A program made the translations under genes and the position numbers. Below, piece after piece: positions 1-64,000 of a DNA stretch of 64,000 bases. Numbering within the stretch: position 1 is the stretch's first letter; every line of letters begins with the position of its first letter. The DNA is taken from contig OZ287756.1 of NCBI GenBank assembly GCA_965649765.1, positions 10,912,001 to 10,976,000 of the forward strand, in the 5' to 3' direction. This stretch comes from Bispira polyomma. Lineage: Eukaryota. Below the pieces are notes generated by a model. That model was not told the DNA's origin and did not search any database. It saw nothing but the letters and a program-made list of their open reading frames with translations.

Positions 1-116
1 CATATAAGCATTTTTAAAAGCACACAGAAATGCTTGGGGTAATTTAACAAGCATACATGATTGACTCCATGAGAACAGACTGTTGCCAGAAAAACACAAA
101 TTTAGGCGGCACTTTA

Positions 117-175
117 GCAACAGCAACACGTTGCCAAAGTTTGGCCCAAACTTTTGGCAACGTGTTGCTGTTGCC
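117..175. repeat. Near-perfect ~29 bp inverted repeat (hairpin)
   Basis: GCAACAGCAACACGTTGCCAAAGTTTGG / CCAAACTTTTGGCAACGTGTTGCTGTTGC. Confidence 0.8.
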
Positions 176-836
176 AAAGTGCCACTATTACTACTGCTGT
201 CCTTGATTCTCCAATAAAGTACAAGCCCGTGTACTTTATTTCTATTATAAGACGGACAATAATGTATTTTGAAGCAAATAATAAGATATTTCCCAACTTA
301 CTGTGAACTGTTTTTGTAGCTACTGACGTAACTATTTTTCCGTGATCTATTCTCCCAGATAAAGTACGGCTACCAATTGGGCAGTGACGGCTTTTGTGTT
401 CTATGCGCATTTCCGGTCTTTATAATGATCAATTAATCTCTGATTTATAAGATAAAATCAAGTTTTTCAAACACAACCATGGTATTATGAAGATTGCACT
501 TAGAGGTAAGCTAACAACATCAAACAAATAATCTGTGGCTCCAGTGGTGTAATTGGATAGAGACAACTTAATTGTGTAGTATTATTGTCATCATTATAAT
601 ATAAATTAATGTTTACGTACTTAAACTGTGATTTTAAAGAGTTAGGCAATTTTGGGGCGATTTTTAGACGATTTTCCGTATCACCCTCACGGAAATCCGA
701 GGTTTAGAAACAACCCTTGATTAACGCTCTCAAATAGTTTGAGAATAATTTTCGAGGTTTAGTAGCAACCCTCAAATAGGTTCTGATAATATCGCTCAAC
801 TATAGAGAGTAAAGCCAATCTCAGTAAAGCCATACA

Positions 837-3800
837 ATGGCAGACATAGTTCAGCGCAAAATTGCTGCAGTCATTGGTGCGGCTTGTGCCGACGCAGCAG
901 GTATGATCTATGAGTTTTTGAACGCTGATATATTTGTATGTTTATATAATTTATCATGTACACGGGTGGTAAGAATTCTGGCTGGTACGAATTCTGGACA
1001 ATAAATACAATTATATGGAAATACCAGGAAATACACAGAAACTACCATGTCAAACTAACATTATTTTGTAATTTATTTTACACTACTAAATGTCTTCTTA
1101 CTAAAAAAGTGACAGAATATATAATACATCAAAATTTAAATGTACAGATAGAGATACAAGTTGGTCCTATATATTGCATATGCATATAGGTCTTTTAAGT
1201 ACATCTGTTTATATCTTGTGGTGGCAAAGGAGTGACCTGATAAAATATTGTTTATATCAGATTTAATAATAAAGTTATGAAAAAAAAATAATAATAATAG
1301 GAAATAAGATGAAGAAGCATACAGAAATACTACTTTTGCGCAATTGAATCCCTATGCGGCACTCAGCCTTGCACCTCCTCCTAGCCACCAAACTGTCTAG
1401 AATTCATACCACTTGACTTAACATATAAACAAATTTAAAACCTTATTTTAAAGAATCTGTTAAAAGATGTTTCACTGGTATTGATGTATGACAGGTGTTT
1501 CATGTATACCTATTTCAGTACATTTGACTTTTTATTATATCTTCTGCGACATACTTAAATTTGAGTAAAAACATCAAATTCTGTCCAGAATTCGTACCAC
1601 CCGTGTATTATTATCTCAAATTATTAAATTTATTTACATCAAGTTGCTTTCAAATATTAAATAGCTGTAATAATGTAGAAATAACGCACTCCAATGGCAG
1701 TGTTGTGTTGCATTTAACAACAAGTAGCGATATTCGGAGCACAAAGGCTAAGCCTGAGTGCTTCTAATGTGCTATGAGGGTGTTACAGACTAATGACATG
1801 CCATTTTATTAAATAAATCTTAAACATTTGTTCTTTGGGTGCCAAGTAAACAGTGGATTTGGCTGTCGAAATATTTAAATTTAATATTTTTTAAGTTCTT
1901 TATTAATTCTCCTTTGGATTCCGTACATTATCATGCAACTGTAATGTTTGAGAGACGTAATTTGCCTACCTTTTTATGCAGATGTAACACATGCCAGGGA
2001 ACCAATCAGAATTGCAAACACTGCAGTGTCATGTTAGAATTACTATTTGGGGGGAATTCGGTAGAGTTCCTTTAATTGCTTCCTTCATTTTAATATAAAG
2101 GTAATAAAATGGATCATATGTTTTAATATTTGCAGGGAGTTCTGTTTATTGCTCCCTTCATTTACAAGTACAATAATAAAAGACAAAATGTTTTGGGGAG
2201 TTCCGTTAATTTGTTCTACCCAGGTAAAATGTGTAGATATGGTGTCTGGACGTTTCACTGTATTCCTGATTCACTTTATAGTTATTTCGCTTTTAAAGTT
2301 AGGGGTTTCGCTGTATATAATTTTAATTATAAGTATCAAGTTATTTATTTATTAATGTTTCCTCAAAAATTTAATTTGATTAAATGGCTGTATCTATATG
2401 AATACTTGACCTTAAATTCTTGTTTTGGTATCATTAGAAAGCTTTCTTATTTCCTTTATAATAGGTGTCTCCAAGTTTATTTCATGTAAATGATAAATAA
2501 GGCATTGATAGTTAAATTTTGACTGTATATTTAAATTTGTTAAAAATACAAGTTTTTATAGTAAATGTCATTGATTAAATGCTTACATCTCAGTAAATAT
2601 AGGTGATACTGATTTTGAGATAATTTATTCATAGAGCCGGATAAATATGCTTTCTGGAATTTTTGACGAAATGAAAATATATTATATAATAGCTGATAAA
2701 GTTAAAGTTGAAGGGGTAAAATAATTTTACCGTATACCAACCGAAAATAGCAACGAAATCATCATACAGCGAAACCTCCGGTAATTGTAGATATAGGGTA
2801 ATATATGGTGGCAGCTCTTGCCGAGTCAAAGGTCAGAGACAGGAAAATATCCTTTTATGGAAGTTGGTACTTTTAAGTGCTATCTACTATGGCAGTTTAC
2901 CTAATTCATAAAATTCTTCTATTATGGCTAATAAACATGTGGCTTGTTATTTCCTTTGTCGATGTGTTTACAAACATATAAAAGATAAAAGGATCAACAA
3001 ATATTTTAGAAAGCGGTATTTCTGTATAAAACAATTTAGGTAAATATAAATTTGTATAACTGGAATTGTGTTCATAAAATCAAATATTCGGATAATTGAC
3101 ATTTGGAAAATAAAGCTTCTACTGTACTTACTTGTTATCACATTAAGCTTCTCCAATAAACAACTCCCACAGAAACTCCATAAATAACGATACATATTGA
3201 TATACCAAGTGGGAGCTACAACTTGGGAACTGCATTCCTCAGTTTGTGTGTTACCCACAAGGTCAAAGCGATTCGGTGGCATTTGTGGAACCCGAAATTA
3301 TCTCTGTTGAAGCTAATTTGACTGTAAGTTAAAATTAAAAGACAGAATTTAGAACTTTTTTTATATTTAATATTTATAGCCCAGCCCTTGCACTGGGTGT
3401 ATGATCGTAAAAAGATGGATACGTTGTTTGATGAAAAAGAAGAGGTCGAGTTCTCCCCAGTTTCCCACAATCCATTCTACAGGATAGAAACAGGAAAGAA
3501 CAGTTGCTATGGGGACCAAGCCTTTGTGGTATTAGAGTCACTTGTTGAATGCAAAGGTATGTACAAAAAAATTGAATAAATAAGGCCCCGTTCACGCTAA
3601 TCCGGATTGACCAGATTGGAGATTAAACCGGATAGGGCTGAATCCGGGTTTAGTGTCCAAACTAGAAAACTAATTCTTGGGTAAATAAACTTGCTGTTTT
3701 TATAGGGCAGGCATTAAGTATCGAATACAGAAAAATCGTGTAAATTAGAGTGGGGTTATATATCTGTTAGTTTTTCTATTTAAAATAAAAAATAAACAGT

Positions 3801-6800
3801 TATGGGGGAAAATCAATTTTCTTAGTGTTTTTGATAAGCAATGTTTTACACAAAACTTTAAAAAGGATATTATAATTTGATTTTTTCTAATACATCAGAA
3901 GAACATGTTAAGTAATCAGTGTCAATGCCTTAAAACTTTAACCATGGGCTATAAGCTAATTCCAATCAAACCAAAGTAGTTTCTAATTCTATTTGGGTAA
4001 TTAAGCTACATCAAAGAAGTATAACTTGAAAAAAGACTACTCCCCCAACAATAATTGAATAAGGGCCAAGTCAAAATGTCATTTAACACAGTTTATTTGA
4101 TTATTACTAAAATGTCAATATTTCCATCAAAAAAGGTAAGCTTTTAAGAATAATAATCCGCCACTAAATTCACTAATTGAATATGGCCCATTTTAGCAAC
4201 CCCTCCTAAGTTAACATATTGATGAATTGCAATCTATACCCCACACAGCTTTAATCTCAAGATTTTACAGTACCTCCCACTGTGACCCCATTCAACTTGG
4301 CCTGCGAGTGTTTACACTGGGTAGACGGTTGGCTCAATCCCGGACAATCTGCTTCAAACTACCTCTGAACGAGGGTTGAAATTTATCCGAATTGATTGGA
4401 ATAGCGAGTGTTTAGACTTACTCTGTATCTGCTTCAATCCGGGTCAATCTGGATAAATTTACAAGTGTAAATGCAGGGTAAGTCTGTCTTTGGAGGCCTC
4501 ACAAAGGTTCCTAAAGATATTAAGTCTTCCTATATTTTCCTATTTTGTTTTCGCTTTTTTGTTAAAACCTTCTCTGTCCTATATTTTTCTGAAAATATGT
4601 ACCTTCTCTGTCCTATATTTTTCTGAAAATATGTACTTATTTCACAAAAGTGACATTAGTTTTAAGAAGTAATTGGCCGATATCAAAAATATAAAATATG
4701 TTGTAAATCTGGGCATACAATTTCAAACTAGTAACTGTATATATTTGCAACAGTCTAGACATTTTTTAGCTACTTCTGTAATTCATGCTCATAGTTTGGG
4801 TTTCTGAGCAGGTAAATGTATGCTTAGATTTAATGTATGAAGACTTTATATTGGTACTCAACACCTTGGTTTTTGGCTATGTATTCATTGAGATGTACTA
4901 TATTTCCCTATTTTTTGTGATATTTCTAAAAAATATTTGCGAGTTTTGCTGTCGCAGTTTAAAACAGTTATGATTTCTCACCCTTCATGAAAAACTGGAT
5001 TTTACATAACAACATTTTATTAGAAGGATATAAATTGTCTAATGGCATTTTCATGTATGAAACATTTAAACATCATTAAGGTGACAGTGAAACATGTTTA
5101 GACCAGAAATTGGAGTAGACCAGATTTTGGAGCGTTGACTATAATACATAGCTGAATTAAAATAAGTGAGAGACAAACAATGTAAAATGTATTGTACAAG
5201 TTGAAGCTTGTCCAAAATCTCTACTGGTACTTGATATGTATTCATATATATATATCCTAAATGTACTTCACTTTGATGTTTTCAAAACAGGTGTTGATAT
5301 CAAGGATCAAATTGAGAGAAATTACAAGTGTTTTGGCAAGGGATCTGATTATGATCAGACAAATTCCTATGAATACGATACTTCATGGAGAGAGACTTGT
5401 AAGTGGTGCTCATTTTACATGGCCATTTTGGGGAGAGCAATATTTTTCCGGATAATAGAATGTTTAGAAAATCTAGGATGCATTTTAGTATAAAATAATA
5501 GCAAAATGTAGATTTGGGAGAGTCAATGTATACTCATAAAATTGAATATTCGGATAATAGAAGTTCAGATAATAGAAGTTCTACTGTATTTAGAATATGA
5601 GAACTCATTTCGATACAAAACAATAGAAAAACCTCAATTTGGGATATAATGGAAAATAATTTAGTGATGTCATCCCCAATCAAACGTTCTATCATAATTT
5701 CACCAGATTTTCTTGATGATATCACGATTATATCATAGTTAAAAATCTTTTTGTAAAATCATCTTCTAAAAATTCTCTTGGCTTAATTTCTTTGTATTTT
5801 CATCTTGTTCGTCAACTCTTTTGTTGTATAAAATATGGATTGCTGACATTTTTTTACACTACTTGCACATGTTCCCCCCTTAATTCAGGTGTACAGTGCC
5901 TTTAAATTAGTGAACTTAATCAGTAAGTGTGCGTTTCCATGCAGGCAACTTTCTGAGGCGACCAGGCGACGGCGATTCTATCAGTTTCATTGATTTATAA
6001 CCCAAGTGTTTCCATGTGAACAACGCCGATAGGCGACAGGCAATGCTAGGCGATTTTTTCGGTACTAGGAGCGAAAAAAATCGCCTGGCATTGCCCGTCG
6101 CCTTGTAAACATTATAAGAGTTTATTTGAACCTGGTAAACATTGCCGTTTTTTTAAATAACTTGAAAAATACTGATGGTCTAAATTTAATGAAATTATGG
6201 TGAGAAAGCTTATTTTATTGGGTATATTGTGCTTTTTGTTGCATCAAAATCGGTTGAGAAATGGCTAAGATATTGAGGTTTAAATACAGATATCGATTTT
6301 TCTCAAATATTGTACAGAAACATAAAAATTGAAAATTGCCTGTTATACGTCGGCTGGTCGCCTCAGAAAGTTGCCTGCATGGAAACGTTCACTAACTGAA
6401 ATTATTTTTAATGCCACTACCTATGATATCACAATTTTAGAACTTTAACCACGATACCTAAACTATCGCCTTGCCTCAATGATATAACGATATTGGGATG
6501 TCATCCTCAGTGAAAATTGAGTTCATAACGTTGAATTTTTTTGATAATAGATTTTTTTTTCGGGTTATGGATGTTCTACTGTATTTATGTTATTATTAAG
6601 CACTGGCAATGTTTGAGTTGCTGTATGTTTTTAGTTAACCTGAAAGTCAGTTGTTGTTCTTTATATTGAACAGCCCATCAACAAAAAAAACTGCCACTTG
6701 ATGGTCCCTGGCGGCACACAGGAGTCAAGGTCTTCCTGAGCAATGTGGAACATGGGAAATCAGAAACAGGTAACCGCGGCAGCCTTACGTCTATAACTAA

Positions 6801-9800
6801 GCATCTCGTAAAAGGGACACTTATTTCTCTTTCTTCTCTGGCTCTATTTCTAGTGAACTTTATAAAAAAGTCAAAATTTATGAATTTGATGACCGTCTTA
6901 AATTTTATTAGATTTTAGGCATATTTTAGCTAATAAAAGTAAAGAGCTCAATGTTTTCAAGTAGAAGTCAAAAATTAAAAGCTTGGCAGTCGTTTTGGTC
7001 CTTCATAACCATCTTAATCTGACTAAGTTTATATCCATCTTTTTTACAGGAGGTGTGTTGGCCTACTGGCATGTCACTAATATGGGTTCGGAGTTTGTCA
7101 GGTAGTTGCTGTAGGTCGATGATTTTCTTTCCCCTTCAATCTGGCCTTCGTGATCTGATCTAAGCGACATAAAACCCAACACAATTCAAATTCTGAAAAG
7201 AAAATGTGCAGAAGCCCAACTTCTGTCCCTAAGTACATGTCTATATGCATCTTGTATCAAGGTTCAGACAAAGATGAACAAATGGATGGAGTCACCAAGG
7301 TGGCTCCACTGATCGCTCTGTACGCTGGAAGACCTGAACTCTTACACAGAGTGGAGGAGGTGATCCGTGTCATCCAGAATAATGACTTGGCAGTGGCTTG
7401 CACTCTAGCAGCAGCCAGGTAAAAGATTATTATAGAGGAAGGAATAGCACCAATTCGCCACTATATCTGAAATGTTCTGGTAGTTAGGGTGTTGGTCTGA
7501 TGATCAGAAGGTCCCCGGTTCTATTCCCGGTACCGACCACTAGTTTTCATTTGGTGGAATAACATCCTTGGGCAAGATGTGAACACAAATTTGCCTAGTG
7601 GTTTGGATGACAACTGTTAAAATGGCTGTTATCCTCTGTTGCTAAGTTCTATCTCCAGTGGCTGATTAAAGATCCTAATGCACGTTGATAAATGGTCATC
7701 CTCAAGCAAGCCTCGGCACTCATAGTGGCAGCCCATAATGAAACGCATGTAAAAGGACACTGTGTTCTGTAAAGTGACTTATAACAAATGTCTTATTTCT
7801 TTTCATTTCAAATTCACCACCTAGAAAACGTGTTTTTGGTAGACTTGTGGGTAATATGTTCTGAAAAATGTAGATTTTTGTGACAATTTGACCTGACTTG
7901 CCTAAGTTCCAGTTGTTTTTTTTTGCCGAGTTTTTATGGTTACCTTAAATTTTAGGGGTGACAAACTTCAGACACATTGGCAAATTTTAGATTCCTGACT
8001 CTAGTAGTGTTGTGACGATTCAACAAACCTCTAAGCAGTCGTCGGTGTAAAACCCATAAAGGTCTATTTCTTATAAAATTTAGGGAATCGAATGTGTAAC
8101 TAAAACTAATAAAATTACATAAAACCGACCTGGCAAAGAAACATTTTATAATCCTATTCACCAAATACTTTTATATCGGATGGAATTTTATGGAAATTGT
8201 TCCAACTTGCATTGTTTCCAATTTATCGCTATATTTGGTGAATACTAACAACCACACGGAGGAAATTTACTAAATTGCATTGTTGTGTATAATAAAAAAG
8301 TCTTTTAAGGTGATGATTGGGTGAAAATCTTTGTGATTAATCAACCTGGTAAAAATTGGCCAGGTAAAGTAAATTTGCCTTACCAACACTTTCAAAATGT
8401 TTGTGTTACATCTCAGGTAAACATGTTGGATTGACAATGAATTCGGTGTTTTAATTGTTCTAATTTGCCTCACTTCTTTTCCTTGATTTAAATGCTTCTC
8501 AAACTTTAATCAAATACAATTTTCATATTCTGAATAGTTTTAAATGATTTTCAACTTAGATATTCTTAGTAGGGGCATGACAGGGTGGCCAGGCCCTAAA
8601 AAACAGTCCACGTTTCTAAAGAAACCAAAATAAAGCTAGTTAGGGAAACAAAGTTATTGGTTGCATGCCCTATTACAGCCCAGATAAAGGAACAAATTGA
8701 ATCCTGGGGCCATATTTACAAACATTCTTAGAGTTTTATTAAAAAAAGCCTATGAATTTAGTGGATTGAAGAAGTACAAGTTAGTATTTAAGTCAAGAGT
8801 GTTATTGAATCAGTGTTGTTTCAGGTCATTTTAAAGGGGCCACGGTGGCCTAGTGGTTAGAAGCGCCTACTTTACAATCACTGGCCTCTCACCAATGTGG
8901 GTTCGAATCCAGTTCATTCCTTCACGTGGAAAAGTTTGTCAGGTGCTTGACCTAGGCTGGTGGTTTACTGTGATTCAGCACTAGTTTCTTATAATAATAT
9001 TATAATTCAAGCATTTATAGATTGGGAAGTTCTTAAGAACATCCTCCAAGGTGCTAATATCATTTTAACCGTCCATCATTAAACCTGCTGGCTGTCGTGA
9101 TATGACCTAAGCTGTTGAAAGCGTTGTAAACCCAACTAAATTCCAATTCAGGTCATTTGAACTTAGAAGAATGATTTGTTCTTGAAACAGGATTCTCCAC
9201 TGCCGATAAAGATTTTTTGCCAAAACCTTTTATTCTGATGATCTATTTTTTATGTGAATAAAATTTTAGGATATTAGAACATTACGTGTTAAATGGTCCA
9301 GATCCAGAGATGTTAGACAAGATCCTGAAGCAGCTTGAAGACCCCCAGAGGAATAATCCCCAGGTATTTGTGTTGGGATGTTACAACAAGTTGTAATGTT
9401 ATGAACAGTGTAGATGTTTGTGTGATACCCCAGCAATAAGTGAGACAAACTTTAATTTCAATGTACTATAAATGAGTTATATCACCTTCAAAAACCTCAG
9501 AAATCATGCAGAATTTGGTAGTTTTTTTTCTCCAAATATGATGTACTACAATATTTTTTTTAGTTGGGTGTGTGTGTATACCCTGTTAACAAAAATACTT
9601 AACCTTGATTTGCGGTGTCTGATGTATTATCTGGGGATACTCGTGTGTCAAATTGACACATGATGTTTCTGTATATGAAACGGTGAAGTTTTATTACCTT
9701 TATGCATGCTTTAATGTTTGTGTACACCGTGAAGTATATTTTTGGTTTTCTACACCAAAAGTCATTTTCCTCAGACTGAGGACTAAAAAGCTCACATATT

Positions 9801-12800
9801 GGTTACAAGTGTTCTCATTAACGCTTTATTGTTTTATGTATTGCCAGACATGTACGCTAGGAACCAAACAAAGCTAAATTTTACTCTCCGATAGTGTTGT
9901 TCACGGAATACCGGTAAAGCAGTTTTGTTTCACTATACCCAAAACAAACAACGTACATTCACATCTAGTGATATTTGTTTTTGTAAGAAACTCACATTTC
10001 TGCAGTAAAATATCCAATTTTACCATTTTAATTACTTTCCTTTAGTATTTCTTATGTTCGTGTAGTGCATGTTAACTTTCTAGTTGAGTTTTGACAGGAA
10101 ACAGGAAGTACAGGCGAATGGCATTATTTACGGTAGGAAAGTATTTATAATAAAAGTAAAAACGTAATTTACCGGTGTTCTGTCGATAACTTGTGAACAA
10201 AACCGGTTTCCTAAAATGTAACCTATAGCAGCACTACTCTCCGAACTAAGTTTTAAATATAAAATTTAATCGCAACACTACTCTGCTGTAGAGCTGCCCC
10301 AAACCAGTTGCAATGGAACAGAAACCAGTAGTGATGACCTATTTATTTTTTTGGCTGATTTTGAAGATTAATAAATGGTTGGTTTCTGAATAAAGCAGCT
10401 ATGATATTTTACATCGATATCGAAATATTTATCAAAACTAGTCCGTAGTGTCGATAATAAAATTGTTTGATCATATATCAATATCAAAATACATGAACTT
10501 TACGTAAATGAACAAACAAATATAAATGACATTCAGCATCAAATAAATTTACCTACGCAATATTGTTCACATATCCATTAATATAATATGGTAACACTTG
10601 CACATTTTAGTATTCGTTACAAAGTATCAACCATACCGGGATGTGAAGGTCACCTGTAATTTACCATAAACATCAAGTTATCACTCTTTTTTAAGGCAGT
10701 TGATCCATCCAAATGCTGAAAATATATTGCAATATCTATACAAAAGCACCATTTGATACCATAGCTAGGTGGTATGGAGAGTAATGGGCAGCGAATAATC
10801 TAGTTCACTTTAAGGTTGTATTCACTGTAATAATACTATATACTCTGCTGTACTTACAGGAACTTGATACTTTCATAGCAGGATCCCTCAGAAGTGTAGC
10901 TGCTGTTGTGGATAAACCTCACAAGTATGTGGTGAGGGAGGTGTTCGCTAATAACTGAGGTATTGGTCACTTTAGCTACTAATATACCCTTGTGTTGAAT
11001 CTGTCCTATCACTACTCCAAACTAAAGCTTAACCCTGACAAAACAGAATTCATCCTCATAGGAAACAAGAAAAACAGTGAACTCCTAAAATCTTTGTTTC
11101 CCATCTCCCTGCTGGGAAAAGACATACTACCTTCCGAAAATGCTAAAAACCTGGGTGTCACTTTTGATTCAGCTTTTTCGTTCGATACTCATGTTGCCAA
11201 CATCTGTCGCTCCTGCTATTACCACATACGCGACATCAAAAGAATCAGAAACCACTTGTCCATGGACACAGCGATAACTGTGGCTAATGCCTTTGTGAGT
11301 AGCCGCCTCGACTACTGCAATTCTCTCTTGTACGAAGCAAACAAGTCAAACATTAAAAAGCTCCAGTCCATCCAAAACTACCTATGTAGGGTCATTTTTC
11401 GCCTGGGTTGTCGCACAGACGTCACTCCTTACCTCAAAAAATTACACTGGTTGCCCATTAAATCTCGAATTTTGTTTAAGATTCACGTTACCACTTTTAA
11501 GGCTGTAGTCACTCAACAGCCACCCTACCTTGCCTCCCTTCTTTCCTTCAGTAACCGCAAGAGAGGCAACAGACTCTCTGTCACTTTGGCTAGACCAATC
11601 AGAAAGGTGGGTTTAAGAGCGTTCTCCACTGCAGCTCCACAGTTATGGAACAGTCTCCCAGTTGACCTCAGATCAGTTGATACACTTATCGGTTTTAGGA
11701 AAAAGCTTAAAACCTATCTTTTTAATCTTGCCTACCCACCTTAGCTTTCCTCGTGCACGCTCCCACTTCCTTCCTTACGACTTTGCAATTTCCATGGACT
11801 TAATGATTGGACTAATGATTCTGCTGTTGCGCTTTAGAAGATGCCTAGCATCAATAAAGCGCGTTAAAAATCTATAATAATAATAATTAACAATAGTATA
11901 CCTTAAAAAAAGAATCCATAAAATATGATATATAATAAGTAGGCAAATTTATTGTTTGGGAAGCAAAAATCTGATTTGAATTTGGTTCTAACATCACATT
12001 GTATAGGTCATATCACGACAGACAGTTTCAGTGTAGGAGGAAACCAGTGTATACTAGTTGGTTTAAGATTCTACCCTGTAAACTAGTGACCATTGGCAAG
12101 TAACTGGCAAATTTCCCACTTAAAACCCCAGCCATGCTAAGTGAGCACCTATATAGCATATAATATTCGTGACATTATATCGAGAAAATTGAATATTGAA
12201 CCTATCTTGCCTTTGATATCAATCTCATGACACACAAACGATTTACCCACTAATATTGACCTTGGTGAAGTCAATGATTATCTTTACTTCTATATAACCA
12301 CAGTGTTACCCAAGGCCTTCCAGTCTGCCTTACATGGTGTTTTGACACCATATACGTGAAAATCTATATAACCACAGTGTTACCCAAGGCCTTCCAGTTT
12401 GCCTTACATGGTGTTTTGACACCATATACGTGTATATCTATAACCACAGTGTTACCCAAGGCCTTTCAGTTTGCCTTACATGGTGTTTTGACACTGTATA
12501 TATATCTATATAACCACAGTGTTACCCAAAGCCTTCCAGTTTGCCTTACATGGTATGTTGACACTGTATATATATCTATATAACCACAGTGTTACCCAAG
12601 ACCTTCCAGTTTGCCTTACATGGTGTTTTGACACCATATACGTGTATATCTATATAACCACAGTGTTACCCAAGGCCTTCCAGTCTGCCTTACATGGTAT
12701 TTTGACACTATATATATCTATATAACCACAGTGTTACCCAAGGCCTTCCAGTCTGCCTTACATGGTGTTTTGACCCACTCTGTCTATGTTGATGCTGTGA

Positions 12801-14201
12801 GGTCCACCATGAGCGCTGGAGGCTGCGACTGCTCCCGGGGATCTTTTATTGGGATGTGTCTGGCTGCTCAGGTAAGATGTAACTCTATATTAGAAATTTT
12901 AGCTGGAAGAAAAGTTACAATTTTGAAGAAATACAAATGGAAATAATTCCTACTATTGTCCAATTTTTAAACGGACTAGCGAAAATAGTAAATGTAAAAT
13001 GTAAATCTTATACTGCTATAGCACCACAATCTATGACCAGGCATCCTCTGTGGCACACATCCTAATCAGTATAAGGAATAGTCCGAAGGAGAAAGGGTTC
13101 GCAGTTAGAGTTAAGCTGTGACCAACAGACAAAGTTGAAGCAGAAAAGCGAGTTGGTACATTTAATAGTAATTTAAATTGCTGAAATTGGTGGTGAAAGA
13201 GTTATTTTAAATTTTGGAAACTAGTGTACCATGAGGAATGGAGTATGGCTTTACTATTACATCAGTTTTCTATTTGTGACAAGTGGCATTGATTGGGTAT
13301 GGATCTTTTCGAGTCAGGATAAGCCAAATTGAGCTGTTTATTGAAATTACTTGATTAAGTAAAACCTCTAAACATGTTGACAAAGCAAGATATTTTTGGG
13401 ATAATCAAATGTTCTTAATTATATTGGTACAAAACGCTGGCATAACATAGTATTGAGGAGAATGACAATAAAGGCTTAAGATGATGGAATCTGTAGATTT
13501 CTCTCTATGTGTGTTTCAATATGGTGCCGCATACTGGTTGTTGAATTGGGTAAGTAAATTTCAAACTGGTGGCTAGTGTGGTTAGAATAGTTAGCTTCAC
13601 AATCACTGGCCTAATGTGTGTTCAAATTCTGTCTGCTTCCTTCACGTAGGAAAGTTTGTCAGGTACTTGCTGTAGGCCAGTGGTTTACAGTGCTTCAGCA
13701 CTGGTTTCCTCGACCGTTAAAAACCAATTTCAACCAAATAAAATGCTGATACATACCTAAACTCAACTTCTTTTTTCCACAGTATAATTTCAAATTTAAG
13801 TCTAAGATAAAAAATAAAGTTACAATTTAAGCTGTCTAATTATTTATTTTAATTGGCGACAATGTGCTTTGGGGCACATAGTAAACTTCAGCAAAGAAGG
13901 AGTCTAAAATATACATCTGTAAGGCGGATGAGTCGTAAAGCCCGGACTCAATGCATCGCTATATATATATTTATCACAGTCCACTGATGCATCGATCTCT
14001 CAACTAAACGTCGCAGCTTCAGTGCAGGCACATTGTAAATTTTTCTGTGTGTGTTTTAGTATGGTGCCACATTATTACATTTCTGTGTGTGTTTTTTAGT
14101 ATGGCCCAGATTGCATTCCAAGCAGTTGGAAGGAGAAAACCTTTAGATATCCTTTGGTAAAAGAATTGGCTGAGAAATTGGTTCAGATTGTACCAAAGTA
14201 A
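837..14201 (+). CDS. SELENOJ: Selenoprotein J / J1-crystallin homologue (ADP-ribosylglycohydrolase family), 9 coding exons, 345 aa, Sec at codon 265
   Basis: Exons 837-900, 3380-3556, 5291-5398, 6674-6769, 7262-7418, 9270-9363, 10860-10959, 12732-12871, 14100-14201. All introns are GT-AG with compatible phases (1038 nt total). Translation MADIVQRKIAAVIGAACADAAAQPLHWVYD...GKNSCYGDQ...PLDGPWRH...DEQMDGVTKVAPLIALYAG...VFANN-U-VLPKAFQSALHGVL...AGGCDCSRGSFIGMCLAAQYGPDCIPSSWKEKT matches motifs I recall for the SelJ/J1-crystallin family. Confidence 0.93.
961..1605. mobile_element. Non-autonomous DNA transposon with TA TSD (Tc1/mariner-like) in SelJ intron 1
   Basis: TA|CACGGGTGGTAAGAATTCTGG ... CCAGAATTCGTACCACCCGTG|TA. 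Confidence 0.75.
3584..4478. mobile_element. Degenerate non-autonomous PIF/Harbinger-like element
   Basis: TAA flanks on both sides. Imperfect inverted ends (GGCCCCGTTCAC...ATCCGGATTGACC / GGTCAATCTGGAT...GTGTAAATGCAGGG). Confidence 0.45.
5927..6392. mobile_element. PIF/Harbinger-like MITE
   Basis: ~45 bp TIRs GTGTGCGTTTCCATGCAGGCAACTTTCTGAGGCGACCAG / CTGGTCGCCTCAGAAAGTTGCCTGCATGGAAACGTTCAC, with TAA TSD. Confidence 0.8.
8836..9150 (+). mobile_element. tRNA-derived SINE
   Basis: A box TGGCCTAGTGG and B box GGTTCGAATCC. Related copies near 13567-13740 (+) and 17400-17580 (-). Other tRNA-SINE-like heads near 7480, 30970, 44220 and 46430. Confidence 0.7.
9892..10236. mobile_element. hAT-type MITE
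   Basis: Termini TAGTGTTG...CAGCACTA with a perfect 8-bp TSD CTCTCCGA (9884-9891 and 10237-10244). Subterminal inverted ACCGGTAAA/TTTACCGGT. Confidence 0.8.
10956..10958 (+). other. In-frame TGA (selenocysteine codon), 1 nt before the exon 7 donor
   Basis: GTG TTC GCT AAT AAC TGA G|gtattg. Family-like coding sequence continues in exons 8-9, and a SECIS lies downstream. Confidence 0.88.
11011..11887 (+). mobile_element. 5'-truncated L2-clade LINE (3' part of ORF2 plus 3' UTR, (ATA)n tail) in SelJ intron 7
   Basis: LKLNPDKTEFILIG...SRLDYCNSLL...LHWLPI..RI.FKI motifs. Nearly identical to the copy at 44771-45618. Confidence 0.9.
12289..12774 (+). repeat. 7-copy 68-74 bp tandem repeat of the SelJ exon 8 splice acceptor plus exon start
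   Basis: Unit TCTATATAACCACAG|TGTTACCCAAGGCCTTCCAGTYTGCCTTACATGGTGTTTTGAC. The G of each AG is at 12303, 12377, 12449, 12519, 12589, 12663 and 12731. Confidence 0.97.
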
Positions 14202-15625
14202 AGAAATCTGCTGTAAAACTAAACTGAGGGAAATTGTGTGTGGCACACAACCCTAGTTATAAACTTGCACATATATAAGGGTTATCCATCACTCGATAAA
14301 TAAGGGTTATCCATCACTCGAGTTAAGTTAAATTAAAAGATGTAGAAGTAGTATAGTACAAACAGTATGTTGCATAAAAAATAGAATTTAACATTTAGAA
14401 ATTACAAAAGAGGCAATAAACCATATATAGGAATTAAAATTGTAAATGGAAAAGTTGTATTGCCATTTTTTGGTTGGTTTATGGATTAAATCATATTGTA
14501 AAATGACCGGCCGCAACAAGTGACCATGTATGACTGAATCTTGAAGATTGTCATCTTATATGATGGTGGTACCACTTTCCAGTCTATTAAAAAGGTTGTG
14601 TATCATCTTTTATGTCATAGCAGTTGAAAATATGCGAAAGCACTTACCAGTCACCGTCAACATTAATTGTGTATTTATATTAACTATTATTTCTATTTCA
14701 AAATGTTAAAAGCTTGTAGTGGCATTTGAAATTGTAGTCATCTTAATTGTGATATTAGAGAAATTCAGACCAGATTTTGGTATTGTAATATCCATGAATA
14801 TCCGAGCATTAAACACTTGGGCTACTAGGGTTTTCCCTTTACCTCAACTGTTAGCGTACTGCATAATTTGTCTCAAGATCCAGGACAACCCAAGATTAAA
14901 TCCCTGCAGTAGCAAGCCTAATTATAAGTTTGCAGCAGAGCTATTTCTGTTGTTTACAGTACAAAGACAATACAATTTTTCACCATGTGTAACATCTTAT
15001 TAGTTACGCATTATGTAAATTGTAGTAAAACTATTTTTTACAAAGAAGAAATACGAGTGATCACAGTATGACTGTATCTGAAGTGTATTATAGCAATCAA
15101 CTTATTGTGCATTATGTTTTCATATGTACAAGAGTTACTGTGATTAAAAAGCAGATGTGTTACTAGATTGTAGGCAGACCGTAGTTTATTTTTGTTGTGT
15201 AAGTTTATTATAATTCAAGCAGTTGTCACAAATGTCAGTTTATATTCAAAAAGCATGTAGAGTTGGTATTCTCCTTACAAATAAAGAAGGAGTTTTGTAA
15301 ATATACAGTCATTCCCCTAAAATGAAATCACCCGGAAATAAGAATATGACCTCTCCCCCTAGAAAAAAGGTTTTCTATGCTTTCATCAAAAAAAAGATTG
15401 TGAGCAAAATTGTTCCTTTAATTGACATCAGAGGGTTCTACATAAGGGGGTTTTACTTTGTGTGTAAAAAAAACTTGCATCTACTTCATCAAGGTAGTTC
15501 AATGCAACTTGTTAACCTGTGTAATTGTTAAGGTGTAAAACTGTTCTTACCAAGCAATGGCTTGGTACAATTTTGTTCATTATTGAATTTAGTTTATATA
15601 TAATAATTGTTTAAATATAAAAATA

Positions 15626-16143
15626 CAGTAGAATCTGTTATATTCCAATGATCTTTTCTGGACGTTTCTGCATAATTGCCAATATTCTGTGACATATTTA
15701 TCTTGTTTCTTTGATATCATTATTTGTCTACAATTAATTTGAATTTGACAATAACTTTGACATTATTCGGGCACAGGCACATGGCAGACCCATTGAATTG
15801 TGGATTAAACAGATTTCTCTACAGTTCTGTACCTCTTTTATCCGAACTTCTATTATTAAAATATTCAATTTTACAAATGCATCCATCCTTACGACCTGGC
15901 TATGTTTTTTCATTTTTCTATTGGCTGATTGATTTTGATGTTGCGCCTTGGAAGATGCCTACCATCAATAAGGCGGGTTAAAAATGTATAATACAAGACA
16001 AAAACATATTTTCACTCTTGCTAAAATTTATCTTTCCTATTGTTATATCCTAAAAATGGCTTTTCTAATTTATCAACCCCTTCTATTATCCAAACAAACT
16101 GCTCTCTCACTCCTAAGAGGTTTAGATAATAGAGGTTCTACTG
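15626..16143. mobile_element. Composite of CAGTAGAA..TTCTACTG MITE-like ends with an L2 3'-tail fragment (~15880-15995) in the presumed SelJ 3' UTR
   Basis: TA|CAGTAGAATCTGTTAT ... ATAATAGAGGTTCTACTG|TA. The internal segment matches the 3' UTR of the L2 copies. Confidence 0.45.
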
Positions 16144-16210
16144 TATATATTTAGATAGTAGTTGCCCGTGTTTACTCTTTACATATTACCCACAAATCAG
16201 TACAACCTCG

Positions 16211-16293
16211 AGAGGGAGTTTTGTAGCCAATGATGGTGGTTATCTAAACTACTACCGAGTAAGGATAACTCGCCTGATGATCACAAGATCTCT
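16211..16293 (+). promoter_or_regulatory. Eukaryotic SECIS element, type II
   Basis: Helix I GAGTTTTGT/ACAAGATCTC. Core ATGAT (16230-16234) opposite TGAT (16275-16278). Helix II GGTGGTTATCT/GGATAACTCGCC (11 bp, 1 bulge). Unpaired AAA at 16246-16248. Apical minihelix TACT-accg-AGTA. Confidence 0.88.
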
Positions 16294-18989
16294 ACAATGA
16301 GGGCTCTTAAGGTTTACTGATTTAGTTAATATGTAGGAAGGAAACTAATGCAGGGAGTTTGTATTCATGAGGGATAAAACATATACACACATTACATATA
16401 CATTTAGTGTAACAAAGTTTGTATTTTTATAATATATAGACCACTTGTTTTGTGATAAAAAAAAGTCTATTTTATTTTTGTTGCAAGTAGATTTTCTTTT
16501 TACAAATTTTTGTTTTGTCTTGCGTAAATATTTTGTAATATATGCTATTTAAATGAGTAAAGATTCTGCAATCTTAGTACAATTTTTATTTTTACAATTT
16601 TATGTTATCTGAATATTTCATTTTTTTTACACAGTTTGACTCTCTTAAAATAAATTTTTCTGTCATTTTACCCTAAAATGTATTTCTTTTATATTAACCT
16701 GTTGTTGTCCAAACGAAATGTTTATCTCCAACCATTTCGGATAAAAGTGGTTACCTAATTAAAAGGCAGTCGTTGAAATAAATTTTTGCATATAGACTTT
16801 TCATGAGTATTATTCCATGTCAATATATTATAAAATTTAAATATGTTTGCTAACATATAGTCGCCGGTTACTTCTATAATTTAGAAATATACTTAATTGC
16901 AAACACAAAGTATTGGTTTCAATTCAACTCATGTTATTCATTACGGACTTTTCTGAATAAAAATCTTTTAACATATATGCAACTTGGTTTTTTTTTTTAC
17001 TAAGATATAATCAGGGTTCTTCTGTGTTCTGAGACCAGGTCTCAGAAACTGATTGTCAAAGGAAGTTTATATTTTGAAACAAATATTTTCTCAGGGCATG
17101 TAGATAATCGACAACATGGTCTAACCTTGTGTTTGACTTTTGAGAAATCACTTTTTCCTAAAAATGTTGTCCGAACTAGATCTCAGGAATGACGCATCAC
17201 CGAAAGTTGATATTTGGTATAAACATTCAGTTGGGAGTATTGATGTGCAACATTCTTGTCTCGCCTCTCTTTGACCTTGGTGTTACCACCCCATTCTCTA
17301 TCAAGACTCAGACTAGATTTCGGAATCTACTGCTCGTAAGAAGTTCATATTTAGGAAAAATGCTGTAACCTTGACTTTTGTTCGGTTTTTATAGCGCTTT
17401 CAGTAGCTTAGATCACAACAGTCAGATTTAATGGAAGAAACCAGTGCTTGAAGCCGTGTAAACCACTGACAGTACCTGACAAACCTTCCCAAATGAAGGA
17501 ACAAACCTGAATTCAAACCCACATTTGCACGAAACAATGAGATTATTAGCAAGTGCTTCACCACTAGGCCACCGCTGCCCCACTTTCACCTTGGAGTAAT
17601 GACCTAGAGTTCAAAAACCTTTCCAGTTTTGATGTCCTTAGCTACTCACTAAAACTTTATATTTGGTACAGAAAGAACGAAGCATATTAATATTTTCCCT
17701 TGATTATTGATTTTGCATCTATTTCATTCAATAAGAGTTGGGTTCCACAATCTCTGGTGTCATTCCATCTTTACTGAAACATTTTGTTAGGACATAGAAC
17801 ATTATGCTTTATCTATCCAGGAGTTTTAAGCTTGTAAGATTGTATACAAATAGTCGCCCCTGTTCGGAATTTGTGATGCAGCCAGTTGACTTATTTTACA
17901 TTGAAAAAATTCACCAAAACATTCAAAACAACCCTAAGAGAAAAGTATTGTGGGGAAGTGAAGAGAATTTTTTGGATAACCGGTTACAGATAACTGGAGT
18001 CCCTAAGATAAACACCAGACTACTTCCGGTATCAAGAACCGCCTCCTGTATAATCTTTTAAACATGGAAGTCTGCTGTACTAACAATTTACTATTGTGAG
18101 GAACTAAAGTAAAATACAATAATATTTTTACGATGTTGACTGCTTGTCAATAAACATAGGTTCTGGAAATAACAAATGCGGTTGACTATTAGCCGACAAC
18201 ATAGAGTTCGAAAGGGTTGACCATTTTCCCTTTTTGGATATCAGCATCTTAGAGGATGGTGCTTTATAAATGTTTCAATTATTATTGGGCCATAGAAAAC
18301 ACAAAAACAAAACAACTATTTGCATTATTTAATGATACATTAAACAATAAACATACAAAAGTAACAATGGTAAGATTTTAAAAAAACTGAATATCTTAGA
18401 ACCTCCAATATCTGAAAACTTGAGAAAGATTTTTTTTTTCTAAGAGAAGATTCAGAAAAAATAAAGAGTTTATATAATATAAAACAAAAAGGAAATGTAC
18501 ACTTGACAAAAGTGGAAAAGTTCACAAAAAGTTCACATGATAGAGGTTCTAGTGCATATATCACGGTTCTGTTGATAACACAAAATGCGGACATTAAATG
18601 CATTAGTGGATTAACACTGTGCCGTTATAGGTCAAATATTTAAAAAAATTATCAAAGCGTGACCATCAAATTAAATAACCCCTTAAGTAGATCTCTATTA
18701 AGTCTACCTTTTTAACTGAAGGAAATCCACAGTGCCACTGAGGCTTTCTATATAATCTACTCTCTTAAGTATGGCTCAAATCAAATAGCAACTTTCCTAA
18801 TCCAAATTGTTGAAATGACTTTAAACAAATATTCTATTGACCATAACTGTTTACCACAAGTCTATATACAACTGTAGTTTACTTTTAGTATCAGGTGTGA
18901 CATTTATATTCAGTCCCTAAAAATGATACATCTCTTGAAATAAGATGACATTTTTTATACCCTAACTAACTCACTAATACCTGTTTATG

Positions 18990-20690
18990 TTATGAAGGCA
19001 TGACTTCTCTGCCATCCAATGGACAGCTTACCGAACTGTTTTTCAACCACATGTCAATACACTGGGCATGGAAGACATGGTCACAAGGTAGGAATTTCCT
19101 CAGTTCACCCACAATATAAGGGTCTAAGCAGACCATACAGATATCACCTGCAGTATCCTCAGTAGCTGTATCAGTTTTTAACCTGTCCAATACGCTGTTG
19201 TCTACGGTCTTTGTTTTAACTCTGTCATCCAGTCGTAGAAGCAGTTCGTAATCCTCGGGGGTTAGATCACGATACTGTGCAGTCTGTAAGACATTTACAA
19301 GGTCTGCTGAGAAGTCACCATCAAAATTATAGGCATCCAGTGTATGGCCAACTACTTTGTGATGATTTTTGTTGGATACTTTGTTCACTGCAGCAGGTGT
19401 TGACGGTGACCATGCTGCTGCTTTGGAATTTCTATTTTCTTTGATTGTCCCCATAGCATATCCCTTTTCTTTGTCAATTCTCTTCATGCTTAGAGCCCTG
19501 GTCCTTCTAAACAAATATCCAAGACCAAGCTTCATAGCCGCAACCACGATATGCTTTAGGTAGAGTTTTTTACCGTGCCCACCATTTTGAACAGTTGCAC
19601 AATACTTGGATTTGATCTGTTTATGTGCTTTCTGTACTTTCCATTTCCTCTTGTTTCTGAGATGGCTGATTCTCTTATCCTCCTGAACTGTAACTAATGC
19701 TTCCAGTTCATGTGCGTTGACCTTACTTTCGTAAAACCACACCCAGTCGAAATATTTACTTTCGAACAAGACCTCTTCATGACTACTATATATATCTCTG
19801 CACTTCTTTGAACTTGCCAATGTTGTCTTTGCAGTAACAGCTACTGCTGCAACCACTTTAGTATCAACATTGGCATTGTCATGACAACACACTAGCACTT
19901 CACCTCCAACTCTATCCGTTACATTCTCACTTTCATCGCTTTTCTCTTTGTTGTCACCTGCTGGTGTAGCACGGCAGGAGGAACTTTGGTCAATTGACTC
20001 TATCACATTACCTTCTTCAGAATGAGTACAGTCTTTCTCAAAGGTTTCTAGTTCTTTCTCCACGTCATCCAAATGGTCACAGTCGGTAACGGGCACCCTT
20101 CTGGGCAGAAGAGAAAACTCAAACCCCAGACTGAGCTCAAACACCTTCCACTTCTTTTTAGCACCCTGTACTCTTGATTTCCTTCTTTTGTAGTTTTTCG
20201 ACACACCTTCACTTATAAACTCATCATCAGAGTTCGCGTTTCCTATGCTACGATCTTCGAATCGATTATGAAGACCCATTGCCAAGTTATGGTGGTCACT
20301 GCATGGCATTTTGATCACTTCGATTATCTCACCTTCTGGTTTGGATGATGTTGCACTATATCTACTGCTGCTATCCTCATATACATTGTAACCTTCTTTG
20401 GAGTTATAATCCACTGAAGAAATCACATCCCTTAATTGTAGATCAGTATTCTTGGCAAGGGTATTATCACTATCATTTCCACTGTGATCAGCAGTGGCTT
20501 CTTTAGATGAGACACACCCACCTTTTTCACTGTGAAAATCCTTCATGATCAACTCAAAGAATTCTCCCAAATTAACTGCTGGTGTGTAAGGCGAATCTGG
20601 TGCCACATTACAACACTGATTTTTGTGTGTTGTTTGGTCGTGTTTTGACACATGAAGATTAGGCAGAGAACTCTGCCTATTGAGTAACAT
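18990..20690 (-). CDS. Single-exon RING-H2 finger protein (putative E3 ubiquitin ligase), 566 aa
   Basis: C-terminal C-x2-C...C-x-H-x2-H-x2-C...CPLD (CMVC..LPCDHVFHAQCIDMWL..CPLDG; last ligand Asp), preceded by YRDLTPEDYELLLRLDD. Uninterrupted 1.7 kb ORF. Confidence 0.85.
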   Translation of the reverse strand: MLLNRQSSLPNLHVSKHDQTTHKNQCCNVAPDSPYTPAVNLGEFFELIMKDFHSEKGGCVSSKEATADHSGNDSDNTLAKNTDLQLRDVISSVDYNSKEGYNVYEDSSSRYSATSSKPEGEIIEVIKMPCSDHHNLAMGLHNRFEDRSIGNANSDDEFISEGVSKNYKRRKSRVQGAKKKWKVFELSLGFEFSLLPRRVPVTDCDHLDDVEKELETFEKDCTHSEEGNVIESIDQSSSCRATPAGDNKEKSDESENVTDRVGGEVLVCCHDNANVDTKVVAAVAVTAKTTLASSKKCRDIYSSHEEVLFESKYFDWVWFYESKVNAHELEALVTVQEDKRISHLRNKRKWKVQKAHKQIKSKYCATVQNGGHGKKLYLKHIVVAAMKLGLGYLFRRTRALSMKRIDKEKGYAMGTIKENRNSKAAAWSPSTPAAVNKVSNKNHHKVVGHTLDAYNFDGDFSADLVNVLQTAQYRDLTPEDYELLLRLDDRVKTKTVDNSVLDRLKTDTATEDTAGDICMVCLDPYIVGELRKFLPCDHVFHAQCIDMWLKNSSVSCPLDGREVMPS

Positions 20691-21329
20691 GGTTCACAAA
20701 AACAGATGTATGGATTTATCAATAGCTAACTAGCTCTATATGTATTGTATAGACACAATACAGAAATAAACTTGATTAATTAAAAATGTGTATATACAGC
20801 ACATCCTTTGCCATTAAAGGCCAGAATGAGGTTTACCCCAGAATGAACATATATGACTGGCGTGAAAATGAATGTATATATTGGGCCTCTACTGTCGATT
20901 ACACAAGTATTTCGCTTGTGTGTGCAATATTTTTATACCGATCTTTATAAATTAGCCATAAACTGATGGTCTTACATTGCAGATGATGGTGAAATAGTGT
21001 ATGTCCTTATTTAGATCATTACGTAATTCACAAAACCTAGCAGACCACACCATACCGATGTTCTATTGGCCAGTGATCACATGGTTACATGACGTCATTA
21101 TTGGATTTCCCTCCTTCTGTTGGTTTGTTTACAGGCTTTGCGAGACCTCGTATAATCAGTATGGCAAGTGTCGTGATAATTAGTGTCTGGATCAGTGCAA
21201 ATCGGCGAAAACATGCCTCTGGTAAAGCAGAATCAATTAATACTTGCTATTCAAGAGGTACTATTAAAGTAAATAATAGGCAAACAAACATGTTTCTTCG
21301 ATTTCTTCTTCAATCCCTTGCCAAACCGG

Positions 21330-24300
21330 TGTAATGCCATATTTTGCATCCCTACCATATTTTACACCCCCTCTTTGATCTTTTAGGGGGTGCATTATAT
21401 GGCTGCCATATTTTACACCCCTAACAATGGGGATTAAGGGGGTGCAAAATATGGCTGCCATATTTTATACCCCCCATCATACACCCCTTATATTATGATC
21501 AAATCAGTGATATCTATTCTTTCTTGAGGAATTACAATTAAATTTAGGGCATTGTTTTTCACTTTATCTATGTTATTGAGACCTCATTTACACTCTTTTT
21601 AAGTAATTGTGTGAAACAAAAAGTCAATGATTTAAAACACATGATAAAATGATATAACCAATTTATTAGTATATTCAGTTAAAAAACATGATATTTATAA
21701 AATTATATTCACTTTGATTATATAGTATGAATTGTGATATTTACAATATTATTTAACTTTGATAATACAGTATAAAATGTGATATTTACAATTTTATTTA
21801 ACTTTAATAATACAGTATAAAATGTGATATTTACAATATTATTTACCTTTGATAATACAGTTTGAAAAATGTTACATACTTAAATCACATTTTGATCACA
21901 TTATCACACATAGTCTGTAGTTTAAATGTCCCTTCGAACAATAGATTTTCTTTGTCTTTTTTTTGGTGCCTGGAAACATACTCATGTGGCCTGCCTCAAT
22001 ACAAGAAAGTAGGTGTCCCCTCATTTCACCCTGGCTAAGTTGAAAATCTGCAGCAAACAGTCCACAGTCCAGAATGCCAGTCTGCTGAGTAATATCACTC
22101 GTTATGTACTCCTTGATGTCACCATACATGTTCCTTAAAATTACGTTTGTGTCGATGGGTAACTCTCCACTGTTGGATTGCATACTGTCGTGTATGAATA
22201 GTTCTTGTTGTTTCACAGCAGAGGCAATCCATTGATTTCTAGATCCTTGGTGGATAACTTGCACACTGTCACAATTCAAACTGACATGTTCACAATGTTC
22301 TTGACTCTGAAGAACAAGAGTTGACTGGAGGCCCTTCATGTTTAAAAACTGCTTTTTAAGGATGGACGACACTGCATCAATGCACCTGTCATTCAGCTCA
22401 TCATTCAAAAGAGTGTCCCTATCCGAAGAGTTAAGGTTGAGACCTTTTAACCACACACTAGGGTCACTGACGGAGGGTAGTACATCTTCTGTTTCAAGTT
22501 TTCTTTTTTTGAAGGCACTCTCTCTGTTGCTTGATTCTGTGGTATGATACAGCTTGAATCGCATGGAGTTGTATGTTTTTCCAAGCACTTTCTGTGTCTT
22601 AACATTCTTTAGTCTGTACACTCCTTTACCCAGCTCCTCAACAATTTCATAAGGGCCAGCAAAATGTGATTCCATTTTACCCCCTTGACGAGCTAGTCTT
22701 GTCATATTTTTTAGTAAAATTTGCGAGCCTTGTTTGAATGATGGGATTGTATGTCTCTTGTCAAAGTTCTTTTTCTGTATAGCTTGTGCTTTGAGAATGT
22801 TATCAGAAGCCAGCTCTTTAATTTTGTATTTCACATTCAACATCGAGGTCATGTACTGGTTAAAGATGTCTTCATCATAAAGTATAGGTTGCGAAGTTTC
22901 TTTTAACTCTGTCTCACCACCAAATTCAACATCTACTGGAAGACGTGGCTCCTTGTGAAATACCATAAAATATGGAGAAAATCCAGTGGACTCATGACGA
23001 GTAGTTCTGTAAGCCAACAATATTGGATCTAAATGTTCATTCCAGTCATTCTGTGTGTCATGGTCTATGACTTTGCGGAGAGCTGTCTGAAGTGTCCCAT
23101 TCCAGCGTTCATCTAATCCATTTGTCATTGGATGATATGCTGTGGCTATCCGTTTGCTAATGTCCATCAGTCGGCACAACTCTTCATTCACTTGATTGAG
23201 AAACTCTGTCCCCTGGTCATGAATAAACACTGATGCTGCACCTTTCTCGCACTGCAGCTTGTATAGGACACTGGCAACTGTGTATGCTGTTTTGCCTTTT
23301 ATAGGGATAGCTTCCGCCCACTCGGTGAAATAACAGCAGCATGTCAGCATGTAGTTGTATCCAGAAGATGTGGTTGTTAGTGGCCCAACCAGGTCAACTC
23401 CCACTTGGTGCCAGAATGAAGCTGTAATAATTCTGATAAGACTGCTGACTAAAAGCATAGTCATTGTTCAAATCATCTGGTGGTCAACATGGCTTGCTGT
23501 CACAAGAAGATGACATCATTCAGCAGTTTGTAAAATAAACAGATAACTTCTGATACCAAAAAACTTTTTTCTTCAGGCTTATTACTCTCTTTTATGAAAT
23601 ACTTAAATGCAATGAAAGTGTTTGCTGGAACCTGTATATATATACCCCTAAAACAAAGCCAGCCTGTTCAATACACACAAAGAAGTTTAAGGTTGTAGGT
23701 CAGAAGCCACCATAACTTATTGACATACAAGATATATTGTTAAAAACCTGACAATAGACAAGATCACAATCCAATTAACTAATCACATACTAATCAATTC
23801 TTAATAAACCCTGCTTAATCCATGTCCTGTCTCTATCAATAGTTACCCAATACACAAACAAGCTTAAGGTAAAAGGTCAGAAGCCACCACAGCTTATTGA
23901 CATACAAAAAAACCTACAACCAGATTATAACTAGTTACATGTACAATGGGAAGCCACATTCATCACTGTCCTCTTCTCATTTGATATTAATTCAATGACC
24001 TGAGGTAGCGCATTGACAATAGATAAGAACACTATCCAATTAACATACTAATCAAGTCCTAATAAGCCTACCCTGCTTGATTCCTGTCTTCTTCCTATCA
24101 AAGCTAACCCAAGACCACAATCCAATTAACTAATCACACACTAATCAAGTCTTAATACCCCTACCATGCTTGATTCCTGTCTTCGTCCTATCAAAGGTCA
24201 TCCAATACACAAACAAGCTTAAGGTTGTAGGTCAGAAGCCCCCATAACTTGTGTGCATACAAAAAATCCAATTAACTAATAAAAAATACAGCAAGGTCAA

Positions 24301-24805
24301 CCCTGTTTAATCTCATTAAGATAATATCTGTTAGTTGTAGTTGAGGTCTTTATAGAATATAATCTTACAAAGTCATATGTTCAAGCTCTCATAAATTGAT
24401 AAGTGCCCCAGTAAAGTGACAACCAAGAAGCCAAATCATACCATAATAAAAGCTCTAATTAATCACAGATATATTATCCAATTAATAATAGACTCAATGA
24501 ATTCCTTATCGCTTTTAAGTTAGATATCTCAAAGCATTGATTAATTATACCTTACTCAATATCTATAATTATTTATAACAAAAAAAACACAGGACACAGA
24601 TTAGAAAGTATAAAAATTAGAACAGAAAATATAAAAGGTTAGAATAGAAAATAAAAATAGATGTCCAGTGTCAACACTTTAGAGAGGGTGCAAAATATGG
24701 CAAGGGGGGTGTAAAATATGGCAGGGGGTGCATAATATAGCAAATCCCTTGCCATATTTTACACCCCTGATACATTTTATGGGGGATGCAAAATATGGCA
24801 CTACA
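21330..24805 (-). mobile_element. Ginger1-type DNA transposon (Gypsy-integrase-like transposase)
   Basis: TIRs TGTAATGCCATATTTTGCATCCC / GGGATGCAAAATATGGCACTACA, a 4-bp CCGG TSD (21326-21329 and 24806-24809), and subterminal GCCATATTTTACACCCC repeats. No LTRs or RT. Confidence 0.9.
21896..23464 (-). CDS. Ginger1 transposase: rve integrase DDE core, GPY/F motif and Ulp1-like protease domain (probably the 3' exon only)
   Basis: GVDLVGP / HDQGTEF / NGLDERWN with D-35-E spacing; FAGPYEI; LNDRCID...GLQST...QW...HDSM...QQTGILDCGLFA. A splice acceptor ttattacag|CTT near 23421 suggests an upstream exon. Confidence 0.85.
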   Translation of the reverse strand: MTMLLVSSLIRIITASFWHQVGVDLVGPLTTTSSGYNYMLTCCCYFTEWAEAIPIKGKTAYTVASVLYKLQCEKGAASVFIHDQGTEFLNQVNEELCRLMDISKRIATAYHPMTNGLDERWNGTLQTALRKVIDHDTQNDWNEHLDPILLAYRTTRHESTGFSPYFMVFHKEPRLPVDVEFGGETELKETSQPILYDEDIFNQYMTSMLNVKYKIKELASDNILKAQAIQKKNFDKRHTIPSFKQGSQILLKNMTRLARQGGKMESHFAGPYEIVEELGKGVYRLKNVKTQKVLGKTYNSMRFKLYHTTESSNRESAFKKRKLETEDVLPSVSDPSVWLKGLNLNSSDRDTLLNDELNDRCIDAVSSILKKQFLNMKGLQSTLVLQSQEHCEHVSLNCDSVQVIHQGSRNQWIASAVKQQELFIHDSMQSNSGELPIDTNVILRNMYGDIKEYITSDITQQTGILDCGLFAADFQLSQGEMRGHLLSCIEAGHMSMFPGTKKKTKKIYCSKGHLNYRLCVIM

Positions 24806-25651
24806 CCGGGATTGGGCGCGATATACTCAGAATTAGACTGGTATTTATCTTTTAACTTAAGTTTAACCAATAGTGCACATTTTATTGCATAAAAATAGAC
24901 TTACCTTGTCCTAACAGACGTTATAGTTGATGGCTGTCTCATGAAATGTTTGAATGTGACCATGAAGGGTCAATGAGGTAAAGTTGACCTTTGTCTAATA
25001 GTGAAGGTCATAATGATGGTGTGACCTGTGTCGGTCTGTTTGGTAGATGAGAATCGGATGCAGTTTGGGATAAATTTATTTACAATCCATTAATTTGTAT
25101 ATACATCTGTACACAAAATTTCTAATTTAAAATTTTTTAAAATGCCATACATAAATTAACACATATAATACATTAGTAACATCATTAGTATAACCTAAAA
25201 TAGGGAGGGTGGTTTGGGCAAAATTTTAGTTATTGCTTATTCAACTTCTAGTTTTGCAATGGCCTCACAATAGAAAGGGCGGCAAAATGCCTGAGTGAAC
25301 CAGTCTGCTATTGGCTATCAGTAAGTGTTCTAATAGGCTGCTGTCTCAGTAAACAAATTGTTTATAAGCATTACTGTAATATATGAAATTTCTGCGACTG
25401 AGAAGCCATGCTTAATGCAGTGACTATCACAGTCTCATGAAATGTTTGAATGTGACCATGAAGGGTCAGTGAGGTAAATTTGACCTTTGTCTAATAGTGA
25501 AGGTCATAATGATGGTGTGACCTGTGTGGGTCTGTTTGGTAGATGAGAATCGGATGCACTTTGGGATAAATTTATTTACAATCCATTAATTTGTATATAC
25601 ATCTGTACACAAAATTTCTAATTTAAAATTTTTTAAAATGCCAAGGCCAAA

Positions 25652-26630
25652 TTAGAATATTGAAGAAATGATGGAAGCAAAAGTGGAAGGGATGATAGAG
25701 GCGGCATGAGAAGTGGATTGTAGGTAGGACCAAACTGCATCTGATTTCCAACACCCATGCTTCTGGATATGTTGGAGTTGTATATTTGAATTGAAGGCTA
25801 GTGATGCGCCTGATCGTCTGAAACAATGAAATGAGTGTCCTTTATGCGGTATGTTTATGTGTGTCAGTATGCGTTTTAAAGCAATCCTGAGCTTTGTATC
25901 TGAAAGGCATTTGCCTTTGTCTAAAGGATCAGCTAATAATGGTGCTTTCCCTGACATAGGAAATTTTTGAAATAATCTCTTCACAGCAGTGAGTGAACAA
26001 AGCCAAGGGTTGCTAAGAGCAGGGAGTTGAATTATGTCTGTATGTGATCTGGTCTGATTCGTCTTCGACCACTTTAGAATCAAATGAATGCCAGGGTGAG
26101 CAAACGCCAAGTCATCCCTGGTTATGTGTCAAGTTGGATCAAATTGGTTTCCAGAAGTTGTAGTCAAGTTAAAGATTCGCAGGAATCCGAAGTATGCAAA
26201 CAAAAATGCTGTTCTGAATAATTCAGAGCAGTGAAGAATTTCACATGTTTTTGAAATTTCTATTAATTGGTGAAGTTCGAAGACGCCTTTGACCTTGGGG
26301 GAAAATCTTGAGGATAATTCGACTGATCTTTGAAAAAGTGGTAATCTTTGATCATAAAGACCATTGTCAGTAATGTTAAGAAATTTGCAAGTATGACGTA
26401 TAGCTGACAAGTAGTTGTTTATCACTTTGGGTGAAACTCCAGATTGTACTAGATATTCCATGAATGTAATAATGGTATTGAAGCTGAATGTTTCATTCAG
26501 CTCGTAATATACTGTGAAGGCCAGGAATAATCTAAACTGGCTGTTATATTATTTAGTAGTTCTGGGTCTGTGGCACTGTCTAATTCTCTGGACTGCACTT
26601 GTCAAGAGAGGTCTAGCTGTTTCTGTCATG
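25652..26630 (-). pseudogene. Tyrosine recombinase ORF with in-frame stops
   Basis: FGFLRIFNL...HSFHCFRRSGAS...HGCWKSDAVWSYL (R-H-R-Y tetrad). TGA at 26129-26131 and a further TAA near 26550. Confidence 0.85.
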
Positions 26631-26637
26631 CCTGAAA

Positions 26638-26936
26638 TTAAATTAAAGTGTCCATTAGGAACATGTCTAGTGGTATATTGTGCATTTCAAAATTTTCTTT
26701 AATCAAGTCTTTCATTTTTTGTCCATAATGTCCTAATTCATGCCAACGAAATAAACAGTCTGCAATAACGTTGTCTTTACCTGGTATGTGTTCTATTAAG
26801 AGGTCTATATTGTATTTTGCACCAAGTAGCCAAATGTTTCTCAAACATAAGCTTAAATATTTATCTTTAGTTTTCAACGACCGCACTACAGAAACCACTG
26901 CCATGTTATCCGATTTGATTTTTAATACGTTTAATA
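26638..26936 (-). pseudogene. C-terminal RNase H fragment of a DIRS/Ngaro pol
   Basis: IKSDNMAVV...IEHIPGKDNVIAD..R motif, fused directly to repeat A1. Confidence 0.8.
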
Positions 26937-27649
26937 AAAATTTTAGTTGTTGCTTATTCAACTTCTAGTTTTGCAATGCCCTCACAATAGAAAGGGCGGC
27001 AAAATGCCTGAGTGAACCAGCCTGCTATTGGCTATCAGTAAGTGTTCTAATAGGCTGCTGCCTCAATAAACAAATTGTTTATAAGCATTACTGTAATATA
27101 TGAAATTTCTGCGACTGAGAAGCTATCATACTACCTTAACCTTAACATTTGGTTCTGTATGGTGAAATTCGATTAAAAAAATTACAATTTAATGAAAGTT
27201 TCCATTAGGTAAAAGGATCATTTATACAGTAATTAAACGTTTTATCTTTTGCTGAAAATCCTTAATACATATTTCATTATAGTTATAGCTTCTCTTAATT
27301 AATTATAACCTTCTGTGTGAGGATTCACAGGAAAAGTAATTAACCCGAGTTAGTTATGTCTGAGCCAATTTACACTTCATTCAAATGCCTCGATTAACTG
27401 ATAAGCTGAAATGCAGACTTAAAAACACTCGAAACAGTTATAATCACAAATTAAAGGTACTTTAAAGAAGACTAGGCTCAATACAGGTGCATTGTTTCTC
27501 GTACAATTGTGAGAAATTACCTCTTTCATTGAATGTACTATATCTGTTAAATTGCCAATGGTTTATACTTTATAACATAGTTCATATAATGTACAATTAA
27601 AGGAACATATTGGAAACTGATTGAGGCATTAGAAGTAAGGAGAAATCAC

Positions 27650-28190
27650 ATCACCAAGTGGTCTGAATATCTCCATGTTCAAATAACCAAAGAAGAAATG
27701 GCAACATCTGTGATTGAAAACAGGATGAGGAGTTTCCAATACAAAATTTTACAGCGAATTTTAACAACAAATAAATTTTTAAATATTTGTAAAATAAAAG
27801 AAGAAAAAAACAAATTATACTTTTGTAATGTTGAAACAGAAACTTTGGAACACCTTTTCTGGAAATGTCAAATTGTCAGCCAGTTCTGGAAGAATATGGT
27901 CAAGATTTTGAAACCACAAATCAACCTACAGCACATTTTAAACATCAAGTTAATTCTGTTTGATGTTCCTTTGTCGGATAATGAAAATCTTGTGAATCAA
28001 TTGATTAATTTAATCAAACATTATATTTATGTAATTAAATGCTGTGAAAAAATCTAAGTGTGGCTGGGGCTTTAGGTAAAATTTAAGAAACTTATAAAAC
28101 AGAGCAGAACATCACAATTCAATATAATAAATGGTAAGATTTTATGACAAAAAATGGGGTCCAATAGTACAATTAATTAAAGATTAACCT
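27650..28190 (+). mobile_element. Degraded 3' end of an L1/Tx1-like LINE (zf-RVT region)
   Basis: FQYKILQRILTTN...FCNVETETLEHLFWKC..V..FW. Confidence 0.7.
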
Positions 28191-28670
28191 CCCCCAATAT
28201 TCTTATATCCCTTAAGTAGTCTACATAGTAGTACATTTTCATTGTACCTGTTAGCATCACCAAATTTTCTTCTTCTTTTTTTTGTGTGTGTATGTACATG
28301 TGTAAAAACAGTTTTATGTCATCCGTCAAATAATAATACTACCATAAAACTTACTATTTATCCTCCCTATTTGTGTTTAACTTGTATAATTTTATAACCA
28401 TCTACAGGGAATTGCGTTTTGTTAAAAATTGGAAAGCACCTACCGTTCACTAAAATGTGCATTTATATAAAGTAAGATTTATATTTAAAAGATCCAAAGT
28501 TTGTTTTTATTCTTATCTAATATACCTTAACTGTGATGTTTAAAAACGTTCAGACCAGAATTTGGAATAGACCAGATTTTGGAACATTGACTACACATAT
28601 AATAATTAGAAATTTTGGTTAGTTGTGGTGGTGTTTGAAGGTACATTGTATGAACTTTATTATGTCCAGT

Positions 28671-29556
28671 GGTGCAGCTAACGGTAGTTGTTATTTTTTT
28701 TAATTTTACTTCAGACTGTGTATGATTAGATCTGTAAGACCCTGATGGGGGGTTAGCCACCCTCGACCCTCCAGGGTTCAAAGTGAACTTGGTAAAAAAG
28801 GGTGAATAAAACTGAAAAAAAGGATAAAGTTTTAAGTGATTCCTTGGATCAAATCAGTATTCACAAATAAGAAAGAATCAATTGATCACAAAATATTGAT
28901 CCTTGGTTCTGTTATTTATTTTGTATTCCCTCAAACATCTCCTATCAGCTATATTTTATCCATCCTTATCCAAATTTATTCTACCAAATTGGCTGGATCA
29001 ACAGTTAATCCGTAAAATAATATCCCCCAAAATAAGATTACCACAGAATGTCAGATCACAGGATAAATCACTAGTTTCCGAAGGCATCTGAAAACTTACC
29101 TTTCCAGACTGGTGGTGCAGCTAACGGTAGTTGTTATTTTTTTTAATTTTACTTCAGACTGTGTATGATTAGATCTGTAAGACCCTGATGGGGGGTTAGC
29201 CACCCTCGACCCTCCAGGGTTCAAAGTGAACTTGGTAAAAAAGGGTGAATAAAACTGAAAAAAAGGATAAAGTTTTAAGTGATTCCTTGGATCAAATCAG
29301 TATTCACAAATAGGAAAGAATCAATTGATCACAAAATATTGATCCTTGGTTCTGTTATTTATTTTGTATTCCCTCAAACATCTCCTATCAGCTATATTTT
29401 ATCCATCCTTATCCAAATTTATTCTACCAAATTGGCTGGATCAACAGTTAATCCGTAAAATAATATCCCCCAAAATAAGATTACCACAGAATGTCAGATC
29501 ACAGGATAAATCACTAGTTTCCGAAGGCATCTGAAAACTTACCTTTCCAGACTGGT
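28671..29556 (+). repeat. 443-bp tandem duplication, followed by an L2/CR1-like 3' tail (to ~29710)
   Basis: 28671-29113 vs 29114-29556, one substitution noticed. Identical 62-aa ORFs at 28903 and 29346. Confidence 0.92.
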
Positions 29557-30189
29557 CTACCCCCCCCCCCCCCCCCCCCCCCCTTAGTCACCCTTACCTG
29601 GTGGACGTTTTTTGGTTATGACTTTTTGCCTGCCCCAAGACCTTCCCTTTTTGGATATCATCAGTGCCGTAGAGGATGGTTTCATCAATTTGGCGCCCTA
29701 TAAATGCTCTAATTGTAAATGTTTAGTGAGAATACCAACCTGAGCGAGCTGATCCCCCAGTTTTTTTTAGTCAAATTTTATCTGATCTGATTCGTTTTGT
29801 GAATACTAACCCTGCAGGTGTCTATGTACCAATTTACACATCCACACAATTTAATACAATGGTGACGTTATTGAGTTCTTATTTTACATAAAGCAGGAAA
29901 TTCTGCCTTTTACTGTTTTAACATACTAAACTTTATTTCTTTGGGTAACAGATATAAATTGTGAATGAGTACATATTGAAACTATATTGTTTATTTGAAA
30001 AATCTAAAACAGTATTCCAGAATCCAAAACAGTATCTGTAAGGATTGTCTTGTCTGCAAGAAAGTCTCAGTTGAGTTAGAACTAATTAAGTTGAAATATG
30101 TTTACATGTAATTTCATCATAATTTACACATATATTGTGAGAATCTTTTTCCTGATAGGTTACATGTCCTGACAATATAGGCGTACATT

Positions 30190-30460
30190 TTTTTCCAAAT
30201 AAGAAATGGGGATGGAAATACAAAGACCACATCTTAAGAAGAAAAACTGACATGAAAATGGCAATGACATGAGCCCCAGAAGGAAAAAGATAAAAGGAAG
30301 ACCCAGGGAAATATGGAGGAGGACGGTCGAAAGGGAGAGAAGAGAGATGGGGTGGTCCAACTCGAAAGAAGCAGAGGCTGTACCCAAAGACAGACCAAGG
30401 TTGAAACGAGCGCTCTCGCCTTATGCTCCAATACGAGCAAAGAGGATAAGTTAGTAATTA
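30190..30460 (+). mobile_element. RTE-like LINE 3' end fragment
   Basis: GRPREIWRRTVERE..MGW...AEAV.KDR..LK resembles the typical RTE C-terminus. Confidence 0.55.
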
Positions 30461-32226
30461 AATTCAATTGAGTCGTAGACGAGGCTAGATTTATACTAGT
30501 ACCTTTGTTTTTGCTATGTAAGCTTAAACTGTATAAAAAGTTGTTACCAGCCCAAATAAATGACACGTGACAATGGTGTGTGATGTTAAAACACTGGGTT
30601 CAAAATGTGTCATGGTTGTACCACTTTGGAGTTTATTAAGACTATTGTTTTATAGCATAGCAGGTAATCACACTAATTTGAGAGCACTTAACTCTCACCA
30701 AAATGTGTATTTATACTAACTAACATTTGTATTTCATCGAATCAAAGTTAATATTGTAACTTTCATGTGTACAGCTTCTTTTAATTGTCATGTTAAATTA
30801 GTGAAATATTATTCCAGAAACTGAAATTTTCACTTCTAAAATTTAACACGTTAATGATGCATTCATTCCATTTCAGTAATAATAGTAATAAATTAAAAAA
30901 AAAATATATCATTTCAAAACTTACATGCTGGACTACCAGAACAGCATTGTGTCTATTTTATTTTAAGTATAATGAACTCGCCTCCCACCTCTGCAGTTGT
31001 GGGTTCGAATCTCGGGCCTGAAGGAAAATTGGTAGCAGATTTGAAATCTGGTGGGTTTTAAGAGATGGAAACCATGCAATATCTTCGTTGATTTCCTCAA
31101 GCAATGACATTAAAAGTGACATTAAAACCTAAAATAAACATTTAACTGACAAGGCTCGCATTTACCAAAGATCTGAAAGTCACAATTAACTGTCCTGTTA
31201 TTTGTTGCACACAAAAGACAATAAAAAGGCAAATTTGAATTCCTCGCTGAAAGCTCTATAATACCCTGAGCATAGTCAGTTAATATTCTACTAGACTTTC
31301 TGCAAGTCTTTTTATCCCAATCATTATATGAGGGCTTTTTTTGCCTAAACACTATCGTATTTCAACAGACAAAACTTGCCATAGTAACTTCATGTATGGT
31401 GGATAAGGATAAAATACAAATACTTGTGAGCAATGTTACTAATGCATACTAAAACCAATAATGTGTTTTTAAATAAACTTTTATTTGTCCACCTATATAA
31501 GAGAAATATGTCAACCATAACTATGAGACATGGAATCTACCTAAAAAAATGATACAGAATCTCTATACGTCTAATCTTTATTTGTTTTTTTTTTCAGGCA
31601 AAAGCTCATTCATACGTTTGTGAGAAACCGACTGAATAAGGGGGATGTGGCCAGAATAGTTGTTCTTGGCCTGCAGACGAACCAGGAGACTTAAACCTTG
31701 ACCGGTAATATGAACGCCCCCAAAATCCACTGGACCAGAGAACTTTGAAGATGGTGAAATGCTTACTGATAGTGAGGATGAGGATGACATAGAAGAAAGT
31801 TTTTTCCACCACATACTTCCCCCCCCTGCGAGAACTGTCTGCACTGTTAGAGACATTGGCTATAAAAATGAAAGGAATTAAGTGCACATTCCACAATATT
31901 GAGTCACATAAATATCATTATTATTATAATACGAGTGGTTGGCAACAAAGTTTAAGAAGCATGGACTCCCCTCCCCCCCCCCCTCCCCCGCATCTGAAAA
32001 TGCAATGATTTCCCAAAGTTAATGTTTCTTCTGGCAATGTCAAACTTAAATCAATGTTCACTATAAATTTTTTACCTACTCATACCCTACAACCATACAA
32101 ATATTTTGGAGAAGAATTTCGTGCACATTACACAATATTGAGAGGGGAAACTTTCACTGTAAGGACAAATGCTTTTTGTGTGTAGAGACTCTCACAGAGG
32201 CTGTTCTCTCAGGCTGCCATCAACAG

Positions 32227-32303
32227 GGACTGACCACAAAGGCTGACCACAGAGACTGACCACAAAGACTGATCACATAAACCGATCACAGTGACTGATC
32301 ACA
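32227..32303 (+). repeat. ~13-bp minisatellite (GACTGACCACAAA-like)
   Basis: About 6 degenerate copies. Confidence 0.7.
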
Positions 32304-34164
32304 ATGGTTTATCTGTAGTGACTGTATATGATCATCACATACCAACAGTGTATATTGATCTGTAAATGCTATGATTTCCTATAGTTACTGTTTTTCTGAA
32401 AATGTAAAACTTATATCATTGTTCATTATAAATTTTAAACTTTCTTCTACAACTTTGCCAAAAGATAAATCTACCTCAAATTCACACTTATATTTGGTAG
32501 CCTTAGCTAAACCGTTAAGGATAACCTTAATCTCAATTTACTATTAAGTAATCTTAACTTACAACTCAACTTAAAGTGACCTTTTCCAAAACTTAAACTC
32601 GACTAAGCCAAGGTGGCCCTTCTCTTAGTTTTCTATTAAAACTGTAGTCTCTAGCATCGAATACAAATCATATCCCAACTTCCCTATTTTTTTCTACTTT
32701 GTGCTAAAACTATAATTAAGGTCACACTGAAGGACACTCATGGTATCATTCGATAATATATCTTTCCTTTTGAATATGTTTTCACTTTGTTGAACTTCAA
32801 TGACTTTATATTGAATGTAAATGAGTGGTATTATAACCACAAGCCAGAGTTTTAGTTTTGATTGTTACTGTTGGGCTTTAGAAGATGCCTGGCATCAATT
32901 AAATGCGTTAAAAATCTATATCATACAAGTTTGTTGGTATTTGATCTTTAGAGGAAGTGGGCCCCATACATATATATATATACTTAAACCACGTAAGTCC
33001 GTTGGATCTTTTCAACTGAAAATCAACTACTTGGTAATCTCTGTTAATCTCAATGGAGATTAAGCATGTGGTTACCTGATTGAATGATGTGTTTTCGTTA
33101 GCAAATTCCAAGAAGAGGTCTTACGGATATTTGCTATGACATCTCATGCAGCTCATTTGTTTGGGATGTTCCCTGGTATATTCCGGAAAATGACTTACTG
33201 TTCCTGATTGTTTTCACTCTGATATGGGCACGGCCATGTATGAAAGCGCTCCCATGTTGGAAATAATATGTAAGGCTTTAATGGATTGGTTGGATGCAAT
33301 CCACCAGGCCATGGTATCAGATTAACATTTTGCACACTTGTGTCTTTTTGAAAAGACAACTCTTGTTGTATTTTATGAAATATATATAATGTTCTGATAT
33401 ATGAAGAAGCTAAGTGTCCTCAAATGAGACCACTTACACGATCGAGATGTTTATTTATTGCCAGTACAATAGTAAAACTATCACAGTGGTGTGTATTTAA
33501 CAAATATATGACTGAAGAAGATAATCAGCACAATACAAACCCGGTAGGTTTGATACACACAACAGGAGTTGTTTTACATTTATTATCCACGTATGAAATA
33601 CCATTATTATGTTTTTATAGGTCAAAATATAACACAAAACAGTCAGAAAAATCCCCCAAACATTGAAAATTCACGGCAAATTATATAATACAAACGAAAG
33701 GTACTGACTTGTCACCTTAAAGAATTAGCTTCAAATACAAACTTTAGTCCAGCAGAAATTTGAAAAAGCGTGAAATTTAGTAAGAACAATGTTTTTTTCA
33801 GAAATCAAATGTTTAAGGTCTAGATCAATAATCAGACGGGTGCCACTCTGGCATTGTTGAGCAATTTTATTTATTCACCGAAATTCAAGATGGCCGCCAT
33901 ATAGACCCTAGTATATCAAAAATGCACATTAAATCGTTATTTTTTTGTCAATTTTTAAGTGTAATATATCATTTTCTTCAGAATTTTACACTCTAATACA
34001 TTCCTGAAACATTTATAAGATATTAGGGAAATTCAATATGACTAGCATACAAAAGTAACAAAACCCAGCTAAAAATCACCATGACATTGTCAATTGCAAT
34101 GCTTGTGCTTTAACTAAATGAGTTTAATAAAGTAAATTTAATGTTTCAATAATAGCGGTAGTTC

Positions 34165-34287
34165 TTCCAAAAAAGGATTGTCCATTATCAAGCAAATGTC
34201 TTTACCAAGTGAGCGCCAACCAAGTGTGAATTGCGCCAACCACTTGGTAAAGACCTTTGCTTGATAATGGACAATCCCTTTTTGGAA
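34165..34287. repeat. Hairpin / mini-MITE with ~47 bp arms
   Basis: TTCCAAAAAAGGATTGTCCATTATCAAGCAAATGTCTTTACCAAGTG ... CACTTGGTAAAGACCTTTGCTTGATAATGGACAATCCCTTTTTGGAA. Confidence 0.85.
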
Positions 34288-34339
34288 CTCAATGCATTAG
34301 AAATTATATTATTATTATTTTTATACTCAAGATAGAATC

Positions 34340-35180
34340 TCGGTCTACTTGCTGACTGCCTCTTCTCAGTATTTGTGTAAATTGCTCCAAAGTGAATTTA
34401 AATTCCAACAAAACTGAATTTATTGTCATTGATCATAAGAAACACAGTAAGTATGTAAGATCATTCTTCCCCATTAGACTATTTGGCAATGATATTCAGC
34501 TCTTCGCTAATGTGAAGAACCTGTGTGCTACAATTGACTCCACTTTTTCATTTAATACACAGATCAGCAACATTTGTTGCTCCTGTTAATACCACATTTG
34601 TGACACGAACATAATCAGAAATCATTTGTGACTGGGTACTGCCATTACTGTGGCTAACTCCTCTGTTACCAGCCGTCTAGACTACTCCAATTCCCTTTAG
34701 CTTGGAGCCAAAGAATCTCACATATACCAGTTGCAGTCCATTCAAAACTGTCTGTGTCGAGTCATCTTTTATCTGGGTATCCATATTGATGTATCTCTAT
34801 ACCTAAAAAATTAAGCCCTCATACCATTAAGCATGTCTCTTCTGCAGCCACCTCAAAAGGAAAAAGAGACTTCATGTTTCCTTTGTAAGGTCTACCAAGA
34901 ATGCTGGATCAAGAGCTTTCTCTACCGCTGCCCCTATGTTATGTAATGGTCTTCCAGTTGAGCTAAGATCAGTTGAAACACTTTTTGGTGGTAGAAAAAG
35001 TTTAAAACCCATCTTTTCAAACTCGCCTACCCCTATAGTTCCCTCCCTGTGCACCCCAACATCCTTCCTTATGATCTTGGCTATGTTTTTGCACTTCTTT
35101 ATTGGTTTACTGACTGTTGTTGTGCTTTAGGAAATGCCTCGCATCAATAAGGCATGTTAAAAATCCACAATCCAATACAA
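34340..35180 (+). mobile_element. Old degraded L2 fragment nested in the Academ-like element
   Basis: NLNSNKTEFIVI, SRLDYSNSL and the 3' tail resemble the young L2 copies. Confidence 0.75.
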
Positions 35181-36959
35181 TTATGAATGCAACATGATTA
35201 TGCACAACTTTAGGTTAGTGATACGGTTTGTATTTTAATGATTACTAATTCTTTTTCAATGATTATCATTATCTGAGCTAGTTGTAAAATTATAATACAT
35301 TAAATTTTATTATTGAGAAAAATTATCCATTAGAAGTACTTATTTTATCCCCTAGGTTTTTCAAGTTGCGATGCATATTGTTCAGTATAAAGTATAAGAT
35401 TATGTATAAGTACATGTGTACATGTATTACACATCAACTGAACATTAATTTCATGATCTTTCTAATAGTATGCATGGTTTTCAAAACACAAATAGTTATG
35501 ACCAATTAAATTAATCTTATGTGTGAAACCCTAGAAAAAAAGTTGTAAATGAAATGGCGAAAATACTACCTGCACTAGGGTACATGTACAATATTGTGTC
35601 TTCTTTTCGCAAAAGCTGTCACACATACTATGCTATCATGCATTTTTCAAATCAGTGTATATCTGGCTTTGAAAAAATAGATGCATATCTTCACAAATGT
35701 GGATGTGAATTTTGTTCTGTTGTTTTATAAAATCCTTAATGTACAATAATGTGGTAATAACCCAGTCAGGGTGTGATGGAGAATCTTTTAATTATTGTGC
35801 ATCTGGCATAACATAAACTACATTAATATTTATGTTAAAAGCATCCTTTACAATTAACACTTTGCAAAAAATTACAATGTCATGGTGAATTTTAGCTGGG
35901 GTTTGTATAGTAATTATCTTGAATTTCCATAATATCTTATAAATGTTTTAGGCATGTATTAGAGTGTAAAATACTGAAGAAAATGATATATTACACTTAA
36001 AAATTGATAAAGAAATAACGATTTAATGAGCATTTTTGATATACTCGCATCTGTATGGCGGCCATCTTGAATTTCGGTGAATAAAAAAAATTGCTCAACA
36101 ATGCCAGAGTGGTACCCGTCAGATTATTGATCTAGACCCTCTAAAGATTTGATTTCTGCAAAAAACCCTTGTTCATACTAAATTTCACGCTTCAGCTAAT
36201 TTTGAGGGTTTGTCTACTGGACTACTTATACAGCACTAAAAATCGAGTTTTCTATGCAATAACATTGAATAATGCTTATGATTGATTTTGTGATTTTTTT
36301 TAAAACAGTTGATGGATTAATTTGTTAACTATTACAATATTGAACAGTCCCCATCACTTCCCAAGTCAGTAATAAACTCAATGAGGGTATATATATTTTA
36401 TTATATAAAATGTATTTCTAGACTACAGTCTATTTACATTTCTTCATAGTTTACACAAAATGACTTAAATAATTCCAATATATAAATTTAAAAGTAAAGG
36501 TCATCCTGAACAAAATATATTAATTTAAGTTTATGCTTAAATCTAAATCAACAATGATTGCAGTTTAAGTCACGTGGTAACCTTAAACTGAGTTTAAGGT
36601 TTTTCCACTTTGATGTAGCCCTAACTTAAGGGGCATTAAGGTGAACTTAACTTGAGTTAGAAGTGACCCTAATCTGATGGCCTAAATAATTCTGAGGTAG
36701 TTCAAGTTGACATAGAATTGTACAACCTGTTAACTTTGAATACATTAGATAAAAGCCTCAAACCCAACCATAGGGGTAGCCACATCTATACAGTCTACAA
36801 TAAGCGCTGAAAGGTGGAAACCATTTCAGTGGCGCCCGAATTTGACTGTATATAAGTCTATACACAGTCCGACATCCAGGTGCCATGCTCTTTAATCTGC
36901 TGCACAGGAACCTGTGCCTGGTATGCCAACGTGGCACCTGAACGTCGGAATGCATGAAA

Positions 36960-39900
36960 AGTATAACAATTCGGTGGAAATGCCAATTTAGTATTTATAA
37001 ATGCCTAAGTTTTTCTTATTCTTGAAATCTGTCATCACCTGCCAGCCCTTAGCCGTTTTACACTGGAATAAGGGTTCCGTCTTGCCAGGATTATATAACT
37101 TGAATAGTTTTTTCAAGGCCAAATATGGACATATGGAGGCAGCACCTCACCCTGGTAATGTAATAACTTGTACCTTGTCTCAATTTTGCATAGTTTTTGT
37201 CCATTTTAATAACAATTTTACTGTTTTTTTTTTCGAAAAACACATCTGCCCCAGTGAAATGTCTTGTTGGATCAAATTCTTTAACAGCATGAGGGGCAAT
37301 ATTTGATAATCGCAGAAAACCAAAAAACATGTCAAGAGGATAATCTTGTACACATGTGAGTTACTTATGTGAGCACAATGCTCTACCAATCTCTTTAACT
37401 TGTCTACATCCATTATGTTTCGTTTAATTATGGTATGCTTTCTATTGATCTCAAGTGACTTAACAAAGTACTTTAAAGTATATTAAATATTTGAAATTAA
37501 TCATACACAATACACATGGCTTTAATAGCTGCCAGGTAATTTGCAACCATGTGAACTGATACTTTATTTATGACTAGGTATTATAGAAAGGACATGTCAC
37601 CATTGACATTCAAAGATTCTAAGGCTATCTAGGGTATAGCCAGTGTGCCCTGCTTTGTATAAATGAGGAATCCTAGGCACCCTGCTTGTGTGCTAGGTGC
37701 CACCAGTTTGTTTTGACCTCTAGTGAGTACCAAAGTATTCATAATTTCTTACAAATTTTCAAAAGAACGTTTGGCTAAGAAATTGTTGATGTAGTTAATG
37801 ACACTGGAACCACATTGACGCATAACATAACGTACAGTGTCAGTGACGCGTTGAAAGAATTGGCTTCTGTCATGGCTCAAAAAGGGGAGGCACGTATCAA
37901 TTTATGCAACCTTCCAATTCAATCCTAACAAGTCATAATCGAGGGGGGTCAATTTTCAATTGGCGAAATGCCCTACTCACGTCCAATTTGTAAATATGCA
38001 CCCATTTACCTAGTTTTGTTAACTCTCCAGTGAGGTCGTCAATCGTTGGGAAACTGAGCTTAAAATCCCCCCCCCCCCCCCCCCCCCCCAAGGTAGCTAT
38101 CTTTTTCTAACCCTGAGTTAACTGAATAATCTTTGGGCCAACTCAGGTCTATTATGACATGTCTGTTGTCTGAATTCGGTTTGTGTCTAGTCATGAAATG
38201 GGAATGGTGACCTTTTGCAATTGGGTTTTCTTTGAACGGTCCTATTATTGCCCCATAACTCTTTTCTTCATTCAAATAAGCCTCAACGTTTTTTGAATAT
38301 TTCACCGCCGACTCATGATTGGCCACATCTGATCTCAGTTTACATTTTCTATTGAAACCTAACGGGAATCCAAATTCAATTAGCTGAAGCCATTGTTGGT
38401 CCCAGTAATCTTTTAACATGTGTTGCCATTGACTTATGTGCAATTGTGATACCAGTGGTATTCTCGCAGCCATAAAATTTGGTTTTCCCTCATTGTGTAA
38501 ATCAATTGGACACGCAGTGTTTGCTTTTTGGACATCAATTATACTTGTGAGTGTTTGTTCCGTGATTGGAATGAAGCCAAATTGGAATTCTGATTGCTGT
38601 GTAAACTTGGTAAAACTGACACAGTCCCCCACCACCTGCTTCAATTTTGCCCCCTTGTTATGAAAATATATTGAATGAATGAATTTGTCATCCTCCAACC
38701 CATTGATATCAAACAATAGATTTGTTTTTTTTCTGCCGGGGTATTGTTTACACACACAACTTGTCCTGTTTCTGATGGGGGTGGGGGGAGGAGGTGTGGG
38801 GGGGAATTCCTCTTGTTTGCTTAAGTTTACCCTCTCAGGTATTTCTTTCACTTGGGGAAAAACTGTTTTATTGTCACCACTACCCGTGCTACTACATTTA
38901 TTGTCAATTGGTGCCACGTTTTGAGTGGTTTTGTGCTTAGTTTTGGTATCTGTCAGCCTAACCTTGACCACACTCGCGTCAGACTTAGCCTTGACATTAG
39001 AATTCACTGCCCTAAATGTGCACGCACTACTCTGCAGTGGGCGTGCTAACAAACTTTCAACCACATTTTTTCTGACATTTTTACTATAAAAGTATCTATT
39101 AGCATGTTCTGTGTCACGCTGTATACATTTAAAATTTGCAGAATTATCTGCCTGTTTACAGACCTCTTTATTAATAAGACTGTCACATTTAGTATTCACA
39201 ACACTGTCACCATATGGTTTATCAAGTACACTAAAAACACTGACACTTTCTCTACTTTTCATTGCCTGTAACTGAGTGGCTTTGGTACTAACCCAGCTGC
39301 CCTCCAGTTTAGGACTTAGAGGACAGCTGCTTATTCGCAACACACAATCTTTTTCAGGGTGAGCCACCACCTGTGGCCACACAATTGGAACAGATATGTC
39401 TGTGTAGTTTACCACCAATTTCATGGTCTTTTGTTTGTTGGCAAGTGCTCATCTGATAATATTTACAAAACTATGGTTTTTTGTTGTTGCTGTTTGATTT
39501 ACCCCAATTTTTGATCCCACCAAAACTGTTATGACTAGTGTGTTTTTAGGCATGAGCCCTCCGGATCCGGTGTATTTTGTTTGTATCCTCCCACGTCAGG
39601 GAGCCCCTCTCAATCTTGCATAACAACACGGCATGAGCTGCCTTTGTGCCCTGCCAAGTGAAATCGGTGGCATCCTCCATCAGATCCGACATGTACATGA
39701 TCATTTTATCTTTTACATTTCTATCCGGCTCTTCACTTATGTTTTTGCAAAAAACCCTGAACCCAATGTGATAATGATAGCTGATCATAGGACACCCGAC
39801 TCCTTGTGACCTCCCTAAAATAGATTCTTGAGGCCAGGCTACTTTTTGTTTTACTATAACTTCTACTGCCCCCCTCTTTTTGATTTAATTTTATTGGCGT

Positions 39901-40460
39901 TTTCACTACCTGAAGTTTTGCTGTCCCTTTCCAGATCCCTTAACCTAGAGTCAACCCGCCTGTAGAAGGAAGCTTAGCTTCTTAGTGTAGACAAACTGGG
40001 CAGTACATGTTCTTCTTCCGAGGAATCACTATCAGAGGAGCTTTTACTCACACTACACTGAACATTATGTTTTTTTGCTGTGAATTTTTACTTAACTTAT
40101 GTCCATTCGTCAATGTATCCTTGCATCTGCTGCTACAGGAATCTGCTACCTGTCCCTCGACCACGTCCAATCTTGCATTCACACGCTGTAACTCTTTCAG
40201 TATCTGCATCTGGATACTGTCCTGCTGCTTTCCGTCACTGCCCCCTCCCCCCCCCCCCCCCCCCGTGGAACTCCCCCATTGACTTTCTGACCCTTGTGCA
40301 TTAACATTAGTGTCCATTACTGTGTGGGCCTCCAGTATTGCCTCATCATTACTATTAAAAGTTCCTTTCACATTTTTACGTGTACATTTCTTCCCCGTGG
40401 GGGGGACATGTCTTTCATCACACTTTTTACATAAGGCTTTCGATTGCTTTGGCATTTTCC
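36960..40460 (-). mobile_element. Degraded DIRS/Ngaro-type retrotransposon: gag-like (40455-39546), RT N-terminus (39424-38060), YR fragments (37600-37000)
   Basis: CKKCDERHVPPTGKKC; YMSDLMEDATDFTWQ..KAAHAVLLC..ERG..TW; LIEFGFPLGF..NHESA..GAIIGPF..R.IIDLSWP..SVN; FFGFLRLSNIAPH..FDPTRHFT. Many frameshifts; ends not resolved. Confidence 0.8.
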
Positions 40461-43400
40461 TTTTTTTTATTATTTCTAGTATAATTTAAGTCTCTGTCTC
40501 TGAAAACAAGAATAAACACTGCCACAGGGCTCTCTTCTTACAGCTTCAAGAGTTGGTTTAACTTGGCTGTTTTGACTTTTTGCAAGAATAGGTTAGACCA
40601 TCCTTTAATTCCCGACCCCAAGGGTCAAACCAAGCATGAGGTTGTCAGAAAGGAGCAACTGGAACCACTATCTGTAGAGAAATCGTTCAATTTTTGCACA
40701 CACTCCCTTGCAAATCACTAAAACACTAAAATAGTCCTTGTAGAAAAGTAAACACATAAAATAAACGGCTTGTAAAAGAATATAAAGTGTAACAGAAAGA
40801 AGTCAATATTTTGTGCAACACTGTCTGTGGCTAAATTCAAACTGACTTTTTATTACCTTACAGGGGCTGCTGTTTATTTCCACAGCCAATAAAATTCGTA
40901 GTTTAGCTTTTTACTTAGCACATGGGGGTTGTTTCTTTGTTTAGTCATTTAAGCATTTTTACCTGTATGTTAGTCTGGTACCCTCACTGAGTTTAAGGTC
41001 GTGAAGGACTGACAAGGGCAATGCCTTAACACTGCCCCAAACAACCCCAAACTCTATATAGTGTTTGTTTACGTTTAAGGTTTATATTTTATATTAACTA
41101 TACTTTTTTACAACTTTTTCTCTGAAATATTACATAAATTGAGACTAAAACTATTACAAATTCCTGTAACTACTGTAGTTTTTATATACACATTCATGGG
41201 TGCCAGGTGATACGGTTCATTTTATTACCCAGCCCGTGTCAGCCATGAAAACGTCATCCTGAGGTCACAGTGGATAATAAATAGTTTTATCTCTGTCAGA
41301 TGTCTTTCTTTACATTTTATTTGCTTCCTATTGTGTGCACCACTTTACAACATACATTTCGAAACCAGTCATGTTTACTGGCATGAAACTGTTTTCTCTT
41401 TTGTTCTGTTCATTGCTTTGCAAGCGTTGTGCAATTATGGAGGTATTATGAATGTAAAAACCAACTTACAGACAACTAACAATGTTTCTTACTTGCCCAA
41501 CAATGTCACAATTAAGGTTTAATTAAGATTCAGCTTGTTGTTTCTCGACATCACAGGAACTGTAGTAGCCCCAGTTACATTTAGAAGATAATACTGTTTT
41601 CTTACAGTGGCTGGCATCCGATATTTAAAGAGCCGACTACAGTATTAGTAATAGGAATGTGAACTTTCTGATTCTTAATAGTTTCCATTCAACTTGGTCA
41701 AATTGTGATGATGGTCTCCATTGCAGCGGTAGTTTGGTATAGTGATGTTACTGGAATTAGCAGAGGTAACCCAATGTGTACCGGTAGAAATTAATTTACA
41801 ACAAACATTGCCTAAAATAGTTGATTCAGACATAAGCACAGTTTGGCTTAATTTAGATAAGAACGACAGCAGAGATCAAACTGTTGAAGTTGATCAGAAA
41901 TTCAAGCGCAAAGTAAAAATAGTCGGTTCCCTATGTGGTGTTATCAGTGAATTAACAATGGAAAACAATGAAACGACACAGTTTCCTATGCGGTGGTACC
42001 AGTGAATTAATAATGGAAGACAATGAAAAAATACGGTTTTCGAGTTTTTTACAAGTTAGTGTATCTATGTACAATGTTACAGTAGTTCATATAAAATATT
42101 TAAAATTGTAAGAGATAACTAAGATTTTAAATGAACCTATATATATATATGTAAAAAATAGTACAACAGACCAATAACTAGAACAAACGTATACATTTTT
42201 TAAAACAACTTGTGTATATATCAAAGCATAACAACCCATACGGGAGTGAATACACTGTTAAAACACTTATGAGACTAGCCTGATACCTTCAAATTCAGTT
42301 AAAGTTTGTGTACACATAACAGTATATCAAGATCCACACAGGAATTGTCAAGTCGTTTATGGGACTAGCCTGCTATATTATTTGAGTGTTTACAGGGTAA
42401 TTCCCCAAGTTGTGTCACGAACAATTTAGTGGCCAATAACACAACCCTTGAAACTCATTTATAACACGTGAAACTGTCAATAAATCTGTCAGCAACTTAT
42501 CTACTGATCTTGTTTATATGTTTTAGGTACAGACCCCCAACGTGTCAAAGGCTTTCTGTATGTCAACAATATTTCCCCCATTAAGTTATGGTAACCTCAG
42601 AAATATCTGTCATTTGTTCAAAACTCTGGCTGTCACCCACAAAAACTTATAATTGATGGTATTATTCGATAGTGCATTTTGTCTTACAATACAATACAAT
42701 AGTTTTAGAGGAAAATGGTTTACTGCTTTGAGGAAGTTTGTCTACCTTAAATACCTTAAAGTAGCACACTTCGACACATGTTTCACAGTTTTTGCTGACA
42801 GATTTTGTATGTGCATGCTAGTTTGCCTGTCACTGAGATTTTTTTCAAATTTGAACAATAATCGTTTTATTGTATCATTCGATATCATATATCAAATGGT
42901 TTACTACTTGAAGGAAGTGGCCTTCAATCAATTTATGTGGTTAAATACATATACAGACAGAAATCAATCGTTATTTTTTTTTCACTTTTTATGGTCAAAT
43001 TACCATAAACACTGACAATAATGTCATGGCTTGAACAAGTACCCACACGAATTACAATTTATTTTACAACTTCAATTTATAGTATCAATTTATAGCATAA
43101 TAGTAGTTTGGAAGTTTTTCAGTTGGTTTAACATGTAGTTTTTTCAACACACACCCAATTTTGGGTACAAGTTTGTGTGTATTTACTGTTCCAAGGAAGT
43201 TTTCCTCATACATATAATTTACTTAAATCACATAAATTAGAAGTAAACTTGAAGTAAGCCATGTGTCCAATTTCTGTAAACTCTTACATAACTGCCATGT
43301 TTATTTTAATTTAATGATCACTATATCATTCAATGCTGAACTTTTCTTCTAAAATTTTGATTGCAGCTTGTGTGACATTATATGCATTTTATAACAATAT

Positions 43401-44049
43401 GTCGCAAAATAATTTAAGGGTATGTGTTTCACAGTATCTGCTCTCTTTTTAAGTTTTGACTTTTTAAGTTTTATATAGATCCCTGTTAAGACACCCACAG
43501 GCATTTTTAATAAATTGGACTCGGAACATTATGTCAAACTTACATGGCCAATAATTAAATGTGAGTCCCTTATTGGATGCGGTAAGCAGTCTGTGGTGTG
43601 TGTGTTGGTGACTCCAGCTGTCTGTAACCTATTATCCCAAAATGTTCCTAAATTTCTCAGTGTTGTTATTCTTGTGGTCAAAAGGGTTCAGCCACATACA
43701 CCTTATAATATTGTTTGATTAAACTGAACTCAAACAAAAAAAGAACTAATTAAAGAAACCAGCCTATCGTCTAGGTCACAGTTAATGGGATTCATGGTTA
43801 TCCTCATCAAATACTTGTTTTAGTGGGTTGTTTTTGACACAACCCTCCTTCTCTATTGTCTTGTTTTTCTTGGGCCTTAAGGTACAGTGAATTAAGATTT
43901 ATCTTTATGCTGTTGATGTCATTTAAGGCAGCTGATATTGTACCTGATTTGGCCACTGCCTTCTTAAGGACTTTACAATGTGAGAGAACTATGTGGGGAC
44001 ATTGCTGTTGTCAATGTGTTGTGACTCTGAACACTCTAACTTTATCAAA

Positions 44050-47000
44050 ATGACTAAATTGTCTGGCTATTGGACTATGGTTGGATTTTGTGCTTTAATA
44101 TTAACATTAAGTTTGTTGACAAGTATTATTTGTTGGGACTTAAACTACTCACAGAATCGGCTACAAACGGATGAGGTGAGTATGAAAAGGATGGTTCATT
44201 ATATGTATTTGTGATCATATGGCCTAGTGGTTAGGGAGTTGTTTGGTGATTCAAAAATTCTTGGTTCAACTCCCAGTGCTGGAGTTGGTTTGATAATTGG
44301 GAGGTCCCGGGTTGGATCCCTGCTGATGTTTATTAATGGAAAAACATCCTCTGGCAGGAAGTAAACATGCCATTGACCACTAATGCCCTCACCCTTCTAG
44401 ACCTCTCGGCTGCTTTCGACACTTGATCATGTCCTGCTCTGCGACACTCTCAAGCAGTGGTTCGGTATAAATGGCAGTGTCCTTAAATGGATCAGATCCT
44501 ACCTTACTCTTAGAGCACAAAGAATTAAACTAGATGATCACCTATCATCTTCCATAAAACTTCCATATGGAGTACCCCAGGGATCCGTCCTTGGTCCTCT
44601 ACTTTTCACCCTTTATACACATCCTCTCAGCACTGTCATCAATAAACACAATATAAAGCACCACATGTATGCAGACGACACTCAAGTCTATCTCTCACTC
44701 AATCCACAAAATGCAGATACTAACATAGACCTACTTGCAGACTGTCTGTCTGATGTCCAGGCGTGGATGAACTACTCCAAACTAAAGCTTAACCCGGACA
44801 AAACAGAATTCATCCTCATAGGAAACAAGAAAAACAGTGAACTCCTAAAATCTTTGTTTCCCATCTCCCTGCTGGGAAAAGACATACTACCTTTCGAAAA
44901 TGCTAAAAACCTGGGTGTCACTTTTGATTCAGCTTTTTCGTTCAATACGCATGTTGCCAACATCTGTCGCTCCTGCTATTACCACATACGTGACATCAAA
45001 AGAATCAGAAACCACTTGTCCATGGACACAGCGATAACTGTGGCAAATGCCCTTGTGAGTAGCCGCCTCGACTACTGCAATTCTCTCTTGTACGAAGCAA
45101 ACAAGTCAAACATTAAAAAGCTCCAGTCCATCCAAAACTACCTATGTAGGGTCATTTTTCGCCTGGGTTGTCGCACAGATGTCACTCCTTACCTCAAAAA
45201 ATTACACTGGTTGCCCATTGAATCTCGAATTTTGTTTAAGATTCACGTTACCACTTTTAAGGCTGTAGTCACTCAACAGCCACCCTACCTTGCCTCCCTT
45301 CTTTCCTTCAGTAACCGTAAGAGAGGAAACAGACTCTCTGTCACTTCGGTCAGACCAATCAGAAAGGCGGGTTTCAGAGCATTCTCCACTGCAGCTCCAC
45401 GGTTATGGAACAGTCTCCCAGTCGACCTCAGATCAGTTGATACGCTTATCGGTTTTAGGAAAAAGCTTAAAACCTATCTTTTTAATCTTGCCTACCCACC
45501 TTAGCTTTCCTCGTGCACGCTCCCACTTCCTTCCTTACGACTTTGCAATTCCCACGGACTTAATGATTGGACTAATGATTCTGCTGTTGCGCTTTAGAAG
45601 ATGCCTAGCATCAATAATAATAATAATGACGACCAAGGCTCTGTGGAAGGATGCAGGATTTACTGATTCATTGATTGAGTTGTTGCACTTTAAAACATGG
45701 TGTTTAAAATACACACTACAATAATACAACATTTTATTTGAATTTGTACATAGATTAAACATTGTTATAACATATATGGAGCTCAAAACATAGTATACAT
45801 TTAAAGAGGAATTATTGAACATGTGAACAAATAATTATATACAAAAAATGCTTATTTCATCATTTATACAGCTTCATATTATAATAACCCACCGCCAATT
45901 TGAACTCATTACTGCAGAAACATGTCTTATCTTCTTTTAATACTGTTAACTTTTTAACGACAGATATATTTAATCCATACGTAATATAAATTGCCTTCAT
46001 AAGAATGAATTGCCTCACAGATTTCCACCAAATTACAATTTGTTTACGTCTTCTGAAGAGAGATCCGATGGAACACAACCACATAATGATATACAGTATG
46101 TTTTAATTGGTCTATATTTGAAGAATAGAATAGGACAATATATAAATACACTGAACAATAGGAGTAACTAAAACACACACTGCAGACAACTTAACAGCCT
46201 AGCATACAAGCATACAAGTTGTGAAATGGTGAAGACTTCGGTACTAATAATTTCCTATTACGAAAAACTGAAAGAAAAAAAAAATTATATTTTAGGGTGT
46301 CGACTGCTTCATGACAAACATTGGTCCTGGGAGTAACAAATGCATTTGCTGCTACCTGACAACATAGGGATTGAATGGGTTAAATATCAATGATTCACTA
46401 TAACTAAATTAATTATAAGTAGAGGTAACACTGTTGTTTCCCACCTCTGCAGTCGTGGGTTAGAATCTCAGAAAATATATGACAAAGTTGGTGGACAACA
46501 TGCTGGAGGTAAGTGGTTTCGAGAGATCTGTTTTCTTCCTCCAAAAAGCTGCCCAAAAGTGATTTCAATTCAGCTTGGCTTGTAACACTTTTTATAGGTC
46601 ATATCATGACGGGCAATTTTAATGCTAGATGAAACCAGTGTATACTAGTTGGTCAAGATTCTACACTGTAAACCAGCGACCATTGGCCAGTAACTGTCAA
46701 CTTTATCACTTAAAGCCCTGGCTGAGTTTCAAACTGGTATCATAGACGTAGCAGACATATCATAATGTTATGTCTCCACACTTTTAGGGAGGAAGCCTTC
46801 ACAGACAGGAGGTCATGGTAAAACAAGGTCCATATAAACCGACAAGGTGGAGGAGGTTAACTAAAAGAAGTCCGCATGCCAGCTGGAAGCCCATATTAAG
46901 TTACTTCCCTGTGAAAGAGCTGATATTTGTATTGAATAATCGTTATTCTGAAGTTATTCTAACTGGCATCAAATTTTAAAATAGCGTGATTATATGAATA

Positions 47001-50000
47001 ATGTCTAATCTGGTAAATTAGATAAATCAATATTCCGATAATTAATCAGCGAAAATGACAGATAACTGTGGCCAAAGCTAGTGATCAAATGCCATATATA
47101 GAATTTTATTTGTGTTGTGGTTATAAGTACTGACATGAATTGTTTGTATATGATGTGTGGCAGTATTTAAGTTTATATTTTATCTAATAATAATTGTAAT
47201 TTTTCAATTATTAACGGCCAAAGGGTCGTCAGTTAGGCTTGGTCGTTTTGAAAATATCGCCCCTAAAATACATAAAAACACCTGTTTGTTTCAAAAACAC
47301 TGCAGAATTGTCACAGTTAGCCGTGCATACTATAAATACCAATGCCATGCAATTTGTAAATACAAATGCAGAGAGCTAATTTTTGATCAACAGGGCATAT
47401 TATGCGGAGTATATTGCAACTGTTCTACAATTTTCAGATTGACTCGCAAGGCATAGTCTGCAAAGTATATGGCAACTTTTTAGAAACTTTCCTATTTTGG
47501 CAGCCATCTTGAATTACTGCGTCTTTTTGTAAAATGTCTATTATCAACAAAACTGTGCCAGATAGAGAGATTTCGAGATAGCTTAGAACCAGCAGGGCAC
47601 AGGGTATATTTCAACCTTTTACGATTTTGGTGGCCACCTGGATTATCATGAAATCAACTTTACTTCAACCTTGTACACTGAAACAAATTTATTATTACCT
47701 CAATGTCACAGACTCAGTTTTTAAAATCCTTTTTGTAGTTTAATATATTGAGCTAACATGGTAGATTTCAAAACAACAATTTGTATGGGTGGATCGGGGA
47801 AATTTTATGTTCAAAATATATTTTGGAAGTGGACCCATCTCTTTACAAAATGAGGAATCCGCCTAGTTTTGTATATTGAGTGTTAAACAATGGATTTAAT
47901 ACTAAGTTCTACTGTGGCTCAGGATGGCCAAAATTGTTTTTAATAATAGAAAAAAAAATAACCAATTAAAAATAAACAACAGTTTCAAAACGATTATACA
48001 ACAGTTTCAAAACAGATTCAAAAACAGTAGAAACAGTTTATTGTGACATATAAAGGATTAAAACATGGTCGCTTCAATTTTTCCTAAGAAAGTGTACATA
48101 TTGCTATATTGAACATGAACTAGACAATCGGCCTCACTGTTTTCAGATCCCTAAGAAGTGCAGATTGGAAAATGCTTCAGTACCATCTTTTGTATGCACA
48201 TGTAATAACACTGAAGTAAATGACATTCTTTCCATATTGCCTTCAAGAGATTACGGTTTGACCTGAGCAGTGGGATCTACCCCGTACCTGTCATTGACCT
48301 GCAGAATATCTCACGTTTGAAGGAAATAACTTACCTTCAGCTGATTGGGGGGATATAGCGAACATGGAAATCAATTACTTTTTTATGAGAATACGTTTGA
48401 AAATATAACTAAACTCAGAGAATTGCACATCAATTTAGTTACTTCATGTCTACAAATTGGTGAAATTGCAAAGTATATGAGGTGCCTTGAGGTTCTCGAT
48501 TTCTCCGGTACTACTCTTTTAAGCATAGGCGTGATTGATACAATGATGGCATATCTAAATCAAACCTGCTTCAATAGGCTGATGTTCAGTAGCTTTCAAA
48601 TACCTGGTGCGTCACATTTTTCTGATAGCATAAATATAAGCTCATTCTTCAATACAACAGAGCCCCTGCCTTTGGAACACCTAGATCTAAGTAGAAATAT
48701 GCTGGGCGTCATTTATCCAAGCATTATCACTATGCTTCCCAATCTCAAAACCCTGGATATTTCTCATAACAACCTTCTAGGTCGCACCAATGATCCCCTA
48801 TTTATTGAGATCTTGTTCCACCCTGCATTAGAGACACTAAATATGGAAAATCAAGGAGCTGGATACCTGGCCAACTGGGCTATTGATACAACTAAACCAA
48901 AAAGTGTCACACCCAAAACCAAGCATATATTAACAGGCATTTCTGGATATCAAGCAACGACACAGAAAATTCTTGTTTGCATAAATAGCAAAAGTCGTGG
49001 CAACTTCAGTGTCTTGTTTGATGATCCGCTGGTATTTTGCTCCACAATCAGGTGTATATCGCAGATGTATTCCCACATTTTAAAAGGCGTTCCCTGTGAG
49101 ACTTTTGGAAGCTGCAGAGATTCGTTTGATAGTTCCTGTCCGTATTTTATCAGATTTCCCATTCTTAAGAGGTTAAAACAATTCATAGCGAGTGACCTAA
49201 ACTGGGTGGTTTGTGATACACCAAGAATGTCACAAAAGATCTGCATAAGTGACACTCCTTTGAGAAACATATCGTTTGGTCAGAATGGAAACTGGATCCA
49301 GAACACCTTCTTCGATGATATCTTTGGCATGCTGGACTTTAGTTCTCAATTTAGACATTTAGAAGAGTTAAATTTGCAGAAAAATAACCTTGCAAGTATC
49401 CCTACAGGGCGTCTTCCAAATCTGCATAAGTTGGATCTGACTGGAAATGTTGTTGACCCTTCTGCTGTGAATGTGTGTGAGATGTACCCAAACTTGACAT
49501 ATCTATCATTGGCATCAAACAACATTTCAGAGTTTCATGTTAACTTTATCAGGAATTGTAAATTTCTGGAACATTTCGACTTAAGTCAAAACTCAATTAA
49601 TCTGACCCACAGCTCGATCAGTATTGTGCACAACACTTTACTCAGATCTCTTAATTTGAACTGGAATAAAATTGACACTTTACCAGATAACTTTACAAAA
49701 CAACTTGATGTCATCCGCAGATATAACAAAACCAGTAGTGTAAAGAACAATCTAACAGTGACTTTTGGTAAGAACACCTTACTGTGCCAATGCAACAGAG
49801 AGACATTTCAATTTATAACCTGGTTTAAGTCAACCACAGTTGGAATACCAGATAAAGGTAGCTATTCATGCTCCGGTTCCCAGAGAGAAGTTTTTTTGAC
49901 TGGCATTGATATAAAAGAATTCAAACAAACCTGTTTTCCGTCAAACACAAAACTGATTGCTAAGAGTGTTTTGGTGACAATTGGTATTATTAGTGGTATT

Positions 50001-50663
50001 CTATTCATAGCTGTCCTGTATAGATACAGGTGGAGGGTACAGTACAGATTTATAAAGGTTTCTAGACGTTTTTTGTGGTGTAATAGGAATACAGAAACCG
50101 TTGTTTCTGATGACAAAATAGATGAGGTTATGAAATATGATGCTTTTGTTTCGTACTGTGCTGAAGACAGATTTTGGGTTGATGATTGTTTGATGAAAAC
50201 TCTGCAAAGTGACAAGTATGGCCTGAAGTTGTGCATCCATTACAGGGATTTCCCAGTGGGTGAAAAAATTTCTTCAGTAATTGTGAAATCAATCCGTCAA
50301 AGCAGGAAGCTGCTCATAGTGCTAAGTGAATGTTCAATTGGACGGCCATGGTGTCAGTTTGAGTTCCAGGTGGCTTTATCCGAAGTAGTGAAACGTGGAA
50401 CAAAGCTAGCAGTGATCAAGCTGGGGCAGTTTAGTGTAGAGGAGTTGGATGATGATAGTGTGGCCTGGGTACTAGATAACCACACTTATCTAGAATGGCA
50501 TAAAAATGAAAATGCTCAAAAGGTATTCTGGTTCAAACTTCTAAGGCATCTGTATGACGAGATTGATGGTGTATGTTGTTTGTTTGGATCAAGGCAGTTG
50601 GCCAGTGATGATGTAGCTGCTTTTGCAGAGTCTGATTCCGAGTTGGAATATTTGATCAACTAA
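44050..50663 (+). CDS. Toll-like receptor (signal peptide, LRRs, LRRCT, TM, TIR); two exons 44050-44175 and 48147-50663; frame disrupted at 48250-48352
   Basis: Exon 1 MTKLSGYWTMVGFCALILTLSLLTSIIC...TDE|gtgagt joins in phase 0 to ttttcag|IPKKC. LxxLDLSxN repeats, NTLLCQC..FITW..C LRRCT, TM segment, and TIR boxes YDAFVSY, LCIHYRDFPVG, PWCQFEF. Confidence 0.85.
44385..45618 (+). mobile_element. 5'-truncated L2-clade LINE in the TLR intron
   Basis: LDLSAAFD, GVPQGSVLGPLLF and YADDTQ RT motifs. ORF 44665-45504; (ATA)n tail. Confidence 0.92.
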
Positions 50664-50849
50664 ATTAAAAGTCATGATTTAAGCTGGTTGATATTCACTT
50701 GGATAACCTTTTTTGTGAAGTAATCCTTTGACTTAGTAGCAGATAAAGCACAGTTTAGACATTGCTTATTTTAATTTTTGTTGTTTTATAAAAGGTCAAA
50801 TTTAATAATGTGTATACCTTTATTATGTATATTCGATTTGTATGTCACT

Positions 50850-53095
50850 TAATATAAGTTCTTCAAAAATTATTACAAAAAATATTAAATCAATCATTGT
50901 TAAATTTGACTGGCATAAAGCCTCTGAAACAAACATTGTAAATGACAAAGATATGTTTGATGAATGTTTGAATATCATTAGTATACCTTGGGAAAGTATT
51001 ATTTGTAAAAATGTTCTCTATGAAATCATTCTGAGTGTATTGAAGTTTTCCATGACAGTATAGTTGCAGCCTATCTGAGGGCAAGTAAAAGTAATATTCC
51101 AATGTGTGGTCAGTCTGGGGTTAAAACAGTGCCTTGCTGGAATGAGTTTGTTAAAACTAAAAGGGAAGAATCCCTATAAAGGCATAGACTATGGCTTCAT
51201 AATGGCTACCCTAAAGAAGGTGTAATTTATGAAAACAGAAGAATATCAAAACATAATTATCATTATGCTATTAGATCTGTTAAACAGAATCAAGAATTAA
51301 TTAGGTCTAACAGAATGGCCAAATGTCTGTTAGAGAATAAATCATGTGACTTCTGGAAAGAAGTGAAAAAGTCTAAGAATACAAATGGTACTTTATTAGA
51401 TTGTGTGGATGGAGCCACTGGTGTAGACAGTATATGTAATGTGTTTCTCAATAAATACAAGAATTTGCACAATTCAGTGAATTATAATATTAATGAAATG
51501 AATGGTGTTAAAGATGAAATAGAGACTATGATTAGTAGTTCATGTTGTAGCATGATAAAAATGATGGCAGTACAGGTCAAATGTCTGATGATTTCATCTG
51601 TGGTACAGATAAAGCTAATGTATATTTGTCATTACTTTTCCAGGCAATGTTTAATCATGATGTAATACCAAAGTCTATGTTACTGGGTACAATTATTCCA
51701 ATACCCCAAAATAAGAGAAAGTCACTGAACGAATCCAACAACTATAGAGGTACTGCATTAAGCAGTGTGATGGGTAAAATACTTGACAACATTATGCTTG
51801 ATACTAATTTAAATGTGTTTAGAAGTCCAAATCTTCAGTTTGGTTTCAAAGAATGTCATTCCGCTACACAATGTACATTTGTGGCACAAGAAGTAATTAA
51901 TTACTATGTTAAAAGAAGTAGTAGGGTTTATTGTCAATTATGTCAAGCTTTTTAATATTCTACTGAGAAAAAAAATATGTCCACTTGTGGCAAGAATACT
52001 AGCTTTTATGTACTCTAATCATAAACTAAGAATACAGTACTCTTCCAGTGCATCTGAAACATTCAGTGTGACCAATGGAGTCAAGCAAGGGGGTATTCTT
52101 TCTACAATTCTTTTTGCTATCTATATAGATCTGTTGTTTAAAAAAATTAAGTGAATTAAACTTAGGCTGATATATTGGTAGCTTATTTGCAGGGGTTTAA
52201 GGTATGCCGATGATATACTCATAATGGCCCCTACTTTGACAAGTGTAAATGCAATGGTCTCATTTACAAGCAGTTATGGTACAGAATTTAATATTAAATT
52301 TAATCCTACAAAAACTCAACTGGTAGTTTATGGATGCAATAAGAAAGGTGATAATGTTTGGTTTGATGGTACTGTATTAACTAATGTGTCTAATGCTAAC
52401 CACTTAAGAAATTGTTTAGGTGTGAATGCATGTGACATAATGACTGATAAATCTATTAATACTTTTATTGGCAACTTTAATTTTATGATGGCCTCTTTTG
52501 GTTACTGTGATTACCAGGTTAAGTATAATTTCTTTAAAAGTTATTGTATGGCCTGTGGAATTCGGGTGGACATTTTATCAGTAGATTTTATACTACTTGG
52601 AGGAAGTGTATTCGTTACATGTGCCTAACAAAACACACAGTAGATTTTTACATGTTATTCTGAAAGATACTCCTGTTGAGTTTGAAATACATAAACGTTT
52701 TTAAAATTTTTTTAAGTATTTTCTGTATAGTGATAATGTACTTGTTAAATCATGTGGCACTCTAGCCCTTAGTGGTAGTGGTTCTGTGATATGTAATAAT
52801 ATTAGCATGTGGAGTAAGCATGCCATCTGAGAGTCAAAATATGATACCAGTGTGTACAACAAAGTGATTTGTAGTATGAATAGCAAAGTCTGGTGTAATT
52901 CCTGTGAACATAACCCTGCAAATAAAGTAAAGATATCCAATATCATTGATGCTCTCAATATGAGACATAATCGTAATTCTGTGTTTACCAGTAATGAATT
53001 TAAAGTGATGTTAGAATTCTTTTGTACATAAATGTTGTTTGTAATTAATTAATTCACACTTTTTTTGCTTTCTTTACATTATAAAGTACAAATTA

Positions 53096-53097
<2 letters not shown>
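50850..53097 (+). mobile_element. Degraded non-LTR retrotransposon (RTE-X-like)
   Basis: Frameshifted RT motifs IIPIP.NKRKSL..SNNYRG.AL, QFGFK, NGVKQGGILS and YADD. Followed by (TA)n at 53098-53130. Clade call is tentative. Confidence 0.7.
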
Positions 53098-53132
<35 letters not shown>

Positions 53133-53133
<1 letters not shown>

Positions 53134-53320
53134 TAAATGGTGGTTCGACTGTGCCGATTTTGTACCAGACCTTCTCGATTTTGAGGTACGGGGTGTGTCT
53201 GTATTGGTCCGGGGACGAAAGTGGGGTGGTCGCGGTGGTTGGGAAGGATATCCAACATCCTATGGATCCAATTGGGCCCATTTTGCAGATCGAACTTGAA
53301 TGTGGAACCACCACTTTAAA
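53133..53320. mobile_element. Short MITE with TTAA-flanked TIRs (Kolobok-like)
   Basis: TTAAATGGTGGTTCGAC ... GTGGAACCACCACTTTAA. A related end lies near 62400-62435. Confidence 0.5.
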
Positions 53321-53599
53321 GATGTTGTAATTTTTTAAAATGTTATTTGAGAATAAAACAATATATTGATGCCAATAAGTATGTAATTAAAAAAAGGATA
53401 ACGACTGGTTAATTAGCTATATTGGATAATGGATACTCCACTCTTCCACTCCACTCTTCTACTTGTTTTTTTTTAAATTTTCCCACATTTCTCCGTTTAT
53501 TCATAATGTTATATATATATATTTGCAGCCTTTTTCTTGCTCTACAAAAAATCTTCGGTGGTGGGGGATGAGGGGATCTTTTTCGAGAACTGACAGATT

Positions 53600-54460
53600 T
53601 TCAGGCTTACTATCTTTTATGAACAGGACATAGACATGGAGAGTACACACTAGCTTGTGGAAAGTTGAAGATTATTTAAATTTTTTCAAGAAAGGTATTG
53701 GAGATGAACATATTAGATATGCAATCATACTATATGACCTTGCTTATCTCGAAACAAAACTAATCTTAGATTTTTAGCCAACTATAGACTCCGATATTTT
53801 TCTTGAGGTACTCCTACTGAGAATTAGGAGAGAAATGATCAAATTTGCAAGTAAAAAGAAATGTCACAATAAAGAAGCAAAAAAGCGGATCATATCTGAA
53901 ACACAGTGGCTTGAGAAAAGTAATTCATTTGAAGATTTTGACGATTTTGACAAAAAAAAAAATTGAACCTCAGAACTTAAGACAACTTAACATGCAAGGT
54001 CACGATTTAAGGTCAAGACAAGAATGGATTTCTGATGGAGAAAAACCAACAAAATATTTCTGTGCTTTAGAACACAATAATTATGTTAATAAAACCATGA
54101 CATGAATAGGAAAAATTATAACTCTTTTGTTACAAGTCAAAAGGAAATATTAGACGAAGTACAAGTTTTTTACAGTAAACTTTTCCAATCTCAATAGCGC
54201 AAGTTAGAAGCATATAATCTGTATTATCTGCTCAAAAAACATGAATATTGTCAAGCTTAACAATGCCCAATCAGCTCATTTAGGAGATTACTTATCAATA
54301 AAAGAAATAGGTATTGCATTAATACAAATGAAAAATAATAAGACACCATAAATTGATGGACTTCTGCAAAAATTTTTAAGATATTTTGAAAGGACCTAAA
54401 ATTTGCATTGCAAAAGTTATAAATATGAGTTTTGACAAAGAAAACATGCTATACCCAAAA
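53600..54460 (+). mobile_element. Degraded Tx1/L1-like LINE ORF2 fragment
   Basis: RSRQEWISDGEKPTKYFCALE motif and a downstream MKNNKTP-like segment. Confidence 0.65.
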
Positions 54461-54869
54461 AGAGCAAAGTATGTGAAAAACTAGTTAGATTAGTTCATTA
54501 GCTCTACTTGTGTATTTAACAAATATTCTGTGATTGCCTGAAGTTGATAAAACAATTATTTGATTACAATCTGTATACCGGTGTTATACCATTGTGTACC
54601 TTTTTAGTGCTGTACACCTTGTCACAATGAGGTCAATCCTTAAAACCTTAAATTATGATTTTTACCATTCCGTGAGATCCGGATGTAAGGGCTAATTTGA
54701 ATATAATCCGGACTATACCACTCCATTGTTACATTCAAAACTAACAATCATCTCTTAAGAAAAGGTCTCGTCGCTCCACAGACTAAATATAGCAGGATGT
54801 ATGGTTAACACTCTACTTGGTTTCAGATTGAACATAGCAGTGTTGGCAATAGCAATCAATGGGACCTCA

Positions 54870-55515
54870 AAAGAATTGGAAATTATCCGTCACTAGATAC
54901 TGCTATTATTGTGGCCAGTGCTCTTGTAAGTAGCAGCCTTGACTACTGTAATTATCTTCTATATGGAGCCAATAAGTCCCACATAAACAAGTTGCAGTCC
55001 ATTCAAAACTATCTATGTGGAGTCATCTTTCGTTTGGGAATCTGTACTGATGTCACTCCATACCTCAAGAAACTTCACTGGCTTCCTATTCACTATTGAA
55101 TCCTCTTTAAAGTGCATGTAACCATTTTTAAAGCTGTTGTCTCACAACAGCCTCACTACCTCGCTACTAAGCTCTCCTTCAGCAGCCTTAAAAGGGGAAA
55201 AAGACTCTCTGTTTCCTTTAAGAAACCCACCAAGAGGGTTGGATCTAGAGCCTTCTCGGTCACCGCCCCTATGTTATGGAACAGCGTTCCAGTTGAACTT
55301 AGACTGCTTGAAACACTTTCTGGTTTTAGGAGAAAGCTTAAAACCTATCTCTTCAGGCTCGCCTATCCGCCTTAGTCTTCTCCCTAGTCGCTGATGCATC
55401 CATCCTTACGACCTGGCTATGTTTTTAAATTTTTTATTGGCTGACTGATTCTGATGTTGCACCTTAGAAGATGCCTAGCATCAATAAGCCGCGTTAAAAA
55501 TGTACCATACAATAC
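54870..55515 (+). mobile_element. Older L2 3' fragment
   Basis: SSLDYCNYLL..KLQSIQN..LHWLPI..FRRKLKTYLFRLAYPP plus 3' UTR. Confidence 0.85.
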
Positions 55516-55569
55516 ATATTTATTATATTTTGGTGTGATACTATTTTATCTTATACAAGTTATGTTTTA

Positions 55570-56368
55570 ATATAAGGTCACTGAGATATGGTATCAAGTC
55601 ATAGATATATAGTATAAGGTCATTGATATATTGTATGAGGTCACTACGACATGGTATCAGAGATACGGTATAAGGTCACTGAAAAATGGGTTTGGGCACT
55701 GGCCCTGGTTCATGGTACCACGTCACTGAGACATGGTATAAGGTCACAGATACATGATATAAGGTCACTGTGACCTGGTATTACGTCACTGAAACATGGT
55801 ATGAGGTCACTGAAAGATGGTATGAGGTCACTGAAACATGGTATAAAGTCACTGAGACATGGTATTAGGTCACTGAGACATGATATAAGTTTACTGATAC
55901 ATTGTATACAGTCACTAAAAATGGTAGTAGGTCACAGAGACATGTTATTAGTTTACTGATACATTGTATACGGTCACTAAAAATGGTAGTAGGTCACAGA
56001 GACATGGTATAAGTTTACTGATACATTATATACGGTCACTAAAAATGGTAGTAGGTCACAGAGACATGGTATAAGTTTACTGATACATTGTATACGGTCA
56101 CTAAAAATGGTAGTAGGTCAGAGAGACATGGTATAAGTTTACTGATACATTGTATACGGTCACTAAAAATGGTGTAAGGTCACTGAGACATGGTATAATG
56201 TCATTGAGACATGTTTAAAAGGAATTAAAATATGGTTTTACGCCACTGAAATATGGCATTACGTCAATGAAGCATGGTATAAGGTCACTGAAACATGGTA
56301 TTATGTCACTGAAACATGGTATTAGATCATTGAAACAAGGTATCAGGTCACGGAGACATGGTATTAAG
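55570..56368 (+). repeat. 21-bp minisatellite (ACATGGTATAAGGTCACTGAG) with an internal 63-bp higher-order block
   Basis: Roughly 35 units. A near-identical 3-unit block repeats about 5 times at ~55875-56180. Confidence 0.92.
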
Positions 56369-58386
56369 TGTGATAACCCTATTAAAGCCATTCTTGTACT
56401 TGTTCAAGTTATATTATTTTTACACTGTGATAACCCTATCACAGTTACTGTTATGCTTATTTAAGGTTGTACGCTACCATTTTTCTGTCCCACAGACTTG
56501 TAATGGACAGAAGAAAAATAAAGAAAAAATTATAGGTCACCATGCTACCTTGCAAATTACATCAGCATCAAAATTAAGTGTTTAAAGTACTCTTTCCTAT
56601 TTAAAATACATGGAAATGCTACTTTTTAGAGCACATTTTAAGCGAGACTGTCCATTAAAAAGAATTTACCCCACATATATTTTAAATTTTTCTCCTATAT
56701 ATAGTTTGATGTATATGATATCCAAAAATGCAAACAAAAGTACAGGTCACTGTGCTTTTTTGTATTAAACAGCTCAACAGTAGGTAATGAACCTATCCCA
56801 TGGTTTGACACACACCCTCTGCCAGAAACATCTTCCAGGGGCAATTTGTTTGACACAATTCATATTTGATAGAAACACTACGTAGGGTTGCAAGTCTATG
56901 ATAGCAGGCTTTGACATTACTTCCACCTTAAAATCTTGATTCTATTACAATTAAAACGGACATAACCCAACCATAGCCAATGTTTATTACAAGTAAAAGA
57001 GTAGTACAAATGTATAAACAATTAATGAATTTTTTAAATTATCATTATGCAGTATATTTAACAGTATTGCATAATACAAAGTGGAATACAAACATTTTCT
57101 TAAAGGTATATAAAAGCTTCTGATCAAATCTAAACATATGTATATTGTTCAACTATTAATTTATTTCAAAACATGAATTTAGTGTTTGATTCAGGCACCT
57201 AATCAGCTGTCTTGGACTAAGTTTACTGTGACATATGCAAATACATAAAATATAAATTTTGCAACTAGATCTATAGCATTGGAGACATGAGGTATATTGT
57301 ATCTACTGAAAAAAATGTTGGTCACCATTCCTGATGATAGTAAATCACCTAATTTGTTTCTGCATGCCATTTTTAAGTTGTCAGTTGTCAGTACTAAACG
57401 TAGCCATTACTCACTTAGCTACAGTGCAACTTATGCAACTTAACCAGGCTGTACAAAATTAAATGTACCTGAATAACTTAACATAAGAAATAATATTATT
57501 CACAGCTATTCTGAAGCATGAGTTGTAGATGTCTGACATGCAAACCAGTTATTTTTGAGGCAGCAGTTGATGTTGGTCTACTTGGTGAGATACATGAGAA
57601 CTCATTACATGGGCCCTCTCTTTGAACCTTCATTATACTGCCTGTGACACTTCCCCGTTGGTATTTTATTCGCATTGTTACAATTGGTGCAGGATACATA
57701 CACAATAGATCCACGTTCATATCTTGTTTCTTTGGATTGATTTGTGATATAAAGTTCTGCCTTTCATAATTTACAGCCTTGTTTTAAACATTTGATAATG
57801 AAACCACATTCAATAATTCCCGGTGCCATTCAATCATTCTCTATCATATAAATCACTTTTATTTACATCTGTGTTGTTCTGTATAACTTATACTTCTGTA
57901 GTTTTGAAATACTGCACAAATTCCTGAAAAAAAAGAAACAATATTTTAGCAGTCATGTTTTACAAACCAACTGCCATACACGATATAAATTGCTACTATT
58001 TATATAATTAATTGTTCTTCAGGAAAACACTAAGTAGCATTTATTTTGTAATTATAATTTACATTCTGACAAGGGAACAGAAGTCTGTGGGTTCAAACAA
58101 TATTTAATGTTAGTCTAGTCTTACTGTGTTCCATATTGCCTGTGGATATAAATATATGGAATTTGAACATTACCAATAAATTAAGGGAACAAAATTCCAA
58201 AATATTAAAAGAAAAACATTCCAATAAACTGGGTTACCAGCTGCAACTTGAGCAGACTGAAAAACCTAACAAGTATATGTGAAGAATACCCATGCAGATA
58301 TTGTTTTGGTTAATTTAAACTGTTTTACAAACATCAACAATAAAAGGCACATTCACAGTACAGATAATAGGCATTTTATAGATTTT

Positions 58387-59497
58387 ATAAAACAAGAGCA
58401 TTCAGAGAGTACAGACCTCCTCTTTGTGGTGCTATATGCCATAAAATTACATAAAACCCTCTTTTGTTGACATTGTCATTTAGAATATCAACAAAGTTTA
58501 ATCTAATTTTTCTTGGACTATACTATATACTTCACGAAAATTCATCAAAATCATTTTATTACTTTGGCATAATGTTGTTAACAGAGAGACATACAAACTA
58601 TGATTAAAACATTTCTGACAACCTTGGTGAAGGTAAGAAGCCACTAGGTAAACCGTAACCTCCAGTTTTAAATTAAAATGACACCAATAGAAATAATTAA
58701 AATATACAACTTGGTACTTACCAAAACTTCAAAAAATTTCTTAATCGTGTTTTGGTTATTTCCAGTTTAACATTAGGCCACTTCTTTCCTACAAACAAAC
58801 AAACCTGTTCATCTTTAAGGATTGCCTCTACCCCAGGTATGTTCCCCGTTGTCCCAACCCTTCTTGCGGCTTCGACAAGGAAGTCTCTTTCCTGGTCCGA
58901 TATTTGGTCTTTGGAAACCATTGATCTGACATTGGTCTAAAATTACAGGTAAAACATTTCAAAACATTCTAACTTTAAAGAATGGCTGTAGTAATGGGAA
59001 TGTTAATGCATATTCAAATGCTGAGTTTGAACTAAGTTATTATTGTTACATTAGCAAAGTGATATGCTTGATATGTATACGAGTCTGTCACATCGTAAAT
59101 TAACACTACAAAGCATATTTAGAATATTAACCTCATATTGTTGGTTGAATGATTCCAAGTTGATAGTTCTGCAACAGAGGCGTTCTTTTATTAAAAAAAC
59201 ACAAGGTACTTCTTTGATAAAACAAGAGCAATCAGAGAGCACAGACCTCCTCCTTGGTGTGTTATATGCCATAAAATTACATAAACCCTCTTATGTTGAC
59301 ATTGTTATTTAGGATATCAAGAAAATTTAATCTAATTTTTCTTGGACCATACTATATATTTCACAAAAATTTCATCAAAATCATTTCATTACTTTGGCAT
59401 AATGCTGTTAACAGACAGACATACAAACGCTGATAAAAACATTTCTGACAACCTTGGTGAAGGTAAGAAGCCACTAGGTAAACCATAACCTCCAGTT
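58387..59497 (+). repeat. ~280-bp dispersed direct repeat pair (58387-58667 and 59217-59497)
   Basis: ATAAAACAAGAGCA.TCAGAGAG.ACAGACCTCC ... CCACTAGGTAAACC.TAACCTCCAGTT in both copies. Confidence 0.85.
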
Positions 59498-59517
59498 AAA
59501 AATTACACTAAGCCTAC

Positions 59518-59739
59518 GCTTCCTTTCAGCACATTCCGACGTCTGGCAATTTGAAGGTTTCCGATCTGATAACCTTTATCATGCCAATACTATACCTATA
59601 ATAGCATTTTTGCAGCCATTTTGTGTCAAAATCGGACAGTCCTCTCGATATTTTCGCTCCCTGACATATAAAAACTGTTGGCTCAACATACGTCGGCCGA
59701 CGTCCGATCGGATCTGATGCAAATATGCTGAAAGGAAGC
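59518..59739. mobile_element. MITE with imperfect TIRs
   Basis: GCTTCCTTTCAGCACATT / AATATGCTGAAAGGAAGC. Confidence 0.55.
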
Positions 59740-60099
59740 ACTTGGTTATATTATGCAGTGAGCAAATAAATCAGCCGACATTAGTTTTCGGGTGAGAGTC
59801 ATAAATTAGTGATAGTATTACCTTCACTTTTTAGTGCCCGATACAAGTCATGGTCACCTTTGATAAGCCTCTGGCAGCCATATTTGTGGCAAACTCATCT
59901 GTTTATGAAGAAACGAATAACAATTTATTTTATAGGTGTGATGAGGACTTGCCTAAGGTTTGACCATCAACTTCATGTTTAATACATTACACCCAGCAAT
60001 ATACAATATTTAATACAACCTCTGCAAATATTTTGCCTGTGCATTTAGATATGTGTACTATATTAAACCTAGCTAAACCGAATCAATTCAGTGACAGAT

Positions 60100-60103
60100 C
60101 ATA

Positions 60104-60154
<51 letters not shown>
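60100..60154. repeat. (TA)n microsatellite
   Basis: Read directly from the sequence. Confidence 0.95.
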
Positions 60155-60156
<2 letters not shown>

Positions 60157-63100
60157 ACAATAATTTTATTTAGTAAACTATTATAACAATATATGAATTG
60201 ATTAATTTACCCATGGGTTATATCTTTACTGCATTCTCTGTAGCAAGTTCCTTGGCTTCAATAGCGCCTAACAACACAAATAGAATTACATCTGTATCAC
60301 TGTTATTTATGTAAAGCTCAAAGAAAAAACAACTAAAAACGAATTCAAAATTGCTTGGTAACACCCAAATTGTAAATAAGACATGAACATTACCTTTTGA
60401 CAAAGTATGTATTCAACTGAATTACAAAAGTAAATTAACATATAAAGGTTACCTTTTGCGTTAAAAATTTGTACATGTACTTAAAATGTTACATTTTTGA
60501 GATCATATTTAAATCTATTTTAAAAGTTTGACCTTGTACAAATTAATCCAATTCAGATCTTTCGTAATAATGTTTAATGTTAGAATCCGGGAAATAGGCA
60601 TGTTGGAAAAAATGCTTGGTGGAAAAAATACCTGGTAGAAAAAAAGCCTGGTCTGTTTTGAAAAAAACGTGTGTTTGTCTTTTTTATCAGACAAGATAAA
60701 AAGCACAGGCAGGACTATTGATTTTTTTTTATTGTGGCTTGTTTTATGTGCATGTATGTTTCTGAAGTATGTGTTTTGATTAAAGAAGTAGTTGCACAAG
60801 GTGTACAAGTCCATGTGTATCCCAGAGAACCACAAACAAATCTCAGCACATGGCAGTAAACAGCTCCCACTTCTGGGGTTAGAGAGATAATTCCCCTTTT
60901 TCTGGGAAATCCGACCTTTCTCTGCACAACAAATATCCACCATTGTTGCTCTTGTTTTTCAAGTCATCTGGTGGCACGGGTTATGTGTGTGGAGGACTGT
61001 GTGTGTTTTACTCCATAAGAAAATACATATATGTTTTTGCCATGGTCAAAATTTGTTAATCTTTTGTTTCAATGTTCTTGTTACTGAAATAACTTGTGCT
61101 TAAATATCCACTGGTGAGTAGCCATAAGTGTCTTTATAAGTGTTAGCATTTAGAAAACTTTAAAGGAATGTTTTAAATAAAAATGCATGAATCTGCTAAT
61201 GCACATGTAGTTAGCTGACAGTTATTACTCCCACTCCAAAAGTTTAACTATATAATAGGCTGCACTGATAATTTTCAAATACTTTATTAATAAGCTGTAT
61301 TGAAATGTATCCCACCTATAAGTGTAATAGAAATTTCGATGCTAAATGTCTTGGTAATGATACATAGTGTATTCAAACTTAGCCAGTAATGTATACTAAA
61401 TACATAAAAGTAATGCATACTAAATACACGAAATATAAATTGTAAACCTTTTTATTTTTATGATCCAACTTATCAAATAACTATACAACCAATATCACTG
61501 TAGAGATACATGTATTATACTTTACAGTCTTTTAAAGGTCTTTTTAATTATAATTAAACTTCTATTCGTAGTAAGACCTTTTTGCTTGCAATATACCCTG
61601 CTAAGTGGATATCACACTAAAGTTTTTCTAAATGTTTTTTTACAGTACTATTAATCCACATCATTTTTTCCAGTTTCCAGTTTTAGTTCTCATCTTACCC
61701 AAAAGAACTTTGTTCCATAGTTTTTAACTTTGTTCGATGTATATGGCACAGGCAAAAATCAAGACTGATGATCTTGTTAAACCATCACCCTATGGGCGTA
61801 ATAAAAGTTTTAATCTCGCAAGAAATTTTATCGGTGAAACTAAAATGTTCCTCTTTATTAAAAGAGAGCATTTGAAGTTTCAGATTGAGGCATTTTATTT
61901 ATATATACAGTATGGATGACAACCTATGATTGTAACTATTTTTTTATAAAGCATTTTGCTTTTGGTTTGTCTGTCCGTCTATAACACTCAGATGGAGGAT
62001 AAACTGACATATTTTTATTCAAGTTGGGAATATGGTAGCTTTCCAAAACTTACCTAAGCATTAAATCACACAATAGACTAGACAAAGTTTTGAATATCTG
62101 GAAAAAAATATGAAATTTAAAAATTTGTTGGGACTTCGAAATTTGGACTTAGGCTCTGGATGGACACTGGATGGAGGAAAAACTCTTAAAATCTGATTTT
62201 TTTTTATTTACTGTGACCTTGAACTTGGTCCCTTTATGGACAATGTGGCCGATACTCACCTATATTTTTTCAACCTAAGAATATTTTTGTAAAACCATTT
62301 AAACACACCTTACTCTAAAAAAGTATAAATATCCAGAAAAAAATGTTAGTTTTTGTCCCTGACCTATAAGGATACGCCCGGACCTTCAAGTCGGGAAGAT
62401 CGGGGACCAAATCGGCATAGTGGAACCACTATTTTAGAAAAAATATCTGTGTAAAAAACCCTGGATTGAATCCATAGATCTGTATTTGACCGAGTGGATC
62501 TGTATACGGCTGTGTGTGTTTATACCTTTAGTGTTATGAGCAGAATCAACCCAAAGAACTTTATTTGCTGTCACAGGGACCATATGACCAAAGTCTAAAT
62601 ATTTAAGGCCAAAATCAAAGACCAAATCTCCAGCTTAATACTATTATAAGACCAAGACCTTTTGTAAATAAGGCCTCTGTGTGTGTTAGCTGTGCACTGA
62701 ATCTACATGTTTATTACTGAGGTAATAACACTGGGAAGTTTGTATACTGATTTATAGTGGTAATAGAAGATTTAAACAGTTACAAATTATTTGCTAAAAT
62801 TGATCAAGTGATATTATTGGGACAAAGCTGTACAGATTAATTGGATAAATTCACCACTCTGTATTCTGTAGTCTTCTGATGTCATGTGTAACACCTTCAT
62901 TTAAAACAGAAGGGGCAGTATGAGATTCAAAGTGAGACTTTAATCCACCATCATTTTGACCTGTACTATTTTTATCATGATCACTGTCACTACTTGTTAT
63001 CCTAATATTATCATCAGAATCAAATAATTGTATGTTTGACAAATAGTTTTCAACAGACAAGTTAACACCTCTGTAATATGAAATATATGTGAAGGTTTAA

Positions 63101-63618
63101 AAATCAAATGTATATGACTGTAGAATAGAAGCTTTTTATTTCCTAAAACAGGAATACGCTAACTTATCACACACAATATTGTAGACAAATCCAAACAAAC
63201 TTTCTGTGCATACTAATGACATTTTAATCTACAGAAATAGGCTGACCATAAAGACTAAGCCTTTTCCCTGGCACACAGGGGGAAGACAAGAGGGCAGAGG
63301 GGTTAGAGGCTTGTATAGCAGCAAAAAGGGGGAGACTGAGCTAATTATGATTTCACCAAGGCCCACATTTAAAAAAGAGTGGGACACTGGACAAAGTTTT
63401 ATAAGAAAAAAAACAATCAATCATCTTTGCCTTAGCAACGGAAGGCCCTCCACCTGAATGACATAAAATGGGCCATAACTACATAAAAAAGATATAGAAC
63501 CTCACAAAATTAGCTGTATACAGGCCAACTCCTAACAGTTTCTGATTCTAGCTTGTCCTCACAAATATTTTGGTGCGTGAGCCTATATATGTGATAAAGT
63601 AAACTTGCAAATTCACCT

Positions 63619-63835
63619 AAAAGTACATGCTGTGTGCGTGCGGGTGTGAGGATTTGCACCACACAATACCTATGGTAAAAAAAGTACATGCTGTGTGCGT
63701 GCAGGTGTGTGGATTTGCTTCACACAATACCAATGGTAAAAAAGTACATGCGGTGTGTGGAGTTTCTTCACAAAATACCTATGGTGAAAAAGTACATGAT
63801 GTGTATGTGGGAGTGTAGAGTTGCTTCACACAACA
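63619..63835 (+). repeat. ~50-62 bp tandem repeat, about 4 copies
   Basis: AAAGTACATGCTGTGTG...CACACAATACCTATGGTAAAA. Confidence 0.8.
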
Positions 63836-64000
63836 CCAAGTTCCCTGAGAACAATCTATACTCCCAGTTACTGGAGTAGTTTGATATGTTCAATTGCTCC
63901 CATTGAATATGTATGACTTGCTGTGCTTTACTGAAGGCCCACTGTAAACTGTATTTTCAGTGAATGTCCACAAATATTGTAATATTAAGGGCTGTGTTAA

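What the first reader, a model, noticed from the sequence alone, without database searches (positions are those of the whole stretch)
837..16293. Complete invertebrate selenoprotein J gene that the ORF track misses (in-frame UGA plus SECIS)
Seen: a 9-exon model of 345 codons with TGA at codon 265 and a canonical type II SECIS. Established: SelJ is a patchily distributed selenoprotein, first described in fish and sea urchin, absent from mammals and homologous to jellyfish J1 lens crystallins. Standard annotation would truncate it at the TGA or skip the codon. The UGA lies 141 nt upstream of the final exon junction, so inefficient Sec decoding should expose the mRNA to NMD (inference).
Basis: partly seen in the sequence, partly recalled or inferred. 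Interest (0 to 1): 0.7.

Follow-up and report, generated by a model that had tools for sequence, protein, structure and literature searches.

The report
Invertebrate selenoprotein J gene
This is an intact nine-exon invertebrate gene whose internal UGA "stop" most likely encodes selenocysteine, making it a correctly spotted new member of a known but functionally unexplained selenoprotein family that databases often cut short.

Summary
Observation confirmed. Nine exons with GT-AG introns give 345 codons with one in-frame TGA at codon 265, 141 nt before the last junction. Of 128 homologues, 41 end exactly one residue before that codon and 22 have Cys there. In the wider family 107 of 116 scored have Cys. 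Similarity continues past the TGA. A SECIS (core 16230-16279) is the only descriptor hit in the window; its Rfam score, 27.3 bits, is below the cut-off of 35. The genome has tRNA-Sec and SepSecS. No RNA evidence was available. The protein keeps the ADP-ribosylhydrolase fold but lacks most metal-binding acids, and Sec maps to the substrate cleft. That suggests a selenol-dependent enzyme rather than a structural crystallin (inference). 'Patchy' is overstated: truncated records imply the Sec form in 20 molluscs and an annelid. NMD exposure is plausible but untested. Verdict: real, new member of a known family.

The parts
837..900 (+). Exon 1 (coding part, ATG at 837)
   Evidence: in-frame stop 3 codons upstream of the ATG
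3380..3556 (+). Exon 2; holds His26-Trp27 and Cys64-Tyr65, at the places of ARH metal-binding acids
   Evidence: (PF03747 E 0.018)
5291..5398 (+). Exon 3
6674..6769 (+). Exon 4
7262..7418 (+). Exon 5
   Evidence: (PF03747 E 0.0065)
9270..9363 (+). Exon 6
10860..10959 (+). Exon 7, ending one base after the TGA
10956..10958 (+). In-frame TGA, codon 265, predicted selenocysteine; occupies positions -4 to -2 of the exon-7 donor
12289..12774 (+). 'Mirage' minisatellite: 6.8 copies of a 70-74 nt unit (15 nt of intron end plus about 45 nt of exon 8 plus an AT-rich spacer). Acceptors open at 12304, 12378, 12450, 12520, 12590, 12664 and 12732; only the last gives an open frame directly
12732..12871 (+). 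Exon 8; holds Gly-Gly-Cys297-Asp-Cys299-Ser-Arg at the place of the ARH D-x-D-T motif
   Evidence: (PF03747 E 2.7e-05)
14040..14099 (+). Single diverged duplicate of the exon-9 acceptor (would open at 14060, 40 nt upstream, out of frame)
14100..14201 (+). Exon 9 coding part, TAA at 14199-14201
14202..16210 (+). Presumed 3' UTR of about 2 kb, with AATAAA at 14415 and 15280 and repeat remnants at 15831-16000 and 16116-16149
   Evidence: not shown to be transcribed
16211..16293 (+). Type II SECIS element, core ATGA 16230 / AAA 16246 / GA 16278-16279
16649..16961 (+). Candidate poly(A) signals downstream of the SECIS (AATAAA at 16649, 16777, 16956)
   Evidence: use not tested

Best explanation
This is an intact nine-exon SelJ (SELENOJ) gene whose in-frame TGA at codon 265 is most likely read as selenocysteine with the help of the SECIS 2.0 kb past the stop codon, giving a predicted 345-residue protein that likely uses the selenocysteine as a reactive residue in an ADP-ribosylhydrolase-type cleft. 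Shown: exon structure, TGA position, SECIS-like hairpin, homology, conservation pattern, tRNA-Sec and SepSecS in the genome. Inferred: (a) splicing skips the six decoy acceptors and uses 12732, as in known mirages (about 0.8); (b) the mRNA reaches the SECIS and Sec is inserted (about 0.9); (c) the protein is not a Mg-dependent hydrolase but a selenol/thiol-dependent enzyme acting on an ADP-ribose- or NAD-like ligand, with His26, Asp19, Asp67, Asp157, Arg301 and Cys64/297/299 lining the old metal site (about 0.5); (d) failed Sec insertion exposes the mRNA to NMD (about 0.5). The confidence given is for a functional selenoprotein gene.
For: Open 345-codon model with 8 of 8 GT-AG introns. 51-54% identity to the top 20 fish SelJ/'crystallin J1' records. 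At column 265: 41 of 128 homologues end one residue earlier, 22 have Cys (14 of them salmonid-type, a reported Sec-to-Cys conversion, PMC13134290 passage), 41 have a gap and continue, 24 have other residues in models that differ around the column. Wider family: Cys in 107 of 116 scored, out of 147 representatives. Identity after the TGA is at least as high as before it in 13 of 14 homologues tested. SECIS: only descriptor hit in the window, 2 of 200 shuffles, Rfam SECIS_1 27.3 bits. tRNA-Sec: 6 matches over the cut-off, anticodon TCA in 3 of 3 checked; intact SepSecS. One SelJ locus found in the genome. Model of the salmon Cys orthologue: pLDDT 94, ARH fold Z 37.4 to 1t5j and 34.5 to human ARH3. 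Metal ligands replaced.
Against: No transcript or protein evidence. No database record bearing U was retrieved, so alignment to a known Sec is indirect. The SECIS scores below Rfam's cut-off and lies behind two AATAAA sites (14415, 15280) and repeat remnants. The productive exon-8 acceptor has a weaker pyrimidine stretch (0.57) than decoy copy 1 (0.71), which kept the original intron context and leads to a stop after 18 codons. The structure is of an orthologue, not of this protein, and gave no coordinates; the place of Sec in the cleft comes from low-confidence sequence alignment. Cys64, Cys297 and Cys299 are only about half conserved in the wider family (70 of 145, 52 of 104, 68 of 104).
Confidence: 0.88

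Rival explanations
1. The TGA is a true stop (or a nonsense mutation or assembly error): the gene makes a 264-residue protein or is a young pseudogene, and the hairpin is chance.
For: Rfam score below cut-off; no RNA evidence; the contig tables did not list a piece covering the TGA itself.
Against: 41 of 128 homologues across several phyla stop at the same codon and 22 have Cys there; exons 8-9 are open and as conserved as exons 1-7; the SECIS lies on the right strand behind this gene only; truncation would remove the helices 266-340 that align with the ARH core.
Confidence: 0.04
2. The gene is a selenoprotein gene by descent but is crippled or made variable by the acceptor array: most transcripts use decoy copy 1 and hit a premature stop, or include a 33-nt in-frame mini-exon (copy 4 or 6 has a GTAT donor) that duplicates 11 residues right after Sec.
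For: Copy 1 has the best pyrimidine tract; 6 of 7 direct routes end in early stops; 11 further routes of 63 enumerated are open, among them copy 4 to copy 7 with a 179-nt intron. The array is in short-read contigs of two samples of one study.
Against: [quoted passage not shown]
Confidence: 0.12
3. Function rival: the protein is a non-catalytic ARH-fold pseudoenzyme or structural protein (like Adprhl1/ARH2 or jellyfish J1 crystallins) that binds a partner or ADP-ribose, with Sec as a redox sensor or structural residue.
For: Loss of the binuclear metal ligands is what defines Adprhl1 as a pseudoenzyme (PMC7390403 passages); ARH folds also occur in mitoribosome-assembly and chloroplast motor complexes; a structural role is the textbook suggestion (PMC13134290 passage).
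Against: Cys/Sec is kept in 107 of 112 aligned residues across clusters under 50% identity, with His26 (135 of 143), Trp27 (142 of 143), Asp19 (135 of 136) and Arg301 (101 of 104), a pattern more typical of an active site; costly Sec insertion has been kept in many lineages.
Confidence: 0.35
4. Function rival: the protein is still a classical Mg/Mn-dependent ADP-ribosylhydrolase and Sec is incidental.
For: ARH fold with high Z; Asp19 and Asp67 are conserved and 48 of 104 distant members keep Asp at 297.
Against: The bridging Asp316 position is never acidic (0 of 104), the TDD motif reads S-C-Y and the Glu-flap residue is His; both metals are needed for catalysis (PMC7050489 section 22).
Confidence: 0.1

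Closest known systems
SELENOJ (SelJ) of ray-finned fishes, sea urchins, amphioxus and algae (Castellano 2005, not readable here; PMC13134290, PMC3473315, PMC7539508, PMC3316567 passages)
   Same: 51-54% identity over nearly the full length; Sec/Cys column; ARH/crystallin-J1 domain; SECIS; fish and mollusc gene models break at the same point as the exon 7/8 junction
   Different: Host is an invertebrate of unresolved phylum (long branch); mirage array at exon 8; UGA-to-SECIS distance about 2.3 kb (mammalian range 207-5207 nt, PMC3316567 section 14)
Cys homologues: salmonid SELENOJ, gastropod and hemichordate 'crystallin J1'-like proteins; jellyfish J1 crystallins (the latter not retrieved by name)
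   Same: Same fold and motif set; Cys at the Sec column
   Different: Cys codon instead of TGA, no need for a SECIS
ADP-ribosylhydrolases ARH1/ARH3, DraG, MJ1187 (PDB 1t5j, 2foz, 2woc)
   Same: Fold (Z 34-37, rmsd 2.2-2.6 A for 1t5j, 2foz and 2woc, on the salmon orthologue model); GG-x-x-x-S motif position
   Different: Glu41, Asp77, Asp78, Asp314 and Asp316 equivalents are His26, Cys64, Tyr65, Cys297 and Cys299; Sec sits near the ARH3 Ile271 position
Adprhl1/ARH2 pseudoenzyme (PMC7390403)
   Same: ARH fold with lost aspartates and a lineage-specific conserved residue in a cleft loop
   Different: Di-arginine there, Sec/Cys here; separate lineage
Amphioxus 'mirage' minisatellites, globin BflGb6 type (PMC3087553)
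   Same: Tandem copies of an intron end plus exon start, 6-7 units, cryptic AG in each
   Different: Here the array directly follows the Sec codon; splicing outcome not measured

Membership tests
SELENOJ selenoproteins | ADP-ribosylglycohydrolase/crystallin-J1 domain, closest to annotated SelJ | tested here: met
   PF03747 weakly on exons 2, 5, 8 (each below cut-off alone); 51-54% to fish SelJ, E about 1e-130
SELENOJ selenoproteins | In-frame TGA at the family's Sec/Cys column | tested here: met
   no U-bearing record retrieved, salmonid Cys used as the marker (PMC13134290)
SELENOJ selenoproteins | Coding conservation continues past the TGA | tested here: met
   41-59% after versus 39-54% before in 14 homologues
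SELENOJ selenoproteins | Eukaryotic SECIS downstream on the same strand | tested here: met
   below Rfam gathering score; SECISearch3 not available
SELENOJ selenoproteins | Sec machinery in the genome | tested here: met
   tRNA-Sec and SepSecS only; eEFSec, SBP2, SPS2 and PSTK were not searched
SELENOJ selenoproteins | mRNA with the modelled junctions that includes the SECIS | not testable with these tools
   no RNA run was offered for this stretch
SELENOJ selenoproteins | Selenium incorporated into the protein | not testable with these tools
   needs 75Se or MS
Active ARH-family hydrolases (ARH1, ARH3, DraG) | All-helical ARH fold | tested here: met
   on salmon orthologue P0027:
Active ARH-family hydrolases (ARH1, ARH3, DraG) | Acidic ligands of the binuclear metal centre (Glu flap, TDD, D-x-D-T with bridging Asp316) | tested here: not met
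   His26, S-C-Y 63-65, C-D-C-S 297-300 by sequence alignment to 1t5j and ARH3; position 299 acidic in 0 of 104
Mirage minisatellites | Tandem unit spans an intron-exon boundary and the real exon is the terminal unit | tested here: met
Mirage minisatellites | Copy-number instability between haplotypes | tested here: inconclusive
   no joints or differences listed in contigs of 3 runs, 2 samples, 1 study; contigs drop rare variants
Mirage minisatellites | Regular splicing is unaffected | not testable with these tools
   no RNA data

The most novel reading that the evidence does not exclude
SelJ is a widespread, hidden lophotrochozoan selenoenzyme, not a fish and sea-urchin oddity with a structural role: an ADP-ribosylhydrolase scaffold that traded its two-metal centre for a His/Cys-lined pocket and a near-invariant Sec/Cys nucleophile, acting on an ADP-ribose- or NAD-derived substrate. 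I found no statement of this reading in the SelJ passages I read, but the founding paper (PMC1283428) and PMC6885538 were not held, so it may be in print.
Probability: 0.35. Interest if true: 0.65.

Novelty: new member of a known kind. Interest (0 to 1): 0.3.

Why it matters
As a gene call it is a correct annotation rescue in a family that pipelines nearly always get wrong. Its wider value is for the family. The homologue records imply that Sec-SelJ is common in molluscs and present in annelids, beyond the range stated in a 2026 survey (PMC13134290). The conservation pattern gives a concrete test for a family still called functionally uncharacterised: mutate Sec/Cys265, His26 and Cys297/299 and assay against ADP-ribose-type ligands. 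The acceptor array next to the Sec codon is a natural test of how a long-range decoy array is skipped.

Tried and rejected
RNA evidence: no RNA holder listed; the three runs are contigs of unknown kind from one study and may include the assembly's own sample. Laying them on 500-17500 was swamped by repeats and showed no intron-like joint among the rows shown; this says nothing on expression. Rfam at gathering level: 0 hits. A first exon model was off by one base at four boundaries (corrected in 9). The 275-sequence MAFFT alignment misplaced the model around residue 265, so its rows 258-270 were dropped and redone with a seed profile; that seed holds Cys forms and may favour placing Cys in the column, and 31 of 147 representatives could not be scored there. 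Alignment A3 was picked partly by knowing the Cys, so its invariance is not counted as evidence. Exon 8 alone found no PDB sequence. Phylum: the SelJ tree leaves the gene in no supported clade; SepSecS is closest to two unnamed proteins (85-88%), then Lingula 69% and Aplysia 68%, barely above vertebrates at 64-68%, so lophotrochozoan is only a lean. In-frame skipping of the TGA by an earlier exon-7 donor: only 1 of 9 internal GTs has the right phase and it is a poor donor. A 3' UTR intron ending at 16200 was considered; no strong donor was found; unresolved. Assembly artefact for the array rejected: copy-specific contigs match exactly at flank depth. Earlier findings on SelJ or this place: none. 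Papers not held: PMC1283428, PMID 16260744, PMC6885538. No complex prediction was run, as no binding is claimed.
Full report
1. Observation. I rebuilt the gene from the sequence. Nine coding exons (837-900, 3380-3556, 5291-5398, 6674-6769, 7262-7418, 9270-9363, 10860-10959, 12732-12871, 14100-14201) give 1038 nt, 345 codons and a TAA, with 8 of 8 GT-AG introns and a single internal stop, TGA at codon 265 (10956-10958). A plain ORF list shows only fragments overlapping exons 3 and 8, which is due to the introns as much as to the TGA.

2. Identity. Exons 2, 5 and 8 each match PF03747 weakly. Exon 2 finds 12 proteins named crystallin J1A-like or unnamed; a second search lists 120 of 262 hits, many named selenoprotein J. 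The model is 51-54% identical to the top 20 fish records. In an alignment with all 128 proteins, 41 end exactly at residue 264, 22 have Cys at 265, 41 have a gap and continue, and 24 have another residue in models that differ around the column. Fourteen of the Cys rows are salmonid-type, and salmonid SELENOJ is reported as a Sec-to-Cys conversion (PMC13134290, passage read); one Cys row (Triplophysa) looks like a model artefact. No record with U was retrieved. A profile search of 1.84 billion representatives gave 3219 hits at E 0.001; of the 147 new ones listed, 116 could be scored at this column: 107 Cys, 4 ending there, 5 other. Identity after the TGA is 41-59% against 39-54% before it in 14 homologues. 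A genome search with the salmon protein found only this locus.

3. SECIS and machinery. The hairpin has ATGA at 16230, AAA at 16246, GA at 16278-16279, an 11-pair stem and a short apical stem. Rfam SECIS_1 scores it at 27.3 bits, under the cut-off of 35. My descriptor, written after seeing the element, finds only this site on both strands of the window and a site in 2 of 200 shuffles of the 3-kb region. The UGA-to-SECIS distance would be about 2270 nt, inside the mammalian range of 207-5207 nt (PMC3316567 section 14). Two AATAAA sites lie before the SECIS and three after it, so SECIS-less transcripts are possible. The genome holds 6 tRNA-Sec matches over the cut-off, TCA anticodon in 3 of 3 checked, and an intact SepSecS.

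4. The exon-8 acceptor is the last of seven tandem copies of a 70-74 nt unit made of 15 nt of intron end, about 45 nt of exon and an AT-rich spacer. Copy-specific short-read contigs match it exactly at flank depth, so it is not an assembly error, though those runs may share the assembly's source. Direct use of copies 1-6 ends in a stop after 18-68 codons; copy 1 keeps the original pyrimidine tract. Copies 4 and 6 have gained a GTAT donor 33 nt in, so an in-frame mini-exon is possible on paper. I therefore treat the array as a known, probably tolerated feature, and as the main untested risk. The exon-9 acceptor also has one diverged duplicate 40 nt upstream.

5. How the protein may work. The spliced product could not be folded, so I folded the natural salmon Cys orthologue (52% identical): pLDDT 94, pTM 0.94, ARH fold with Z 37.4 to MJ1187, 34.5 to human ARH3 and 34.0 to DraG, and the first unrelated row at 3.2. 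Characterised ARHs need two metals held by acids, including the Glu flap (Glu41) and the bridging Asp316 (PMC7050489 section 22). By sequence alignment to 1t5j and ARH3 the Glu-flap position is His26, the TDD motif reads Ser-Cys-Tyr (63-65) and D-x-D-T reads Cys-Asp-Cys-Ser (297-300). In the wider family position 299 is never acidic (0 of 104), while His26, Trp27, Tyr29, Tyr65, Asp19, Arg301 and the Sec/Cys are 94-99% conserved. The Cys of one family member aligns with ARH3 Ile271 and with about residue 211 of DraG (offsets inferred from tagged chains, alignment confidence low), next to the adenine-stacking Tyr212. The corresponding ARH1 loop, Ser262-Gly271, binds the adenosine (PMC6309922 passage); that it is the same loop is my inference. 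The reading I favour, at about even odds, is a re-purposed enzyme in which Sec is the reactive residue in the ADP-ribose cleft. The main rival is a pseudoenzyme or structural role as in Adprhl1 (PMC7390403 passages).

6. NMD. The 141-nt distance meets the 50-nt rule (PMC6173133 passage), and predicted-sensitive selenoprotein mRNAs mostly respond to low selenium, with GPx4 and SelN as exceptions (PMC4105750 passages). The EJC mode has not been characterised in many lineages, and this animal's phylum is unresolved. Plausible, untested.

7. Comparison and novelty. SelJ is known from fishes, sea urchins, amphioxus and algae (passages of PMC13134290, PMC3473315, PMC3316567, PMC7539508) and is nearly always misannotated (PMC12822975 passages). 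The 24 named records that stop at the Sec column (20 molluscs, Owenia, 2 amphioxus, Patiria) suggest a much wider invertebrate range; I did not see their DNA. I recall that mollusc selenoproteomes have been published, but the paper I tried (PMC6885538) and the founding SelJ paper (PMC1283428) were not held, and no supplements were read, so both the range and the active-site reading may already be in print. PMC9087173 and PMC11488344 (passages) only confirm the ARH link.

8. Verdict. A real and complete SelJ gene, very probably a selenoprotein (0.88), a new member of a known family. Interest 0.3; 0.65 if the catalytic reading is shown.

Noticed in passing
window 10956-10965: The TGA forms positions -4 to -2 of the exon-7 donor, so the A of the Sec codon is the consensus -2 base; a change to a Cys codon would weaken the donor. 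Fish and mollusc gene models break at the same point, which suggests an old intron position.
   Followed up: partly
window 12520-12552 and 12664-12696: Mirage copies 4 and 6 carry a GTAT donor 33 nt after the acceptor, like the gene's real donors; copy 4 could act as an in-frame 11-residue cassette exon.
   Followed up: partly
window 10983-11880: 5'-truncated LINE-type element in intron 7, starting about 25 nt after the Sec exon; near-identical to the RT-bearing copy at 44401-45504, with further remnants near 15877-16000, 34831-35180 and 54809-55516.
   Followed up: partly
window 18990-20693 (-): 567-codon stop-to-stop frame ending in a RING-H2 finger, convergent with SelJ.
   Followed up: partly
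window 48345-50663 (+): 772-codon frame with leucine-rich repeats and a TIR domain, a Toll-like receptor gene.
   Followed up: partly
window 21896-23467 (-), 25652-26964 (-), 37180-40485 (-): Retroelement remnants: an integrase/SH3 frame and frames that look by eye like DIRS-type tyrosine-recombinase elements (no Pfam hit for the two tested).
   Followed up: no
G000 C6 75.28-75.32 Mb, C2 21.76 Mb, C12 28.79 Mb: Six tRNA-Sec matches over the Rfam cut-off, four of them clustered on C6; more copies than the single gene usual in animals (recalled).
   Followed up: partly
L015 1456-2943 (-): SepSecS is encoded without introns in its coding region.
   Followed up: no
window 115-176, 6028-6108, 24690-24779: Long near-perfect inverted repeats that give sub-threshold miRNA-family matches, probably MITE-like repeats.
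   Followed up: no
window 28669-29556 and 55711-56366: A 443-nt tandem duplication at 99% identity and a 21-nt minisatellite of 31.5 copies.
   Followed up: no
P0002/P0095 (Aplysia), P0113/P0071 (Haliotis rubra): Some gastropods seem to hold both a truncated (Sec-type) and a Cys SelJ paralogue.
   Followed up: partly
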